A DNA stretch of 64,000 nucleotides from Patescibacteria group bacterium (GCA_036726225.1 DAIMCS010000001.1:5776-69775); one strand, 5' to 3'; positions 1-64,000 are shown, counted from the first letter of the stretch. Notes: generated by a model from the sequence alone, not told the origin. Numbers and translations are program-made.

Positions 1-543
1 TGCTTCATCTAAAATATGGCCCTGCATTGCTTTTTCTAAATCTGCAGCCGTGGAATAAGAAGGCACGGTTAGCTTACTGTCTAGCGCAAAAAGTTTAAAA
101 AAATAACGATGCGTCCCGCTTGGAGGACAGGGGCCCCCGTATACATTTTGTCCGCTGCTGGTTTTGCCCTGTACGGAGGACTGTGGCACGGAATTTTCCG
201 CGACCAAGTTAATGTCCGGCGCAATATTCCAGACTGTCCAGTGCACCCACGTGCCCATGGGCGCATCGGGGTCATCTACTATTAATACCAGCGTAGAAAT
301 GTTCTTGGGGACATCAACAAATTCCAAAGGCGGGTTAATATTTTCCCCGTCACAGGTATATTTGGATGGGATAATTTGGTTATTGCCAAAGGCATAACTT
401 TGGATCTTCATAATTGCAGCATTAATTGGAGGCGGAGGCTTAGCCGGTCCGCCTAAATTTTTATTTTGTTTTATTTTCAAAAACAAAAAAGTTATTGCAG
501 CCGCAAACAAAAGAATTAAAACTCCTAAAAATGCTTTTTTCAT
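1..543 (-). CDS. YbhB/YbcL-family phosphatidylethanolamine-binding protein (PEBP), partial; the C-terminus runs off the window edge
   Basis: Manual minus-strand translation from ATG 543-541 gives MKKAFLGVLILLF… (signal peptide) …LVLIVDDPDAPMGTWVHW…GPCPPSGTHRYFFKLFALD, the PEBP signature. It is absent from the ORF track because no stop codon lies inside the window. Its ATG overlaps the stop of the upstream gene (ATGA). Confidence 0.75.
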   Translation of the reverse strand, partial: MKKAFLGVLILLFAAAITFLFLKIKQNKNLGGPAKPPPPINAAIMKIQSYAFGNNQIIPSKYTCDGENINPPLEFVDVPKNISTLVLIVDDPDAPMGTWVHWTVWNIAPDINLVAENSVPQSSVQGKTSSGQNVYGGPCPPSGTHRYFFKLFALDSKLTVPSYSTAADLEKAMQGHILDEA

Positions 544-2042
544 TTAAAATTTACAGGTAATTTAAACTCTTTGCGCATTTCCGGCATACCTGAAGGGTTG
601 TCATTTTCAAAAACTAAGCTGCCAATCTCGCCTTTGGGCTTAACAAAATCTAACTGGCCGGAAAAGTTAACAAAATCCTGAGTCATCCACTCCCCCTGCG
701 CAGTAACAAAACTTTGTGAGAGCACACTGCCGTCTTCGTCCAGCAGTTTAACCGGAAAGCTGGCTTCAAAAAACCAGTTTCCCCTTGCTTTTCCGGAAAT
801 TTTAATTGGCGAGGTAACTTTGGTGTTTGCCAAAGGCGCGCTGACGAAAATTTCCGAGCTTTGGGGTGAAACCTTATAAACCACCCCGGCTTTGTCGTCG
901 GTAACATATAACGCCCCGTCATTTCCAAAAACCAAACCCACCGGGCGCCCTAGAGATGTTGTTCCGTCTTTTGATAACCAACCTGAAACAAAATCTTCAA
1001 AACCTTCCAATTCCCCTGCCCCGCTTAACTTAACCCTGGTAAGCTTGTAGCCCGTTGGCTGGCTTCTGTTCAAGCTGCCGTGAAAAGCAACAATTAAATC
1101 GCCCTCATATTCTTTGGGCCAATTTTTATTTGCGGGAATAAAAGCCAAACCTAAAGGTGCGCTGTGGGCCGGTAAATCTATGTGGGAGGCAACCGTATCC
1201 TGGCACGGATCTTTAATATATTGGTTATTGTCAAAAACCGTGTCGTGGATTTTTTTGCCGTAGCAAATTGGCCAGCCGTAATTTTTTCCTGCCTCTATAA
1301 TATTAATTTCATCCGGTGGCAAATCGTCCCCTAAATTATCGCGTCCCATTTCTGTGGCCCAAATTTTTCCGCTCTGTTCGTTTAGCGCCATAAACACGGA
1401 GTTACGCAGGCCGAATGCCGTTTTTTTAAAATCACTCCCGTCTTTGTTCATGGAATAAATAGTCGCAATCCGTTCATCTTCTTCGCGGCAAACGTCGCAG
1501 GTGGAGCCTATGGAAACATAGAGTCTGCCATCTCTGCCAAAAACCAGGCTGCGGGTGTAATGCCTGCCGCCTTCAGGAAGTTCGGCTATTTTTTGCCCCG
1601 CATCGTCGCTATATAAAGCAACCCGGGTAATTTTAGTTTCTTCGGCAAAATACAGCATATTGCCGTCAATGGCCAAACCGTGTGGCCTGTCTAAATTTCT
1701 AAATACCGCGTTTTGCCTTACCACAACACCGTTTTGGACTTCAAGCTGGGAAATTATGCCTTCGCCGGTTTGGCTAACCCACATATTTCCAAAATTATCA
1801 ACGGCAATGTCCCTGGCTCCGGGCAAACTTTTTGCAAAAATAGAAATAGAAAAACCACCCGGCAGGGTTAAAGGCATGTTGGTGATGTTTACCGGCGTGC
1901 TGGTATTGCCGGTTTGGGGTATCATCTCGGTAATGTCCCCGGGCGGTTTGGTAATTGCCGGCAGGGCGCCTTTAAAATTTTGCAAAATATAAAGACTAAG
2001 CCCCAAAATAATAATGGCTAAAACAATTAAAATCTTTTTCAT
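540..2042 (-). CDS. PQQ-dependent sugar (glucose/sorbosone) dehydrogenase-like beta-propeller protein with a C-terminal Gmad2-type Ig-like domain, secreted
   Basis: N-terminal TM/signal; SGDH-like motifs (GRDGRLYVSIGSTCDVC, LYVTDD); C-terminal roughly 90 aa resemble the Gmad2 Ig-like domain often fused to this family. Confidence 0.65.
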   Translation of the reverse strand: MKKILIVLAIIILGLSLYILQNFKGALPAITKPPGDITEMIPQTGNTSTPVNITNMPLTLPGGFSISIFAKSLPGARDIAVDNFGNMWVSQTGEGIISQLEVQNGVVVRQNAVFRNLDRPHGLAIDGNMLYFAEETKITRVALYSDDAGQKIAELPEGGRHYTRSLVFGRDGRLYVSIGSTCDVCREEDERIATIYSMNKDGSDFKKTAFGLRNSVFMALNEQSGKIWATEMGRDNLGDDLPPDEINIIEAGKNYGWPICYGKKIHDTVFDNNQYIKDPCQDTVASHIDLPAHSAPLGLAFIPANKNWPKEYEGDLIVAFHGSLNRSQPTGYKLTRVKLSGAGELEGFEDFVSGWLSKDGTTSLGRPVGLVFGNDGALYVTDDKAGVVYKVSPQSSEIFVSAPLANTKVTSPIKISGKARGNWFFEASFPVKLLDEDGSVLSQSFVTAQGEWMTQDFVNFSGQLDFVKPKGEIGSLVFENDNPSGMPEMRKEFKLPVNFK

Positions 2043-2067
2043 ACTATATAGTTTAACGCTTTATTGA

Positions 2068-2403
2068 TTACTTAGTTTCCGTTTTCAACCAGTTATAAAA
2101 ATTCTTTTCCACCTTCTCAATTTCCAGCTGGCCAATAAAAGGCACTTGGTCGCTATGCAGGGATTTTACCAGTTTTACAATTTTTGCATAGTGCTTAGGC
2201 AGGGTTTCTAAAGTCAGCAGCGGGCCTTTGGAAGTTTCCAGTTTACCGGACCCGGGCGGCCAATAGTACACGCTTTTGATCCGCGGGATTATCCCGTAAC
2301 AGGCGCACAGTCGGCGTTTTAAACAAGCCTTGCCAATGTTATCGGCCTCTTTGGCCGAATTGCTGTTTACAACTACCCAAATTATTTCTCTGACATCAGA
2401 CAT
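2068..2403 (-). CDS. cutA: divalent-cation tolerance protein CutA
   Basis: 111 aa; C..IIP.IKSVYYWPG…KT…Y..I…H…VP.I…Y.WL pattern matches CutA1. Confidence 0.8.
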   Translation of the reverse strand: MSDVREIIWVVVNSNSAKEADNIGKACLKRRLCACYGIIPRIKSVYYWPPGSGKLETSKGPLLTLETLPKHYAKIVKLVKSLHSDQVPFIGQLEIEKVEKNFYNWLKTETK

Positions 2404-2462
2404 AAAGTTAATTTAAAACATTGGCAAGATTTAAATGATTTAAAAGATTTGTATGGTTCTTG

Positions 2463-2861
2463 TCAATCTTGTTCCATTATGGTTAACACCACTTCTCTTT
2501 CCCTTGGACCGTCTAGCTCAATTAGCACCACTCTTTGCCACTGCCCCAAATTAAGCTTTCCGCCATAAACCGGCAAACTTATGCCCGGCCCAATTATGCT
2601 GGCTAAAATATGGTCAACCACATGCGCAGGGTTATGAGGATGCCTGTAATTTAGTTTGGGCATTAGGGCCTCAAATGCGTCCAAATAATCTAAGTCCGTC
2701 CCTCCGGCGTCTAAATCTGCGGTGGTCAGGCAGGCAGTGGTGTGTTTTATAAAAAGATGGCACAAGCCATCCTTAATTTTTTCGCGCAATAAAATTTGAT
2801 CAATCCGATCTGTTATATCTACAACCTGTTTTTTCTTTTGAGTTGAGATATTAATTTGCAT
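2463..2861 (-). CDS. yjbQ: YjbQ-family (UPF0047) secondary thiamine-phosphate synthase-like protein
   Basis: 132 aa; CHLFIKHTTACLT…HP.NP..H….IIGPGISLPV.GGKLNLGQWQ matches the YjbQ family. Confidence 0.8.
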   Translation of the reverse strand: MQINISTQKKKQVVDITDRIDQILLREKIKDGLCHLFIKHTTACLTTADLDAGGTDLDYLDAFEALMPKLNYRHPHNPAHVVDHILASIIGPGISLPVYGGKLNLGQWQRVVLIELDGPREREVVLTIMEQD

Positions 2862-2962
2862 GGCTAAATTCCAAATAACAAGTTACAAACAATATCTAAA
2901 ATTCAATTTTTAAAAAATTTCCCTGGCACCGGGGTGAAATTTAAGGCTTGCTATTTGGTGCT

Positions 2963-3247
2963 CTAACTGTTCTTTAAAGGCACAAAAGGTGCGGCAACTT
3001 CCGTTATTTCCACATTTTGCACCTGCGCCCCGGTCGGACCGCGCTTAGACCATTCCAGCAATGTGTCCAATTTGTCTTCGGCCCCCTCCACGTCTATTAA
3101 CAGTCCCCCGTCTTGGGTGTTTTCGGCCCTGCCCAAAAGACCCAATTCCACAAATTTTTCGTAAGAAGAAAAACGGAAGCCAACCCCCTGCACCCGGCCT
3201 GAAATTTTTATATTTAAATGTTTAGGCATTGAGCTCAAATTTACCAT
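2963..3247 (-). CDS. acyP: acylphosphatase
   Basis: 94 aa; ISGRVQGVGFRFSS motif. Confidence 0.8.
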   Translation of the reverse strand: MVNLSSMPKHLNIKISGRVQGVGFRFSSYEKFVELGLLGRAENTQDGGLLIDVEGAEDKLDTLLEWSKRGPTGAQVQNVEITEVAAPFVPLKNS

Positions 3248-3683
3248 TGTTAGACTCCGTAGGTGAAAAAGTCTGCAAAAATTTTATCCAGGCCTCGGGC
3301 AGGCGGTTGCCTTGCGCGCCGGAAATTACAATTTTTAAAAAATTCTCTTTAATATAATTGCCGCCAAACTTCTCCGGCGGTTGCAGGTACACCCACGCTT
3401 TTATAAGCTGGCCTTTCAGGTCCTCCACCATAATTTCCGCCCTGGAAAAAACCTGGGGGAAGCCTTCGGCTTCATCTAATATGTCTATACAATGCTGGTC
3501 TAACTCATACAAAACCCCGTTGACGAACGCGCCGGCCTTTTGTCTTATGTTAAAGTAGCCGCGCAAGTCCGCACCGAACTCATAACCTTTCAGCACTGCC
3601 GCCCCCAAAACATTAAAATGCCATCCGCAAAGTCTTCGCATGTGTTCTAGGTTCATGTTCGAGCTGTAGGCAAAGTAGTACAT
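3222..3683 (-). CDS. gamma-glutamylcyclotransferase / AIG2-like family protein
   Basis: N-terminal YFAYSSNMN motif (YGSNL-type) of the GGCT-like fold; overlaps the acyP start by 26 nt. Confidence 0.7.
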   Translation of the reverse strand: MYYFAYSSNMNLEHMRRLCGWHFNVLGAAVLKGYEFGADLRGYFNIRQKAGAFVNGVLYELDQHCIDILDEAEGFPQVFSRAEIMVEDLKGQLIKAWVYLQPPEKFGGNYIKENFLKIVISGAQGNRLPEAWIKFLQTFSPTESNNGKFELNA

Positions 3684-3698
3684 ATATATGATGGTATC

Positions 3699-3725
3699 AT
3701 ATAAAAAATTCTTGCCCGGCGCAAG
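3699..3725 (-). terminator. rho-independent terminator of the FAD-oxidase gene (hairpin cttgcgccgggcaag plus T-run on the minus strand)
   Basis: Perfect 5-bp GC stem followed by aatttttt on the minus strand. Immediately after it a TATAT-rich box abuts the GGCT ATG, suggesting a leaderless-type start. Confidence 0.5.
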
Positions 3726-3782
3726 TATGGGTCAAACCATAATAATAACAATTACTATGTCCGGTGATGATTATAGTTACTG

Positions 3783-5447
3783 TTATAGCGTCTTCTTTAT
3801 GTGCTCCAGGGCGTAACTCAGACTGCTGCCCACCTTTTTGCGCGGGTTAAAAATGTTGTGGGGGTCAAAAATTTGCTTTATTTCTGCAAAAAGTCCGACC
3901 ACTTTTTGCCCGTACATTTTTTCCAAATACGGCGAGCGAATAAGCCCGTCGTTGTGCTCCGCAGTAATGCTGCCCTGGTATCTAATAACTAAATCGTAAA
4001 CTTCGTCCGCAAGTTTCGGAATTATTGCCCGCTGGTCTTCTTTGGTTAAATCCATTAAAGGAATTATATGGAAATTGGCGTCCCCGGCATGGCCGGCTAT
4101 GGTGTAAATAAGTGACGGATACTTGGCTAAAATTGTGTTAAGTTCGGGCAAAAATTGCGGTAATTGCTGCGGATGAACCACAATGTCGTCTATAAAAGGG
4201 GCGGTTGCCAGCCCGTGGGTATGCTGCCGCAGCAGGCTAAAACTCTCTCTTCTCACCACCCAGTACTTTTGGGCTTCCTGGGCATTTTTGGTAATGTGCG
4301 TTTTAAGCTTAAACCTGGCCACAACTTCTTTTTGGGCAATGAGCAATTTTTGGTAAACTTCCTCTTCGGTTTCCCCTGTAAATTCCGCAATTAAAATTAG
4401 TTTGGGGACACCGCCGGTTATGGTCATCCACAGTTCGGGTAAAAATTGCAGGGCTAAACTTATTAAGTTGCCTTTCATACGTTTAAGCATATCGGGGAAA
4501 AACCGCATTGCCAAATTAAAAGTATGGTCGTCAAAACTTTCAAAACTTTCGGGGTGATGTTTTACCACGGTGTCCACCACGTCGCCCAAATTGTGTAAGT
4601 CCTTCATAAAAATCACCAGCAGTTCGCTCTTTTGTTTGGGTTTTAAAAGTTTAATTTTTACTTTTGTAATAATCCCTAAAGTACCCTGCGAGCCGGTGAA
4701 TAATTTGGCCATATTAAAAGTGCGCCTGCGTTTGTCCCAGGCTTCCCACAACAAATAACCGGCCGAATTTTTGGAAGTGGTTGGCTTGGCCTCTGAAATT
4801 GTCTCGTAATTCTCTTTAATGAGACGGAAAACTTTTCGGTAAATTTCGCCTTCAAAACCCGTAAGCTTCATTTTCCTGTCCAGGTCATCTTCACTCAACT
4901 CCCCAAAAACATAAGTTTGCCCGTCGGAAAGCACAACCTCCATCTCCTCTATATATTCTTTCATTTGCCCCAAAGACAGGGTTTTTTCGCCTGCTGAATT
5001 GTTGGCCACCATACCGCCGACTGTATTTAAGCTTTTTGAAGCCGTATAGCAGGGTAGAATTAAATTTTTTGCCAGGGTTTCTTTTTCAAAGTCGCGGTAA
5101 AACACTCCCGGCTCTAAGGTTGCGCTGCCGGTATCTGGGCCGGTAGATTCAATTTTAAAAATTTTATTAAAATGTGAAGTAACGTCTAAAATAATGGAGT
5201 CATTTAAAGGCCCGCCGGACATATCGGTACCGGCGGAGCGGGCGGTTATGGAAAGCTCCGGATTTTTTTGTTTGTTTTGGTTAACCCAACTCACCAAATT
5301 TTTTACATCTTCCGCATTTTTAGGATGAACAATGCAGCGGGGAATAACCTCAAAAATACTGGCATCGCGGCTGTATTTTTTTAAAGTCGCTTCGTCAGTT
5401 TCAACTTCCCCTTGAATTTTTGTTTTGATTTCTTGATAGTCAATCAT
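3783..5447 (-). CDS. FAD-binding oxidoreductase (FAD-linked oxidase, GlcD / D-lactate dehydrogenase family)
   Basis: 554 aa; PCMH-type FAD-binding region (ARSAGTDMSGGPLNDSIILDV) and C-terminal FAD-oxidase domain. Confidence 0.75.
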   Translation of the reverse strand: MIDYQEIKTKIQGEVETDEATLKKYSRDASIFEVIPRCIVHPKNAEDVKNLVSWVNQNKQKNPELSITARSAGTDMSGGPLNDSIILDVTSHFNKIFKIESTGPDTGSATLEPGVFYRDFEKETLAKNLILPCYTASKSLNTVGGMVANNSAGEKTLSLGQMKEYIEEMEVVLSDGQTYVFGELSEDDLDRKMKLTGFEGEIYRKVFRLIKENYETISEAKPTTSKNSAGYLLWEAWDKRRRTFNMAKLFTGSQGTLGIITKVKIKLLKPKQKSELLVIFMKDLHNLGDVVDTVVKHHPESFESFDDHTFNLAMRFFPDMLKRMKGNLISLALQFLPELWMTITGGVPKLILIAEFTGETEEEVYQKLLIAQKEVVARFKLKTHITKNAQEAQKYWVVRRESFSLLRQHTHGLATAPFIDDIVVHPQQLPQFLPELNTILAKYPSLIYTIAGHAGDANFHIIPLMDLTKEDQRAIIPKLADEVYDLVIRYQGSITAEHNDGLIRSPYLEKMYGQKVVGLFAEIKQIFDPHNIFNPRKKVGSSLSYALEHIKKTL

Positions 5448-5455
5448 TTCAATAA

Positions 5456-6175
5456 TTATACCACGAAATCGAAATTTTTTACCTTATAAATTACGTCTTT
5501 TCTTTCAACTACTATTTTCCACTTTTTTTGTCGTGCAGTCTTGGCAAGCTTATGGTTTGGATTAAACGCAATGGGTTTACCAACCAGTGACAACATAGCT
5601 ATATCCCCTTCTGTATCTCCAACTGCTATGGATTGCTTTAAACGGATAGAGTATTTTTTTGCAACGCTTTTTAAAATCTTGGCTTTATGGTAAGCGGAAT
5701 CCAAATTTAAAACTTTGCCCGTAAATTTACCGTTTTTAATTTCCAGGACCGTGCCAAAAAATAAATTAAACCCAATGGCCTTGGCATACGCCTCTACTAT
5801 ATATGAAGGCGAGCCGGAAATAGCAACCAAAAAATAGTTTTGTTTTTTTAATTGCTTAATGAGATCGCGGGTAAACCTGTAAACCTTGTCCCTCTGAAAA
5901 TTAATTACAGCCTGCGCCGCGCTTTTTACCAAAGGGTAGCGTTTGCCGCCAATATACTTTACATAAATTTGCACCACTTTGTTAATATAAGCTTCGTAAG
6001 TGCCTTTACGGTTGACCCAGGCTAAATATTCTTTCTCAATTTCCTTTTTAGCAACTTGAGGGAAAACCCCCCTTTTTACCAGCTCATGGCTTAGTTCAAT
6101 AATAAGACTGGAACGGAAAATTGTGCCGTCTATGTCAAATACTGCAAATTTTTTAAATGAAGCAATTTTACCCAT
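5456..6175 (-). CDS. HAD-IB family hydrolase (phosphoserine phosphatase-like)
   Basis: VFDIDGTIF motif I; GDTEGD motif IV. Confidence 0.7.
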   Translation of the reverse strand: MGKIASFKKFAVFDIDGTIFRSSLIIELSHELVKRGVFPQVAKKEIEKEYLAWVNRKGTYEAYINKVVQIYVKYIGGKRYPLVKSAAQAVINFQRDKVYRFTRDLIKQLKKQNYFLVAISGSPSYIVEAYAKAIGFNLFFGTVLEIKNGKFTGKVLNLDSAYHKAKILKSVAKKYSIRLKQSIAVGDTEGDIAMLSLVGKPIAFNPNHKLAKTARQKKWKIVVERKDVIYKVKNFDFVV

Positions 6176-6204
6176 ACTACTATTTTAACGCTTTACTGCT
6201 TTTT

Positions 6205-6243
6205 GGGCAAAAAAAAGACCTCGGGTTACGCATAACCCGAGAG
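6205..6243 (-). terminator. rho-independent terminator (CTCGGGTTAcgcaTAACCCGAG plus T8 on the minus strand)
   Basis: 9-bp perfect stem; A-run on plus strand, T-run on minus strand; lies just downstream of the 36-aa peptide gene. Confidence 0.6.
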
Positions 6244-6246
6244 TCA

Positions 6247-6357
6247 TTAGCTGTCCGACAGGTCGGAAAAGATAGTCCGCCGAACACCTGCAATAATGCA
6301 GATGACAACAAAGACAACAACAGCAATCGCCACTATCCCTATTGTGATGAGATCCAT
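6247..6357 (-). CDS. 36-aa single-TM hydrophobic peptide (MDLITIGIVAIAVVVFVVICIIAGVRRTIFSDLSDS); candidate type I toxin-like small membrane protein
   Basis: Strong SD (GCTAGGAGGAACT-ATG) on the minus strand, hydrophobic core plus charged tail, dedicated terminator; it is the only coding-like part of the 184-aa ORF 6247..6801. Confidence 0.4.
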   Translation of the reverse strand: MDLITIGIVAIAVVVFVVICIIAGVRRTIFSDLSDS

Positions 6358-6434
6358 AGTTCCTCCTAGCTTAGACAGGCTACAGTAATTCTGCGCCAAA
6401 ATCAAGCCTTGAGACTTTAGTGGATTTTTAAGCT

Positions 6435-6463
6435 TTGACATACAAAGACCGGAACAGTAAAAT
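6435..6463 (+). promoter_or_regulatory. sigma70-type promoter (TTGACA-17-TAAAAT) driving the RRM-protein gene
   Basis: Consensus -35 and near-consensus -10 with 17-nt spacer. Confidence 0.5.
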
Positions 6464-6505
6464 ACCCTAAAGTACAAAGGGGGCAAAAATGTCTTTTGCA
6501 TCCTT

Positions 6506-6829
6506 TTGTTTTTTTCAGCTGCCCAAAGTAGCATCGGGCGCAGACAGCAGAACAACGTGGCGAGAATTTTTGTAAGCAACCTTCCCGTCGATTGTGAATG
6601 GATTGACGTGCGCCGATGGCTGGAAACCATGGGATACTCTACAGGGTTCATTGTTGTCCAGCCAAATACTTCAACAAATAACCCCGGAAGCTTCGCAATT
6701 GTGGCTCTTCCGGAAGTCAAAGACGCCGTAGAGGCCGCACGGCATTTAAACGGCCAAATGTTCTCGGGCAATATCCTGTTTGTGAGCAAGGCAAGAAACA
6801 AACGAAAAAAAGACCGCCGGGTATTTTGA
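6506..6829 (+). CDS. RRM (RNA-recognition motif) domain RNA-binding protein; true start probably GTG 6557 (MARIFVSNLP…)
   Basis: RNP2-like IFVSNLP and RNP1-like GSFAIVAL motifs, basic C-tail. Upstream, ATG 6489 with a good SD opens a 28-aa out-of-frame uORF that overlaps the GTG; a T7 homopolymer lies at 6503-6509. Confidence 0.7.
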   Translation: MFFSAAQSSIGRRQQNNVARIFVSNLPVDCEWIDVRRWLETMGYSTGFIVVQPNTSTNNPGSFAIVALPEVKDAVEAARHLNGQMFSGNILFVSKARNKRKKDRRVF

Positions 6830-6885
6830 CGAGATTGCCCCGGAACCCCGCTTGGCGGCCTGGCATGGAGCTAACCTGCCGCTAA

Positions 6886-6963
6886 CCCGGAAAAGAAATT
6901 AACTGTGTTATTCGAGATTGCGACTCCTCTCGATCTGTTAATTTTCTTTTTCGGGTTTTTTTA
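6886..6963 (+). terminator. rho-independent terminator after the RRM gene (long stem CCCGGAAAAGAAATTAAC / GTTAATTTTCTTTTTCGGG plus T8)
   Basis: Inverted repeat followed by gtttttttatttg. Confidence 0.6.
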
Positions 6964-6969
6964 TTTGAC

Positions 6970-7477
6970 AAAGCACTGCCAAAAACTGTAAGCTGCCAAT
7001 AAGCTAAACGGAGGATAATACGAGAATTTGGTGCGCTTTTTGCATCATCGTTTTATTGCTTAGTCCCCACGGGGATTAACGTTGCGAGTTCAGTGTCGTC
7101 AACCAATGGAGAACAACCCTATGATTGTATCCATCGAGTCCACAAGTCCGTAAGAAGGTAGCCGTTATCAAAGCCGGCCGGCAAATTGTACTCCACTGCA
7201 ATGCGATTGGTGGGATTTGCCGCCCGGCCGTCATTTTCAAATTTTTTTCGTATATTGAACTCCCGGCAGAGGTGCTGGACTGCACCATCCTACCGGGCCC
7301 CTGCTCCGGTCCCCCTTAGACTCAGATCTACTCAACCAGATCTTTGTCAGGAGGACCGGAGCCCCCTATTTCTTCGGAGGACTCATTTTAAATAATTCGC
7401 TTTTTAGTCCCTCCTTTAGATAGTGCCTAAAACACAAATGGTAACCCCATCTGTGTTTTAGGCCTCTTTTTTTGTTG
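6970..7477 (+). ncRNA. candidate structured non-coding RNA, about 500 nt, GC-rich, unclassified
   Basis: Only short, non-protein-like ORFs overlap here on both strands. Multiple perfect stems are present: AGCCGGCCGGCAAAT/ATTTGCCGCCCGGCC, GCTCCGGTCC/GGACCGGAGC, GGAGGACT/AGTCCCTCC. It ends in a strong terminator (CCTAAAACACA…TGTGTTTTAGG plus T7 at 7426-7477) and sits between the RRM-gene terminator and the purL promoter. Confidence 0.3.
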
Positions 7478-7478
7478 C

Positions 7479-7507
7479 TTGACAATACGGGATTTTTTGC
7501 TTACACT
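7479..7507 (+). promoter_or_regulatory. purL promoter TTGACA-17-TACACT
   Basis: Consensus -35 and good -10; a roughly 125-nt AT-rich leader follows, with tandem 14-bp repeats at 7599-7626. Confidence 0.5.
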
Positions 7508-7653
7508 GCGGGTGTAGAACACCGTGCAGAAATTGCTCCGCCCTAAAGACCCGACGACATCTTCATTTTTTCTTATTATGAGATGTTTTTTATTTTCTTT
7601 AACATATTCAACTTAACATATTCAACCTAAAATTATAAATCTTAAGTGAGTTA

Positions 7654-10600
7654 ATGACCCGCCTCTATACTACATACACCATCACAGACCCCAGGGCTAG
7701 ACTTAAAAAAAACCAGTTTGAAGCCTTGGGACTAAAAAACAAAATAGGAGCAGTGTATCTTGCGGACTGTTACACAATTGATGCTAAGCTGGACTCAAAA
7801 AAACTTGAAAAGGCAAAACACCTGCTTGCAAACCCGCTCATCCAAAAAACCCACACTAATCCCTCCACGCTACCCGCTACCCGCTTTTCCCACGCCATAG
7901 AAATTGGCTTTTTACCCGGAGTTACCGACAACGTTGGGCATACTGCCAGGGAAACATTGCAGGACGGCGCCAAGATAAAATTTAAACCTGGACAAAACGT
8001 TTACACGTCCCAGGTCTTTTTTATTTCAGGAAAAATTTCTTTTGCCGATGCAAATAAGATTGCATTGAGCCTGCATAATCCCCTAATCCAGAAGGCTAGT
8101 ATTACTTCTTGGGATGATTTTAAAAAAACCGGTCTTGGGTCTGGAATCCCGAAAGTTAAAATTAAATCCTCAAATAAAATTTTAAAGGTAAATTTAAATG
8201 TGGGCGATGAAGAACTGGCAAAACTTGGGAAGCTGGGAATTCCGGACTACCCCATTCCCGCGAAAGCGGGAATCCATAAAAATGGATCCCCGATCAAGTC
8301 GGGGATGGAAGAAAAGCGACGGGGCCCACTTGCTCTATCGCTGGGTGAACTAAAAGCAATTCAGGCTCACTTTAAAAAGCTGGGCAGACAGCCGACAGAT
8401 GTAGAATTAGAAGCCCTGGCCCAAACCTGGTCTGAGCACTGTAAGCACACAATTTTTTCCGATCCAATTGATGAAATTAAAGAGGGAATTTTTAAACATT
8501 ACATAAAGCGCGCCACTGAAGTAATCCGGAAAAAAAAGGGCCGTAAAGATTTTTGCGTCTCCGTCTTTACCGACAACGCGGGCGGAATTAGTTTTGACTC
8601 CAAAAATATTATTGCTTACAAAGTCGAAACCCATAACACGCCTTCGGCCTTAGACCCTTTTGGCGGCTCAATTACAGGCATTGGCGGAGTTAATCGCGAC
8701 GCTTTGGGTTTTGGCCTGGGCGCAAAACCGGTGGCAAATTTTTACGGCTTTTGTTTGGCTGACCCGGGGGACAAAACAAAATTATATCGTGACAAGCAAC
8801 TTAAAAACCCAATGCTTTCCTCCCGCAGGATTATGGACGGAGTTGTAGCGGGAATTAACGCGGGAGGTAACCAAAGCGGCATCCCCACGCCTTTGGGTTT
8901 TTTGTTTTTCGATTCTAGATACAGAGGCAAGCCTTTGGTGTTTGCAGGAACTTTAGGATTAATCCCCAAAAAAATTGGTAACAAAAAATCCTGGGTAAAA
9001 AAAGCCGAAAGCCAAGATTTAATAGTGATGGTCGGGGGTCGGGTCGGAATGGACGGCATTCACGGCGCTACGTTTTCATCTGAAGGGCTTTCTTCCCACT
9101 CCCCCGCAACCGCCGTGCAAATTGGCGATCCCATTACCCAAAAAAAGTTTTCTGATACTATTTGCAAAGAGGCAAGGGATTTAAATCTTTACAATTCTAT
9201 TACCGACTGCGGCGCCGGAGGAATTTCCAGCGCTGTTGGTGAAATGGCCAAAGAAGCCGGCGGCTGTTTAGTAGAGCTGGATAAAGTTCCGGTAAAATAT
9301 CCGGGCCTGGCACCCTGGCAAATTTGGATTTCAGAGTCGCAGGAAAGAATGGTTTTAGCCGTGCCAAAAAACAAATGGCAAAAATTTTTAAAGCTAATGA
9401 ACGCCAGAGGTGTAGAAGCCACGGTAATTGGCAAGTTTACTCAAGATAATAAATGCGTTGTTAAATACAACGGCAAAAACGTTTTAGATTTAGAAATGGA
9501 ATTTTTACACAACGGCCGGCCAAAGCAGCAGCAAACAACCCGTAAGTCAAAACCCGTAACTCATAAACTGATACTACAAAATAAAAAAGATTTTTCTGCT
9601 GACGTATTAAAAATGTTAGCGCGACTAAACATAACTTCCACAGAATTTGTTAACACCCAGTATGACCACGAAGTCCAAGGCACATCAATTTTAAAACCAC
9701 TCCAAGGCCGCGGCAAAATTAACTCCGAAGCCGCGGTAATTCGCCCTTTGCTGGATTCTAAAAAAGGCGTTGTGCTTTCTTATGGGCTTAATCCTCTACT
9801 TTCAGAAACTGACGCTTACAAAATGTCAGCCAATAGTATAGATGCGGCAATTCGTTCTGCTGTGGCCGCGGGAGCAAATGTTAATTACATGGCGATATTA
9901 GATAACTTCTGTTGGTGTTCACCTCACGATCCAAAAAGACTTTATCAACTTAAAAAAGCAGCCCAAGCCTGCTTTGATATTGCCACTGCTTACGGCACGC
10001 CGTTTATTTCGGGCAAAGACAGTATGCACAACGACTTTAAAGGTTTTGGAAATGACGGTAAACCTTTAAAAATATCAATCCCGCCAACTCTATTAATAAC
10101 CACAATGGGAGTTATAGAGAATGTAGAAAAAGCAATTTCTCTCGATGTTAAACTGCCGGGCGACTTACTCTATATATTAGGAGAGACAAATAACGAACTG
10201 GCCGGAAGCGAATACCTTAATTATGTCATTCCCGCGCAGGCGGGAATCCAAAAACTTGGGATTACTCCAAGTGTTAACACTGATAAAAACCTAAAACTCT
10301 ACCGCTCTTTCTATCAGGCAGTACAAAACAACCTTGTAGCATCCGCCATAAGTGTAAACCGCGGCGGACTCGCTGTTGCTGTGTCAAAATCGGTAATGGG
10401 CGGCGGCCTTGGCGTACAAATTGACCTTAAAAATTTACCGGGAAACTGGAAAGTCAACGCAGAAGGTTTATTTTCAGAAAGTGCCGGCAGAATTTTGGTG
10501 AGCGTGGCCCCTCAAAACGCACAGAAGTTTGAAAAACTTATGCATGGAAATGTATTTGCAAAAATCGGACAAGTGGGGAAAAATCCAAAGCTCGTGATAA

Positions 10601-10683
10601 ATAGCAAAGACGGCAAACAGATTTTGAATGTAAATTTAAACGCTGCGCTAAAAGAATATAAATCTACTTTTAAAGATTATTGA
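7654..10683 (+). CDS. purL: phosphoribosylformylglycinamidine synthase subunit PurL fused to two N-terminal PurS-like domains (PurS-PurS-PurL)
   Basis: 1009 aa; PurL core from about residue 230 (…LGRQPTDVELEALAQTWSEHCKH…). The N-terminal 200 aa contain two repeats ending in the PurS C-terminal signature (LLANPLIQKT and LHNPLIQKA, cf. PurS …LLANPVIE…). Confidence 0.9.
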   Translation: MTRLYTTYTITDPRARLKKNQFEALGLKNKIGAVYLADCYTIDAKLDSKKLEKAKHLLANPLIQKTHTNPSTLPATRFSHAIEIGFLPGVTDNVGHTARETLQDGAKIKFKPGQNVYTSQVFFISGKISFADANKIALSLHNPLIQKASITSWDDFKKTGLGSGIPKVKIKSSNKILKVNLNVGDEELAKLGKLGIPDYPIPAKAGIHKNGSPIKSGMEEKRRGPLALSLGELKAIQAHFKKLGRQPTDVELEALAQTWSEHCKHTIFSDPIDEIKEGIFKHYIKRATEVIRKKKGRKDFCVSVFTDNAGGISFDSKNIIAYKVETHNTPSALDPFGGSITGIGGVNRDALGFGLGAKPVANFYGFCLADPGDKTKLYRDKQLKNPMLSSRRIMDGVVAGINAGGNQSGIPTPLGFLFFDSRYRGKPLVFAGTLGLIPKKIGNKKSWVKKAESQDLIVMVGGRVGMDGIHGATFSSEGLSSHSPATAVQIGDPITQKKFSDTICKEARDLNLYNSITDCGAGGISSAVGEMAKEAGGCLVELDKVPVKYPGLAPWQIWISESQERMVLAVPKNKWQKFLKLMNARGVEATVIGKFTQDNKCVVKYNGKNVLDLEMEFLHNGRPKQQQTTRKSKPVTHKLILQNKKDFSADVLKMLARLNITSTEFVNTQYDHEVQGTSILKPLQGRGKINSEAAVIRPLLDSKKGVVLSYGLNPLLSETDAYKMSANSIDAAIRSAVAAGANVNYMAILDNFCWCSPHDPKRLYQLKKAAQACFDIATAYGTPFISGKDSMHNDFKGFGNDGKPLKISIPPTLLITTMGVIENVEKAISLDVKLPGDLLYILGETNNELAGSEYLNYVIPAQAGIQKLGITPSVNTDKNLKLYRSFYQAVQNNLVASAISVNRGGLAVAVSKSVMGGGLGVQIDLKNLPGNWKVNAEGLFSESAGRILVSVAPQNAQKFEKLMHGNVFAKIGQVGKNPKLVINSKDGKQILNVNLNAALKEYKSTFKDY

Positions 10684-10750
10684 TCTAGGTAGTTAGCTAA
10701 TTTATCAGCTGTTAAAACAGCCCATAAATGGGCTGACTACAAAACCCTAT

Positions 10751-11527
10751 ATGGCTAAATCGTTACCCAAAATCATTGTACTTGCCGGCTACGGCCTTAA
10801 CTGCGAAGAGGAAACCGCGGCTGCTTTTACTTTGGCCGGCGGTCTGGCCGAGATTGTACATATTAACGATTTAGTGGAAAATCCAAAAAAATTAATGAGC
10901 TACCAAATATTGGCAATACCGGGCGGCTTTTCTTACGGCGATGATTTAGGCGGAGGCAAGGCTTACGCCAACAAATTAAATAACCACTTAAAAAAATATT
11001 TAAAGGAATTTACTTCCAAGGATAAATTAGTAATTGGGATTTGTAACGGCTTTCAAATTTTAACCCAAGCCGGCCTGCTTCCCGGCGCCTTGGTTTTTAA
11101 TGACAATAATAGATACACGGACAGGTGGGTAGACTTACGCATACAATCAAGCAGTCCCTGGCTTACTGGAATTAAAACATTGTCAGTACCCATTGCGCAC
11201 GGGGAAGGTAAATTTGTTGCAGATAATAACACCTTATCAACAATCAAAAAAAACCGCCAAATTGCTGGTGTATACTATAAAGGCGACGTCTGTGCTTACC
11301 AAAACCTTGCAGCGAACCCTAACGGATCAACTGCCGATTTAGCTATTATGACCTCTGAAAACGGCAAAATCTTGGGCACTATGCCCCACCCCGAACGCGC
11401 TATGTTCTTTACCCAAAGTCCTATGTGGCCACTTATGAAGGAGAAGCTGATTCGGTCGGGTCAAAAATTGCCAAAGTATGGGGATGGGTTAAAGATATTT
11501 GTTAACGGAGTGAAATACTTTATTTAA
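10751..11527 (+). CDS. purQ: phosphoribosylformylglycinamidine synthase glutaminase subunit PurQ
   Basis: Class I glutamine amidotransferase motifs GICNGFQIL and HGEG. Confidence 0.9.
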   Translation: MAKSLPKIIVLAGYGLNCEEETAAAFTLAGGLAEIVHINDLVENPKKLMSYQILAIPGGFSYGDDLGGGKAYANKLNNHLKKYLKEFTSKDKLVIGICNGFQILTQAGLLPGALVFNDNNRYTDRWVDLRIQSSSPWLTGIKTLSVPIAHGEGKFVADNNTLSTIKKNRQIAGVYYKGDVCAYQNLAANPNGSTADLAIMTSENGKILGTMPHPERAMFFTQSPMWPLMKEKLIRSGQKLPKYGDGLKIFVNGVKYFI

Positions 11528-11531
11528 TCCT

Positions 11532-11994
11532 GCGAACTTACGAAATAATCGAACTACGAACCATGTATTCGCCTAATAAAATTAAAAAAACAGACCTCTT
11601 GTATCCAGAATTATCTTACAAAATTGTTGGAGCCCTTTTAGAAGTTAATAAAGAACTCGGGCCAAATCATCAAGAAAAACATTACCAGAAAGCAATAGCC
11701 GAAGAATTTAGACTAAAAGGAATTAATTTTAAGGAACAAGTTCCGATAAAATTGGTTTACAAAGATTTTCCAATCGGAATTTATTATGCCGATTTTATTG
11801 TTGAAGATAAAATTATCGTGGAATTAAAAACAGACCGATTTTTCACGAGAAAAAATATAGAGCAAACGCTCGCATATTTAAAAAGTTTTAATTTGAAACT
11901 TGGTATACTATCAAATTTTACTAAGAAAGGCTTAGAATATAAAAGAATTGTTAATTTAGAGACCGTTCGTAGTTCGGAAAAGTTCGTAAGTTCG
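11532..11994 (+). mobile_element. GxxExxY-gene cassette bounded by 29-bp imperfect terminal inverted repeats (CGAACTTACGAAataatCGAACTACGAAC … GTTCGTAGTTCGgaaaaGTTCGTAAGTTCG)
   Basis: IRs at 11532-11562 and 11965-11994 precisely bracket ORF 11563..12009 between purQ and purF; the ORF C-terminus is translated through the right IR. Confidence 0.5.
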
Positions 11995-12009
11995 AAGGAG
12001 CCAATATGA
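11563..12009 (+). CDS. GxxExxY-family protein (PD-(D/E)XK-like)
   Basis: VGALLEVNKELGPNHQEKHYQKAIAEEF matches the GxxExxY signature region; its stop overlaps the purF ATG. Confidence 0.75.
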   Translation: MYSPNKIKKTDLLYPELSYKIVGALLEVNKELGPNHQEKHYQKAIAEEFRLKGINFKEQVPIKLVYKDFPIGIYYADFIVEDKIIVELKTDRFFTRKNIEQTLAYLKSFNLKLGILSNFTKKGLEYKRIVNLETVRSSEKFVSSKEPI

Positions 12010-13427
12010 ATGACCTAAACCACAAATGCGGAATATTCGGAATTTACGGGAAAAACTTAGACGTAAGCCGTCTAACCTTTTACGGGCTTTTTGCATTGCA
12101 GCACCGGGGCCAAGAAAGCACCGGGATTGCTGTAGCCAATGGCTTTGGTCTAGATTGCTATAAAAACATGGGGCTGGTCACACAGGTTTACAATGAAGAA
12201 ACAATTCAAAGTCTTAAGGGTCATATTGCCATTGGGCATAACCGCTACTCCACCTCCGAAGGCTCGCATATTAAACACGCCCAGCCTGTAGTTATTAACC
12301 ATCATATTGCTTTGGCCCATAACGGCAATTTGCCTTCTGTAACCGAATTAAAAGAATTTTTAGAAGGCAAAGATATTTCCACCGACGACTGCTCAGATTC
12401 CGAGCTTATGGCCAAAGCCCTCGCCTACTATATAGAACACGGAAATAGCATTAAAGATGCAGTCATAAAAGCCTACCCACTTTTTACGGGCGCTTTTTGT
12501 TTAACTATTTTAACCAAAGACTCACTCATTGCGATTCGGGACAGCTACGGCATTAGGCCGCTTTCTTTGGGAAAAATAAACGGCAACACCACGGTTATTG
12601 CTTCAGAAACCTGTGCTTTCCACACTGTGGGTGCAAAGTTTGTGCGCGAAATTGAACCAGGCGAAATGGTGATTATAAATGAAAAAGGGATTGAATCGGT
12701 AAAACTATCGGATGCCAAAACCAAGTTGGACATTTTTGAGTTTGTTTATTTTGCCAGGCCAGACAGCCAAATTTTAGGCAAATCGGTTTACGAGGTTAGG
12801 AACAACTGCGGCATGAAGCTGGCCGAAGAATATCCTATTGATGCTGACATAATCGTCCCCGTTCCCGAAACCGCTTACCCCGTGGCCAGCGGCTACAGTA
12901 AAGCTTTGGGCATCCCAATGGAAATGGCGCTGGTTAAAAACCGCTACATCCACAGAACTTTTATTCAGCCCGAAGAACACAGCCGCGATTTGGGGGTAAA
13001 ATTAAAACTCACTCCCCTGCCCGAGGTCTTAAAGGGTAAAAAAATTGTAGTTATGGATGACTCTATAGTAAGAGGCACCACTTCCAGGCAGTTGGTTAAA
13101 ATGCTTTTTGAGGCCGGCTGTACGGAAGTCCATTTGTTAATTAGCTCGCCGCCGGTAAAGTACCCGGACTTTTATGGCATTGATACTCCCAGACAAAAAG
13201 ATTTAATCGCTGCGCACAAAACTGTGGAAGAAATTCGCCAATACCTGGGCGCAACCAGTTTGTATTTCCTTTCTTTAAAAGGCTTGCTCGAGTCTACCGG
13301 CGTTTCAGAAGACTTATTTTGCACTTCCTGCTTTACAGGAAATTACCCCATAGATTTAAAAGAACGTGCAGCCGAAATTAAAGAACCGGTCTATACCAAA
13401 GTGAAACCCCAAGGAGCATTATTTTAA
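12006..13427 (+). CDS. purF: amidophosphoribosyltransferase PurF
   Basis: N-terminal CGIFGIYG (Ntn glutaminase) and C-terminal PRTase domain. Confidence 0.9.
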   Translation: MNDLNHKCGIFGIYGKNLDVSRLTFYGLFALQHRGQESTGIAVANGFGLDCYKNMGLVTQVYNEETIQSLKGHIAIGHNRYSTSEGSHIKHAQPVVINHHIALAHNGNLPSVTELKEFLEGKDISTDDCSDSELMAKALAYYIEHGNSIKDAVIKAYPLFTGAFCLTILTKDSLIAIRDSYGIRPLSLGKINGNTTVIASETCAFHTVGAKFVREIEPGEMVIINEKGIESVKLSDAKTKLDIFEFVYFARPDSQILGKSVYEVRNNCGMKLAEEYPIDADIIVPVPETAYPVASGYSKALGIPMEMALVKNRYIHRTFIQPEEHSRDLGVKLKLTPLPEVLKGKKIVVMDDSIVRGTTSRQLVKMLFEAGCTEVHLLISSPPVKYPDFYGIDTPRQKDLIAAHKTVEEIRQYLGATSLYFLSLKGLLESTGVSEDLFCTSCFTGNYPIDLKERAAEIKEPVYTKVKPQGALF

Positions 13428-13440
13428 AATACACTATACT

Positions 13441-13476
13441 ACAATACATTCATACACGACTGTATGAATGTATTGT
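13441..13476. repeat. 36-bp perfect palindrome ACAATACATTCATACAcgacTGTATGAATGTATTGT immediately 5' of the YerC-like gene
   Basis: 16-bp perfect arms; a near-identical copy lies at 13975-14002 immediately 3' of the same gene. Confidence 0.7.
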
Positions 13477-13482
13477 CCGAAT

Positions 13483-13974
13483 ATGACAAAATTATCGCGT
13501 AAACACTTAGACCCAGAAAACTTTGGCCACTATGTTAACAACTTATGGTCGGCTTTTACTTTAATGGATTCTAAAGAAGATATTAAAACACTCTTTAAAG
13601 ATTTATTCACACACACCGAATACAAAATGTTTGCCAAGAGAATGGAGATCGCGAGACGGCTGCTAGAAGGTCAAACCTATGAGCAAATAGATAAAGAGTT
13701 ACACGTAACCGCAAGGACAATTACCACCGTAAACAATATTTTAGCTGAAAGGGGTGAGGGCTTACGCAAGGCTCACAATAAACTAAGTGCTTTGGAAGCA
13801 AAATATTTAGACAAACATCAGAAGATTACAAAAAACTTAGAAAACCCCTTCCGACAAAAGGCGAAAAGGAAAACCCTGGGAGGAGCCTTGCTTAAAGCCG
13901 GAATAATGGCCTTAGACAAAAGGATTAGCAAAAAATTAAAAGACAAAACCGCAAAAGACATGCTCGAAATTTAA
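13483..13974 (+). CDS. TrpR-like YerC/YecD-family DNA-binding protein with C-terminal basic extension
   Basis: LFKDLFTHTEYKMFAKRMEIARRLLEGQTYEQIDKELHVTARTITTVNNIL matches the YerC/TrpR-related HTH. Start set at the second ATG, outside the palindrome. Confidence 0.6.
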   Translation: MTKLSRKHLDPENFGHYVNNLWSAFTLMDSKEDIKTLFKDLFTHTEYKMFAKRMEIARRLLEGQTYEQIDKELHVTARTITTVNNILAERGEGLRKAHNKLSALEAKYLDKHQKITKNLENPFRQKAKRKTLGGALLKAGIMALDKRISKKLKDKTAKDMLEI

Positions 13975-14002
13975 CACATTCATACAGTCGTGTATGAATG
14001 TG
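13975..14002. repeat. second copy of the TGTATGAATGT palindrome (CACATTCATACAgtcgTGTATGAATGTG), followed by a T-run
   Basis: 12-bp perfect arms, then ttacttttttat. It lies between the YerC-like stop and the purN ATG. Confidence 0.7.
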
Positions 14003-14013
14003 ATTACTTTTTT

Positions 14014-14616
14014 ATGAAAACATTAACAATATTAATTTCGAATGTCGGCACGGGCACTAACCTCCAGGCTATTATAGACGGCACAAAATCCGGCCGGATA
14101 AAAGCTGAAATTGGCTCGGTTGTGTGTGACAAAGTAGACGCTCCGGGGTTAGAGCGGGCGAGACAAAATAATTTGCCAATTGAAATTTGCGCAAAAAAAG
14201 AAGAGTTACTCCCGCTTTTGCAAAAATTAAACCCTGATTATATTTGTTTAGCCGGTTGGAAACAAATAATACTCAACGAGGTAATAAACGCTTTCCCAAA
14301 TAAAATTTTAAATTTGCACCCGGGCTTAATTCCCGACAGCGAAGAGGGCACGGTAAAAAACCCGGACGATACAGACGGACTTTGGAATAAAGGTATGCTT
14401 ACCACAAAGGCTATCCAGAATTTTCTAGATCAAAAAGCTGGTTTTGCCGGATCTTCTATTCATTTTTTAACTTTAAATTTCGATTTTGGGCCCGTTCTCG
14501 GCCGCTGTTTTGAAAAAGTTGAGACCAACGATACAGTAGAAACGCTTTACGCAAGGCTAAAAAAGAAAGAAAATGCTTTGTATGTTGAGGTTTTAGAAAG
14601 GCTAACTAATGGGTAA
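14014..14616 (+). CDS. purN: phosphoribosylglycinamide formyltransferase PurN
   Basis: MKTLTILISNVGTGTNLQAIID… N-terminal folate-binding motif. Start moved to ATG 14014, outside the palindrome. Confidence 0.85.
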   Translation: MKTLTILISNVGTGTNLQAIIDGTKSGRIKAEIGSVVCDKVDAPGLERARQNNLPIEICAKKEELLPLLQKLNPDYICLAGWKQIILNEVINAFPNKILNLHPGLIPDSEEGTVKNPDDTDGLWNKGMLTTKAIQNFLDQKAGFAGSSIHFLTLNFDFGPVLGRCFEKVETNDTVETLYARLKKKENALYVEVLERLTNG

Positions 14617-15964
14617 TATCATGTCCGCCGAAGGCGCCCGCCTGCCCGGCCGGCAGGGATCCGCCTCTGGCGGAAAAAAAATCCTAATAATTGGCGGAGG
14701 TGGACGTGAGCATGCTTTGGCTTGGAAAATTAAACAATCTCCGCAAGTGGAGAAAATTTTTATTGCGCCCGGTAACGCAGGGACGGCAGAGGTTGGGGAA
14801 AATGTCGCTATACCTATTAGTGATATAGGCGAGCTTGCCCAGTTTGCTTTAAAAAGCCAAATTGACCTTACTGTAGTTGGCCCGGATGACGCCCTGGCCG
14901 CCGGGATAGTAGACGCTTTTTTGGAAAAAAATTTAAAAATTTGGGGGCCGGTTAAAGCTGCTTCCAAAATAGAATGGTCAAAAAGTTTTGCTAAAGAATT
15001 AATGAGCCGGCAAAACATTCCCACGGCCCATTACAAAACCTTCACAGACTATAACCTCGCCTGGGCTTACATTAAGCCTCAATTCTTGCCTGTGGTAATT
15101 AAAGCCTCCGGCTTGGCATTAGGCAAAGGCGTAACCATTTGCCACACTATGGAAGAAGCCGAAGAGGTGTTAAGAGATTTAATGATAAATAAAACCCTTG
15201 GACAAGCCGGGACAGAAGTGGTCATTGAACAATTTCTACAAGGACCGGAATTCTCTATCCACGCGTTTTGTGACGGAGAAAATTTTAAACTTCTGCCGCC
15301 CGCCCAAGACCACAAATCCATATTCAACGGAGACAAAGGCCCTAACACCGGCGGTATGGGCACCATTGCTCCCCTACCTTGGGTTAGCCAAGAGCTGCTA
15401 AACGAAGTCGCAGAAAAAATAGTTAAACCAACCCTGGAGGGCTTAAAAAAACTAGGTTCGCCTTTTGTTGGGCTACTGTATCCGGGGTTAATGCTAACCA
15501 AAGAAGGACCAAAAGTTATTGAATTTAACGCCCGGTTTGGGGACCCTGAAACCCAAAGTTTAATGCGATTGCTCAAAACTGACCTTTTGGAAATTTTGGA
15601 AGCGTGTGTGGATGGTAATTTGGATAAATTAAATATAGAGTGGAACAACAAATACGCCTGCTGCATTGCCCTGGCCTCGGGCGGATATCCGGGAAAGTAT
15701 GAAAAAGGATTACCCATTTCTGGAATCGAAGAAGCCTCAAAAATGGAAAATGTAATTGTTTTCCACGCCGGAACAAAAATCAGCGATGATCAACTTGTCA
15801 CTAATGGCGGCAGAGTTTTAGGAGTCAGCGTAACAGCTGATAATTTAAAATCCGCGCTTGATAAAGCCTACGAAGCAGCAAAATTAATCCACTTTGATGG
15901 AATGCATTACAGAACGGACATCGGCGCCAAATCGCTTGACTACTCACTAACCACTACTCACTAA
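14609..15964 (+). CDS. purD: phosphoribosylamine--glycine ligase PurD, with an N-terminal roughly 19-aa extension encoded by a GC-rich hairpin insert
   Basis: KILIIGGGGREHALAWK… ATP-grasp fold; the extension …LPGRQGSASGGK precedes the canonical start region. Confidence 0.9.
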   Translation: MGNIMSAEGARLPGRQGSASGGKKILIIGGGGREHALAWKIKQSPQVEKIFIAPGNAGTAEVGENVAIPISDIGELAQFALKSQIDLTVVGPDDALAAGIVDAFLEKNLKIWGPVKAASKIEWSKSFAKELMSRQNIPTAHYKTFTDYNLAWAYIKPQFLPVVIKASGLALGKGVTICHTMEEAEEVLRDLMINKTLGQAGTEVVIEQFLQGPEFSIHAFCDGENFKLLPPAQDHKSIFNGDKGPNTGGMGTIAPLPWVSQELLNEVAEKIVKPTLEGLKKLGSPFVGLLYPGLMLTKEGPKVIEFNARFGDPETQSLMRLLKTDLLEILEACVDGNLDKLNIEWNNKYACCIALASGGYPGKYEKGLPISGIEEASKMENVIVFHAGTKISDDQLVTNGGRVLGVSVTADNLKSALDKAYEAAKLIHFDGMHYRTDIGAKSLDYSLTTTH

Positions 15965-15990
15965 CCACTACTCACTAACCACTACTCTTA
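15947..15990. repeat. 14-bp tandem repeat (actcactaaccact) x3 at the purD stop / HAD-gene upstream
   Basis: Direct reading of ctactcactaaccactactcactaaccactactcactaaccactactc. Confidence 0.8.
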
Positions 15991-16667
15991 TGATAAAACT
16001 TGTAGCTTTTGACTGGAACGGCACATTAATAGCCGACACTAAGCTGGCCGTTGCCGGTGATAACTACGCTGTTAAACCTTATTTAAGAAGAAAAATAACT
16101 TTAAAATTATTGCAGGCCCATTTCCAAATACCCATAATTCACTATCTAATGGCTTTGGGTATGGACAGGCAAGCTTACTTAAACCACAGCATAGAAATTA
16201 ATGGCAGATTCAACAAACATTATGAAGCTAGAGTAAGTAACTGCCGAACACGCGCGGGAGTAAGGGTTTGTTTACAATATTTGGCAGAAAATAATATTAA
16301 AACGGTAATTTACAGCAATCATGTGACAAATTATATAATAAAACAGCTTAAAAGATTAAAAATAGAAAAATATTTCGACGTGGTATTAGCCCGCGAAGAT
16401 GACGATCATTCGCATTTACACAGCAGGGGCAAAGCCGAAAAGCTTAAAAATTTTATTAAAAGGCATAAATTAAAACCAAATGAAATTATATCAGTCGGCG
16501 ATTCCGAAGAAGAAATAGAAATTGGGAAAGATGGGGGTTACCACACTGTAGCAATAACAGGAGGCTATAATTCTACTTCGCGATTGAGAAAAACCCATCC
16601 AGATTTTTTAATAAGTAATATGTTAGAATTAAAAAAGATAATTAAGAAATTAAATTATGAGAGGTGA
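15990..16667 (+). CDS. HAD-family hydrolase (phosphoglycolate phosphatase-like)
   Basis: MIKLVAFDWNGTLI motif I; GDSEEE motif IV. Confidence 0.7.
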   Translation: MIKLVAFDWNGTLIADTKLAVAGDNYAVKPYLRRKITLKLLQAHFQIPIIHYLMALGMDRQAYLNHSIEINGRFNKHYEARVSNCRTRAGVRVCLQYLAENNIKTVIYSNHVTNYIIKQLKRLKIEKYFDVVLAREDDDHSHLHSRGKAEKLKNFIKRHKLKPNEIISVGDSEEEIEIGKDGGYHTVAITGGYNSTSRLRKTHPDFLISNMLELKKIIKKLNYER

Positions 16668-16926
16668 AAAAAGAGAGTTTGGGGGGAAGAATCCTGAGCT
16701 GGATTTGCATGGGATGAGCGTTGATCAAGCGAAATCAGAAATTGATAGTTTTTTAATAGAGCAGATAAATGCTGGGAATGGTTTAGTAAAAATCATTCAT
16801 GGATGGGGTACAGGCAAACTACAAAAGCAAATCGGCGAGTACCTAAGGACACACGAAGATGTAAAACAGTTACACCCAACCGCAAACCCCGGACAACCTT
16901 ATTTTTTAGTAGAAATAAAATTATAA
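16657..16926 (+). CDS. Smr-domain protein
   Basis: LDLHGMSVDQA…IHGWGTGKL Smr signature. Confidence 0.7.
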   Translation: MRGEKREFGGKNPELDLHGMSVDQAKSEIDSFLIEQINAGNGLVKIIHGWGTGKLQKQIGEYLRTHEDVKQLHPTANPGQPYFLVEIKL

Positions 16927-16941
16927 TTAATTACTTAATTT

Positions 16942-17451
16942 ATGAACAAAGTTGGAATAATAATGGGTAGTGATAGTGACCTAAAAGTAATGCAGGAAGC
17001 TGCCAAAGTTTTAGAAGAATTTGGTGTGGCCTTTGAAATTACTGTTTGCTCGGCGCACAGAACGCCGGCGCGCGCCCACGAATATGCTTCTACTGCAAAA
17101 GAAAGAGGGCTTAAAGTTATAATCGCCAGCGCGGGTGGTGCGGCACATTTAGCCGGAGTTATGGCAGCAAACACAACCTTGCCGGTTGTTGGCGTGCCAA
17201 TTGACTGGAAATTAAACGGCCTGGATTCCCTACTCTCTACCGCGCAAATGCCTCCGGGCGTGCCGGTTGCCTCAATGGGAATTGACGGCGGAAAAAATGC
17301 GGGGCTATTTGCCGTCCAGATTTTAGCCGCGGCTGATGAAAATTTAGCAAAAAAATTGGCAGATTATAAAAATCAGATGGCGGAACAAGTTAACACTAAA
17401 GCCAAAAAGTTGGAAGAGTTAGGTTATAAAAAATATTTGGGAGAAAAGTAA
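16942..17451 (+). CDS. purE: 5-(carboxyamino)imidazole ribonucleotide mutase PurE
   Basis: VGIIMGSDSDL…, AGGAAHLAGV, PVVGVP motifs. Confidence 0.9.
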   Translation: MNKVGIIMGSDSDLKVMQEAAKVLEEFGVAFEITVCSAHRTPARAHEYASTAKERGLKVIIASAGGAAHLAGVMAANTTLPVVGVPIDWKLNGLDSLLSTAQMPPGVPVASMGIDGGKNAGLFAVQILAAADENLAKKLADYKNQMAEQVNTKAKKLEELGYKKYLGEK

Positions 17452-17485
17452 AAAGCGGGCCTGCTACAGACCCGCCGGCTAAACA
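17451..17485. terminator. bidirectional terminator hairpin (GCGGGcctgctacagaCCCGC), with a T-run on the minus strand
   Basis: Hairpin flanked by an A-run (plus strand) and T-run (minus strand); serves purE and the convergent small gene. Confidence 0.45.
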
Positions 17486-17764
17486 CTAAATACCCGGAAC
17501 GCCGAAAGGAAAAGTCGAACCCGAACGCGCCTCAACAGACAAAGCCAGTTCCTCATTCATTTCCTCCGGTGTTTCCCTGCATCTGGCAATGAATCCCGAA
17601 AAGCCGGTCAGCTCGGCAGCCAGCCTCTCCCGGAAGCGTTTAATTGAGGCTGAACTTTCTGCCCCAAGATCATCGGATTTCGTAGAAGCTTGCCCGAGCG
17701 AATCCAAAGCTTTTGCCAAATGGCCTTCTGCGAAAAGAAGTTCATTTATAATCGATGGGTCCAT
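17486..17764 (-). CDS. hypothetical small protein (92 aa), GC-rich, divergent from purM
   Basis: Strong SD (AAGGAGG) before ATG 17764; no recognizable domain; about 52% GC versus about 42% in the surroundings. Confidence 0.4.
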   Translation of the reverse strand: MDPSIINELLFAEGHLAKALDSLGQASTKSDDLGAESSASIKRFRERLAAELTGFSGFIARCRETPEEMNEELALSVEARSGSTFPFGVPGI

Positions 17765-17812
17765 GTGCATCCTCCTTACTGGAAAGAATAATATAATATA
17801 ACAGAACAATCA

Positions 17813-18955
17813 ATGCCCAGCCAATATTCTAAAGACGGCGTGAACGTAGAAGAAGAATCTAAATTCAGCTCGTTTGCCGGAAAAATTTGTAAAGGTTCCT
17901 ACCAAAACTCCCCCTTTGTGGAAGTCCACGACTTTTCCGGCGGGCATTTTAGGGGCCCGCGTCCGTTTACTTTTAAAAACTTGCCCGAAGGCTACTTTAT
18001 AGAAGCCACAACTGACGGCATGGGCACCAAAGGCGTGCTTGTAGACGCAGCAAAAACCCATGAGCAGGCGGCTTACGATATTGTTGCTATGACTTCCAGT
18101 GACGTTACCCGTTTTGGCGGCATCCCTTTGGTCTTTATTAATGTGCTCGACGTTGTCGCGGTTGGAAATGAAGGCGACGAAGTCAGCAACCAATATAAAA
18201 AACTTCTATCGGGTTTAGGTAAAGTATCGGGCGAAGCAAAAATAGTTTCGCTTAAAGGTGAAACCGCGCAAATGGGAGTGTTTGTTGGTTCGGACTGGCA
18301 AGAGTCTAAAACCCGCTTTAACTGGTCAGCCACAATGATTGGCGCGTACCACAAAGATAAAATGATAACCGGAGAATCACTGCGAGACGGCCAGGTTATT
18401 ATCGCTCTAAAAGAACAAGGATTTAGGTGCAACGGCATAAGTGCGGTTAGAGCTGCGCTTAAAGATAAATTTGGCGAGAGATGGTACGAAAATAAAGATG
18501 CTCAAAAAAGCATAAAACTTGCGGCCGCCCCTTCCCTTCTTTATGACGTATTTATAAACACCATACACGGCTGGTACGACAAAAATTTTCAGGCTGAAGT
18601 AAAAATCCACGGTCTGGTCCACCTTTCCGGCGGCGGCATAAAAGAAAAATTGGCAAAAGATATGTTGCTTCCCAGGTCTCTTTCGGCCGAACTTACGGAT
18701 TTATACGATCCGCCGCAAATTATGAAAGACTGTGCCGCCTGGCATAATATAGATGACGAAGAATTTTACGAAGTCTGGAACGGCGGCCAGGGTATGCTGC
18801 TAATAGTAAAGGAGAAAGATGCCGAAACCACAATAAAAAGAGCGAACGATTTTGACCTACAGGCAAAAATTTGTGGTAAAATAACCAAAGCAGCAAAACC
18901 ACAAGTTGTAATTGATTCAAAATTAAATCCTGGCAAGAAAATTATTTATGAATAA
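17813..18955 (+). CDS. purM: phosphoribosylformylglycinamidine cyclo-ligase PurM (AIR synthetase)
   Basis: N-terminal YSKDGVNVEE and PurM-like N- and C-terminal domains. Confidence 0.85.
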   Translation: MPSQYSKDGVNVEEESKFSSFAGKICKGSYQNSPFVEVHDFSGGHFRGPRPFTFKNLPEGYFIEATTDGMGTKGVLVDAAKTHEQAAYDIVAMTSSDVTRFGGIPLVFINVLDVVAVGNEGDEVSNQYKKLLSGLGKVSGEAKIVSLKGETAQMGVFVGSDWQESKTRFNWSATMIGAYHKDKMITGESLRDGQVIIALKEQGFRCNGISAVRAALKDKFGERWYENKDAQKSIKLAAAPSLLYDVFINTIHGWYDKNFQAEVKIHGLVHLSGGGIKEKLAKDMLLPRSLSAELTDLYDPPQIMKDCAAWHNIDDEEFYEVWNGGQGMLLIVKEKDAETTIKRANDFDLQAKICGKITKAAKPQVVIDSKLNPGKKIIYE

Positions 18956-19913
18956 AGAAGTTATATCGCAAGTCCTGCATAAAGTTATTGAAACCACTAA
19001 TTTTAAACACATTGGTCAAAGGCGCCAGGGCAAAGTGCGCGATGTCTACACGCAGCCGGATAAAATTATTTTGGTTTCCACCGACAGGTACAGCGCGTTT
19101 GATAGAAACTTGGCGTTAATTCCTTTCAAAGGCCAAATACTTACTCAAGTAAGCCGCTGGTGGTTTGAAAAGACCGAGGATATTATCCAAAACCATTTAA
19201 TCAGCTCTCCCGATCCAAATGTAGTTGTAGTAAAAAAATGTTCGGTGATCCCTATTGAGATGGTCGTGCGAGGCTACATTACAGGCGTTACGGGCACGAG
19301 CCTTTGGACACTATACAACAACGGCCAGCGGGATTTTGGCGACTTTGTCTTGCCGGAAGGTATGAAAAAAAACCAAAAACTGGAAAAACCGGTTTTAACG
19401 CCCACCACAAAGTCTGACGACCACGACGCACCGCTTACCACTAAAGAAATTATCGAAAAACAAATTGTATCAAAAGAGCTTTGGGAACAGTTGGCAGACA
19501 CCGCCATAAAACTTTTTACCCGCGGCCAGGAACTTGCGTTACAACACGGACTTATTTTAGTGGATACTAAATATGAATTTGGTTTAACGGAAGACGGTAA
19601 ATTGATGTTGATTGATGAAATCCATACACCCGACTCTTCGCGATATTGGCAGGCAGACTCCTATCAATCCAGGATAGACCAAGGGCAAGAGCCGCAAAAT
19701 TTCGACAAAGAATTTCTGCGTCTTTGGTTTAAACAAAACTGCGATCCATACAAAGACGAAGTATTACCACAAGCTCCGGCGGATATGATAGCCGAACTTT
19801 CTTCCCGCTACATTCAAATTTTCGAACAAATTACCGGGCAAAAATTTGAAGCGGATTTAAACACCCCCGCACTTCAAAGAATAGAAAACAACCTTAATAG
19901 CTATCGGTTGTAA
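18948..19913 (+). CDS. purC: phosphoribosylaminoimidazole-succinocarboxamide synthase PurC (long form)
   Basis: GKVRDVY…LVSTDRYSAFD SAICAR synthetase motifs; overlaps purM by 8 nt. Confidence 0.9.
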   Translation: MNKEVISQVLHKVIETTNFKHIGQRRQGKVRDVYTQPDKIILVSTDRYSAFDRNLALIPFKGQILTQVSRWWFEKTEDIIQNHLISSPDPNVVVVKKCSVIPIEMVVRGYITGVTGTSLWTLYNNGQRDFGDFVLPEGMKKNQKLEKPVLTPTTKSDDHDAPLTTKEIIEKQIVSKELWEQLADTAIKLFTRGQELALQHGLILVDTKYEFGLTEDGKLMLIDEIHTPDSSRYWQADSYQSRIDQGQEPQNFDKEFLRLWFKQNCDPYKDEVLPQAPADMIAELSSRYIQIFEQITGQKFEADLNTPALQRIENNLNSYRL

Positions 19914-19918
19914 ACATG

Positions 19919-20325
19919 CCTCCCTCCCCTGGAGGGGGAGGGCTGGGGAGGGGTGAATGACAAACCACACAACTCAAATATCAAGAAAGCTGCGCAATAA
20001 TCTAACCGAAGCAGAAAAAAAGCTATGGTATTATTTACGCAACAACAATCTCGGTGAAAAATTCAGAAGACAGCAACTTATTGGTACGTATTACGTCGAC
20101 TTTATCTGCCTAAAAAAATACTTAATTATTGAAGTTGACGGCGGGCAGCATTACGATTCTGCTGATGATAAAATTAGAGATAATTTTTTCAAAAAAGAAG
20201 GTTTTACAGTTTTAAGATTTTGGAACAATGAAGTTTTAGAAAACATTGAGGAAGTGTTAGAAAAAATCAAGGCTTATTTATAATTCATCACCCTCCCCTA
20301 ACCCCTCCCCTCAAGGGAGGGGAAT
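19919..20325 (+). mobile_element. GGGAGGGG palindromic element (copy E1) carrying a DUF559 endonuclease gene in its central loop
   Basis: Left arm 19919-19956 (CCTCCCTCCCCtggaGGGGGAGGGctgGGGAGGGGTGA) and right arm 20284-20325 (TCACCCTCCCCtaaCCCCTCCCctcaaGGGAGGGG) match the empty copies at 25145, 30988 and 35941. The ORF fills the spacer exactly, with its ATG abutting GGTGA and its TAA abutting TTCATCACCC. Confidence 0.6.
19957..20283 (+). CDS. DUF559 endonuclease-domain protein (Vsr-like / PD-(D/E)XK fold)
   Basis: 108 aa; YYVDF…IIEVDGGQH…D..R…L…G..VLRFWN signature of DUF559. Confidence 0.8.
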   Translation: MTNHTTQISRKLRNNLTEAEKKLWYYLRNNNLGEKFRRQQLIGTYYVDFICLKKYLIIEVDGGQHYDSADDKIRDNFFKKEGFTVLRFWNNEVLENIEEVLEKIKAYL

Positions 20326-20334
20326 AAAACAATT

Positions 20335-21723
20335 ATGCTTACATCCATATCCCCCATTGACGGCCGCTACGAAAAACAAACAGATGCACTAAAAGCCTTT
20401 TTTAGTGAGCAGGCTTTAATGCGTTACAGGATTATTGTTGAAGGCGAATATTTTATTGCCCTTTCCCAAAGCAAACTGGGCAAAAGAAAACTTTCTGATA
20501 AAGAAAAAAAGTTAGTGCGCTCCTTATACGAGCCCAAAGGAAGTGATGCACAAATTATTTCCGATATTGAACGAAAAGGCCACAAAGGCATCCCGGCAAC
20601 AAACCACGATGTTAAAGCCGTGGAATATTTTATTAAACTAAAACTTAAAAATACTTCTTTAAAAAATGTTTTGGAATGGGTGCATTTTGGTCTAACTTCC
20701 GAAGACGTAAACAACCTCTCATATGCCTTAATGCTTAAAGACGGTATTACCCGGGGCCTAATGCCTTCACTTAATGAAATTATTCTTAACTTAACCTCAC
20801 AGGCAAAAAAATACAAAAACTTGCCTATGCTCAGCCGAACCCACGGTCAGCCTGCGTCCCCAACCACTTTTGGCAAAGAAATGAGGGTCTTTAAAGAAAG
20901 ATTGCAAAGACAAGCAAACAAATTAAAATCCCAAACCATCCTCTGTAAATTAAACGGTGCCAGCGGCAACTACAACGCGCATATGGCCGCATTTCCAAAA
21001 GTTAACTGGATTAAATTCTCCCAAAAATTTATTAGTCATCTAAATTCCCTTGGACCCAAAACCTTTTTGAATCTAGAACCTAACCTCTACACCACGCAAA
21101 TTGAACCGCACGACTCATACATAGAAATTTTTGATACTTTCCGCCGCATCAACACCATTTTAGTAGACTTTAACCAGGACATTTGGCGCTATATAAGCGA
21201 TGGCTGGATTACGCAAAAAACAGTAGCCGGAGAAATTGGCTCTTCTGCTATGCCCCATAAAGTCAACCCAATTAACTTTGAAAACAGCGAAGGCAACTTA
21301 GGTTTGGCTAACGCGCTATTTAATCATTTTGCTAATAAGTTGCCCATATCAAGATTGCAAAGAGATCTTTCCGATTCCACCGTGCAAAGAAATTTTGGCA
21401 CGGCTTTGGCACACTCTATAATTGCTTATAAATATTTACTAAAAGGTTTGGCGAAAATTTCTCCCGACCCTCAAAAGATGGCGGCGGATTTGGAAAAACA
21501 CCCGGAAGTTATTGCCGAAGCCATTCAAACCGTTTTGCGCAGAGAAGGAGTAAAAATGCCTTACGAACAGTTAAAAGAACTCACGAGGGGCGAGAATGTG
21601 ACACTCAATGACATTCATCGATTTATAAACAATTTGGAAATCAGCGACAGGGTAAAAAAGGAACTTAAAGAATTTACTCCCCACAGTTACACCGGACTGG
21701 CAAGCAGGCTTGCCCAATCTTAA
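20335..21723 (+). CDS. purB: adenylosuccinate lyase PurB
   Basis: SPIDGRY N-terminus; fumarate-lyase signature region (GSSAMPHKVNP). Confidence 0.9.
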   Translation: MLTSISPIDGRYEKQTDALKAFFSEQALMRYRIIVEGEYFIALSQSKLGKRKLSDKEKKLVRSLYEPKGSDAQIISDIERKGHKGIPATNHDVKAVEYFIKLKLKNTSLKNVLEWVHFGLTSEDVNNLSYALMLKDGITRGLMPSLNEIILNLTSQAKKYKNLPMLSRTHGQPASPTTFGKEMRVFKERLQRQANKLKSQTILCKLNGASGNYNAHMAAFPKVNWIKFSQKFISHLNSLGPKTFLNLEPNLYTTQIEPHDSYIEIFDTFRRINTILVDFNQDIWRYISDGWITQKTVAGEIGSSAMPHKVNPINFENSEGNLGLANALFNHFANKLPISRLQRDLSDSTVQRNFGTALAHSIIAYKYLLKGLAKISPDPQKMAADLEKHPEVIAEAIQTVLRREGVKMPYEQLKELTRGENVTLNDIHRFINNLEISDRVKKELKEFTPHSYTGLASRLAQS

Positions 21724-21727
21724 AACC

Positions 21728-21768
21728 AAAAACACCCTCACTTGCCAAAGTGGGTGTTTTTATTTTGT
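21728..21768 (+). terminator. rho-independent terminator after purB, immediately followed by an extended -10 promoter (TGaTATAAT, 21767-21776) for cyoA
   Basis: CACCCTCACTT/AAGTGGGTG stem plus tttttatttt. TATAAT lies 17 nt before the cyoA ATG, giving a very short leader. Confidence 0.55.
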
Positions 21769-21793
21769 GATATAATGCATATATAAACTTTGC

Positions 21794-22687
21794 ATGGAAA
21801 CAAAATCGTCTGGAATAAAAACTGCTTTTTTCATATTGCTGGCTCTTGCGCTGGTTGTTTTAGCTCTGGCCCAAATCCCCATTAATTGGCCCGACTTAAC
21901 TTTTGCCATTTTAGAACCTAAAGGGCTGATTGCAGAAAAGCAGCGCTGGTTAATAATTGCCGCCACTTTAATAATGCTAATTGCAGTGGCGCCGACATAT
22001 TTTTTTCTTTTTTATTTTTCAAAAAAATACAAAGCCGAAAAACAGGATGTTAACTACTCCCCAAATTTAACCAGTAACGCGAAATCCTCTTTTTTCCTTT
22101 GGGCTATACCGGTTGCGATAATTTTTGTAATTTCTATAATTATTGTAAAAAGCACTCATGAGTTGGATCCTTACAAGCCAATTGCATCTGCCAAAAAACC
22201 GCTGACTGTACAAGTAGTATCTTTAAGGTGGAAATGGCTTTTTATTTATCCCGAGCAAAATATAGCGACGGTTAACTTTATGCAAATTCCGGCGAACACG
22301 CCCATAAACTTTGAACTGACTTCCGACGGGCCAATGAACACTTTTTGGATCCCGCAGTTAGGCGGACAAATTTATACCATGGCAGCCATGAGCACCAAAC
22401 TGCATTTAATTGCCAACGAGACCGGAAATTTTGAAGGCCAGTCTTCCGAAATAAGCGGCAAAGGTTATTCCGGTATGCGTTTTAAAGTTAAGGCAACAAG
22501 CCGGGGAGAATTTGATGCGTGGGTAAAGGAAGTAAAAAACTCCCCTCAAATGCTGCACAAAGAGCAATACAACGAGCTCTTAGAGCCCAGTGAAAATCAT
22601 GAGCAAACCAATTATTCTATGGTGGAAAAAGACCTGTTCAATAGTATAATTATGAAGTATATGAGTCCTACAGAAATGGCTAAGTAA
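21794..22687 (+). CDS. cyoA: cytochrome o (bo3-type) ubiquinol oxidase subunit II, CuA-less
   Basis: Two N-terminal TM helices plus cupredoxin domain. SSEISGKGYSGMRFKVKATSRGEFDAWV matches CyoA and lacks the CuA Cys/His ligands. Confidence 0.8.
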   Translation: METKSSGIKTAFFILLALALVVLALAQIPINWPDLTFAILEPKGLIAEKQRWLIIAATLIMLIAVAPTYFFLFYFSKKYKAEKQDVNYSPNLTSNAKSSFFLWAIPVAIIFVISIIIVKSTHELDPYKPIASAKKPLTVQVVSLRWKWLFIYPEQNIATVNFMQIPANTPINFELTSDGPMNTFWIPQLGGQIYTMAAMSTKLHLIANETGNFEGQSSEISGKGYSGMRFKVKATSRGEFDAWVKEVKNSPQMLHKEQYNELLEPSENHEQTNYSMVEKDLFNSIIMKYMSPTEMAK

Positions 22688-23147
22688 GATATTTATAGAT
22701 ATTAGGATATTAATAGATACTATGGAAAGCAAACCTAATTATATTTCATTGCAGAATTTGGAAGTTTATCAGCTGTCACGGGAGTTGTCGCGAATAGGTT
22801 GGGAGATTTATCAAACTTTGGATTGGAAGATGCAAAAGATTAATGGTGATCAGTTTATAGAGTCAACGGATTCAACTGGGGCAAATATTGCCGAAGGTTA
22901 CGGAAGATTCCACTACCTCGATAGGATTAAGTTTTATTACAATGCGCGCGGTTCTTTTTTAGAATGCAATGAACATTGGATTGAATTGTTAAAAGAAAGA
23001 GGTCAGGTACCGGAAGAACTTTATAATCAATATAAACAAACGGCTGAAAAGTTTTCAAAAAAACTCAATAATTTCATCCATAGCACTTATCAAAGCAAAG
23101 CGAGCGAAGCTGATTAATATCCCAATATCAAATATCCAAATATCTTT
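22688..23147 (+). mobile_element. four-helix-bundle gene cassette flanked by inverted GATATT/AATATC iteron arrays
   Basis: Left 22688-22721 (GATATTtataGATATTaggATATTaatAGATACT); right 23118-23147 (TATCccAATATCaaATATCcaAATATCttt) is its approximate reverse complement. The cassette lies between cyoA and cyoB. Confidence 0.45.
22722..23117 (+). CDS. four-helix-bundle protein (TIGR02436, former '23S rRNA intervening-sequence protein' family)
   Basis: EVYQLSRELSRIGWEIY…GANIAEGYGRFHYLDRIKFYYNARGSFLECNEHW signature. Confidence 0.8.
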   Translation: MESKPNYISLQNLEVYQLSRELSRIGWEIYQTLDWKMQKINGDQFIESTDSTGANIAEGYGRFHYLDRIKFYYNARGSFLECNEHWIELLKERGQVPEELYNQYKQTAEKFSKKLNNFIHSTYQSKASEAD

Positions 23148-25136
23148 ATGAGCTCTTTAATTCTAGGCAATTTAACCTGGTCAGCACTCCCCCACGAATG
23201 GTTTACCGTTGGCGGGGCGGTTTCCATGACGCTTGGCGGTTTAACAGTCATATTTTTACTTACCTACTTTAAACGCTGGAAATGGCTGTGGAATGAATGG
23301 CTGACTTCCACTGACCCAAAAAAAATTGGGATTATGTACTTTGTAGTGGCTGCGCTTATGCTTACGCGCGGCGCGCTGGATGCCGGAATGATCTGGCTGC
23401 AGCAAACTCTTTCGGCCGGCGCAGGCACCGGGTTTTTAAGCGCCGAACATTTCCAGCAAATCTTTACCGCGCACGGCGCCATTATGGTCTTTTTTGTGAC
23501 CATGGGTTTTTTGGCCGGGCTCTGGAATTTTATTTTGCCTTTGCAAATTGGCGCGCGCGACGTCGCTTTCCCGCTTCTAAATACTTTAAGCTTTTGGTTG
23601 TTTGTTGCAGGCGCTATTTTAATGAATATGTTTTTCTTCCTTGGCGGAGAATTTTCTGCCGTGGGCTGGCTGGCTATTGCCCCGCTTTCCGGCATTGAGT
23701 TTAGTCCCGGCGTGGGGGTGGATTATTGGATATGGAGCCTGCAAATTTCAGGTCTTGGCACGCTGCTTGCGGGCGTAAACTTTATGGTCACAATTTTAAA
23801 AATGCGCGCCCCAGGAATGACTTTAATGCGTATGCCGCTTTTTGTCTGGAACGGGCTCTTAAGCCAAGTGCTAATACTTTCCGTTTTCCCTATTTTAGCA
23901 ATGACGCTAATTCTGCTTACGCTCGACAGAACTTTTGGCGCTCACTTTTTCACTTCTACCCACGGCGGCAACCCTATGCTTTACACCAACCTCATTTGGT
24001 CGTGGGGCCACCCGGAAGTTTATATTTTAATGATCCCGGCTTTTGGGGTGTATTCCGAAATTGTTTCCACCTTTAGCCAAAAAAAACTTTTTTCCTACAC
24101 GTCATTAGTTGCGGCTGCAATAATTATTACCCTCTTTTCTGTACTGGTTTGGCTGCACCACTTCTTTACCATGGGCGCGGGCGCAAATGTTAACGCTTTC
24201 TTTGGCATAATGACCGGCATAATTGCCATTCCCACCGGAGTCCAGGTTTTTTCCTGGCTGGCCACAATGTACAAAGGCAAAATTATTTTCCGCACGCCGC
24301 TGTATTGGTTTATTGGTTTTGTTGCCACCTTTACGCTGGGCGGCATGGCGGGAGTCATTTTAGGAATCCCCGGAGCTGACTTCCAGCTGCACAACAGTTT
24401 ATTTTTAGTCGCCCACTTCCACACTATGGCAATTGGCGGCGCGCTGTTTGGAATTTTCGCAGCTATTTCTTATTGGTTCCCCAAAATTACCGGTTTTAAG
24501 TTAAACGAAAAATTAGGGCGGTACGCTTTTTGGCTTTGGATTGTTGGCTTCCTCGTTTCGTTTATGCCTCTGTATATATTAGGTTTTATGGGCGCGTCCC
24601 GCAGGCTGGACCATTACGACGCCTCCTTAGGCTGGCAACCCCTGTTTGCCATAGCCGGTTTTGGTTTTTTAATTATTTGCGCAGCCGTTGCTATGCAGCT
24701 TTGGCAAATAGTTTACAGCTTTATTAAAAAAAGTGAAAATTTAGATGTTACCGGTGACCCGTGGAATGGCCGGGCTCTGGAGTGGGCCACAGCTTCCCCT
24801 CCCCCAATTTATAATTTTGCAGTTATCCCAAACGTAACCGATAAAGACGCGTTTTGGGAAATGAAAGCCAGCAGATCAGCAGATCAGCAGATCAGCAGAT
24901 CAGCTAAATACGAAGACATTCATATGCCCAAAAATACAGCAATGGGAATTTATATTTCCGCCTGCGCATTCCTGTTTGGCTTTGGTTTTGTCTGGCACAT
25001 TTGGTGGCTGGTTATTGCATCTTTAATTGCAGCAATTATTTTAATAATCACCCGTTCTTTTGACCAGGAGACCGAATACGTAATTACCGCCGCAGAAGTC
25101 GCTAAGATAGAATCGGAGCATAAAAGTTTTTACTAA
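23148..25136 (+). CDS. cyoB: cytochrome o ubiquinol oxidase subunit I (heme-copper oxidase)
   Basis: 662 aa; many TM helices; canonical HCO subunit I His ligands (…WSWGHPEVYIL…, HFHTMAIGG…). Confidence 0.9.
   Translation: MSSLILGNLTWSALPHEWFTVGGAVSMTLGGLTVIFLLTYFKRWKWLWNEWLTSTDPKKIGIMYFVVAALMLTRGALDAGMIWLQQTLSAGAGTGFLSAEHFQQIFTAHGAIMVFFVTMGFLAGLWNFILPLQIGARDVAFPLLNTLSFWLFVAGAILMNMFFFLGGEFSAVGWLAIAPLSGIEFSPGVGVDYWIWSLQISGLGTLLAGVNFMVTILKMRAPGMTLMRMPLFVWNGLLSQVLILSVFPILAMTLILLTLDRTFGAHFFTSTHGGNPMLYTNLIWSWGHPEVYILMIPAFGVYSEIVSTFSQKKLFSYTSLVAAAIIITLFSVLVWLHHFFTMGAGANVNAFFGIMTGIIAIPTGVQVFSWLATMYKGKIIFRTPLYWFIGFVATFTLGGMAGVILGIPGADFQLHNSLFLVAHFHTMAIGGALFGIFAAISYWFPKITGFKLNEKLGRYAFWLWIVGFLVSFMPLYILGFMGASRRLDHYDASLGWQPLFAIAGFGFLIICAAVAMQLWQIVYSFIKKSENLDVTGDPWNGRALEWATASPPPIYNFAVIPNVTDKDAFWEMKASRSADQQISRSAKYEDIHMPKNTAMGIYISACAFLFGFGFVWHIWWLVIASLIAAIILIITRSFDQETEYVITAAEVAKIESEHKSFY
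24869..24904. repeat. 8-bp tandem repeat (gcagatca) x4.5 inside the cyoB coding region (encodes SRSADQQISRSA)
   Basis: Direct reading of cagcagatcagcagatcagcagatcagcagatcagc. Confidence 0.85.
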
Positions 25137-25144
25137 AAAATAAA

Positions 25145-25229
25145 TTCCCTCCCCTTGAGGGGGAGGGCTAGGGAGGGGTGAAATCAAAAATTATCACCCT
25201 CCCCTAACCCCTCCCATCCAGGGAGGGGA
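25145..25229. repeat. GGGAGGGG palindromic element copy E2 (empty), between cyoB and cyoC
   Basis: TTCCCTCCCCttgaGGGGGAGGGctaGGGAGGGGTGA-aatcaaaaat-TATCACCCTCCCCtaaCCCCTCCCatccaGGGAGGGGAA. Confidence 0.8.
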
Positions 25230-25240
25230 AAGAAAGTACC

Positions 25241-25834
25241 ATGGAAGAAACCACTAATCAAAACCAGCTCGGCCATCACGACGACAGCAAAACCCAACTC
25301 GGGTTTTGGATTTACCTAATGACCGACCTAATGATGTTTGCCACCCTGTTTGCAACCTACGCCGCGCTCTCGGGCAGCACATTTGGCGGGCCCTCGGGAG
25401 CCGAACTTTTTAGCCTGCCGGACGCACTTAAACTTACCCTCATTTTACTGACCAGCAGTTTTACCTGCGGCCTGGCCATGCTTGCGGCGCACAAAGCAGA
25501 CAAAAAACAAACCATTTTTTGGTTTGTAATTACACTGATTTTGGGTTTGTCCTTTTTATTTTTTGAATTAAAAGAATTTTCTCACTTAATTGCCGAAGGC
25601 CACGCCTGGAAAAATAGCGCATTCCTCTCTTCCTTCTTTGCGCTCGTAGGCACCCACGGGTTGCACATTGCAGTAGGAGGGCTTTGGATACTTGTAGCCT
25701 TAAAACAAATTACACATTTGGGCTTAAACGGATTTGTAATCTCCAAACTCACCCGCTTAAGCCTTTACTGGCACTTTTTAGACATTGTTTGGATTTTTAT
25801 TTTTACTATTGTGTACCTAATGTCACAAGTTTAA
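25241..25834 (+). CDS. cyoC: cytochrome o ubiquinol oxidase subunit III
   Basis: 197 aa, 5 TM; heme-copper oxidase subunit III-like. Confidence 0.8.
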   Translation: MEETTNQNQLGHHDDSKTQLGFWIYLMTDLMMFATLFATYAALSGSTFGGPSGAELFSLPDALKLTLILLTSSFTCGLAMLAAHKADKKQTIFWFVITLILGLSFLFFELKEFSHLIAEGHAWKNSAFLSSFFALVGTHGLHIAVGGLWILVALKQITHLGLNGFVISKLTRLSLYWHFLDIVWIFIFTIVYLMSQV

Positions 25835-25927
25835 CCCCATTTCGACCGAACGTAGTGAGGGAGAAATCTGTTAAAAATCTGCACTGACGATTTACAGATC
25901 TCTCGCTTCGCTCGAGATGGTAATTAT

Positions 25928-26257
25928 ATGTCAACATTCAAATCATATTTAACCGGTTTCCTTCTCTCTATCGCGTTTACTTTAGGTGCCTATTTTGCCG
26001 TAACCAATCAGCTAAACAGTGCTCTTCCCATAATCCTTGGCCTAGCTTTCTTACAACTAGTAGTCCAAATATTTTTCTTCCTCCACGTGCACAAAGGCGC
26101 GGACCGAATTTGGAATTCTACTGTGCTCATCTCAACTTTAGGTGTTGTATTTATTTTAATTGCCGGATCCATTTGGATAATGACCCATTTAAACTACCAT
26201 ATGACTCCTATGCAAATGCAAGAGCATGTTATTAAAGACGAGGGCATACACAAGTAG
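25928..26257 (+). CDS. cyoD: cytochrome o ubiquinol oxidase subunit IV
   Basis: 109 aa, 3 TM, position in operon. Confidence 0.65.
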   Translation: MSTFKSYLTGFLLSIAFTLGAYFAVTNQLNSALPIILGLAFLQLVVQIFFFLHVHKGADRIWNSTVLISTLGVVFILIAGSIWIMTHLNYHMTPMQMQEHVIKDEGIHK

Positions 26258-27113
26258 AATGCTAAAGTCTTATTACTATTTAACCAAACCCGGCATAATT
26301 TACGGCAACGCTATAAATACCGCTGCCGGCTTTTTTTTGGCTTCGCAAGGCGCCTATGATTTTAAGTTGCTAATGATAACCATCGTAGGCATATCGCTAA
26401 TCGTTGCTTCGGCATGTGTCTTTAACAACATTCTGGATGCTAACATAGACGCCAAAATGGAACGCACCAAAAACCGCGCTATGGTTAGAGGTACTGTTAA
26501 AAAATCATACGCGATCACTTTTGGCATTGTACTGCTAATTTTTGGTATCACAAACTTAGCACTTAGCACTAACCACTTGGCACTCTACGCGGCCCTCATA
26601 GGCTTCTTTGTTTACGTCTTTCTTTATACTTTTAGTAAACGTTATTCTGTTTATGGAACCGAAATCGGCAGTGTTGCCGGAGCTATGCCACCTGTTGTGG
26701 GATATCTCTCTGTATCTTATGAAATTGATTCCGGGGCCATAATCCTATTTGCAATTTTTGTGCTTTGGCAAATGCCGCATTTTTATGCAATCGCAATTTA
26801 TCGTTTAAAAGAATATGTAGCAGCAGATATTCCAATTTTGTCCGCGGTCAAAGGTGTCCGCCGTACTAAGATGAATATTCTGGCTTACATACTTGCCTTC
26901 ACTGTGGCCGTTTTGCTTTTAAAGCTTTTAAATTATACCGGCTACGTTTACTTGTTTGTGATGAGTGTGCTGTGCTTAGCCTGGCTAGTAATGGCTTTTA
27001 GAGGTTTTAAGGCCGCCGATGATAGTAAATGGGCAAGAGGTATGTTTAAATTTTCCCTCCTAATAGTTTTGACTTTTTGTGTTATAATACCAATAGATAA
27101 ATTTCTTACATGA
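26226..27113 (+). CDS. cyoE: protoheme IX farnesyltransferase (heme O synthase)
   Basis: UbiA prenyltransferase family; 295 aa, polytopic; follows cyoD. Confidence 0.85.
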   Translation: MLLKTRAYTSRMLKSYYYLTKPGIIYGNAINTAAGFFLASQGAYDFKLLMITIVGISLIVASACVFNNILDANIDAKMERTKNRAMVRGTVKKSYAITFGIVLLIFGITNLALSTNHLALYAALIGFFVYVFLYTFSKRYSVYGTEIGSVAGAMPPVVGYLSVSYEIDSGAIILFAIFVLWQMPHFYAIAIYRLKEYVAADIPILSAVKGVRRTKMNILAYILAFTVAVLLLKLLNYTGYVYLFVMSVLCLAWLVMAFRGFKAADDSKWARGMFKFSLLIVLTFCVIIPIDKFLT

Positions 27114-27394
27114 TTTTACTTATTCACATTGTAATAGCCATTTCCAGTGTAGTTTATACAATCTACCTGTTTTTAAGCCCGTCACGGGCTAAGCTTCGCT
27201 ATAGCTATTTGCTTGTTGCCTTAACTTTTGTTTCAGGCGGATTTTTGGTATTTGCTAAACCTGCGAGCCTTACCCAAACCTGCGTAACCGGCCTGGCGTA
27301 CCTGGCAGTTATGGCTGTTGGTATTGCTGCGGTCAGGGCAAAACTAAACAGGCTCGACACTATTGTGGAAATTTCTCAAGACATAAATCCTTAA
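27110..27394 (+). CDS. hypothetical small membrane protein
   Basis: 94 aa, 3 TM; ATGA overlap with cyoE. Confidence 0.4.
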   Translation: MILLIHIVIAISSVVYTIYLFLSPSRAKLRYSYLLVALTFVSGGFLVFAKPASLTQTCVTGLAYLAVMAVGIAAVRAKLNRLDTIVEISQDINP

Positions 27395-27826
27395 ATGGAA
27401 ACTATCCCGTGGTTTAGCACTTTTACTTTAATAACCGAAGCTGCTGTAACTGCCTCGGTGGTTTATATTTTATACAGCGGATTTTACAAAAATAAATTTC
27501 CCGCAAAATTAACGGCAGCGACTTTGGGTTATGAGCTCTTGTTTAACATTAGCTATATGACCTACCGGGCAGTCACGCACAACGACGGCCCTGCTCACCC
27601 GCATTCTACTTTTCATTTGGCGGTGGCAATTTTCCACGGCACTTTTTCTCTTTTAATGTTTTTGCTGCTGATTGTGTTCATGATTTTTGCATGGCGGGGG
27701 TATAAGCAGGGAATTAATTTTTTCCAAAAATATAAAAAAACCACAGTCGTATTCTTAACTGCCTGGATGATTGCAATTTTATCAGGATTTTTGTTTTATT
27801 ATGAATCCTACTTAACAAAGAACTAA
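27395..27826 (+). CDS. membrane protein, DUF420-like (family often linked to heme-copper oxidase operons)
   Basis: 143 aa, 4 TM; conserved His (LAVAIFHGTFSLL); operon context. Confidence 0.4.
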   Translation: METIPWFSTFTLITEAAVTASVVYILYSGFYKNKFPAKLTAATLGYELLFNISYMTYRAVTHNDGPAHPHSTFHLAVAIFHGTFSLLMFLLLIVFMIFAWRGYKQGINFFQKYKKTTVVFLTAWMIAILSGFLFYYESYLTKN

Positions 27827-27828
27827 CA

Positions 27829-29073
27829 ATGAGCATACAAAAGCCCCAAAGCATCCAGTCCGTTTACCTTTATTTAACTTTAACCAACACCTTAGCCGCT
27901 TCTTTTATTTGGGGAATAAATACAATTTTTTTGTTGGATGCCGGACTTAGCAATTTTCAGGCTTTTTTAGCCAATGCTTTTTTTACTGCCGGACAGGTAA
28001 TTTTTGAAATCCCCACGGGCATTGTTGCGGATATGTGGGGCAGAAGGACTTCTTATATTTTAGGGACAATAACGCTTTCTGTTTCCACGCTGCTGTATCT
28101 TTTTATGTGGAAAATCCATGGCCCTTTTTGGGGCTGGGCCGCTTCCTCCGTAATGCTTGGTCTTGGCTTTACTTTCTTTTCCGGAGCTTTGGAAGCCTGG
28201 CTGGTTGACGCGCTTAAAGCCACCGGCTTTACCGGGAGCCTTGAGAATGTTTTTGCCAAAGCACAAATGGCAGGCGGGGCGGCCATGTTAACAGGTTCCA
28301 TAGGCGGAGGGTTGCTGGCGCAAGCCTTTGGCTTAGGCATTCCTTATATTGCAAGGTCGGCAATTTTAGTACTGAATTTTGCCGTAGCCTTTTTCTTAAT
28401 GAAAGATTTAGGCTTTACCCCAAAGAAAACCAATACTCCATTTAAAGAAATAAAAAATATTTTTCGCCTGTCAATTGACAACGGTTTAAAAAACGCGAAA
28501 GTCAAATGGATTATGCTGGCCGCGCCGTTTACTACCGGTGTAAGTTTTTATATTTTTTACGCCCTGCAGCCATTTTTACTTGAGCTTTACGGCGACGAAA
28601 AAGCCTACTGGATAGCGGGACTGGTTGCCGCGCTTGTCGCAGCTTCACAAATTGCCGGAGGATTCTTTGCCGGCAAAATAAAAAACCTGTTTAACCTAAG
28701 GACCAACGCTCTGCTCACCGGCACTTTGACTACCGCCCTGGTGTTAATTTTAGTTTCTTTTACTCACAACTTTTTTGCTGTAGTGGGCTTAATCTTTGTG
28801 TGGGGACTGGTTTTTGCAGCCCTTGGGCCTATTCGCCAAACCTATTTAAACAGCAACATTCCTTCGGAGCAGCGGGCAACCGTGCTTTCTTTTGACTCCT
28901 TAATGGGCTCTTCCGGCGGCATTGTTGTTCAGCCGGTTTTAGGGAGGGCTGCCGATGTTTGGGGCTACCCTGCCTCTTACTTAGGTGCGGCTTTTTTCCA
29001 GCTCGCCGCTTTGCCTTTTATTGCCTTAGCTAAAAAACAAAAGGCTGAAGCAGACACTATAGAAAAAAGTTAA
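27829..29073 (+). CDS. MFS transporter
   Basis: 414 aa, 12 TM; MFS motif A-like GRRTSY. Confidence 0.8.
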   Translation: MSIQKPQSIQSVYLYLTLTNTLAASFIWGINTIFLLDAGLSNFQAFLANAFFTAGQVIFEIPTGIVADMWGRRTSYILGTITLSVSTLLYLFMWKIHGPFWGWAASSVMLGLGFTFFSGALEAWLVDALKATGFTGSLENVFAKAQMAGGAAMLTGSIGGGLLAQAFGLGIPYIARSAILVLNFAVAFFLMKDLGFTPKKTNTPFKEIKNIFRLSIDNGLKNAKVKWIMLAAPFTTGVSFYIFYALQPFLLELYGDEKAYWIAGLVAALVAASQIAGGFFAGKIKNLFNLRTNALLTGTLTTALVLILVSFTHNFFAVVGLIFVWGLVFAALGPIRQTYLNSNIPSEQRATVLSFDSLMGSSGGIVVQPVLGRAADVWGYPASYLGAAFFQLAALPFIALAKKQKAEADTIEKS

Positions 29074-29092
29074 CTTAATTTAAAATTTTCCT

Positions 29093-29140
29093 ACAAAAAA
29101 ATAGCAGAGTGCCTTGCAGCACTCTGCTATTCGCGTTTGA
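29093..29140. terminator. bidirectional terminator (TAGCAGAGTGC cttgc AGCACTCTGCTA)
   Basis: 11-bp perfect stem flanked by A- and T-runs, between convergent genes. Confidence 0.65.
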
Positions 29141-29146
29141 CTTGAA

Positions 29147-29557
29147 CTAAGCGGTTTTCCAACCGGCGATGGCAGCTCCGTACTCCTTGAGGAGCAAATA
29201 GTCTGCCGAGTCAATTTTGTTTGCCGGGTTGCCGACTTCATGAAAAAGCCGATTTTTGGGATCGTACGCGACGGAGAGGATTCTGACCGCATCGGCCGGC
29301 ATTTTACTCACTCCGACAGACAGGACTCCAATCGCTTCCCCGGTGGAATCGTACCCGGACACACATTGCATGGGCGGCGCGCTGTGCACAAATGTCACCT
29401 TTGACAAAATCCCGAATCCGAAATCTTGGCTATATTCAAAATACTTCCTGTCTTTGTCAGCCACGCGCCATATTCTTCCCGACTTTTCCCTGCGAATAGC
29501 TACGGGCCGAGCTTTTTCGCGAGACTGATTACGGCCATGTTGCTTCTTCTTGCTCAT
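29147..29557 (-). CDS. hypothetical protein, GC-rich, basic N-terminus
   Basis: SD AGGAGG 6 nt before ATG 29557; no recognizable domain. Confidence 0.45.
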   Translation of the reverse strand: MSKKKQHGRNQSREKARPVAIRREKSGRIWRVADKDRKYFEYSQDFGFGILSKVTFVHSAPPMQCVSGYDSTGEAIGVLSVGVSKMPADAVRILSVAYDPKNRLFHEVGNPANKIDSADYLLLKEYGAAIAGWKTA

Positions 29558-29590
29558 CAAGAACCTCCTTAAGGGTAACTAATAATAGCA

Positions 29591-29620
29591 AAAAAAGCCT
29601 GGAAATGTCCAGGCTTTTTG
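29591..29620. terminator. bidirectional terminator (AAAAAAGCCTGGAaatgTCCAGGCTTTTTG)
   Basis: 8-bp stem, A-run on plus strand, T-run on minus strand. Confidence 0.6.
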
Positions 29621-29629
29621 TTTACTTAA

Positions 29630-29824
29630 CTATTTTTTATTCGCGTACTTCATTCCTGTATACGCCAAAAATATCGCAATGGGCATTGCCACCCAGCTCG
29701 CCCACATTGGCGCAGTAAAGCCGCCAATTTGCAATTCCCAACCGTTTAAAATACGCAAAATGTGCAGTACGCCGACCACGGTAAAAATAGCCGCGGCAGT
29801 CTGCAAAAAGACTTTTTGTCTCAT
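29630..29824 (-). CDS. small membrane protein (64 aa, 2 TM)
   Basis: Hydrophobic profile; flanked by terminators. Confidence 0.4.
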   Translation of the reverse strand: MRQKVFLQTAAAIFTVVGVLHILRILNGWELQIGGFTAPMWASWVAMPIAIFLAYTGMKYANKK

Positions 29825-30062
29825 TTTTATTGTTTGTTTCCTTTCGCCTGCAAGGGACGAAATTTACTATTTTCTTTATTATACACCCTTGGTTTTTGCA
29901 AAATCAAATTTTTAATATTTTGTTTGTGGGTTAAATTTTTTTAGTCTGCTTTTACAAGCTTATATTTGAGTAAAAAATCCTTAATTTTGAAACATTGCTA
30001 AGTTGTCCGCGATGAGCAAAATATAGCATTTTACAATTAATTTTTTGGGGGAGGTGGTATAT

Positions 30063-30167
30063 ATGGCAACTCAAGCACAAAAAAAAGCCGCGCGAGAAAA
30101 CCTTAAAAAGGCCAGAGCGGCGAGGAGGCGTAACAGCCAGTCAACCGACGAAAGCGCCTATAATTAG
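30063..30167 (+). CDS. 34-aa highly basic small protein (MATQAQKKAAREKLKKARAARRRNSQSTDESAYN)
   Basis: SD GGGGGAGG 8 nt upstream; followed by a 15-bp perfect hairpin terminator. It is below the ORF-track size cutoff. Confidence 0.25.
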   Translation: MATQAQKKAARENLKKARAARRRNSQSTDESAYN

Positions 30168-30181
30168 CAATGCAGCCCTAT

Positions 30182-30213
30182 AACACCATCCCGACGACCG
30201 TCGGGATGGTGTT
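30182..30213. terminator. bidirectional terminator AACACCATCCCGACGaccGTCGGGATGGTGTT
   Basis: 15-bp perfect stem between convergent genes. Confidence 0.6.
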
Positions 30214-30226
30214 ATTTAAAACAATA

Positions 30227-30958
30227 CTACCTGCTTACATCATAAGCAACTCTAACTGTGCCCGAACCTTCTTGTTTAATTTTACGCACAGTCATAGATT
30301 TTATTTCGGAAAGTTGGCTTACATGCGTCCCGCCGCACGGCACGCCAAAGTCCCCATACATAACCACGCGCGCGGGTTTGCCTTCGGGCAAATTTTCAGG
30401 AACGTTTCTGCAGACCTCGTGCATTTTTTCTTTTTCCATTAACACTAATTTTGTCTGTCTGTTTTCTGCAATAAATTTATTGCTAGAGTTTTCAATATCA
30501 ACTTTTAACTTTTCTTTATCCATTCCGTCCAAGCTTCCGGCGTATTCTACGTACGGCCCTTGTGGAAAATGGTAGCCTTTGCCAGGAATCCAGGGAAGGT
30601 TAAGATCGTAAATTGCCATGTCCAAAACATGGCCGCCGGAGTGAATCCGGCTATTTAATTCCCTTCTTTCCTTATCAACTATTAGCTCCACCTCTTCTCC
30701 TGCGGCGATGTTACCCGATTCAAACTTACCAATGTGTTTTACAATCCCCTCCACAAACCTAACCTCTTCGACAATAAATTTCCCTGATTGTCCGCTAATA
30801 AATCCGTTGTCATAAGGTTGTCCGCCGCCTTGAGGATAAAAAATAGTTTCATCTAATATTACAACCGCTCTCCCCTCTTCTTCTCGCACTTCCAAAACTT
30901 TGGCCGCTGCATTTAAGATTGTGAAATCTTCCAAATACAATAATTTTGTGATTTGCAT
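30227..30958 (-). CDS. alaX: AlaX-type alanyl-tRNA editing protein (free-standing tRNA-synthetase second additional domain)
   Basis: HSGGHVL and CGGTHV zinc-binding motifs of the AlaRS/ThrRS editing domain. Confidence 0.75.
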   Translation of the reverse strand: MQITKLLYLEDFTILNAAAKVLEVREEEGRAVVILDETIFYPQGGGQPYDNGFISGQSGKFIVEEVRFVEGIVKHIGKFESGNIAAGEEVELIVDKERRELNSRIHSGGHVLDMAIYDLNLPWIPGKGYHFPQGPYVEYAGSLDGMDKEKLKVDIENSSNKFIAENRQTKLVLMEKEKMHEVCRNVPENLPEGKPARVVMYGDFGVPCGGTHVSQLSEIKSMTVRKIKQEGSGTVRVAYDVSR

Positions 30959-30987
30959 AAATAAGATGTTAAAAAATTATGTTTTGA

Positions 30988-31092
30988 ATTCCCTCCCCTT
31001 GAGGGGGAGGGATTGGGAGGGGTGAAGTCAAAATCATCACCCTCCCCCTGCCTGCCGGCAGGCAGGCTAACCCCTCCCATCCAGGGAGGGGA
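30988..31092. repeat. GGGAGGGG palindromic element copy E3 (empty; extra internal palindrome CCTGCCTGCCGGCAGGCAGG)
   Basis: Same arms as E1 and E2; spacer agtcaaaatca. Confidence 0.8.
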
Positions 31093-31341
31093 AATTGAAA
31101 AATAAAAAGACCCCGGAGTTTCGGGGCCAATTATAAATAAATTACAAAAGCCCCGAATCAGCTATGATCGGAAAGCTTAAGGAATAAATTATGATAGCTA
31201 ACAATTACCATATATTAAGTGTACTACAAAACTTTTGTAGATGCAACCCTTGTCGGAAAACTTCGTTTATGGTATTGTATGTAGTTGCCATCATCAACGA
31301 TTTAACTTTCAACAGAGGCGAAAAAACGCCAAGGAGGATAG

Positions 31342-31833
31342 ATGACCGACAATGACTGGATCGCGCATATCGGACAAAGGGTGTCCGAAATCAATGTATG
31401 GATTTCCCTGCAGGGACTTTACCGCTTGACCCTGCTCGTAACCGCAATTGCGTTGCTGTGTAAATATATCAAGGAAAACACCTATGAGTATTTGCTCCTA
31501 GCGGCGTTTGCCTCCATATGTATTGGTTTCGTAGAAGGCACCTTCCACTGGAACATCCACATGAACGGCAATAACGCCAAGATTATGGAAGAAAATCTGA
31601 GCAAGAAGGAAGGGAGTCATGAGCATTTGCGCTCGGCTCAAAACCGAACACCCTCACAGCACGCGGCACTCGGCAGCGTTGCTCCGTTTATCATTCTCTT
31701 CTTGGTTTGCCTGTTCGGTATCTATTTTCACAGAGAGCAAATCCCGGGAGCTGGTTTATGGATCATCGCGCTTATGACAGGAGCGTCCGTGTCGGGGTTG
31801 TATTACTTGCATATGACTAGAATCAGCCCTTAG
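31342..31833 (+). CDS. hypothetical membrane protein (4 TM), GC-rich
   Basis: SD AAGGAGG; terminator 31847-31880 (CCGGTGGAAcaagTTCCACCGG plus T6). Confidence 0.5.
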   Translation: MTDNDWIAHIGQRVSEINVWISLQGLYRLTLLVTAIALLCKYIKENTYEYLLLAAFASICIGFVEGTFHWNIHMNGNNAKIMEENLSKKEGSHEHLRSAQNRTPSQHAALGSVAPFIILFLVCLFGIYFHREQIPGAGLWIIALMTGASVSGLYYLHMTRISP

Positions 31834-32064
31834 TCGGGCCTTACGACCGGTGGAAACAAGTTCCACCGGCTCGTTTTTTGAGTATTGATAAATTAAAATA
31901 AAACTGGTAAAATATCAAAGATCCCTTAATAAGGGCTCCCAAAAATCAGGAGCGCAGTCCCGAGCGTAAGCTTCGGGACGAGCACGGATTTTTGGGAAGA
32001 AGGAACAGCCGCGAGCCGAAGCTCTTTTACGAAGTAAAAAGCGCAGGCGAGCAGGCTGTGACGT

Positions 32065-32139
32065 TCGGGAGTAGCTCAGCGGTAGAGCAATCGGCTGTTA
32101 ACCGATGGGTCGTGGGTTCGAATCCCACCTCCCGAGCCA
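32065..32139 (+). tRNA. tRNA-Asn (anticodon GUU)
   Basis: Manual cloverleaf: acceptor TCGGGAG/CTCCCGA, D-arm GCTC..GAGC, anticodon stem ATCGG/CCGAT with loop ctGTTaa, T-arm GTGGG-TTCGAAT-CCCAC, 3' G-CCA encoded; followed by a terminator at 32139-32175. Confidence 0.9.
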
Positions 32140-32185
32140 CAAAAAACATCTTTCAAAAGAAGGTGTTTTTTGTTATTCTACTTGT

Positions 32186-32614
32186 ATGAATATGTTCAAA
32201 AAAGTAAAAGCAAATAGCGTAGAAAGCTACCTCGCTGCTGTTCCCAAGGAACGCAAGGAGGATATTCTTTTTCTGCACAATTTTATAAAAAAGACGGTGT
32301 CGAAACTAAAACCACATTTTGCCTACAATATGCTTGGCTACGGCTCATTCCCCTACCGCAATTATAAACATGAGCAAATTTTATGGCCGACTATTGCCCT
32401 GGCAAACCAAAAAAACTACATTAGCCTGTATGTTTGCGCCGTGGAAAACGGAAAGTACATTGCGGAAAAAAATAAAAAGGACTTAGGCAAAGTTAGCGTA
32501 GGCAAGAGCTGTATTCGTTTTAGAAAAATAGCAGACTTAAACCTGCCGGCGTTAAAAAAGGTTTTGTTGCTTGCTCAAAAAAATCCCGGCCTTGCCGGAG
32601 CTTACTCAAGCTAA
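32186..32614 (+). CDS. DUF1801 (YdhG-like) domain protein
   Basis: VESYLAAVPKERKEDILFLHNFIKK… pattern of the DUF1801 family; start set at ATG 32186, downstream of the tRNA. Confidence 0.55.
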   Translation: MNMFKKVKANSVESYLAAVPKERKEDILFLHNFIKKTVSKLKPHFAYNMLGYGSFPYRNYKHEQILWPTIALANQKNYISLYVCAVENGKYIAEKNKKDLGKVSVGKSCIRFRKIADLNLPALKKVLLLAQKNPGLAGAYSS

Positions 32615-32736
32615 CAAGTCGAAATAGCTGAGTCCGCATTTAAAACAATCCCATAAGATTAAAACACTGTGGCAAGCTTGTGCGATTAAAATAATAGACT
32701 TTGATTATTAATCCCCGCCTCTGGCGGAAACTAATT

Positions 32737-33339
32737 ATGAGAAAAATAATTGTTTTATCTTTTATATCACTCGATGGTGTAATGCAAGCACCCGGCGGAC
32801 CCGAGGAAGATACATCCGGCGGTTTTAAATATGGTGGCTGGACTTTTCCTTATTTTGATGAATTCTCGGGCAAAGTTATGGGAGAGCAGATGAAAAACCC
32901 TTCAGATTTGCTCTTAGGCAGAAAAACTTTTGATATATTTGCATCTTACTGGCCGCAGCATGCCAGTGACTGGCCCGGCATAAACGAAGCTACCAAGTAC
33001 GTGGTTTCAAATACGCTTACAAAAACTGACTGGGAAAACTCCATTATTATAAAAGGCGACGCTGCAGAGGAAATTAAAAAACTTAAAAAACAAGACGGTT
33101 CTGACTTAAAAGTCTGGGGCAGCGCCAATCTTATTCAAACACTTTTGAAACACGATTTGGTTGATGAATTGCTACTCAAAACATTCCCAGTTACGCTAGG
33201 AACGGGCAAGCGCCTTTTTGCAGAAGGTACAATCCCCGCTGCGTTCAAACTAACCAAAACAGAAGTTTCTCCAAGCGGAGTTATTTTTGCCAATTACGAG
33301 CGCGCAGGAGAAGTTAAAACGGGTACTATTGGAGCTTAG
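32737..33339 (+). CDS. dihydrofolate reductase-family protein (RibD C-terminal domain-like, YwjB/YyaP type)
   Basis: MRKIIVLSFISLDGVMQAP… typical N-terminus; the GC hairpin motif lies in the 5' UTR. Confidence 0.7.
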   Translation: MRKIIVLSFISLDGVMQAPGGPEEDTSGGFKYGGWTFPYFDEFSGKVMGEQMKNPSDLLLGRKTFDIFASYWPQHASDWPGINEATKYVVSNTLTKTDWENSIIIKGDAAEEIKKLKKQDGSDLKVWGSANLIQTLLKHDLVDELLLKTFPVTLGTGKRLFAEGTIPAAFKLTKTEVSPSGVIFANYERAGEVKTGTIGA

Positions 33340-33475
33340 ATAATAAATGTCTATAAAAAGCATTACCACAGGGTGGTGCTTTTTATATTACCCTAGACTT
33401 CTCCAGATTTTTTTGCTAATATAGGAAGTCTTTAAGCACAACACTTAAGGACTTCAAATAAATCTGGAGGAAACA

Positions 33476-33706
33476 ATGTCCAACGGGCCTTTTTCTGTGC
33501 AAGAACTCTACAGGATTCGGGATTTTTTCCCCAAGGGTTGCGACTTTTATTGGTCGCCGGCGGACAATATCCCAGTTCCTATGGGGACTCAGTTGGTATA
33601 TGATGAGTACAAGGAACTTGGGATGAAAGAGGCCTGCAAGAGCTGTACTGCCAGAAGCTGTACTGTGCGGCTGGCTCCCAATCCCCGGCTTGAAAAAAAG
33701 ACCTAA
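33476..33706 (+). CDS. hypothetical small protein (76 aa, Cys-rich C-terminus)
   Basis: SD GGAGG; terminator 33713-33745 (15-bp perfect stem); structured 5' UTR. Confidence 0.4.
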   Translation: MSNGPFSVQELYRIRDFFPKGCDFYWSPADNIPVPMGTQLVYDEYKELGMKEACKSCTARSCTVRLAPNPRLEKKT

Positions 33707-33893
33707 ACAACAGGTCGGAAGTCTCTGCCCCAGAGACTTCCGACCCCCCTTACCAAAAGGCAAGAAATTTTTGGAAGGGATTTTTTTATTCCCGATTTAT
33801 GATAAAATAAAAAGATCCCATAAGTTAAAAATAAATGCCCAAAATCCGTTTTAAATCTAAACTTTCTAAAGCTAGCCCAATTACCAAATAGTT

Positions 33894-34232
33894 ATGACCA
33901 AAAAAGCAATGGTTCGACAGGCTCACCACAAGGTCTCCAGCGGTACAGCACATACACTACCGACCGATTTACGAAAAGCTCTTACTTCAGATAAAGCGGC
34001 AGTAAATATCTGGGAAAGTCTTACCCCACTGGCGCGCAATGAGTGGATTTGCTGGGTTACCTTTGTCAAAAAAGAAGAAACAAGGAAGGATCATGTTAAA
34101 AGGACTATTAGCGAACTTAAGGAAGGGATGCGAAGGCCATGTTGCTGGCTGGGCTGTATTCATCGGAAGGATAAGGCTATAAGTCGTTCGGTCCAATGGG
34201 CGCTTAATAGACAATCTAAAAAATCAAAATAA
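33894..34232 (+). CDS. YdeI/OmpD-associated family protein
   Basis: LTPLARNEWICWVTFVKKEETRKDHVKRTISELKEG resembles the YdeI C-terminal signature. Confidence 0.45.
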   Translation: MTKKAMVRQAHHKVSSGTAHTLPTDLRKALTSDKAAVNIWESLTPLARNEWICWVTFVKKEETRKDHVKRTISELKEGMRRPCCWLGCIHRKDKAISRSVQWALNRQSKKSK

Positions 34233-34329
34233 TGGGTCATGTCCCCATTTCCCCTGTTGACTCGGGATAGTCTTTTCAATATAATAAGGGGTCTTGTTGA
34301 AAAAATGTTTGCAAATAGAAGGAGGATTA

Positions 34330-34790
34330 TGTTCACAGAATTGATTCTGCGCGCAAGTGATACTTGCGGGCCAACTGGTTTAGGCTTCCCTAAGCTCGAA
34401 GCCCCGTACATAGAGACGACGTACGCCGATTACGAAACCACACAGATTGTCGGATTCTCAAAAGCTTTAATGCGACAATATGGGATGGCGGCACTTAGGG
34501 GCATGGGCTGTGTCCTTGTCTTTCTCAGAATGACTGCGGAGGAGCTCGGCCAAAAAAAGGAATTCGACGATCTGGTCGCCGCGATTTCTGAGGCCACCTG
34601 GAAGAATTTGGTGGCCGAACTGCGCAAAGGAGCAGAAGCTGCTTGCAAGCCCATGGAAGACATTTTGATCAACGCGATGAATTACGCCAAGGTTTTGGAT
34701 AAAATTGGGAGAACCGAAGGCCGACAATGGATGATTGGCCAAATGTCGACCTTGGAGCTGCTCCGGCGCACTGAAGCAGATCAAAAATGA
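34330..34790 (+). CDS. hypothetical protein (helical), GC-rich
   Basis: SD AAGGAGG before ATG 34330; hairpin terminator GCCCGTCggtatccGACGGGC follows. Confidence 0.45.
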
Positions 34791-34933
34791 TGAAAATAAG
34801 ACCGAGCCCGTCCGGTATCCGACGGGCAACACGGCCAAAAGAATTGGTCGTGTTTTTAGTTTAATCGATTTCTATAATTCGAGTATGACCTATTAGGGCG
34901 AAAAATTGTTTTATTTTATGATATAATTTTTAT

Positions 34934-35221
34934 ATGAGAGAAGATATTGCCAAAAAAATACATTGGACGTGGATTATTTGGGTTGTGAGCATAGTTAACC
35001 CTTTAATGATTATCCCCCAGCTCTGGCAGGTTTGGCATACGGGCGAAACAGCGGGACTGTCTTTAATTTTTCTTGCCATCCTGCTTTTTATTCAAAGCGG
35101 TTTTTCCTTGCACGGATTTTTTACGCGGGACAGGTTTATTATGGGCAGCAACGGGCTGGCCGCAACAATGACGTTAATAACTATTCTCTCTACGGTGTAT
35201 TTCCGTAATCTTGCCGGTTAA
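34934..35221 (+). CDS. SemiSWEET / PQ-loop family small transporter
   Basis: 95 aa, 3 TM, with PQ motif (NPLMIIPQLWQVW). Confidence 0.5.
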   Translation: MREDIAKKIHWTWIIWVVSIVNPLMIIPQLWQVWHTGETAGLSLIFLAILLFIQSGFSLHGFFTRDRFIMGSNGLAATMTLITILSTVYFRNLAG

Positions 35222-35309
35222 ACTATTTTGGAAAAACTATAGCAATGACCCATATACTGGATAAAAGATTAAAGTTCTGATAAAATAAAAGAAATTAACA
35301 AAAACACAA

Positions 35310-35783
35310 ATGAAAAAAATGTTAAAAGTTTCCTCCCTGCTGGCAATTGTTGCCGGCATTATTCTTGTTTCAGGCGGCATATGGGCCATAGTTTTTACCT
35401 GCAAAAACATTACGCAGGAAAAAATTATAACTCCGGCCGACGCCTCCATTGCGGGAAAACCGGTTAAAGGGCCCTTTACGCTCAAAGCGCAGGCAGATAT
35501 TATCCGCGAGCATACTTTAAAGTCAACCGGAGGCCTGACTTTCTCGGAAATGCCCAGACAGATTGAAAAGCTCGACCAAAACGGCAAGCCGGTCTTGGGT
35601 AAAGACGGCAAACCTGTTATGGTCGCAAACACCGCGCGCGACATTTGGATTACAGCAACAACTTTAACAACCGCCCTGAATTTGGCAATATTGACCTACT
35701 TATTTTCCGGCTTAATTGTGCTTTTAGGCTGCATCTCAATTTGGACCGGCATTGTCTTTCGCGCCCTTGCCCGAAAAAGTTAG
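35310..35783 (+). CDS. hypothetical protein with N- and C-terminal TM anchors
   Basis: Terminator 35804-35835 (AAAAAACAATGGG cgtaa CCCATTGTTTTTT). Confidence 0.45.
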   Translation: MKKMLKVSSLLAIVAGIILVSGGIWAIVFTCKNITQEKIITPADASIAGKPVKGPFTLKAQADIIREHTLKSTGGLTFSEMPRQIEKLDQNGKPVLGKDGKPVMVANTARDIWITATTLTTALNLAILTYLFSGLIVLLGCISIWTGIVFRALARKS

Positions 35784-35835
35784 CTATTATTAAATTGAAT
35801 ATACAAAAAACAATGGGCGTAACCCATTGTTTTTT

Positions 35836-35927
35836 TGTGTCATTCCGGTCCGCCTTAGGCGGATAATTTTATCCGGAATCTATTCATTGGCTAATTTCTG
35901 GATCCCGGATCGGTGTCCGGGATGACA
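35836..35927. mobile_element. MITE-like element with terminal inverted repeats TGTCATTCCGG … CCGGGATGACA and internal hairpins (TCCGCCttaGGCGGA; ATCCCGGAtcggtgTCCGGGAT)
   Basis: Direct reading. Related ends recur at 36383-36452, 36487-36520, 59095-59120 and 62316-62407. Confidence 0.5.
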
Positions 35928-35940
35928 TTTTTAGATTTGA

Positions 35941-36032
35941 TTCCTCCCCCTTGATGGGGGAGGTTAGGAGGGGGTGAAGGATAAAAAAACTTTATCACCC
36001 TCCCCTGCCGGCAGGCAGGCTCGGAATGACAT
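35941..36032. repeat. GGGAGGGG palindromic element copy E4 (right hairpin replaced by CCTGCCGGCAGGCAGG…CGGAATGACAT)
   Basis: Left arm TTCCTCCCCCttgatGGGGGAGGttaGGAGGGGGTGA and TCACCCTCCCC right half. Confidence 0.7.
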
Positions 36033-36049
36033 AAAGATAGGTAAATATT

Positions 36050-36373
36050 TTAATATATACGCTGTATGCCTGTAAAACTACTGTATACCAGTAAAATTAC
36101 TACCGCTAACGCAAGCCAACAAAGCGTATAAATAAACAATTTTATCGCATCGCTTTTTTGGTTCTCCAAAAACAGCATTACAGGTTTACCTACCACCAGT
36201 CCGCCGGTAATGGCTGCAGAAAGGACAAAAAGCGTTAAGAATGCTATTGGCGCCGTAATCTGATTCATGCCGTTGAAAATTCTTTCGCCATTTTGCATAA
36301 TGGTGACGACAATGGACACATAGGCAATTGTGCCAAGCGCGTTTAGCAAACTTCGTTGGATGAGATTGTTCAT
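36050..36373 (-). CDS. hypothetical membrane protein
   Basis: Start set at ATG 36373 (MNNLIQ…), just downstream of the MITE-like element 36383-36452. Confidence 0.4.
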   Translation of the reverse strand: MNNLIQRSLLNALGTIAYVSIVVTIMQNGERIFNGMNQITAPIAFLTLFVLSAAITGGLVVGKPVMLFLENQKSDAIKLFIYTLCWLALAVVILLVYSSFTGIQRIY

Positions 36374-36382
36374 ATGGTTTTC

Positions 36383-36452
36383 TGTGTCATTCCGAACTCG
36401 TTTCGGAATCCACAATCTTAGGATGGATCCTGAAATAAATTCAGGATGACAT
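36383..36452. mobile_element. MITE-like element (TGTGTCATTCCGAActcgtTTCGGAATC…CCTGAAataaaTTCAGGATGACAT)
   Basis: Terminal TGTCATTCC / GGATGACA inverted repeats and two internal hairpins. Confidence 0.5.
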
Positions 36453-36530
36453 CAAGTAAATTAATCTTTAAGAGATCCCTCCACTCCCCCTCGCTTCGCT
36501 CGGGGTCGGTCGGGATGACATAACAAAAAA

Positions 36531-37019
36531 TTACACCGTTAAATCGTTTTCGGATTTTATATCCACAGCACTTTGCAAAGTCCGTTGAAGGACCGCCGCC
36601 GCAGTGGCAATGACAATACAAATAAAGGTAGAGATCATTCCCAGCATTACAGCTCCCGCTGCATCCTCGTTGTTGCTGCGTGAGGCTATCATAAGGTAGG
36701 CATCTGCTCCCACTATAGCACCCGCTGTAATTAGCACGCTATATTTTATAGCCCGCAAAGCTTTTACACCTGCTTGAGAAAATATTTTATTTTCCCTGGC
36801 GTATCCGAGTAGCTTAAATGCCTTATAAAGCGCCACAAAAAATGGGACGGAACCTAAATACGCATAAGCTAGAAAAGGGTCGTCAAAATAAATATCCGAG
36901 AGTGTAGTAGCGTGCGCGTTCACGCCCTCAAGCCACGGCTCCCAAAGCATTAAAGTAATAAGGCCGAGACCAAAAATTACAATTATTACCTGAAGAAATA
37001 TTGTTAAGCTTTTTTTCAT
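36531..37019 (-). CDS. DUF2975-family membrane protein (paralog of 37455..37937)
   Basis: 4 TM; C-terminus …AAVLQRTLQSAVDIKSENDLTV is near-identical to its paralog. Classic pairing with a YozG-like XRE regulator. Confidence 0.6.
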   Translation of the reverse strand: MKKSLTIFLQVIIVIFGLGLITLMLWEPWLEGVNAHATTLSDIYFDDPFLAYAYLGSVPFFVALYKAFKLLGYARENKIFSQAGVKALRAIKYSVLITAGAIVGADAYLMIASRSNNEDAAGAVMLGMISTFICIVIATAAAVLQRTLQSAVDIKSENDLTV

Positions 37020-37037
37020 AGAATTTTTCCTTATTAC

Positions 37038-37131
37038 TCTCTCCAATGCTTGGAGAGATGTCGCCGAAGGCGACAGAGAGGTTAGTTCTTAGAATCAACC
37101 TCTCCCTAGCCCTCCCCAAGTCTTGGGGAGG
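37038..37131. repeat. array of four consecutive perfect hairpins in the XRE→DUF2975 intergenic spacer
   Basis: TCTCTCCAatgcTTGGAGAGA; TGTCGCCgaaGGCGACA; GAGAGGTTagttcttagaatcAACCTCTC; CCTCCCCAagtcTTGGGGAGG. Confidence 0.7.
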
Positions 37132-37147
37132 GAATTTAATTTGTAAA

Positions 37148-37345
37148 CTATTTGAATTCCAAAATATCCCCCGGCTGGCAATCTAAGGCTTTGCAGATTG
37201 CTTCTAAAGTAGAAAAACGAATTGCTCTGGCTTTTCCGTTTTTTAGTATTGAAATATTAGCCATAGTTATTCCGACCTTTTCCGTAAGCTCGGTAACACT
37301 CATCTTCTTTTTGGCTAACATTACGTCGATGTTGATTATAATCAT
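37148..37345 (-). CDS. XRE-family (Cro/C1, YozG-like) HTH transcriptional regulator
   Basis: 65 aa; MSVTELTEKVGITMANISILKNGKARAIRFSTLEAICKALDCQPGDILEF. Confidence 0.85.
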   Translation of the reverse strand: MIIINIDVMLAKKKMSVTELTEKVGITMANISILKNGKARAIRFSTLEAICKALDCQPGDILEFK

Positions 37346-37360
37346 AAATTTAACTTTTTA

Positions 37361-37433
37361 TTCCATCCCCGACCCCGATCGGGGATCCAACTAAATGCTT
37401 TAGAACTGGATTCCCGCCTCCGCGGGAATGGAA
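37361..37433. mobile_element. MITE-like hairpin element (CCCCGAtcGGGG core plus TTCCCGCctccGCGGGAATGG)
   Basis: Near-identical module TTCCCGCcttcGCGGGAATGG at 62553-62577 and a nested version at 62364-62404. Confidence 0.5.
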
Positions 37434-37454
37434 AAATTATTTTTAAAATACCCC

Positions 37455-37937
37455 TTAAACTGTTAAGTCGTTTTCCGATTTTATATTAATTGCACTCTGG
37501 AGCACTTTTTGCAGCACAGCCGCAAAGGTAGCAATGACCAAAGGAGCGCAGGCAAAGGCTAAAGCAATTACTCCGGCGCCCGGCGCATCGTCCAGCTCTG
37601 CTAATTGAAATAAGAATGGTATACCTGTGGCATACAAAATGCTAATTGCTATTGCCGAATATTTTATAGACTTTAAAGCACTAACCGAAGCCTGTGAGAA
37701 TGCCGTATCCTTGTCTATATAATTTAAAAGTTTGAAGGCCTGGTATAACGCATTGAAAAAAGGAATTATGGAAAGATACAAACCGGCCATAAACAACCGC
37801 AGGAAAGTGATTGTGCTGGGAAATTCTTCTGAGCCCCCGCTGTAAATGGAAGGTAGCGCAAAAATACCTACGGCCAGAGCTATAATTCCCATAAGTACTA
37901 AAACTGCGCGCAAGAACCAGGTTGATCCTTTTTTCAT
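37455..37937 (-). CDS. DUF2975-family membrane protein
   Basis: Paralog of 36531..37019; 4 TM. Confidence 0.6.
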   Translation of the reverse strand: MKKGSTWFLRAVLVLMGIIALAVGIFALPSIYSGGSEEFPSTITFLRLFMAGLYLSIIPFFNALYQAFKLLNYIDKDTAFSQASVSALKSIKYSAIAISILYATGIPFLFQLAELDDAPGAGVIALAFACAPLVIATFAAVLQKVLQSAINIKSENDLTV

Positions 37938-38052
37938 AAATAGCTTACTTATTTGTTGATATTTATATAGTATACCCTTATTTATTGTTTGTCAATATAT
38001 ATTTATTGTTGCTTATACACATATACCTAATTTTGTATTAAAAAATGATATA

Positions 38053-38439
38053 ATGCTGATACAATTAATCTATAAGAGTATGAATAAACAATTACTTAAA
38101 GACACTTTAGGCTGGGGAGTTATTTTGTGGCTAATTGGCTATGTCCTTGGCATAATCCTATTTAAAGTAGTCTCGCCTTCTGCAATTGGCTGGATTATTA
38201 CACCAATCGGCATTGTAGTCACGCTCTGGGTTTTACTTAAAAAAATTACGCCTGAATTTTTTAGCTACTATGTAAAAATTGGACTTGCGTGGACATTAAT
38301 TGCCGTAGTGTTTGATTATTTGTTTATTGTAAAAACTTTCGGGGCAGAAGAATATTACAAACCCGATGTTTACCTGTATTACGCCCTGACTTTTATCCTC
38401 CCTGTGTTTGTAGGCGCATACAAAAATAAACCCGTTTAA
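38053..38439 (+). CDS. hypothetical membrane protein (4 TM)
   Basis: Hydrophobic profile only. Confidence 0.45.
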   Translation: MLIQLIYKSMNKQLLKDTLGWGVILWLIGYVLGIILFKVVSPSAIGWIITPIGIVVTLWVLLKKITPEFFSYYVKIGLAWTLIAVVFDYLFIVKTFGAEEYYKPDVYLYYALTFILPVFVGAYKNKPV

Positions 38440-38502
38440 TAAAAGCCGTGTCTCTTCTTCCTCATTTAAAAAACCGCCCCAAGATTTGGAGCGGCTTTTA
38501 AA

Positions 38503-39315
38503 TTAATACAGTTTATTTATTCCCGCAATGTCACCGGTGTTCAAATCGCGCTTTTTAGTCTCGCCTTCCGTGCCATAGCCGTACATAGTTTCTTCTATGC
38601 ACTCGGACTGGTAAAGGTCGCCCATTCCCACGCTGTGGCCAAGCTCATGCGTGGCAATGCTTTCAAAATCCATAAGCGCGGGATTTATTGCCGCATCGCC
38701 CCAGGTGTACAAGGTATTGTAGACCTGGTCCCATTCACGAAGCTCCCTGCCCTGTGGCGGCCCGCCAAAAATTCCCCACACAATAGTCACGCCAATTGTC
38801 CCCGCTTCCAATTCACCGAAATAAACTTCATTTACATTGTCCATAGAAACCGTGTCGGCGACCAAAGTTTGGGTTGTGGTTGAGCCGCTGCCTAAAATGT
38901 TTGCCTGCGCCGCGCTTTCCCACTTGCCAATACCCGAACTTAAGGTAGATAACACCGAAGTGGCGGTTATGCCGTAAGAATTGGAAGCGTTAACTACCCA
39001 GGACTCTACGGATTTCCACTTCGCGTCCTTAGCCAAAAAACCGTAGCACGCGGTTGTCCCCTTGCCTCCGGCCCAGTCCGGTTTAGCAAATTGTTTTTTT
39101 GGATGCACTATAGCGTAGCCTTCTACCAAATCCCCTCTTAAGGGGTCTACCGAAACCCCAAGGCTAAAAATATGCGGCGAAATTTGCGTGGCCTCTTTAG
39201 GAATTAAAAGCGGCCTACCCGAACCGGACAATGCCGGAGCCTGCGCCTGGGCAACCCCGGCAAAAACCAACACTGCCGCAAGCGCTGCGCCGAATTGTTG
39301 TATTTGTTTCTTCAT
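38503..39315 (-). CDS. secreted zinc metalloprotease (metzincin-like, HExxHxxGxxD)
   Basis: Signal peptide; HELGHSVGMGD motif. Confidence 0.7.
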   Translation of the reverse strand: MKKQIQQFGAALAAVLVFAGVAQAQAPALSGSGRPLLIPKEATQISPHIFSLGVSVDPLRGDLVEGYAIVHPKKQFAKPDWAGGKGTTACYGFLAKDAKWKSVESWVVNASNSYGITATSVLSTLSSGIGKWESAAQANILGSGSTTTQTLVADTVSMDNVNEVYFGELEAGTIGVTIVWGIFGGPPQGRELREWDQVYNTLYTWGDAAINPALMDFESIATHELGHSVGMGDLYQSECIEETMYGYGTEGETKKRDLNTGDIAGINKLY

Positions 39316-39500
39316 ATGCTTAATTTTTTAATTGTTAATACTTTCCCTGTAATAGTACCAAACCGGGCGCACAAAAACAAATAAAACAACCCCCTGCTTA
39401 TTTTTTGCTATAATATAAGAGAAATGGATACCGTTAGAAACTAAAAATTAAATTTCTAGAGTAAGGACGTTGGCAAAAACTCATCTGCTAAATAATTTTT

Positions 39501-39797
39501 ATGATAAATAACGAATCAATTTTTTATTTCATATTAGTTGCGGTCAATGTGGTAGCTTTTGTTTTGGTCGGCGTTGATAAAAAACGCAGCGCTTACGATG
39601 AACGCCGCGTACCCGAAGTCTATCTTTTTTTTATTGCCATATTTTTTTCATCTTTAGGCGTTCTTGTTGGTATGTATTACTTCCGCCATAAAACAAGGAA
39701 AATATATTTTCCTGTGGGCCTAGGCCTGCTTATGATTGAACAAGGATTGCTTATAACTTTCCTTTTGCAAAGGCTTTTAGCAACGAACAATTATTAG
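39501..39797 (+). CDS. DUF1294-family membrane protein
   Basis: VGVDKKRSAYDERRVPE… plus 2 TM, typical of DUF1294. Confidence 0.55.
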   Translation: MINNESIFYFILVAVNVVAFVLVGVDKKRSAYDERRVPEVYLFFIAIFFSSLGVLVGMYYFRHKTRKIYFPVGLGLLMIEQGLLITFLLQRLLATNNY

Positions 39798-39830
39798 TTT
39801 TAAGCGTTATTTTTAATTAAAGGGAAGTTT

Positions 39831-40247
39831 ATGTCAAATACAATTACAGTCCAAACCACAATTAATGCCCCAATGGAAAAAGTTTGGGAATGTTGGATTA
39901 GCCCGAAACACATTACCCAATGGGCTTTTGCGCAGGACGATTGGGAAGCTCCGGCGGCAGAAAATGATGTTCGCGAGGGCGGAAAATTTAACACCCGGAT
40001 GCAGGCAAAAAATGACAAAACCCAGGGTTTTGATTTTGCCGGAACTTACACCGCCGTAACAGAACATAAGCTTATTGAATACGACATGGACGACGGCAGG
40101 CATGTAAAAATTGAATTTTCTCAGCTGCCTGACGGCGTAAAAATTGTTCAAACTTTCGATCCGGAAAACGAAAACCCGGAAGAAATGCAGCGGCAAGGCT
40201 GGCAAAGTATTTTAGATAACTTTAAAAAACATGCCGAAAACGACTAA
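39831..40247 (+). CDS. SRPBCC-superfamily protein (AHSA1/Aha1-like)
   Basis: 138 aa; pattern of the activator-of-Hsp90-ATPase-homolog / polyketide-cyclase fold. Confidence 0.65.
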   Translation: MSNTITVQTTINAPMEKVWECWISPKHITQWAFAQDDWEAPAAENDVREGGKFNTRMQAKNDKTQGFDFAGTYTAVTEHKLIEYDMDDGRHVKIEFSQLPDGVKIVQTFDPENENPEEMQRQGWQSILDNFKKHAEND

Positions 40248-40458
40248 AAAAAGCGGAAAGCACATTCACTACCACAAAGACGGTTCAGTATGGGCCAAAG
40301 GAGAATTTCAAAAAGGCAAAATGCACGGCAAGTGGGTTTGGTTTAGGAAAGACGGAAGTAAAATGAGATCGGGATATTTTAAAGCAGGCAAGCAAACCGG
40401 AGAATGGGTTACTTACAATAAAACTGGTGGGATAGTTAAAAAAACATTAATGAAATAA
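40231..40458 (+). CDS. YwqK/MORN-variant repeat protein
   Basis: G.W..Y..NG… repeats (GKWVWFRKDGSKMRSGYFKAGKQTGEWVTYNKTG). Confidence 0.5.
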   Translation: MPKTTKKSGKHIHYHKDGSVWAKGEFQKGKMHGKWVWFRKDGSKMRSGYFKAGKQTGEWVTYNKTGGIVKKTLMK

Positions 40459-40462
40459 TAAT

Positions 40463-40888
40463 ATGAATAAGAATATGCCCGCCAAAGGCGGGTCCGCCTC
40501 TGGCGGAAAAGGTACATACGTTGACGGGTTTTTACTCGTTGTTCCAAAAAACAAAATAGCTGAATACAAAAAAATGGCTGCGTGGGGCAAAAAAACCTGG
40601 ATGAAATACGGCGCGCTGGACTACAAAGAATGCCGGGGAGATGACTTGCATCCCAAAGGCACTCCGGGAATGAAACCCCGCTCTTTTAAAGACGCGGCCA
40701 AAGCCAAAGGCAGTGAGACCGTGTGGTTTTCATTCATAGTTTTCAAGTCCAAAAAACACCGTGACGAAGTAAACAAAAAAGTTATGAGCGACCCGGCTAT
40801 GAACGACCCTAAATGGAAAGACAAACCCATGCCAATGGATATGAAACGGTTTGTCTACGGCGGATTTAAAGTTGAAATTGGTACTTAA
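40463..40888 (+). CDS. DUF1428-family protein with an N-terminal hairpin-encoded extension (…PAKGGSASGGKG-TYVDGF…)
   Basis: YVDGFLLVVPKNKIAEYKKMAAWGKKTWMKYGALDYKECRGDD matches DUF1428. Confidence 0.7.
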   Translation: MNKNMPAKGGSASGGKGTYVDGFLLVVPKNKIAEYKKMAAWGKKTWMKYGALDYKECRGDDLHPKGTPGMKPRSFKDAAKAKGSETVWFSFIVFKSKKHRDEVNKKVMSDPAMNDPKWKDKPMPMDMKRFVYGGFKVEIGT

Positions 40889-40906
40889 ATAATTAAATTA
40901 ACAAAT

Positions 40907-41503
40907 ATGGAAAATAATACTACGCCTCAAAAAGATGACCAACCCCGACGCCCGGAGGGGTCGGGGCCCCGACCGCAAGCGTCGGGGAAAATTACCCCGT
41001 GTTTATGGTTTGAAAAAGACTGCGAAGAAGGCGTTAACTTTTATGTCTCAGTCTTTAATAGCGCGCCTAAAAGCAACGGCAATTCTAAAGTAGTGAGCCT
41101 TCACAAATATCCTGACAACATTGAAAACCCACCCTGGCCCAAAGAAGTCAACGGCAAGGTCATTACCGCAATTTTTGAGCTGGAAGGACAGAAGTTTATG
41201 GCTTTGGATGGCGGGCCCGGCGTTTTTCCAAAAAGCGGGCAAGTCTCGCTACTAATTGATTGCGAAACCCAAGAAGAAGTTGACCACTTTTGGAACAAAC
41301 TCACAGAAGGCGGCGACATTAAAGCCCAGCAATGCGGCTGGCTCGCGGATAAATATGGTTTTGCCTGGCAGGTAAACCCTAAGCGGTTGGGTGAACTTTT
41401 AAGCGATCCGAACAAAGAAAAATCCGGACGGGTTATGCAGGCTATGCTTAAGATGAAAAAAATAATAATTGCGGACCTGGAAAAAGCGGCAAACAATAAT
41501 TAA
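40907..41503 (+). CDS. VOC-family protein (PhnB-like / 3-demethylubiquinone-9 3-methyltransferase domain)
   Basis: ITPCLWFEKDCEEGVNFYVSVF signature; low-complexity N-terminal extension. Confidence 0.7.
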   Translation: MENNTTPQKDDQPRRPEGSGPRPQASGKITPCLWFEKDCEEGVNFYVSVFNSAPKSNGNSKVVSLHKYPDNIENPPWPKEVNGKVITAIFELEGQKFMALDGGPGVFPKSGQVSLLIDCETQEEVDHFWNKLTEGGDIKAQQCGWLADKYGFAWQVNPKRLGELLSDPNKEKSGRVMQAMLKMKKIIIADLEKAANNN

Positions 41504-41753
41504 TTTATAGCTGCCGTCCCGGAATTTTTGCGCCAGATGATCATCTTAGGCAAAAAATATCCGGGACCCAGATCCTGGATTCCCTGCCTGCGGCAGAAAA
41601 AACAATGACAACAATCAAAGGGAAATTAACAACTTGCAGCCGGGGGCATAAATTTTATAAAAGCAGCGCAAGGCCTGTATGTCCTATCTGCTGGCCGGGT
41701 CGGTATAAAAAAGTTAAAAGCTTATAGTCTAAAAATTAATTGAAAGGAAATAT

Positions 41754-42140
41754 ATGAACCCAGTAGTTCACTTTGAAATGCCTGCAGAAGACAACGCGCG
41801 GGTAAAGAAATTTTACGAAGATGTATTTGGCTGGCAAATGACCCAAATGGGAGATGAAATGGGTAATTACCTTTTAGCCGGCACCACCCCAGTGGACGAA
41901 AACAGGATGCCATTAAATAAAGGGGCTATTAACGGCGGCTTCTATAAAAAAGGCAGGGATGGAACAATTCCGCATGTGGTAATTTCCGTGGACAATCTAA
42001 GCGAATCCATGGAAGCGGTAAAAAAAGCGGGCGGCAATGTTCAGGGTGAACCTATGGACATACCCGGTATTGGCAAATTTATTATGTTTAAAGACACCGA
42101 GGACAACCGAGTCGGTATGCTCCAACCAAAAAGTATGTAA
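41754..42140 (+). CDS. VOC-family glyoxalase / bleomycin-resistance-fold protein
   Basis: MNPVVHFEMPAEDNARVKKFYEDVFGW… typical VOC N-terminus. Confidence 0.7.
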   Translation: MNPVVHFEMPAEDNARVKKFYEDVFGWQMTQMGDEMGNYLLAGTTPVDENRMPLNKGAINGGFYKKGRDGTIPHVVISVDNLSESMEAVKKAGGNVQGEPMDIPGIGKFIMFKDTEDNRVGMLQPKSM

Positions 42141-42171
42141 ATAATAAAAAGCAGCCCAACACTATATACCC

Positions 42172-42244
42172 CAAAATTTCCTAAAACCTACCCCCGACCT
42201 TAGAGGTCGGGGGTTTTTGTTTGCCTGAAATACTCTGGTATACT
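42172..42244 (+). repeat. 73-bp direct repeat copy 1 (terminator CCCCCGACCttagaGGTCGGGGG+T-run, plus TTGTTT-16-TATACT promoter-like module)
   Basis: Identical to 44546-44618; the two copies flank the LamG/Fn3 gene. Confidence 0.85.
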
Positions 42245-42381
42245 CAAAAATAAATAAAAAATAAAACTCAACTATTTATAACTAAAGTTATAGCTCTATA
42301 TTTAGAGGGCACACACTAGCTTTTTTTTAAGAATTTGTTATCATAGAATATTAGATTCATTAACTAATTAACTTGATACCT

Positions 42382-44538
42382 ATGAGAGTAAAGATTCTCG
42401 GTTTAGCGGTTTTAGTCAGTCTGATTGGTTCTGTTTTATTTCTTAATTTCAATACTTCCAAGGCAGATGCGCCCACTGCGGGACTGGCAGGCTATTGGAA
42501 TTTTAACGAAGGGAGCGGCACGCTGGCAGCCGACAGTTCAGGCAACGCCAACAACGGTACACTGGTTAATGACCCAAGTTGGACCTCTGGCCAGGTGGGC
42601 AGCGCGGCTCTGTCTTTTGACGGCAGCAATGACTATGTAAACGCCGGCTCCGGCACTTCGTTGGACAACATCCAAAGCCAGGGCGGCGGCGGAATGACTG
42701 TGGCTTTTTGGGTAAAGCCCACAACCAACGCGACTAAAATCCTTATTGCTAAAGGCCTTAATGCCAACAATAACGGCAATTGGTACATTCAAAAATCCGC
42801 GAGCACGAATCCGGCCAGGCTGGTTTTTGTCAAAGAGGGCGCCACAGATATGAACGTTAATTATAACAGCGTTTTGGCCAGCGGCTCCTGGACTCATATT
42901 GTTCTGACCTGGGACGGCACAATGCAGGCTAGCGGAGTAAATGTCTACAAAAACGGCTCCCTAATAACTAAAGGTTACAGCACTAACGGTGCTACCCCCA
43001 ATTCCGACGCTGCCAATAATCTTACGATTGGCGGGGTACCCGGCGGAACTTTTTCCGACGCAGTTTTAGACGAAGTGCGCATTTACAACCGGGTGTTAAC
43101 GGCCCAGGAAGCAGTTGATGTCTACACTGATATAGGCGTAACCGACACCACTCCTCCAAATGTCTCAAACGGATCCCCCACAGGAATTCTGCCTGCCGGC
43201 ACCACGCAAACCACTCTTTTTGTTGCGACTAACGAAAATGCCACATGCAAATACGACACAATGCCGGGCGTAGAATATGCCTCTATGGCCAACGCCTTTG
43301 CTACCACCGGCGCAACTTCTCATTCCCAAAGCCTTACAGGGCTAACTGACGGCTCTTCCTACACTTATTACATAAGGTGCCAAGACGTCTTAGGCAATAC
43401 CAATGCGGCCGACTACGTTGTTTCTTTTTCTATCGCCGAGCCGGACAGTACTCCTCCGGTAATTTCCTCTGTTTTTGCTTCCAACATTACTTCCTCATCG
43501 GCCACAATCTCCTGGAGCACGGATGAAGCCGCAGACAGCCAGGTGGAGTACGGACTTACACAGAGCTATGGGTCGCAGACTGCGCTGGATGCTAACCTGC
43601 TTACTTCTCACTCCCAAAATCTTTTAGGTCTTACTGCCAGCACGACGTATCATTTTTTTGTAAAATCCAAAGATTTAGCCGGCAACCTGGCCACGTCTAC
43701 CGATTACACTTTTACCACCAATCCTACTCCTTCCTGTTCCCAAAATACCCTGACGGATTTTAGAGACGGCGCAGAAGGAAATGTGCTGACCGCAGCACCC
43801 TTGAATTCTTCCGCCTTTGGCGTTTTAGGAAATTACTGGAGTGTGAGCAACCCGGGCTCTTATTTAACTTTCTCATCCGGCGCCGGCCATATTTTCGGCG
43901 GTCAAAATCCCAATTTTTGCAACAACCCCTGGCCCGGAGACGGCGCACCAATGGGCGTCAATTTGTTCGTGGCTGACAACGCTTACCGGTATGCCAAGTT
44001 TACCTATCCGGGCTTTAGCTTTTCCAAGCCGCCAACGCCGACTTCCACCGCGACCTTGGGTATGTGGTTTAAAACCGATTACCCAAGCAACACCAATCCT
44101 CCGCCTAATATAGACATTTTGACAAGTGTGGGTTATGGTTTAGGCTCACCAAATTATACCAATGTTGCGTTTCAGGGAAACGGCGGTTTTTTAAGGCTAA
44201 GCCTGGAAACTGCAAGCAACCCGGGCACAGGGTGTGTTGGCCATAATTCTACAGTGGACGCCATAACTATTAATTCCAATGCTTGGTATTGGATAACAAT
44301 TCAATATTCCCCGGACATCAGCGGAATTATGAACAAGCATGCTTTGTGGGTATATGACGAAGGCCTAAACAAAATTGGAGAGATTTACGCCACCTCCTGT
44401 AAAGACCATATTCCCTGGTACTCAAAATTCGGCTTCACAGGCGCGCCCGGCACTGCTTATAACCATAACCTAATGTTTGATAACGTTATGATGTGTTACA
44501 AGGAAGACTGCGCTTTCCCCCTCTTACCCCAACAGTAG
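42382..44538 (+). CDS. secreted LamG (concanavalin A-like lectin) - Fn3 - Fn3 - jelly-roll multidomain protein
   Basis: Signal peptide; Laminin_G_3-like N-domain (LAGYWNFNEGSGT…LSFDGSNDYV…); two Fn3 domains (…ATISWSTDEAADSQVEYG…); C-terminal second lectin-like domain. Confidence 0.7.
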   Translation: MRVKILGLAVLVSLIGSVLFLNFNTSKADAPTAGLAGYWNFNEGSGTLAADSSGNANNGTLVNDPSWTSGQVGSAALSFDGSNDYVNAGSGTSLDNIQSQGGGGMTVAFWVKPTTNATKILIAKGLNANNNGNWYIQKSASTNPARLVFVKEGATDMNVNYNSVLASGSWTHIVLTWDGTMQASGVNVYKNGSLITKGYSTNGATPNSDAANNLTIGGVPGGTFSDAVLDEVRIYNRVLTAQEAVDVYTDIGVTDTTPPNVSNGSPTGILPAGTTQTTLFVATNENATCKYDTMPGVEYASMANAFATTGATSHSQSLTGLTDGSSYTYYIRCQDVLGNTNAADYVVSFSIAEPDSTPPVISSVFASNITSSSATISWSTDEAADSQVEYGLTQSYGSQTALDANLLTSHSQNLLGLTASTTYHFFVKSKDLAGNLATSTDYTFTTNPTPSCSQNTLTDFRDGAEGNVLTAAPLNSSAFGVLGNYWSVSNPGSYLTFSSGAGHIFGGQNPNFCNNPWPGDGAPMGVNLFVADNAYRYAKFTYPGFSFSKPPTPTSTATLGMWFKTDYPSNTNPPPNIDILTSVGYGLGSPNYTNVAFQGNGGFLRLSLETASNPGTGCVGHNSTVDAITINSNAWYWITIQYSPDISGIMNKHALWVYDEGLNKIGEIYATSCKDHIPWYSKFGFTGAPGTAYNHNLMFDNVMMCYKEDCAFPLLPQQ

Positions 44539-44545
44539 GTAGCAA

Positions 44546-44618
44546 CAAAATTTCCTAAAACCTACCCCCGACCTTAGAGGTCGGGGGTTTTTGTTTGCCT
44601 GAAATACTCTGGTATACT
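44546..44618 (+). repeat. 73-bp direct repeat copy 2 (terminator plus promoter-like module)
   Basis: Identical to copy 1. Confidence 0.85.
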
Positions 44619-44644
44619 TTAAATGTAAGAAAAAATAAAGCCCA

Positions 44645-45703
44645 ATGTTAAAAAATCGAATTTTTTGGATAATTTTAGGCCTGTCTGTCCTGTGCGGCGT
44701 TTTGCTGTATGTGCAAAACCAAAGGCAAAAACAGCTTGTTGCCAAAAACATCCGCGGGCTGGTGGAATCGGCGCTAAAAACCGACGGACTGAAAATGCCT
44801 GCTTTTGATATTGCGGCTTACGACAAAAAATTGCTGGAAATAGCGAACAATCCCGTTACCCCGTCTTCAACAACATCCACACTTCAAACTTTGTGGCCGG
44901 TGAAAACCGCTTACCCAAACGTTGGCGCAATTTTACCGTTTAACAGAGTGGTGGCTTATTACGGAAATTTACTTTCCCGGGGTATGGGAATTTTGGGTGA
45001 ATATCCGGAAGATGTAATGCTAAAAAAATTGAACAATGAAGTCAGTAACTGGCAAGCTGCCGATCCAGCCACCCCGGTGGTGCCTGCGCTTCACTATATT
45101 TCTGTAGTTGCCCAGGCAGGCCCGGGACGTGACGGTAAATACCGCGCGCGTATGCCGGACAAGGAAATAGAAAAAGTCCTTGCCATGGCTAAAAAAATTA
45201 ACGGCATAGTTTTTCTCGATGTCCAGGTTGGCCTAAGCAATGTTCAAATTGAAGTCCCGCTCTTAGAAAAATATTTAAAACTGCCCAACGTGCATTTGGG
45301 AATTGACCCGGAATTTGCCATGCATAATGGCAATAGGCCCGGTACGGTTATTGGCACACTCGATGCGGCTGATGTAAATTTTGCCGCAAACTATTTGGCC
45401 GATGTTGTGCGAAAAAATAATTTGCCGCCAAAAATTTTAATTATCCACCGCTTCACCCAGCCTATGCTGACGAACGCAAGAAAAATTACTCCCCTGCCCG
45501 AAGTGCAAATTGTCATCCAAATGGACGGTTTTGGCAGTCAGGGCGCCAAGCTTAACACTTACAAGCAATACATTTACAAAGAACCCGTGCAGTTTACAGG
45601 CTTTAAAATATTTTATAAAAACGATTCTGTGCGCGGCTCTATTTTTGAGCCTAAACAACTGCTTAAGCTTAATCCCATCCCGGTTTACATTCAGTACCAA
45701 TAA
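44645..45703 (+). CDS. hypothetical membrane-anchored secreted protein (possible glycoside-hydrolase-like TIM barrel)
   Basis: N-terminal TM; no firm motif recognized. Confidence 0.45.
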   Translation: MLKNRIFWIILGLSVLCGVLLYVQNQRQKQLVAKNIRGLVESALKTDGLKMPAFDIAAYDKKLLEIANNPVTPSSTTSTLQTLWPVKTAYPNVGAILPFNRVVAYYGNLLSRGMGILGEYPEDVMLKKLNNEVSNWQAADPATPVVPALHYISVVAQAGPGRDGKYRARMPDKEIEKVLAMAKKINGIVFLDVQVGLSNVQIEVPLLEKYLKLPNVHLGIDPEFAMHNGNRPGTVIGTLDAADVNFAANYLADVVRKNNLPPKILIIHRFTQPMLTNARKITPLPEVQIVIQMDGFGSQGAKLNTYKQYIYKEPVQFTGFKIFYKNDSVRGSIFEPKQLLKLNPIPVYIQYQ

Positions 45704-45705
45704 AA

Positions 45706-47298
45706 ATGAAAAAAGCAAAAATTATTTCTATTATTTTTTTGCTTGCCGCCTTATCGAGCGAATTTTCTTTTAATACCCCCTCCACCGCCGCTTTTTCTTA
45801 CCGGAGTGTGTCGCCCCTAAGTAAGGTTTTAGGCGAAGCTGACCTCTACCCTTATGCTTCAGGCAGCCTGATTAACGAAAATGGGACAATTTATTTCATT
45901 GTAGGCAAGGATAAAGTGCCTTTTACTAATTACGCGGCTTTTGTGGGTTTGGGATATTCTTTAAAAAATGTTGTCGATGGAAACTTGTCCGGTTACAGGC
46001 TGGCTCAGAGCTATTTTATTACAACCGCGCAAGCGACGCATCCCTGGGGCAGCTGGCTTTTATATAACCATACAGTCTACTACAGCCACGAAAGCGGGTT
46101 AATAGGCGTGCCGAACTGGGACATTTTTGTCAGCAACGGCGGGAAAGCTGAATATATTGTTGGAGCCAATAAGTACGATATAGAGGAATTAAACAAACAA
46201 CCTAACAATCCCATATTAGCCTCTTATGACAATCGGGTATATGGGGCATTATCTTTTACTCCTACTCCCCTGCCACTCGCCCCGCCTTCACCCACCCCTA
46301 CTCCGACCCCTGCTCCCCTGCCTCCCACCCCCGCACCACAGCCTTCTCCCCAGCCCGGCGGACAGCCCACTTCAACTCCTGTCTCTAAGCTTAACTCTAA
46401 AATGGGTACATACTATGTGCCAAAAAATTTTCCTCAATCTGTTTTACTGAATAACACAGCGGAAATAGATGAATATTTTAACGCAACTAAGCAAGTAGGC
46501 GGACATATTGCCGTGCTGCAGCGCTGGGATGAGCCCAATTTGGATTCTTTCTGGCAGCAAGCGCAGGCCAAGGCAAAAACCTTAGGCTTAAAATTTTATT
46601 TGCATATTGACCCCCTAACCGGCTATACCCATTCGGGTCCCGCTGTGCCGGCTTCGGTGTCTTCTACCAACAGTTTTAGCGACCCAACAGCCAGGCAGGC
46701 TTTTAAAAACGCAATGCTCAACTACGCTTCTTTGCATCCCGATGTCTTAGGCATTGGCACGGAGGTAAATTTAATGCTCTACCACAACAACCCCTCTGAA
46801 TTTAACAATTATGTGTCGCTGGCAAAAGAAACTTACGACGCCATTAAACAGCAATACCCCGGCCAAACCGTTACCATAAGTTTTTCCTGGGACATTATGC
46901 GCATATTTAATCAGTACAATATATTAGCCCAGTTTAAAAACAGTGCTGATGTCTTTAGCTTTACCACTTACCCAAATGTCATAAGTGCGCAGGATCCTTT
47001 GGCCCTGCCGACCGATTTCTTTGGTTCCATCCGCGCCTATTTGCCTTCCGAGCGCGTGGCTATTTCCGAAATGTCCTGGTTTGCGGGCGGCACGGGATCG
47101 GAAGATTTGCAAAAAAAATACTACGAACGCCTGCCGCAACTGCTCTCCGGTTTAAATCCGGAATTTGTCACCATCACTTATTTATACGATTTGCCTCAAA
47201 GCTTTGTGCCCAACACAGAGTTTAATTCTGCCGGCCTGCTTAGGGCCGACGGCAGCCTAAGGCCCAGCTGGCAAGCAGTGCTTAATTACAATTTTTAA
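45706..47298 (+). CDS. secreted protein with Pro/Thr-rich linker and C-terminal clan GH-A (GH5-like) glycoside hydrolase-type domain
   Basis: Signal peptide; PT-rich linker; candidate acid/base WDEPN (NEP-like) and nucleophile IGTEVN motifs. Confidence 0.4.
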   Translation: MKKAKIISIIFLLAALSSEFSFNTPSTAAFSYRSVSPLSKVLGEADLYPYASGSLINENGTIYFIVGKDKVPFTNYAAFVGLGYSLKNVVDGNLSGYRLAQSYFITTAQATHPWGSWLLYNHTVYYSHESGLIGVPNWDIFVSNGGKAEYIVGANKYDIEELNKQPNNPILASYDNRVYGALSFTPTPLPLAPPSPTPTPTPAPLPPTPAPQPSPQPGGQPTSTPVSKLNSKMGTYYVPKNFPQSVLLNNTAEIDEYFNATKQVGGHIAVLQRWDEPNLDSFWQQAQAKAKTLGLKFYLHIDPLTGYTHSGPAVPASVSSTNSFSDPTARQAFKNAMLNYASLHPDVLGIGTEVNLMLYHNNPSEFNNYVSLAKETYDAIKQQYPGQTVTISFSWDIMRIFNQYNILAQFKNSADVFSFTTYPNVISAQDPLALPTDFFGSIRAYLPSERVAISEMSWFAGGTGSEDLQKKYYERLPQLLSGLNPEFVTITYLYDLPQSFVPNTEFNSAGLLRADGSLRPSWQAVLNYNF

Positions 47299-47315
47299 AT
47301 CAGCGCCGAAAATTT

Positions 47316-48353
47316 ATGAAATATAAATTACCTATAGCTATTATAGTGGTAGCCGCGGGCTTGAGCGTTTTTTATTACGGAAAAAAACCGGCAAAAAACA
47401 CCGCCCTTCAGTCAACCCAATCGAGCCCGCTTTCTGAAAGAAAAACACAAACCACAAGTACACAAACGCAAAGCTTTCACGCCGTGTCTTTGCCTGCCTT
47501 AATGCAAAAAGAATTTGACGGCAGGGATTTAACTTTAGGAAAAATTTTGTCAGCAAATGAAAGCTACACCCGCTACTATATTACTTACAAAAGCGGCGAG
47601 CTTACTATTTCGGGAATTATGAATGTGCCCACCGGCACTCCCCCTTTGGGCGGTTTTCCCGTGCTTATTTTAAACCACGGCCATATTGATGTAAGCATTT
47701 ACACCAACGGCAGAGGGCTTAAACGCGAGCAGGACTATCTGGCCAGGCAGGGTTTTGTGGTAATTCATCCCGATTATAGAAACCACGCCGAATCGGACAA
47801 AGATCCCCAAGCGGAAACCTCGCTGCGTCTTGGGTATGCCGAAGATGTAATTAACGGGATCTATGCGGTAAAAAATTCAAGTTTAGGCTTTTTAAATAAA
47901 GAAAAGATTGGCATGCTAGGGCATTCCATGGGCGGCGGCGTGGCCATTAATACTATGGTGGTAAAACCGGATTTAGTAAAAGCTTTTGTGCTCTATGCCC
48001 CGGTCAGCAGTAACTACGAACAAAACTTTGAACGCTGGACAACCAGGCGGCCCGAACTGGCAACTAAAGTTGTTGAGCTTTACGGCTCCCCGACAACCAG
48101 CCCCGAATTTTGGAAAAATGTTTCGGCAAAAAATTTTTTGCAGAATGCAGTATCGCCAGTTTTAATTTTCCACGGCACCCGCGACGACTCCGTCCCATAC
48201 GAGTGGTCCACCGACCTGACGTCAACACTCCAAACGTTAAATAAAGAAGTAAGCCTTATAACTTTTGAAGGAGAGGCCCACGAATTCGGCCCAAAATGGA
48301 CCAGCTTTATGCAGCAGTCTAGTGCTTTTTTTAACAGTCATTTAAAACCCTAA
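47316..48353 (+). CDS. alpha/beta-hydrolase (S9 prolyl-oligopeptidase / dienelactone-hydrolase-like), membrane-anchored
   Basis: GHSMGGG nucleophile elbow; the C-terminal region carries the catalytic Asp/His. Confidence 0.7.
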   Translation: MKYKLPIAIIVVAAGLSVFYYGKKPAKNTALQSTQSSPLSERKTQTTSTQTQSFHAVSLPALMQKEFDGRDLTLGKILSANESYTRYYITYKSGELTISGIMNVPTGTPPLGGFPVLILNHGHIDVSIYTNGRGLKREQDYLARQGFVVIHPDYRNHAESDKDPQAETSLRLGYAEDVINGIYAVKNSSLGFLNKEKIGMLGHSMGGGVAINTMVVKPDLVKAFVLYAPVSSNYEQNFERWTTRRPELATKVVELYGSPTTSPEFWKNVSAKNFLQNAVSPVLIFHGTRDDSVPYEWSTDLTSTLQTLNKEVSLITFEGEAHEFGPKWTSFMQQSSAFFNSHLKP

Positions 48354-48362
48354 AGTTTAGAT

Positions 48363-48830
48363 ATGTATAATCACGAGCCAAAAAACTATGTTTGTCCGCT
48401 CTGCCAAATTGCTAAAGGCGAGACAACAGAAAAAGGCAATATGGAAGATTTTGTGGTTTTTCGTGACGAATTTTTAACCGCGTACATTTCCGGCAAATGG
48501 TGGAAGCCCAGTCCCGGACACGTTATTATTGTCACGAATGATCATATAGAAAATATTTACGACCTGTCAGATGAGCTGGGCCATAAAATTGCCGATCTTT
48601 CCAAAAAGATAGCTATTGGGTTAAAGGAGACTTACAAGTGCGACGGAATTTCTACCAGGCAACACAACGAACCGGCCGGTAACCAGGACGTATGGCATTA
48701 TCACTTACACATTTTCCCCAGATATGAAAATGACAACCTTTATTTAAACCACAAAGACACTTACTGGCCCACGCCCGAAGAAAAGATGCCTTACGCAAAC
48801 AAATTAAAAGGCTATTTTAGACAAATCTAA
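48363..48830 (+). CDS. HIT-family (histidine triad) protein
   Basis: HYHLHIFPR histidine triad motif. Confidence 0.8.
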   Translation: MYNHEPKNYVCPLCQIAKGETTEKGNMEDFVVFRDEFLTAYISGKWWKPSPGHVIIVTNDHIENIYDLSDELGHKIADLSKKIAIGLKETYKCDGISTRQHNEPAGNQDVWHYHLHIFPRYENDNLYLNHKDTYWPTPEEKMPYANKLKGYFRQI

Positions 48831-48841
48831 AAAAATAGAAA

Positions 48842-49468
48842 ATGAACCCAAGCAGAATATATTCCGCCATTGGCCATGCAAGTCATATTCACGACTTCTT
48901 AACAAAACTAACGGGATATGAAAAGTCGGTAAAATTTTTTGTTTCCCACCTGAATTTTAACAGACAAGACACATTAAGAGTTTTAGAAGTTGGTTGTGGC
49001 ACCGGCCTGTATTCCTTAGCCGTCTTGGACAGATTTAGCAACGCCCAGGTGACGGCTTTTGATTTAAATAAAAAATTAGCCGGACACCTGAAAAATAAGG
49101 CCCAAAAACTCGGCTATGGGAACCGTATAAAAACTTTTACCGCCGACGTCCGAAAAGATTTGGATGCAATTAACGGGAAATTCGATTTAATAATAGCGGC
49201 GGGGGTGCTTGAATATGTACCGCTAAAACCCACGGTTGAAAAATTGTCCCGACTTTTGCTTGTGGGCGGCTATTTTTTAATTTCACCGGTAAAAAATAAT
49301 TGGTGGGGCAACACAGTTGCTAAAATTTACGCGACTAAAGCATATTCGAGGCACGAACATATGGATGCTTTTGCAAATAAATTTTCTTTAGAACAAATAA
49401 TTACTCTCCCAAAATATACCCCCGCTTCATTTAAAGAAGCCCTTGTATTTAAAAAACTCCGGGATTAA
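48842..49468 (+). CDS. class I SAM-dependent methyltransferase
   Basis: Motif I VLEVGCGTGLYS. Confidence 0.75.
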   Translation: MNPSRIYSAIGHASHIHDFLTKLTGYEKSVKFFVSHLNFNRQDTLRVLEVGCGTGLYSLAVLDRFSNAQVTAFDLNKKLAGHLKNKAQKLGYGNRIKTFTADVRKDLDAINGKFDLIIAAGVLEYVPLKPTVEKLSRLLLVGGYFLISPVKNNWWGNTVAKIYATKAYSRHEHMDAFANKFSLEQIITLPKYTPASFKEALVFKKLRD

Positions 49469-49545
49469 TTAAAACTATGGAACGTCTTATTGTTGCAGCA
49501 ATAACCGTCGGCAGGGTTAGAAAATTAGAGATATATTATAAATTT

Positions 49546-49578
49546 AAAAACGTCCCAATGTCATTGGGACGTTTTTTT
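49546..49578. terminator. bidirectional terminator AAAAACGTCCCAATGtcaTTGGGACGTTTTTTT
   Basis: 11-bp perfect stem between convergent genes. Confidence 0.65.
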
Positions 49579-50368
49579 ATCTCCCGCTATGTTTTCTAAA
49601 TAAATAGCCGGCTACGGGAATAGCGACAACGGCTATGCCAATACACCACGCTACCGCAATCCAAGCATGGTTACCTACCGGTGTGCCAATCATTAAAGCA
49701 CGCACCGCTTCAATGACATGCGTAACAGGCTGGTTCTCCGCAAAAATTCTTAGTCCTTTAACCATAGTTTGAGTAGGGACGAACGCTGCGCTGGCAAAAG
49801 TTAAGGGGAATATTACAAAAAATCCCATCCACTGTACTGCTTCAGGAGTTTTGGCAAGCAGTCCCATAATAGCCGCTACCCAGGACATAGCGTAAGTAAA
49901 CAATAAAACAATCCCGGCAATTAAAAACCAATCTGTAACCGAAGCTTCGGGGCGAAAGCCTACCAAAAGTCCCACACCTATCATAATTACCGATTGAATT
50001 AAGTTACGGACTAAGTCACCAACTACGTGGCCGGAAACTACCGCAATGCTAAAAATGGGCATTGATTTCAAACGGTCAATAATGCCGCGCTGCAGGTCGG
50101 TTGCTACCATAAGAGATGTCGTAAGCGAACCAAACGCCACACTTTGAATGAGAATGCCGGCAACCAAAAAATTCACATAACTTACTCCGCCCGTGCCAAT
50201 AGCGCCGCCAAAAACATAGCGGAAAAGCAACATAAACATTACCGGCTGAATAGTCAGGCCTAAAATCTGGTCCCGGTTTTTTACAATATGCAAAAGCGAG
50301 CGCTTAATTAGCACCCACGAATCAATAAACATCCAAACAGTTTTAGAATGTTGGGCAGTTTTGATCAT
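49577..50368 (-). CDS. ABC-2 type transporter permease
   Basis: 263 aa, 6 TM; ABC-2 family. Confidence 0.8.
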   Translation of the reverse strand: MIKTAQHSKTVWMFIDSWVLIKRSLLHIVKNRDQILGLTIQPVMFMLLFRYVFGGAIGTGGVSYVNFLVAGILIQSVAFGSLTTSLMVATDLQRGIIDRLKSMPIFSIAVVSGHVVGDLVRNLIQSVIMIGVGLLVGFRPEASVTDWFLIAGIVLLFTYAMSWVAAIMGLLAKTPEAVQWMGFFVIFPLTFASAAFVPTQTMVKGLRIFAENQPVTHVIEAVRALMIGTPVGNHAWIAVAWCIGIAVVAIPVAGYLFRKHSGR

Positions 50369-51315
50369 AGTTGTTTCTCCTCTGCTTCGGCCTTGTGACC
50401 CGTGAGTTTTAAAAATACATCGTCCAGCGTGGGCTTATGCATAGAAAGCGTTTCCACCCCAACTCCGGCCTGTTCAAGCCTGTCCAGTATGCGCTTTATT
50501 TGCCCTACACTGCCTTCTGTTGATACATTAATTGTCCTTTGGTGTTCATCTTGGTACAGGAGCTCTCCGTCCACGGCCTCCAGTGCTTTAGCAAAGCTGC
50601 TTTCCATTTTTATTGTCAATTCTAATCTTTCTTTGCCCACCTTATTTTTCAACTCGTCAGAAGTACCCTTAGCAATTATTTTTCCGTTGTCTATGACTGC
50701 TATTTGGTCAGCCAAATTGTCCGCTTCTTCCATATACTGTGTAGTTAATAAAATAGTCACATTTTCCTCTACCAATTTTTTTATTATTTCCCACATGGCC
50801 ATGCGCGAACGCGGGTCCAGGCCGGTAGTTGGCTCATCCAAAAAAACGACGGGAGGCGTGGCAATAAGACTGGCGGCCAAATCGAGCCGCCTGCGCATTC
50901 CTCCGGAATAATTTTTTACGGCCCGACTGCCGGCTTCTGCTAAATCGAACTGCCCCAGCAGCTCTTGGGCCCTGGCTTTGGCATTAGCTTTACTTAAATG
51001 GTAAAGCCGTCCCATCATTTCCAAATTTTCAAACCCGGTAAGGTATTCATCCACCGCCGCGTATTGGCCGGTTAGCCCAATACTCGCCCTAACGGCATCG
51101 GCATTTTTAACCACGTTGTGGCCGTTTACCACAGCCTCACCGGAGTCAGGTAAAAGCAGGGTGCTTAAAATTCTTATTGTGGTTGTTTTGCCTGCGCCGT
51201 TGGGGCCAAGCAAAGCCAGCACGCTTCCGCGCTCCACCTCCAAATTTAAGCCTTCCAAAACTTTTAGGTCTTTAAAAGACTTGTTCAAATTTTTTATTAT
51301 AATCGCATTATCCAT
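50365..51315 (-). CDS. ABC transporter ATP-binding protein (DrrA-like)
   Basis: Walker A GPNGAGKTTT; signature LSGGMRRRL; Walker B VVFLDEP. Confidence 0.9.
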   Translation of the reverse strand: MDNAIIIKNLNKSFKDLKVLEGLNLEVERGSVLALLGPNGAGKTTTIRILSTLLLPDSGEAVVNGHNVVKNADAVRASIGLTGQYAAVDEYLTGFENLEMMGRLYHLSKANAKARAQELLGQFDLAEAGSRAVKNYSGGMRRRLDLAASLIATPPVVFLDEPTTGLDPRSRMAMWEIIKKLVEENVTILLTTQYMEEADNLADQIAVIDNGKIIAKGTSDELKNKVGKERLELTIKMESSFAKALEAVDGELLYQDEHQRTINVSTEGSVGQIKRILDRLEQAGVGVETLSMHKPTLDDVFLKLTGHKAEAEEKQL

Positions 51316-51479
51316 AAAGGAAATAATACCATATTTCTTTTATTATTGCCATCACTTACGCTACCGCCATAAACAATATCCGCCAATTTTTATTATTAGT
51401 TTTAATCGGCAAAAAGGTAACGACGTTTCATAGCGCAAAAAAAAAGCCGTGGCATCCCGCCGCGGCTTTTTTATGCCGG

Positions 51480-51734
51480 TTATGCTACCGGACGCAAAGC
51501 GCGCACAATTGCTATAAGCACAACGGCTCCCAAAAGGGCAACTATGAAGCTATAGAAGTTAAAGCCGCTTACGCCGCTTTGACCAAAGAAGCTCATAAGC
51601 CATCCGCCTAATATAGCCCCAACAATTCCCACAACAATGTTCATAAGTCCTCCCTGGTTGGCATCGGACTTCATTATTATGGAGGCTATCCAGCCTACCA
51701 GCGCGCCAAAAACTATCCAAAGAATAATTCCCAT
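51480..51734 (-). CDS. GlsB/YeaQ/YmgE-family stress-response membrane protein
   Basis: 84 aa, Gly-rich TM pattern MGIILWIVFGALVGWIAS…; terminator at 51440-51478. Confidence 0.75.
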   Translation of the reverse strand: MGIILWIVFGALVGWIASIIMKSDANQGGLMNIVVGIVGAILGGWLMSFFGQSGVSGFNFYSFIVALLGAVVLIAIVRALRPVA

Positions 51735-51769
51735 ATATTTTTCGTTAATTATTAATTTTAATATTATTA

Positions 51770-51991
51770 CTATCCGCCTCTGTTTACATCCAGTTCAATC
51801 CGCTCCGGGACGTTAACATTTGTCCCGCCATTCGTGCCCGACTGGTTGCGCAATGCAGGCAGGCCGTAAACTATAAAGGCAAAAACTACAAGGACAGCCA
51901 AGATAATGCCGATCATAGCCGCAGCGCTAACCCCCTCATTACTGGACGGAGCAGCCGGGGCGTGCGAAGGATTGTTTATAACAGTAGCCAT
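51770..51991 (-). CDS. hypothetical small membrane protein
   Basis: 73 aa, one TM. Confidence 0.35.
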   Translation of the reverse strand: MATVINNPSHAPAAPSSNEGVSAAAMIGIILAVLVVFAFIVYGLPALRNQSGTNGGTNVNVPERIELDVNRGG

Positions 51992-52043
51992 AGATTTCCT
52001 TTCTAAAATTAGAGCTAATTTTATATCTCTAATTTTTTAATTT

Positions 52044-52418
52044 TTATTGTTCTTCTCTTTCCAACTTGACTGCGGCTTCCGGAGCCGATACCGGCTTGCC
52101 CATTACAAACAGTCTTGAAATGCCCAAAGCTATAATCCAGTAAACTACCATAGCCAGTAATGTTGTCCATTCAAACACACTGCCTTCCACTCGGCTAATT
52201 CTAAAGACATTTAGGAAAGGCGCGGCAAAAGGGTAAGACAGGGCGTAAATAAAACTACTAAAGCCCGCGCCGGGGTTGGCCCCAAACAACTTAAGCAGGA
52301 AACGGAAAGCTAGCAAAACTTCTAAAATTCCCAAAACATACCAGACAATTTGGACTCCCCTGTAAAGCGGTCTGTTCCTTGGTGAATTATATGTATTTAC
52401 AACTTCATAATTTGGCAT
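52044..52418 (-). CDS. YggT-family membrane protein
   Basis: IVWYVLGILEVLLAFRFLLKLF pattern of YggT; 3 TM. Confidence 0.6.
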   Translation of the reverse strand: MPNYEVVNTYNSPRNRPLYRGVQIVWYVLGILEVLLAFRFLLKLFGANPGAGFSSFIYALSYPFAAPFLNVFRISRVEGSVFEWTTLLAMVVYWIIALGISRLFVMGKPVSAPEAAVKLEREEQ

Positions 52419-52478
52419 AAATTTATATTTAGATGTTAGCTATATATTGCAACGCTCTTTTCAATAAAATGTTTTATA

Positions 52479-52508
52479 AAAAAGAGGAAGCTTTGTTAGC
52501 TTCCTCTG
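52479..52508 (-). terminator. terminator of the GGDEF-EAL gene (AGAGGAAGC tttgtta GCTTCCTCT plus T-run on minus strand)
   Basis: 9-bp perfect stem. Confidence 0.6.
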
Positions 52509-52542
52509 ATAATTAAGCAATAAAACCCGGTTGGATTTACTT

Positions 52543-54813
52543 TTATTTACCAATTATTTGAAATTGCATTTGTTGGGTGACTGTTTTTTTCTTCAGCCCC
52601 CTGTCTTCAAGCCACTTACCCACTTCCTCCGCCTTCATAGGCTTGGCAATAAAAAAGCCCTGGGCCGCGTCGCAGCCAAGTCCGCTTAAAAAATTTAGCT
52701 GCTGGTCTGTTTCCACGCCTTCGGCCACAACTTTTATACTCATACTGTGCGCCATGGAAATAATAGCCCTTGTAATGCCTGCGTCGTGTTCGTTGGTAAT
52801 ACAATGCCTTATAAATGAGCGGTCGATTTTCAAATTATGAAACGGAAAACGTTTTAAATAGTTAAAGGAAGAATAGCCTGTGCCAAAATCATCTATGGTA
52901 ATTTTTACCCCCATCTTTTTTAGCTCTCTTAAATGAAATTCGGAAAGTTCCAAATTGCCCATTGCCAAACTTTCCGTAATTTCTATTTCCAAAGCATCCG
53001 GCTGGCAGCTAAATTCCTCCAAAAAGGCGCCTAATTGGGATATAAATTCTTCCTCTGCAAAGCTTTTGGCCGAAACATTTACTGCTATCCTAAACTTAGG
53101 GAATTCTGAGGCCTGCCAGGCTTTATACTGCCTGCAGGCTGCTTTTAAAATATAGCGGCTTAACGGTAAAATAAGGTCGCAGTCTTCTGCCAGTGGAATA
53201 AAATCTTTTGGCTGCAGCAAACCTTTTTGCGGATGCTGCCACCTTGCCAAAGCTTCCAGCGCAACTACTTTGCCGGTTTTAAGGCTAATAATGGGTTGGT
53301 AGTAAAGTAAAATCTCGTTGAGCTCAATGGCCTGCCTAAGCTCATTTTCTGTGTCCAATTTTTCTTCGGTATATGTGTCTTTTGAGCTGTCGTACAAACT
53401 GTAAGAATTCCTTCCGTTTTCTTTGGTGCGATACAAAGCCGCGTCTGCGTGCCTTTTTAGGGTATCTCTGTTTTCCCCGTCGTGAGGAAAAACCGCAATG
53501 CCAATACTGACACTCGGATAAAAAGTATGCTTTTCAATTTGCACAGGCATAGCAACGGTTTTTAAAATTTTCTCCGCCACCATTGCCGCTTCCCTGCTGG
53601 AATGGATCTCATTTAGTAAAATAACAAATTCATCGCCTCCAAAACGCGCCACAGTGTCTTCCACCCTGACGCAGGAAAGTAACCTGTTCGCCACCACTTT
53701 TAAAAAACTATCCCCCATAGCATGGCCTAAAGTATCATTTATGTCTTTAAACCTGTCTAAATCCAAAAACATTATGGCAAGAAGGCGCTTATGCCGCTTG
53801 GCAGACTCCAGGGCCTGGTCCATCCTTATGGCAAATTCTTTTCGGTTAGGCAAATTAGTTAGGGGGTCGTGAAGCGCCTGGTGTAAAATAGTTTCCTGCG
53901 CAAGTTTGCTTTCAGTAATATCACGAATATTAGCGACAATTTTGCCGCCACCGAGCTCGGGATGGTTTAGCATAGCTGCTTCCAACCAACGTATAGAGCC
54001 GTCCTTGTGCCTGTAGCGAAATTCTACAGTTTTTACATCTTTGGGATTCTGCAGCGCCTCCTGCAGATGCAAATTCACCAGGGGCATATCTTTTTCGTAA
54101 ACAAATTCCTTCAGGTTATTTTTAACTAAACTCTCCAAATTAAACCCGGTAATTTTACTTATGGACGGGCTCATATACTCAATCTCACCTTGTGAGGAAA
54201 TAAGCGCAATAATGTCGTAACTGTTTTCAATCAAAGCCTTAAATCTGTTTTTTTGGCTGTCCGCCTCCGCCCTGGCCCCTTGTTCGCTTTTAACCAGCCT
54301 ATGTATTGTAATTGCCTGAGCGGCGCTATTGCCAATAAAAGCGCAAATATTTTCATCATCCGGTCCAAAGTCGTGGGTTTGGCCAAAGCAGATAAAAATA
54401 CTTCCGTAAGAATGATTATTAAAAAAAATAGGAATTACCGCCAAACTTTTCACAAAAGGTTCTGAATCATCCCTAAAATATTTACTGGTCGGGTAATTAG
54501 TTATGAGCATTGGCTCATTATTTATCATTACCTCATTCCCGGTGCCGTGTTCCCTGGGAGCCGAAGGCTCGTAAGGAGTTGAGTTGCTTTTATAAACCAA
54601 ATTAAAAGGGCTTTGGGGGTGTTCCCTAAGCCACACAAATCCAAAATCTGCCCCCAGAGTTTTTATGCCACATTCAGTCAGCTTTTCGACTATTTTATTC
54701 TCGTCTGCTTCGCTTAGGCATTCCAGGGTGGCACGGTTTAAATAAGTAATTTTTTCAGATAGCAATTCCATATGCTGAAAATTGGTGGAGGAACTTTTGC
54801 CTAGTTCCTCCAC
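52543..54813 (-). CDS. GAF-PAS-GGDEF-EAL sensor protein (c-di-GMP cyclase/phosphodiesterase)
   Basis: RFGGDEF (GGDEF) and EALARW (EAL) motifs; PAS region (SQGEIEYMSPSISKITG). Confidence 0.85.
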   Translation of the reverse strand: MEELGKSSSTNFQHMELLSEKITYLNRATLECLSEADENKIVEKLTECGIKTLGADFGFVWLREHPQSPFNLVYKSNSTPYEPSAPREHGTGNEVMINNEPMLITNYPTSKYFRDDSEPFVKSLAVIPIFFNNHSYGSIFICFGQTHDFGPDDENICAFIGNSAAQAITIHRLVKSEQGARAEADSQKNRFKALIENSYDIIALISSQGEIEYMSPSISKITGFNLESLVKNNLKEFVYEKDMPLVNLHLQEALQNPKDVKTVEFRYRHKDGSIRWLEAAMLNHPELGGGKIVANIRDITESKLAQETILHQALHDPLTNLPNRKEFAIRMDQALESAKRHKRLLAIMFLDLDRFKDINDTLGHAMGDSFLKVVANRLLSCVRVEDTVARFGGDEFVILLNEIHSSREAAMVAEKILKTVAMPVQIEKHTFYPSVSIGIAVFPHDGENRDTLKRHADAALYRTKENGRNSYSLYDSSKDTYTEEKLDTENELRQAIELNEILLYYQPIISLKTGKVVALEALARWQHPQKGLLQPKDFIPLAEDCDLILPLSRYILKAACRQYKAWQASEFPKFRIAVNVSAKSFAEEEFISQLGAFLEEFSCQPDALEIEITESLAMGNLELSEFHLRELKKMGVKITIDDFGTGYSSFNYLKRFPFHNLKIDRSFIRHCITNEHDAGITRAIISMAHSMSIKVVAEGVETDQQLNFLSGLGCDAAQGFFIAKPMKAEEVGKWLEDRGLKKKTVTQQMQFQIIGK

Positions 54814-54818
54814 ACTCG

Positions 54819-55637
54819 TTAAAAAACGTCGGCTCTTACTATCATGGACGAAAACCTGCTGGTAGCGGATTCGTGGCTGTCCACGCTCGTTTTCTTAATT
54901 GTCCTCCCTGCTCCGACCCGTAAGTTTTCGAAGATTGCATCATCATCCAGATTGATGCTGCCCTGACGTTTGCCGCTATGCGGGGGCGTGTTGATTATGA
55001 GCACCTGGTTCTTTGGGTTTTGCAAAAGTTTTCCTATGTTCTGGATGGCTCTAATTACTACAGGCCACCTCCGACCTTCGGATAAACCAAACCCAATATG
55101 TTCGAGCACGGTACAGGCGATTAAAATCCTGGTCGTGCTTATATCCAGGCTCTCACAAACAGCAGTCGCTTCACCTAACTGCAACATCTCCTTGATTGCC
55201 CCCCTCCATGGTTTTCCCAAGGCCTTGAGCAAACCGTGTTCCGCGTTGTCTAAAGCTTCCTGTAGCCAATCTACGAAAACCGGTTTAAGTCCGTGGGCCA
55301 AGACAGCTTGTACATGGCCATAGCCTCTCCACGTTCCAACCCCAATTTCAAGACAAAGGGCAACATTATCAGTGATGACGCCACAACCTCTAACGACCTC
55401 GAGTTTTTTTTGGGTCATCCAGTGGGAGACCCCCGCTTCGCTTGCAACTGCTTGCTTGCGGCTGATGGCTTTTGAGCCGTCACGATATTCAGCTGGAAGC
55501 ATCCGCTTCCATTTTGGGCCGGTTGTTAACCTTTCTTTCCATTTTTCCCTGGCCCGCTGAAGCTCGTTGCTTAAAAGTAATTCTAACTCGAGCTCATTAT
55601 TGAGGGTCGGTTCGAACTTCAGTCCGACCTTCATTGT
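54819..55637 (-). CDS. hypothetical protein, possible class I SAM-dependent methyltransferase fold; GC-rich; co-operonic with the GGDEF-EAL gene
   Basis: SD GGAGG before ATG 55637; motif I-like ALCLEIGVGTWRGYGH and a VLEH motif; 6-nt gap to the downstream gene. Confidence 0.35.
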   Translation of the reverse strand, partial: TMKVGLKFEPTLNNELELELLLSNELQRAREKWKERLTTGPKWKRMLPAEYRDGSKAISRKQAVASEAGVSHWMTQKKLEVVRGCGVITDNVALCLEIGVGTWRGYGHVQAVLAHGLKPVFVDWLQEALDNAEHGLLKALGKPWRGAIKEMLQLGEATAVCESLDISTTRILIACTVLEHIGFGLSEGRRWPVVIRAIQNIGKLLQNPKNQVLIINTPPHSGKRQGSINLDDDAIFENLRVGAGRTIKKTSVDSHESATSRFSSMIVRADVF

Positions 55638-55739
55638 GTTACCTCCGTAAATTTGTTTACCCCACGGATGCCATATCCGCGAAGTATAGGTATTATAAAC
55701 GGACAATACCTTAAATTCAAGAAAAAACTTCCGCCATAA

Positions 55740-56135
55740 TTAATTCTCAAACAGCTGATTTTCGGCTGATTTAAGCAAGCGACCGGTGTAAATAGTGGCT
55801 ACTGCGGCAATTATTGGAATTAAAGTCGCAAAAATCCCATCTTTAAAATTCAAAACAAGTCCGCTCATAGAAACCGCCCCCAGCACCCCAAAAACAAAGT
55901 CCCAAACCCTATTGAAGTTTGACTTAGATACAAAAAGGCTTGTTAAAGCGCCATAAAGTGCCAAAATAATAAAATCCATAAAAATTTTAAAAAATATTTT
56001 ATAGCCCCGCAATAAAAGCATTTTGCTTTTCCTCCAAAGTTTCCTCCAAAACCTTGCGAGGCTATAAAATACCTCAAATTTAAGGAATAAAAAACAAAAA
56101 ACCGCACTATCTAAAGAGATGTCCGGTTTCGCCAT
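55740..56135 (-). CDS. hypothetical membrane protein
   Basis: Hydrophobic, 3-4 TM. Confidence 0.4.
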   Translation of the reverse strand: MAKPDISLDSAVFCFLFLKFEVFYSLARFWRKLWRKSKMLLLRGYKIFFKIFMDFIILALYGALTSLFVSKSNFNRVWDFVFGVLGAVSMSGLVLNFKDGIFATLIPIIAAVATIYTGRLLKSAENQLFEN

Positions 56136-56312
56136 TGGCCTAGCTGCAATCTAAGGCGACCAAATACTGAATTGCAGGTTACGGGCTTACAAAAAATATT
56201 TAATTTATCTAATAATACTAAATTAAAACTTTAACGTCAAATAAAGATTTTCAATTTTCCCCTATTTTCTACAAATTGTCCACAAATTAAGCACAAAATC
56301 CTGTGTATAACT

Positions 56313-56711
56313 TCAAACCGGCTGGGTGCAATGCGAACAACGGCTGGCTTCTTTGGGAATTTCGCTTAGGCACTCGGGGCATTTTTTAGTGGAAGGATCC
56401 GCGGGCGGTTCTTTGTGGACTTTAGACATTAGAATGTTCATGGGCGTAACAACAAAAAAATAAATTGTTACGGCAATAAGCACAAATGAAATTATTGCAT
56501 TTAAAAATTCCCCGACTAAAAATTTGCTGCCGTTTATGCTAAAGCTAATGCCGGAAAAATCCGGGGTCCCAAAAATTGCTCCGACCAGCGGGGTAATTAG
56601 GCCCTTAACAAATGAACTGACAACCGAACCAAAAGCCGCGCCCACGGCTAACCCCACGGCCAAATCCACCACATTGCCTCTTAAAATAAATTGTTTAAAA
56701 CCTTTCAGCAT
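56313..56711 (-). CDS. mscL: large-conductance mechanosensitive channel MscL with a C-terminal zinc-ribbon (CPEC…CSHC) extension
   Basis: MLKGFKQFILRGNVVDLAVGLAVGAAFG signature; C-terminal KCPECLSEIPKEASRCSHCTQPV. Confidence 0.85.
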   Translation of the reverse strand: MLKGFKQFILRGNVVDLAVGLAVGAAFGSVVSSFVKGLITPLVGAIFGTPDFSGISFSINGSKFLVGEFLNAIISFVLIAVTIYFFVVTPMNILMSKVHKEPPADPSTKKCPECLSEIPKEASRCSHCTQPV

Positions 56712-56756
56712 TTTTTCAAGTATACAGTAAACAGTATACTGTATACAGATTACTGT
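56712..56756. promoter_or_regulatory. palindromic operator-like sequence upstream of mscL (CAGTAAACAG…TATACTGTATAC…CTGTTTACTG)
   Basis: 10-bp inverted arms around a TATAC-containing core, located between the SLT stop and the mscL start. Confidence 0.35.
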
Positions 56757-58097
56757 TTACTGATTTAAATCTTCAATATCCTTTTGGTATTTTTCCGCTG
56801 TTGCCATGACATTGTCGCCATAAAAACGGTAGCGCGTATTGGTCGAGCCTGAAAAATACCGCATAGCCGCATTCCACTCGCCTTTGTAAGTGCCGTCCGC
56901 TCCCCCGGCCCTAAGCTTAACCGCAGCGGCAATAAAAGCGTCGCGAATATCCCAGGGGTTGGCCGGCTTGCCGGTAATTTCCGCAACTTTGTCTTTATAA
57001 GCAACCCAGGTGGAAGGAATGAACTGCGCCGGACCCATAGCGCCTCCCCAACCAATTTGTTTGCCCCGCTTATCCCTCATAGGACAGGAAACCGGGGTGG
57101 TGTTCGGGTCCAAACCCAAGTCCGAAGTAATTTGCAAAAACGGCTTTTGGTCCCTGTCCGGCTTCATAATTACCAGCCAGCTTTTTTCCGGCGGGTCTCC
57201 CGGGCGGTTACAGGTGCCCACATTTTTTCCTAAATTGGATTCCTGGGTCAAAATAGCCAGCAAAAAAGCCGGCCGAATCCCGGTATTTTGAGAAACCCAA
57301 TTGGCAATTTTTAAAGCTTCACCAAATGTAATTTGCGAGGATATGCCAAGCAGCTGGTAAATGCGGCTTTGGATTTCACCGGCTCTGCGCTTGGTATCGT
57401 TAAGCACAATTTGGTAGTCCGCTTCCCTGCCCTTGGTCTGCGTGAGCAAAACGTTTTGCACGCTTACGGTTTCCGAAAGTTCGCCCTGCTGCAGCACTTT
57501 TATGGACAACAAATTCCTTGCCGCCTCCTGGTCCTGTGTTAATTCCTCCTGCTGTTTTGCAAGCTCAATATTTGCCTGCCTTAAGTCTTGCGCCACGGTG
57601 GCCAAGCTGTCGGAAATTTGGGCGTAATCGTGGTAGGCGGAAAACACGTCGGAAAGTTTCTGTTTGGAAACAACAGTGTATAAAAATGGATAAGAATCTT
57701 TTTGGCTAATGGTCCTAATTATTTCCGCCATTTGCTGCTTCATCCGTTTGGTGCGCTCAATATTTTGGACTATGGATTGTTCAGCGGTTTCAATTTGCTC
57801 GCCCAGGTTATTAACCTGAAGGTTTGTGGATTTAATTTGCAAACCCAAAACGTCCTGCTGTTTTTTTAAGGCTTTAACCTTGTTAGTCAAAGTATTTTTT
57901 TCCGCCTGGGTTTGGCTTAATTGCTGCTGGACAGCTTCAATTTCTTTTTGAATTTCAGCAAGTTGCTTTTCTAATTCCGCCTGAATGGCCGGATCGTTTT
58001 GCACTGTTTCCTGGGCTATAGAAAAAATTGGTCCGGATATTAAGCAAAAAACCGCCAAAACAGCAACAAAAATAAATTTAATACTCAATTTTTGCAT
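56757..58097 (-). CDS. coiled-coil protein with C-terminal lytic transglycosylase (SLT / lysozyme-like) domain
   Basis: Signal/TM; long coiled coil; LAILTQESNLGKN…GAMGPAQFIPSTW SLT motifs. Confidence 0.7.
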   Translation of the reverse strand: MQKLSIKFIFVAVLAVFCLISGPIFSIAQETVQNDPAIQAELEKQLAEIQKEIEAVQQQLSQTQAEKNTLTNKVKALKKQQDVLGLQIKSTNLQVNNLGEQIETAEQSIVQNIERTKRMKQQMAEIIRTISQKDSYPFLYTVVSKQKLSDVFSAYHDYAQISDSLATVAQDLRQANIELAKQQEELTQDQEAARNLLSIKVLQQGELSETVSVQNVLLTQTKGREADYQIVLNDTKRRAGEIQSRIYQLLGISSQITFGEALKIANWVSQNTGIRPAFLLAILTQESNLGKNVGTCNRPGDPPEKSWLVIMKPDRDQKPFLQITSDLGLDPNTTPVSCPMRDKRGKQIGWGGAMGPAQFIPSTWVAYKDKVAEITGKPANPWDIRDAFIAAAVKLRAGGADGTYKGEWNAAMRYFSGSTNTRYRFYGDNVMATAEKYQKDIEDLNQ

Positions 58098-58213
58098 ATC
58101 ATTCTTATTTTAGCATACCCCTGGAGTTTGGCCGTTAAAAAATATCAACAACACAAATTTTCACCATAAAATGTTAAACCCCCTCGTCCTAAAATGGATG
58201 GAGGGGGTTTAAA

Positions 58214-58333
58214 CTAAGGTAGCTTTTCCCATATGCGATTTTTCTCGTTTTCTACTTAATTGTAGATGTCAGGTATAAGCACCTGTAGGCTTTATCGACT
58301 CCCGCTTGTGCGGGATTTAGAAAAGCTACCTAG
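58214..58333. repeat. inverted-repeat element (TAAGGTAGCTTTTC … GAAAAGCTACCTAG) enclosing a TCCCGCttgtGCGGGA hairpin, in a 430-bp non-coding gap
   Basis: 13/14-bp long-range IR; core hairpin of the TTCCCGC…GCGGGAA family. Confidence 0.5.
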
Positions 58334-58533
58334 GCACACCATAACCTGTTAGTCATCTATTACTTTCCTTTCTACTTATATTATCGCGCTTGCCCTATAA
58401 ATGTGTCAACCCAAAAAATCCGCCCAAAATATGAGCGGATTTGAATGCGGTGGATAAACTGTTTATAATGAATTGATAAAAAATAAGGAAGCCCCATGAA
58501 CTGATCACAGCTCGCGGGGCTTTCTTGTCTTCT

Positions 58534-59007
58534 TCAAGAACTCGGCGGAACCAGAATGTAAAACTGATATTTGTGATCTCCCAATAGGTCTCTCAATGCG
58601 ATGGCCCATCCTTCTTGTCTAAGCATCGTATTGAGAGGTTCCAAATTCCACGGTTTCAAACTCAGATTCGCAACAGGTGTCGGTGCATTGGAGGACTTTA
58701 CGAAACTCTCAACAATCCTCCTGTGCCTGTCAGTCTTCACAATGTCCAACAATTTTGCGACCTCGGAGGTTTTTGCCGCCCGCAAGATCCTCATTCTTTG
58801 ATGCTTAGGCCACCTGTAACGCCCAATCTCGGTTGTTAGTAGCGAGACCTTAACTTCCAACGGCTCTAACATAACTACTTCCGCGTCACAAGTCACTTCT
58901 ATCTTCAGATGCTCATTCGGTGCTAAGCTAGAAGCCAATTCGTCTCGGAGTTTATCTTCAAACTCCTTGGCCAACCTTGCAACAATCACTCGCTGTTCTT
59001 TATTCAT
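58534..59007 (-). CDS. hypothetical protein, GC-rich
   Basis: SD GGAGGA before ATG 59007; terminator hairpin AAGCCCC…GGGGCTT at about 58480-58520; no domain recognized. Confidence 0.4.
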   Translation of the reverse strand: MNKEQRVIVARLAKEFEDKLRDELASSLAPNEHLKIEVTCDAEVVMLEPLEVKVSLLTTEIGRYRWPKHQRMRILRAAKTSEVAKLLDIVKTDRHRRIVESFVKSSNAPTPVANLSLKPWNLEPLNTMLRQEGWAIALRDLLGDHKYQFYILVPPSS

Positions 59008-59040
59008 TACTCCTCCTAAAAAGACATTAAACAGTATCAC

Positions 59041-59069
59041 AAAAAACAGGGCCTGTAAAGCCCTGTTTT
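59041..59069 (-). terminator. rpoD terminator (AACAGGGC ctgtaaa GCCCTGTT plus T-run on minus strand)
   Basis: 8-bp stem plus TTTTTT. Confidence 0.6.
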
Positions 59070-59134
59070 AGAAAGAGATTCCTCGCTCGTCCGCCAACTG
59101 GCGGAGCACTCGCTCGGAATGACGCCGTGAGGGG

Positions 59135-60436
59135 TTAATAATCCCTAAGTTTATTTATATCAATATGTTCGCGTATGCGCTCTAACGCCTTGCTCTCGAT
59201 TTGCCTAATGCGTTCGCGGGTAACGCCGAACTCTTCGCCCACTTCTTCCAAAGTATGAGTAACGCCGTCTTCCAACCCAAAACGCATTTTTAAAATTTTC
59301 TGCTCGCGTGGATCAAGGTCGTTTAAAATTCCGCCCACGTATTCTTTTAAAATTTGCCTGCCGGCAACTTCGTTGGGCTTTGTGGTATCTTCGTCTACTA
59401 TAAAATCTCCAAGCGATGAGTCTTCGCCTTCATCTTCCCCAACGGGTGAGTCTATGGAAACGGTTTCCTGCGAAATTTTCTTTAGATGATAAACCTTTTC
59501 CACCTCTATGCCCATTTCCGCGGCAATCTCTTCGGGCAGCGGTTCACGTCCCAAATCTTGCACCAAAGATCTTTCGGCCTGTGCATATTTGTTTAAAGTT
59601 TCCACCATATGCACCGGAATGCGAATGGTGCGGCTCTGGTCTGCCAGTGCGCGGGTAATGGCCTGGCGAATCCACCACGTGGCGTAGGTTGAAAATTTGT
59701 AACCTTTAGTCCAGTCAAACTTTTCTACCGCTCTAAACAGTCCTAGATTTCCTTCCTGGATTAAGTCCAAAAGGCCAAGGTTGCGGCCCATATATTTTTT
59801 TGCAATTGATACAACCAAACGCAGGTTAGCTTCCGTAAGTTTTTTGCGCGCGGCTACGTCGCCCTTTGCAATTCTTTTGGCTAAATCCACTTCTTCTTCA
59901 CCTTTAAGCAGCGGCACTTTACCAATCTCACGCAAATACATTTGAATGCTGTCGTCGTAAATATCGCCCAAATCAAAAGCGTCTACAGCTTCTTCCTGCT
60001 TCTTTTTCCTGCCTTTTCCTTTAGTAGTCGGCGCTTCGGTTTCTTGGGCGGGTTTGTTCTGCTCCCACACACTGGCAACCTCCTGGTCAACAATTTCAAT
60101 ACCGCGCTTCTCCAACAGGCTCATTACATTTTCTAACTGTTTTACGTCATCTTCAAAATACGGGAGCGCATGCAAAATTTCCGCTTCCGTTACAAAGCCC
60201 CGCTCGCCTGCTTTGGCCATAAGTTTAACCAGCAACTTTTCGGTATCTACAACCGGAGCAGCCACAGGTAAACCGGCCTGGGCAGCTTTGGCACCCAAAG
60301 CCTTTGCTTTTGCTTTCAAACGCTTTTTAATAAACTTCTGCGCTTTGCGTTTAGCCTTTTTCCCGGGCCTTAATTTTTTAAGTTTTGACTTTCCGCCAAA
60401 GGCGGATCCACCTCTGGTGGACTTTTTCTTAGCCAT
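59135..60436 (-). CDS. rpoD: RNA polymerase sigma-70 factor RpoD with a basic N-terminal extension containing a hairpin-encoded [10 protein letters not shown] segment
   Basis: Regions 1.2-4 (…[13 protein letters not shown]…; region 4.2 [22 protein letters not shown]). Confidence 0.9.
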
Positions 60437-60538
60437 AAAAAAATGCCGCTCTTACTACTTTATAACTTTATAAATATTAAAACTTTATCCCTACGAAAAA
60501 TATAGTCGGGATCCCGACATTGCTATCGTCGGGATAAC

Positions 60539-62305
60539 TTAAATATATTTTTCAAAAGCCATTCGCTCTTCTAAAACCTGCGCAAAATTTTTGTTGAGTT
60601 CCTCCAACCTTTCTTTTTTGCCTTCAGTTTCCGCAGACTTGATTTCAGCCTGCAACTGTTGCTGCCTTCTTTTAAGCGCTAAAACTTTGAGCAAAGCAAA
60701 AGATTTTTCTAAAAGTCGTTTAAGGCGGGTTTGGTCGCCTTCCAATTCTTCCAACTGTGATTCTACCATAAATAACGCTTCTTTGGCTAATGCTGATTCG
60801 GGACTACTGTCCTTCTTCTCCATAAGGGCAACCACCAGGCCACCAACCTCTTTGTCCTCAAAATCCTCTACATTTAGCTTACCTAAGACCGATTCCAAAA
60901 AATCAGGAAAAAAAAGCAACCCACCCAGCACTTCTTTTTGCAAAAGCAAACCAGGCACAGCCGATTTGTTCTCCTGTGTACTGTCTACTGTGTACTGTCT
61001 ACTGTGTACTGTTTGCTGTGTACTGTTTGCAGATCTTACCTGCTCCCGTATCACCTTTTCCGAAATAGAAAATTGCCTTGCCAGCTTGTTTATATAATGG
61101 TCCTGCTCTAAAGGGTCTAATGTAAAACCCAAAAAAGGAATAACTTCTTTACTCAAATAATGTTTTTGCTCAACTGAGCCGGCGGCAAATTGCGTTTGAG
61201 CTAAATCTATATAGTTGTCCAAAAACCAAACCGCTTCACTAACAGCTTTTTCCCACAGCCCGGGGGATTTTTTAATTAACTCGTCGGGGTCCTTAACATT
61301 TTTCAGCACAATTAGCTTTAACCTAAATCCGCTTCTAAGCGCCATTTCCCCCGCCCGCCTTGCCGCGGCAAGCCCGGCTTGGTCTGAATCAAAACAAAAT
61401 TTTAAATTTTTAGTCAGCCTTGAAAGCTGCACCAGCTGCGTCTCGGTTAACGCCGTACCCGAAGATGCGACAGTGTTGGCAAAGCCTGCTTGGTGGCAGG
61501 CAATGCAGTCCATTTGCCCTTCCACAATTACAGCTTCGTCTTTTTTTCGAATTGAGTCTTTGGCAAAATTTAAGCCAAACAAAATTTTGCTTTTGTTGTA
61601 GATAGAAGTTTCCGGACTATTTACATACTTTGCAGATTTTCCGTCATCATTTAAAATCCTAGCCGAGAATCCGACTGTCTCGCCAAAATAATCATAAATA
61701 GGAAAAGTAATTCTTCCCCTAAATCTATCGTACATCTGGCCTCTTTCGTTCTTAGCCGAAACGCCGGCTTTTACTAAATCGGCCGCGGAAACTTTTTTTG
61801 TGGCCAAAGCTTTTTCTAAACTATGGAAGTCGTCCGGCGCAAAGCCAATTTGCCAGTTGTCGATAGTTTTTTGCGACAGTCCGCGTTGCTCCAAATAAGC
61901 CAAAGCAGGTTTTCCGCGTTTGTCCTCGAGCAAGATTTTATTATAAAACCTTGCAGCAAAATCATTTATGCGCAAAAGCAATTCTTTTTCATCGACCTGC
62001 TGTTTATTTTCAGGTCTAAAAGTCGGGAGCTTAACTCCGGCCTTGTCAGCCAAAATTTTAAGCGCATCTTTAAAATCTAAATTTTCATATTTCCTTACAA
62101 AACCAAAAACATCCCCGCCTTCCCCGCAACCAAAGCAATGCCAAATTTGTTTTTGCGGCGAGATAATGAGTGAGGGAGTTTTTTCATGATGAAAAGGACA
62201 AGGCGCCTTGTAGTTGACGCCTGCCTTTTTTACCGGAATATAACCGCCGATGATGTCCGCAATGTTCAGCCGGTCTTTTATATCTTGTAAAACTGAATCT
62301 TGCAT
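60539..62305 (-). CDS. dnaG: DNA primase DnaG
   Basis: Zinc-binding CPFHHEKTPSLIISPQKQIWHCFGCGEGGD, TOPRIM core; located upstream of rpoD (conserved dnaG-rpoD pair). Confidence 0.9.
   Translation of the reverse strand: MQDSVLQDIKDRLNIADIIGGYIPVKKAGVNYKAPCPFHHEKTPSLIISPQKQIWHCFGCGEGGDVFGFVRKYENLDFKDALKILADKAGVKLPTFRPENKQQVDEKELLLRINDFAARFYNKILLEDKRGKPALAYLEQRGLSQKTIDNWQIGFAPDDFHSLEKALATKKVSAADLVKAGVSAKNERGQMYDRFRGRITFPIYDYFGETVGFSARILNDDGKSAKYVNSPETSIYNKSKILFGLNFAKDSIRKKDEAVIVEGQMDCIACHQAGFANTVASSGTALTETQLVQLSRLTKNLKFCFDSDQAGLAAARRAGEMALRSGFRLKLIVLKNVKDPDELIKKSPGLWEKAVSEAVWFLDNYIDLAQTQFAAGSVEQKHYLSKEVIPFLGFTLDPLEQDHYINKLARQFSISEKVIREQVRSANSTQQTVHSRQYTVDSTQENKSAVPGLLLQKEVLGGLLFFPDFLESVLGKLNVEDFEDKEVGGLVVALMEKKDSSPESALAKEALFMVESQLEELEGDQTRLKRLLEKSFALLKVLALKRRQQQLQAEIKSAETEGKKERLEELNKNFAQVLEERMAFEKYI
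60975..61030. repeat. 14-bp tandem repeat x4 (tgtgtactgtctac x2, tgtgtactgtttgc x2) inside the dnaG linker region
   Basis: Direct reading; encodes …TQQTVHSRQYTVDSTQ… on the minus strand. Confidence 0.8.
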
Positions 62306-62315
62306 AAAAAAGTTG

Positions 62316-62407
62316 AGTCATCCCGACCGAAGTGGAGGGATCCCTTTAATCTAGTATTTAAGATTCCCGCCTTCGCCTGCCTACCGCAGGCAGGCGGGAA
62401 TGACATT
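62316..62407. mobile_element. MITE-like element (GTCATCCCGACC … nested TTCCCGCCttcgCCTGCCTACCGCAGGCAGGCGGGAATGACAT)
   Basis: Terminal GTCATCC/GGAATGAC IRs; nested hairpins shared with 37361-37433 and with the E3/E4 CCTGCC…GGCAGG palindromes. Confidence 0.5.
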
Positions 62408-62490
62408 GTTATTCTAGCTTATTTTGCTATATTGACAAAATAGGCCTTTTTGTGATATAATATTAGGTTAGTATAAATAGTTGATTTTTA

Positions 62491-62580
62491 TGTCGTCCCG
62501 GAATCGCAATTTATTGCGATATCCGGGATCTAAGGCCCTGGCTTTGTTTTTCTGGATTCCCGCCTTCGCGGGAATGGACA
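62491..62580. mobile_element. MITE-like element (TGTCGTCCCGGAATCGCAAtttatTGCGATATCCGGGAT … TTCCCGCcttcGCGGGAATGGACA)
   Basis: Two hairpin modules, both with paralogs elsewhere in the window. Confidence 0.5.
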
Positions 62581-62722
62581 CAGGTGGTTTCCCGTTTAAT
62601 CAACTCTTTACGTTTTTAAAGAGTTTGAGAGTTCTTTAACAGTTCGTAAATTTCTGCCAGCGGCGCTCCGCTGGTCGTCGAAACCTTTCCGGTGAAAATC
62701 GGAACAAACCTTAGGAGGGTTT

Positions 62723-63505
62723 GTGGAAAAATTCAGTTTCTGGGGATTCTCGTTTCCGTCAATATTAATGGGTGTTGGCATTGCAATCGACGTCGCAATC
62801 GCCACGTTTTCCAAATTCCGCGACCGGGGAATGTCCTACAAAAATTGGACGTTACCAATAATGGGAACGCACATCGCGTTCCCAGCGGTCGGTTACTATC
62901 TGTTCTGGGGACTGAGAAGGGAATTTGAGATCCTCTCTCCGATTCTTGGAGCTATTGGGTTTCTGTTCGTTCTGGCCTTTGTCTATGAAGTGGTTAGTGA
63001 AACCGTAGGCAAAGAACCCATATTCGGTATCTCTGCATGGATAGGCAAAACGATCGGTCTGCAAGAAGACGACTCCCGCCGCTTTGTTGCTATCCTAGCA
63101 GTCAGCTGGGATGCTCTATGGAGCGGTCCGGCGAAAGCAGCGCAGGCAGTTGCTGGAAACTGGGAAACCAATGAAGTAATCCTTTCATTTCCTGTCGCTG
63201 GAATAACCGTCGCTCTCGTGGCGCAAGCCGCTCTCATCGGCGCACGGTTTTTGCGTAAAAAAAAGTTCAAGTCCGCGGGAGAAATGGCAAATTGGTTTCA
63301 TTGGGGGAAGTATGCCGAGCTGTCAGTCATTGGCGGTTTCGGAATCCTTTCGCTTGTAGAATCGGTCACACATAGAGGCAACCTCTATTGGTCGATTGCC
63401 GCGGCCGCGTTCCTGTTGATTTTTGTGTGGGCAGTTTTTCGGAAAGAAATATCTGCCAGCTCATTACAGGAAGCCGAAGAAGCAATACAAGCAGAGACCG
63501 AATAA
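62723..63505 (+). CDS. polytopic membrane protein, possibly MntP-like (DUF204) manganese exporter; GC-rich
   Basis: GTG start after SD AGGAGG; two internal repeats each with a D-A motif in TM (AIDVAIATFS; VSWDALWSG). A nested hairpin terminator follows at 63553-63630. Confidence 0.35.
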   Translation: MEKFSFWGFSFPSILMGVGIAIDVAIATFSKFRDRGMSYKNWTLPIMGTHIAFPAVGYYLFWGLRREFEILSPILGAIGFLFVLAFVYEVVSETVGKEPIFGISAWIGKTIGLQEDDSRRFVAILAVSWDALWSGPAKAAQAVAGNWETNEVILSFPVAGITVALVAQAALIGARFLRKKKFKSAGEMANWFHWGKYAELSVIGGFGILSLVESVTHRGNLYWSIAAAAFLLIFVWAVFRKEISASSLQEAEEAIQAETE

Positions 63506-63722
63506 ACTCCGGTCTAACCGAGATCCATTATCGGTGAAATAATATTTGTGGAAAGCGCAGTTCAACAATGTATGTGATGTGACAAGCAAGATGCTTGTCA
63601 CACACTACTCGAACTGCGCTTCTTTTTTTGCTTATTTACAAAAAAGCCTCGGAATGATAGACTGTTAAGTCAATTCTGTTTGGATGCGGAGAGGATTGCA
63701 AACAGAAACTAAGGAGGATCCG

Positions 63723-64000
63723 ATGATTAAAAAAACAGCTTCTCTCAATGTATCCGGTCACGATCTGGCTCAAAAAGCACTTCGTTTAGGAGCTTATTAC
63801 CTCTCGCCTGCAGAGATTTCGAAAGCAAAGGTTCATTTGGCAGGAGATTGCCAAGAGTGCCGCACCGATTCAATCGAATTGGTTTTGAATAAGGCATTCG
63901 GCAGCATCACGAAGATGCTGGCTGAGCATCCGGCGCCCGAAGTGTTCATAATGCTAAGAGAAGACGATCTGCCCAAAAAGAAACAAAATCGGCTGAAAAA
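63723..64000 (+). CDS. hypothetical protein, partial (runs off the window end)
   Basis: SD AAGGAGG 5 nt before the ATG; no stop within the window. Confidence 0.4.
   Translation, partial: MIKKTASLNVSGHDLAQKALRLGAYYLSPAEISKAKVHLAGDCQECRTDSIELVLNKAFGSITKMLAEHPAPEVFIMLREDDLPKKKQNRLK

Follow-up and report, generated by a model that had tools for sequence, protein, structure and literature searches.

In an uncultured Doudnabacteria-like Patescibacteria bacterium, four minus-strand genes form an operon with the order DUF2975–XRE–DUF2975–membrane protein, which was examined within a stretch of 64,000 nucleotides that was analysed as a whole and is here called the window (Table 1). Homologues of the first DUF2975 protein come in their majority from Patescibacteria/Doudnabacteria, and an ORF of 102-113 aa occupies the position of the last gene in the operons of relatives. 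The box TATATTGACAAACGATAAA, which the sigma-70-like promoter overlaps, is also present upstream of the operon in three of these relatives (L011, L137, and L139). At its other end, the operon is separated by an ordinary intrinsic terminator from a convergent gene on the plus strand (35310-35783). A sequence-only reading of this DNA had claimed that structured repeats fill every spacer of the minus-strand module, and all four spacers do contain G+C-rich hairpins. The elements are identical in ten other contigs that encode an identical XRE protein, which match the window at 99.9-100% identity, with the few mismatches at a contig end.

Table 1. Genes, regulatory sites, and repeat elements in the window
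Feature	Positions	Strand	Details
REP heterodimer in PurSL	8251..8310	+	exactly 60 nt, in frame (PIPAKAGIHKNGSPIKSGME); N-domain/linker junction
Single TGTC-tagged REP in PurSL	10224..10250	+	27 nt, in frame (VIPAQAGIQ); holds 21-mer ATTCCCGCGCAGGCGGGAATC
Full-length GGGAGGGG element	19919..20325	+	hairpin A, arm B, DUF559 ORF (19957-20283), arm B', hairpin C; Pfam PF04480, E=1.5e-37
Ordinary bidirectional intrinsic terminator	35805..35835		13-bp hairpin between A and T runs; outside both repeat families
REP heterodimer	35838..35927		TGTC-ATTCCGG[..]CCGGAAT, then TGG-ATCCCGGA-tcggtg-TCCGGGAT-GACA; RNA fold z=-5.3
GGGAGGGG-type composite ("copy E4" of the sequence-only reading)	35938..36031		hairpins A and B, CCTGCC..GGCAGG hairpin remnant, REP end CGGAATGACA (alignment)
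Predicted membrane protein, last operon gene	36050..36373	-	107 aa; no Pfam match
REP heterodimer	36385..36451		TGTC-ATTCCGAA-ctcgt-TTCGGAAT-CCA, spacer, TGG-ATCCTGAA-ataaa-TTCAGGAT-GACA
Single TGTC-tagged REP unit	36475..36520	-	20-nt hairpin (36486-36505) nested in loop
DUF2975 membrane-protein gene 2	36531..37019	-	162 aa; Pfam PF11188, E=1e-29
Gene-less diverged GGGAGGGG copy	37035..37135	-	hairpins A, B, C with compensatory changes (alignment); RNA fold -56.7 kcal/mol, z=-6.4
XRE/Cro-C1 HTH_26 regulator gene	37148..37345	-	65 aa; Pfam PF13443, E=6e-25
REP heterodimer	37361..37433	-	DUF2975->XRE junction; minus-strand reading TTCC-ATTCCCGC-ggag-GCGGGAAT-CCA, 17-nt spacer, TGG-ATCCCCGA-tcgggg-TCGGGGAT-GGAA; RNA fold -35.5 kcal/mol, z=-2.3
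DUF2975 membrane-protein gene 1	37455..37937	-	160 aa; Pfam PF11188, E=6e-32
Sigma-70-like promoter	37967..37995	-	TTGACA-17-TACTAT; upstream of DUF2975 gene 1; overlaps box TATATTGACAAACGATAAA
In-frame insertion in 3-dmu-9_3-mt family gene	40913..40987	+	75 nt, after codon 2; two tandem CCCCGAC..GTCGGGG hairpins
Second REP cluster	62316..62580		units 62316-62343, 62359-62405, 62492-62530, 62553-62580

Architecture of the REP units

Perfect G+C-rich hairpins (stem of at least 8, loop of 3-7) number 28 in the window, against 2.1 ± 1.4 in 20 dinucleotide shuffles, and 21 of them lie in non-coding DNA, which makes up 12% of the window. Individual sequences are similarly over-represented, with GTCATTCC occurring 8 times (1.1 expected) and TTCCCGC-N4-GCGGGAA 4 times (0.01 expected). 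The main repeat family comprises ∼15 REP units at 9 separate loci within the 64 kb, and none lies in a further ∼10 kb of flank. Each of the 14 distinct units (of 15) has a stem that begins with an A-T and then a T-A pair, and 95.5% of the stem cells are Watson-Crick paired. Changes on both sides are seen at 5 of the 8 stem positions with no G-U pair, a count that is partly circular in that the units were chosen as hairpins; the absence of G-U pairs combined with two-sided stem changes suggests that the constraint acts at the level of DNA. The 5' tag is TGTC in 7 of the 15 window units, AGTC or GTCC in two, and degenerate (TTCC, CCCC, or other) in the remaining six, and the tail is CCA in nine, with CTA, CCC, CTT, and CTC in four more. 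Loops measure 4 nt in the ATTCCCGC units and 5-6 nt in the ATCCCCGA, ATCCCGGA, and ATCCTGAA units, the exceptions of 9-32 nt being due to hairpins nested inside.

Four inverted dimers in the window are REPIN-like, with the REP units inverted and the tags pointing outward. No two of them are identical, their spacers are unrelated, and recurrence is limited to the 8-bp stems, with nothing to indicate a recently amplifying master population of near-identical copies. They do not share one orientation relative to transcription. The dimer that ends 11 nt short of the ATG of the next gene (36385-36451) can form either a pair of hairpins or a single long REPIN-like one, the latter being the minimum free energy fold. 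Units also occur singly (10224-10250, 36475-36520, and 62553-62580), and when the second of these is set side by side with the unit at 62316-62343, it proves to be that unit with a 20-nt hairpin in its loop. Nested hairpins also occupy the first loop of the dimer at 35838-35927 (TCCGCCttagGGCGGA, 35849-35863) and the unit at 62359-62405 (GCCTGCCT). The proposal that palindromic modules are mixed and matched is thereby borne out, as the elements both combine and nest. Recurrences suggested for other parts of the window are genuine at 41516-41600, at 59074-59124, and for all four units of the second cluster, and the sequence at 58214-58333 is only loosely similar. Further copies had been overlooked, three of them in coding sequence (8251-8310, 10224-10250, and 40913-40987) and two at 30180-30215 and 60507-60538.

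A second family and the sites of insertion

The repeats had been taken for a single family, but alignment separates two, and both the four-hairpin array at 37038-37131 and copy E4 belong to the second, which derives from an element carrying a DUF559 gene. The full-length element has three hairpins, and the DUF559 genes in L265 and L266 are bordered by the same flanks. It is the presumed parent of gene-less copies at 25140-25232, 30985-31095, 35938-36031, and 37035-37135. The last of these holds an extra nested hairpin, TGTCGCCgaaGGCGACA (37059-37075), which brings to four the hairpins that span 37038-37132 and make up the array. The composite at 35938-36031 starts only 10 nt past the preceding REP heterodimer. 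A search of the literature for a mobile element with DUF559 found none.

Comparison with eight related operons (L011-L014 and L138-L141) bears on how the repeats arrived. The DUF2975->XRE junction is 109 nt long here and 1-11 nt in these relatives, a difference that identifies the repeats as insertions, with the reservation that the "empty-site" relatives share only 66-81% protein identity. The spacer between XRE and the next gene is likewise 128 nt here as against 14-78 nt, and the relative with the 78-nt spacer (L014) holds one related hairpin itself. Dispersed miniature palindromic elements, as the earlier reading had described them, is therefore an apt description, given that they recur elsewhere in the window and that relatives lack them at the orthologous junctions.

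Insertions are also found in frame inside protein genes. The PurSL protein contains two extra segments, of 20 and 9 aa, which correspond exactly to a REP dimer and a single REP and are absent from its closest homologues (P0122 and P0123, 69-70% identity). Orthologues of PurSL range from 946 to 1096 aa, mostly due to such inserts, and at these permissive sites the palindromes are unrelated from one lineage to another. In the 3-dmu-9_3-mt family gene, the 25-aa insertion is missing, by alignment, from homologues at 80% and 61% identity. We found nothing relevant in the literature on repeat-encoded peptides such as RESGNP, PAKAGI, and similar.

Spread, proposed mobilisation, and possible effects of the repeats

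The modules extend far beyond the window, as their core is present in many other genomes. For the genome-wide distribution that the sequence-only reading proposed, the evidence in this genome covers ∼75 kb, together with contig breaks at repeats in other assemblies. A 24-mer core gave at least 120 matches in species-representative genomes, with more than 20 phylum-level names, five of them Patescibacteria, among the matches listed, and at least 120 matches in predicted viral contigs; the heterodimer pattern gave at least 120 matches in metagenome contigs. The 24-mer also occurs in megaplasmids, and the near-identical element in one Nanoarchaeota MAG contig; the only deposited phage genome with many copies is that of Microcystis phage MaAM05, which has them in 16 places. 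Phages as vectors of the repeat are an idea that these matches bring to mind, and they might conceivably play that part. In the other genomes, CGT or TGT lies directly upstream of 142 of 157 units, although the search pattern left those bases free, and 74-77% of the heterodimers have the expected free arm and tag, again in bases outside the search pattern.

Taken as a whole, an explanation in which operon junctions were colonised by REP and DUF559-element repeats, with RAYT-like spread and an effect on mRNA, appears likely to us. Its core, that the repeats are inserted CGTC-type REP units and DUF559-element derivatives, is highly probable. The operon would be read from one promoter upstream of 37937, and short palindromic repeats without coding function would have moved into its formerly tight junctions. 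In this account, the main family is made up of CGTC/TGTC-tagged REP units of the dRS3/REPIN superfamily, arranged as inverted REPIN-like heterodimers with their tags outward. The second family derives from a three-hairpin element with a DUF559 (Vsr-like) endonuclease gene, which the derivatives have lost, and tiny hairpins are nested further in the loops of both. By analogy with the REP/RAYT systems of E. coli and Neisseria, the units may spread as single-stranded DNA hairpins whose tag is cut in trans by a RAYT-like HUH tyrosine transposase, and we put forward mobilisation by such an enzyme only tentatively.

Searches for the enzyme covered the window and much DNA around other copies. Pfam scans of the 67 window ORFs found no transposase, RAYT/Y1 included, among the families listed, a list that for two of the three batches stops at 25 families, and none was found in two extensions of the window (∼10 kb, so that ∼75 kb of the genome was read in all). 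Neither the window nor 1.5 Mb of DNA flanking the repeat at 240 other loci gave a match to E. coli RayT by tblastn or blastp. All-against-all clustering of 4789 ORFs from these 240 loci yielded no associated gene, only generic families such as sensor kinases and ABC ATPases, and we found no literature linking REP, REPIN, or RAYT with Patescibacteria/CPR. CGTC REPs were without a dedicated transposase in the 2013 survey as well (PMC3733652). A further suggestion, which we regard as rather unlikely, is that CGTC-type heterodimers multiply in RAYT-less, reduced Patescibacteria genomes through another activity, be it a small nuclease, the replication/repair machinery, or an enzyme that a phage or host cell provides. 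If so, a near-identical element of 24-60 nt across more than 20 phyla, viral contigs, and a jumbo cyanophage would be due to horizontal spread that is still under way, and not to vertical co-evolution with a transposase, and the enzyme that escaped the 2013 survey would best be sought in a genome of ∼1 Mb with few genes.

REPs in E. coli affect mRNA stability and related processes, and REPs stabilise mRNA in other bacteria. The repeats here would be co-transcribed with the operon and give stable RNA hairpins that lack U-tracts; the computed RNA folds bear out this stability (z between -2.3 and -6.4). Such hairpins could uncouple translation between the genes and would probably serve, as in E. 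coli, as 3'-exonuclease barriers or processing sites, not as terminators. This effect on the operon mRNA is offered by analogy, as a possibility in which we have less than even confidence, the repeats themselves being most likely near-neutral passengers at permissive sites.

An alternative is that the elements are not mobile at all but RNA or DNA structures with a function, selected where they stand as terminators, attenuators, mRNA stabilisers, or processing sites. The stable folds would fit, as would the position of element ends 11-22 nt before downstream start codons, the mRNA stabilisation by REPs just mentioned, and the same hairpin in the curated Francisella sRNA model FtrB. Terminators can be set aside, as no terminator-like site was found on the minus strand in any operon spacer, where no T-run follows the repeats on the transcribed strand; the single hairpin that does qualify, at 35805-35835, is not part of the repeats. 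The sequence-only reading had allowed that the modules might turn out to be conserved T-run terminators at fixed positions, and this too is contradicted by the relatives' junctions, which lack repeats. At Rfam gathering thresholds, a tRNA was the sole match, and permissive thresholds gave sub-threshold matches only, among them an end-to-end alignment of FtrB (RF02748) with the minus strand at 37332-37455, whose 32.2 bits fall far under the gathering score of 66 and which arises because the FtrB model contains the same REP. With the structures missing from the same junctions of eight related operons, and the same units present in mixed orientation in coding sequences, at unrelated loci, and in other phyla, selection in place is improbable as the account of these elements.

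The palindromes might instead have been made locally during replication or repair, by template switching or snap-back synthesis, and homogenised by intrastrand correction. The perfect, strictly Watson-Crick stems, the two-sided changes, and the hairpins nested in loops would all be expected of such a process, which is also compatible with the failure to find a transposase in the window and the 1.5 Mb and with unrelated palindromes at the PurSL sites across lineages. However, it cannot account for the same 24-60 nt sequence, with its tag, oriented loop, and CCA tail, at hundreds of loci in more than 20 phyla, and we consider it decidedly improbable.

The elements had been called MITE-like, and as classical MITEs they would be deletion derivatives of a DDE insertion sequence, mobilised in trans through the terminal inverted repeats TGTCATTCC...GGAATGACA. 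Three TGTC...GACA elements do have inverted-repeat ends, a length of 67-90 nt, and dispersed copies. However, these "ends" consist of tag plus stem from a pair of inverted REP units, that is, two separable hairpins which also occur singly; the flanks of all dimers differ and show no target-site duplication (for example, TTGA|...|CAGA and AAAA|...|CAAA); neither a transposase in the window or its flanks nor a parent insertion sequence was found; and the same units are documented as REPs elsewhere. The label does not hold in its strict sense, and a MITE origin is most improbable. An integron-like cassette array with an attC-type site after each gene, which might be suggested by the co-oriented genes and the imperfect palindrome, 46-101 nt long, behind each of them, was rejected and has next to no probability, given that RYYYAAC/GTTRRRY cores are absent on inspection, relatives keep the gene order without the palindromes, and the neighbourhood yielded no integrase.

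Few non-coding repeats of bacteria are as abundant as REP elements, and the small genomes of the candidate phyla radiation are usually said to contain little mobile DNA. To our knowledge, no mobilising enzyme is known for the CGTC-tagged branch of REPs. Inserted REP units of this kind mean that the branch reaches the candidate phyla radiation, that its elements insert there repeatedly in operon junctions and in frame in essential enzymes, and that the same short sequence is common to very distant lineages. A minimal genome with many copies also narrows the hunt for the enzyme. For annotation, such repeats inflate ORFs, give rise to peptides that are spurious (VIPAKAGI and similar), and cause breaks in metagenome assemblies; other assemblies of this organism do break at the repeats, one contig stopping inside the composite element at position 35953.

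Comparison with known repeat systems

The REP/BIME elements of E. coli are likewise hairpin units whose 5' tag is four nucleotides long; they alternate in orientation and lie intergenically in operons, but their tag is GTAG, their stem sequence is different, and a homologue of their RayT is not detectable in the sequences examined here. The resemblance to the Rickettsia RPEs lies in short palindromes placed in frame in housekeeping protein genes, where they add peptide segments at permissive sites. RPEs, however, are 100-150 nt long and belong to an obligate intracellular alphaproteobacterium, whereas the host here is environmental and free-living or episymbiotic, and it is the literature that equates RPE-6 with CGTC-1. 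The Francisella sRNA B (FtrB) model has the consensus GUCAUUCCCGCGUAGGCGGGAAUC followed by a second hairpin, that is, a REP pair of this family; its similarity to the operon junction is limited to this shared repeat at a score far below the gathering threshold, and the junction is not a member.

The Neisseria dRS3/REPIN repeats have an identical core, and their master 21-mer, ATTCCCGCGCAGGCGGGAATC (Bertels & Rainey, bioRxiv 10.1101/2021.07.10.451892), is present in the window at 10228-10248. As with dRS3 and the NIMEs, units join other repeats into intergenic mosaics, and inverted doublets can form one long hairpin, although the intervening "RS" modules of NIMEs differ from those seen here. 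The Neisseria REPIN-RAYT system differs in having a Group 2 RAYT gene and near-identical copies by the hundred; the DNA examined here yielded no RAYT, and its copies are all different.

There is also a likeness in the individual features to the CGTC REPs, defined by a tag of CGTC, TGTC, or CCTC, an 8-9 bp stem beginning with AT, a loop that measures 4 nt in family 1 and 5 nt in families 2-4, a CCA tail, and an occurrence mostly as dimers, CGTC-1 being the same as dRS3 and RPE-6 (Di Nocera, De Gregorio & Rocco 2013, PMC3733652). The units described here agree with CGTC-1 and CGTC-2 in the unpaired 5' tag, the 8-bp stem with its A-T and T-A pairs, the CCA tail, and the loop of 4 nt (ATTCCCGC-N4-GCGGGAAT) or 5-6 nt (ATCCCCGA type). 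They agree further in being arranged as inverted dimers, among which heterodimers are frequent and spacers measure 6-40 nt, and in being mostly extragenic with some copies in genes and without a known dedicated transposase. What sets them apart from the CGTC superfamily as described are the many degenerate tags (TTCC and CCCC), the nested hairpins in several loops, the three in-frame coding insertions within 64 kb, and a host from the Patescibacteria (CPR), outside the five phyla listed in 2013 (PMC3733652). The REP units are members of this already described, very widespread REP family, for which the phylum is new.

Repeats in the spacers of the DUF2975-XRE operon

G+C-rich hairpins are present in all spacers of the gene row that contains 35836-37433 (limits re-read from the sequence), at the positions that the sequence-only reading had assigned to them. 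With 28 perfect G+C-rich hairpins in the window (stem of at least 8, loop of 3-7), compared with 2.1 ± 1.4 in dinucleotide shuffles, their abundance is far above chance; 21 of the 28 lie in non-coding DNA, which makes up 12% of the window. GTCATTCC is present 8 times (1.1 expected) and TTCCCGC-N4-GCGGGAA 4 times (0.01 expected). The spacer RNA folds are stable (z from -2.3 to -6.4).

We compared the operon with eight related ones (66-81% protein identity). The interval from the DUF2975 stop to the XRE start is 109 nt here versus 1-11 nt in these operons, and that from XRE to the next gene is 128 nt versus 14-78 nt, with one related hairpin at the 78-nt junction of the relative L014; the last gene is preceded by a 157-nt spacer, versus 66 nt in the relative that shares the four-gene order. 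In addition, the GGGAGGGG, CCTGCCTG and TCCGCC hairpins of relatives sit at non-orthologous places. Judged from these comparisons, the operon repeats are insertions. Ten contigs from metagenomes proved identical to the window and so offered no strain variation, and the named best homologues of the DUF2975, PurSL and DUF559 proteins come from Candidatus Doudnabacteria and other Patescibacteria.

The repeats had been labeled MITE-like, a reading that we rejected because no target-site duplications flank the elements in the flanking sequences inspected. A role as terminators was likewise rejected, as no T-run follows any hairpin on the transcribed strand. The only good promoter-like site of the operon (37995-37967) lies inside a box common to relatives. 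This box, TATATTGACAAAC(G/A)ATAAA, is kept 5' of DUF2975-XRE operons (window 37960-38000 and the related loci L011:4925-4965, L137:215-255 and L139:3820-3860) and is probably the promoter and operator of the XRE regulator.

Two repeat families

The elements are CGTC/TGTC-tagged REP heterodimers and gene-less copies of a DUF559-bearing hairpin element. A REP unit consists, from its tag, of TGTC, an 8-bp stem that always starts with AT, a 4-6-nt loop, the second arm and CCA. In inverted pairs the tags point outward and the CCA/TGG tails inward, the members are unlike each other (ATTCCCGC type versus ATCCCCGA type), and RNA folding gives either two hairpins or one long hairpin. Among 15 units, which were chosen for forming hairpins, Watson-Crick pairs occupy 95.5% of the stem cells, and two-sided changes are seen at 5 of the 8 stem positions. 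These changes come with no G-U pair at all, a pattern in keeping with a constraint that acts on hairpins of DNA and not of RNA, in units preselected as hairpins.

The sequence-only reading had treated the cluster as one element family. Its array of four perfect hairpins and its copy E4, however, align with the two other gene-less copies and with both ends of a 407-nt element (19919-20325), so that the cluster is a mosaic of two repeat families. The middle hairpin of this element encloses a gene for a DUF559 (Vsr-like) endonuclease (Pfam), in the frame CCCTCCCC hairpin A, GGGAGGGG arm B, ORF, CCCTCCCC arm B' and CCCCTCCC hairpin C. The frame recurs around the genome's second DUF559 gene, located between nusA and clpP, and around one in another Patescibacteria genome; the sequence suggests an autonomous element that has given rise to miniature derivatives. 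We found no description of it in a literature search.

The general idea of scattered miniature palindromes that occur in combination and inside one another held. Very small hairpins (TCCGCC..GGCGGA, TGTCGCC..GGCGACA and CCTGCC..GGCAGG) are nested in loops, and side-by-side sequences show 36475-36520 to be 62316-62343 plus a 20-nt hairpin in its loop. In independent metagenome assemblies of this organism, contigs break off at or within GGGAGGGG-type repeats (31148 and 35953), which is indirect evidence that these are multi-copy in the genome. Hairpins of this type also occupy the COX1/COX3 interval of a haem-copper oxidase gene set (21794-27113) that is found in a relative as well (L012:1-1930).

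Positions of genes and repeats (window coordinates unless a locus is named)
Feature	Position	Strand	Remark
COX1	23148-25136		haem-copper oxidase set
COX3	25241-25834		haem-copper oxidase set
COX4_pro	25928-26257		haem-copper oxidase set
UbiA/haem O synthase	26226-27113		haem-copper oxidase set
DUF2975 gene 1	37455-37937	minus	Pfam
HTH_26/XRE regulator gene	37148-37345	minus	Pfam
DUF2975 gene 2	36531-37019	minus	Pfam
107-aa ORF	36050-36373	minus	no Pfam match
Classical terminator	35805-35835		sole one; outside repeats
Inverted REP pair	8251-8310
Inverted REP pair	35838-35927
Inverted REP pair	36385-36451
Inverted REP pair	37361-37433
Single REP unit	10224-10250
Single REP unit	36475-36520
Single REP unit	62553-62580
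Gene-less DUF559 element	25140-25232
Gene-less DUF559 element	30985-31095
Gene-less DUF559 element	35938-36031		copy E4
Gene-less DUF559 element	37035-37135		four-hairpin array
Framed DUF559 gene	L265:1455-1865		this genome's second or other Patescibacteria
Framed DUF559 gene	L266:1465-1865		this genome's second or other Patescibacteria

In-frame copies and other palindromes

The PurSL ORF (1009 aa, 7654-10683) holds a 60-nt REP pair (PIPAKAGIHKNGSPIKSGME) at the junction of N-domain and linker and, around residue 857, a single REP of 27 nt (VIPAQAGIQ), both absent from the closest homologues; a solved Thermus PurL has a gap at the second site. At these hotspots (residues ~200-219 and 857-865) other Patescibacteria carry unrelated palindrome-encoded peptides, which differ by lineage (VIARRSASDDEAI.., NHPPLTPPLKGGE, ADKSARY and SAEALAKVED..). 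At least 20 additional lineage-specific insert blocks lie elsewhere in PurSL, and the protein measures between 946 and 1096 aa in close relatives. In a 3-dmu-9_3-mt family gene, a 75-nt in-frame insertion with two tandem CCCCGAC..GTCGGGG hairpins (40913-40987), right after codon 2, parts the start codon from the conserved protein body; a homologue at 80% identity lacks it.

Other palindromes lie elsewhere in the window. Near-identical hairpins CATTCATACA-N4-TGTATGAATG stand on both sides (13441-14002) of a Trp_repressor-family ORF (13468-13974) in the purine operon, where a PD-(D/E)XK nuclease ORF (PDDEXK_3, 11563-12009) lies between purQ and purF. A direct repeat of ~94 nt (~94% identical; 42140-42235 and 44546-44639) flanks a 721-aa Laminin_G_3 gene and spans a terminator-like hairpin with an 11-bp stem (ACCCCCGACCTtagAGGTCGGGGGT), then a T-run and downstream sequence. 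At 58214-58333, inside a 436-nt spacer, a long inverted repeat TAAGGTAGCTTTTC...GAAAAGCTACCTAGG around CTCCCGCttgtGCGGGAT resembles the REP family only loosely and matches no Rfam model.

Distribution and relation to known REP systems

The core CATTCCCGC-N4-GCGGGAATCCA has at least 120 exact matches in species-representative genomes, compared with ~1 expected by chance (20 specified bases, 596 Gb). The matches listed bear more than 20 phylum-level names and include isolates (Neisseria, Sphingomonas, Azospirillum and Massilia), closed MAG chromosomes (Chloroflexota, Nitrospirota and Planctomycetota), five Patescibacteria and one Nanoarchaeota MAG. Flanking bases outside the pattern are conserved: 142 of 157 units have CGT or TGT on their upstream side. 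The loops show a strong orientation (GAAA, GAAG and GCAG), and for 45% an inverted partner is found no more than 60 nt away. The window's heterodimer type has at least 120 matches in metagenome contigs; among those listed, G+C runs from 0.32 to 0.72 and free arms and tags are present in 74-77% of heterodimers. Predicted viral contigs give at least 120 matches to the REP core, and the only match among deposited phage genomes, the 274-kb cyanophage MaAM05 of Microcystis (GenBank MW495066.1), has the CGTC-1 core at 16 places (e.g. 207337-207367). Megaplasmids and chromids of Azospirillum, Legionella, Cupriavidus and sphingomonads also carry the repeat.

No Y1 or other transposase is among the Pfam matches listed for 67 window ORFs, and no transposase lies in a ~10-kb extension of the window. 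Neither the window nor 1.5 Mb around 240 other repeat copies contains a homologue of E. coli RayT, and no gene family is enriched around those copies. This would be expected if a RAYT were present as a single copy elsewhere, and it agrees with the conclusion of Di Nocera et al. (2013, PMC3733652) that no dedicated transposase belongs to the CGTC REPs.

Our literature search found no papers joining REP, REPIN or RAYT to Patescibacteria. CGTC-tagged REPs were defined by a CGTC, TGTC or CCTC tag, an 8-9-bp stem starting with AT, a 4-5-nt loop and a CCA tail; they are mostly dimers, often heterodimers, some lie inside genes, and both Neisseria dRS3 and Rickettsia RPE-6 were identified with CGTC-1 (Di Nocera et al. 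2013, PMC3733652). The Rfam FtrB model includes the REP hairpin of the main family, with a sub-threshold match at 37332-37455. The 21-mer ATTCCCGCGCAGGCGGGAATC, the Neisseria REPIN master sequence that is tied there to a Group 2 RAYT (Bertels and Rainey, bioRxiv 10.1101/2021.07.10.451892), is found at 10228-10248. The frequent in-frame insertions and the way in which CGTC REPs may be mobilised are the points of interest in what is a known REP type, here in a new phylum.
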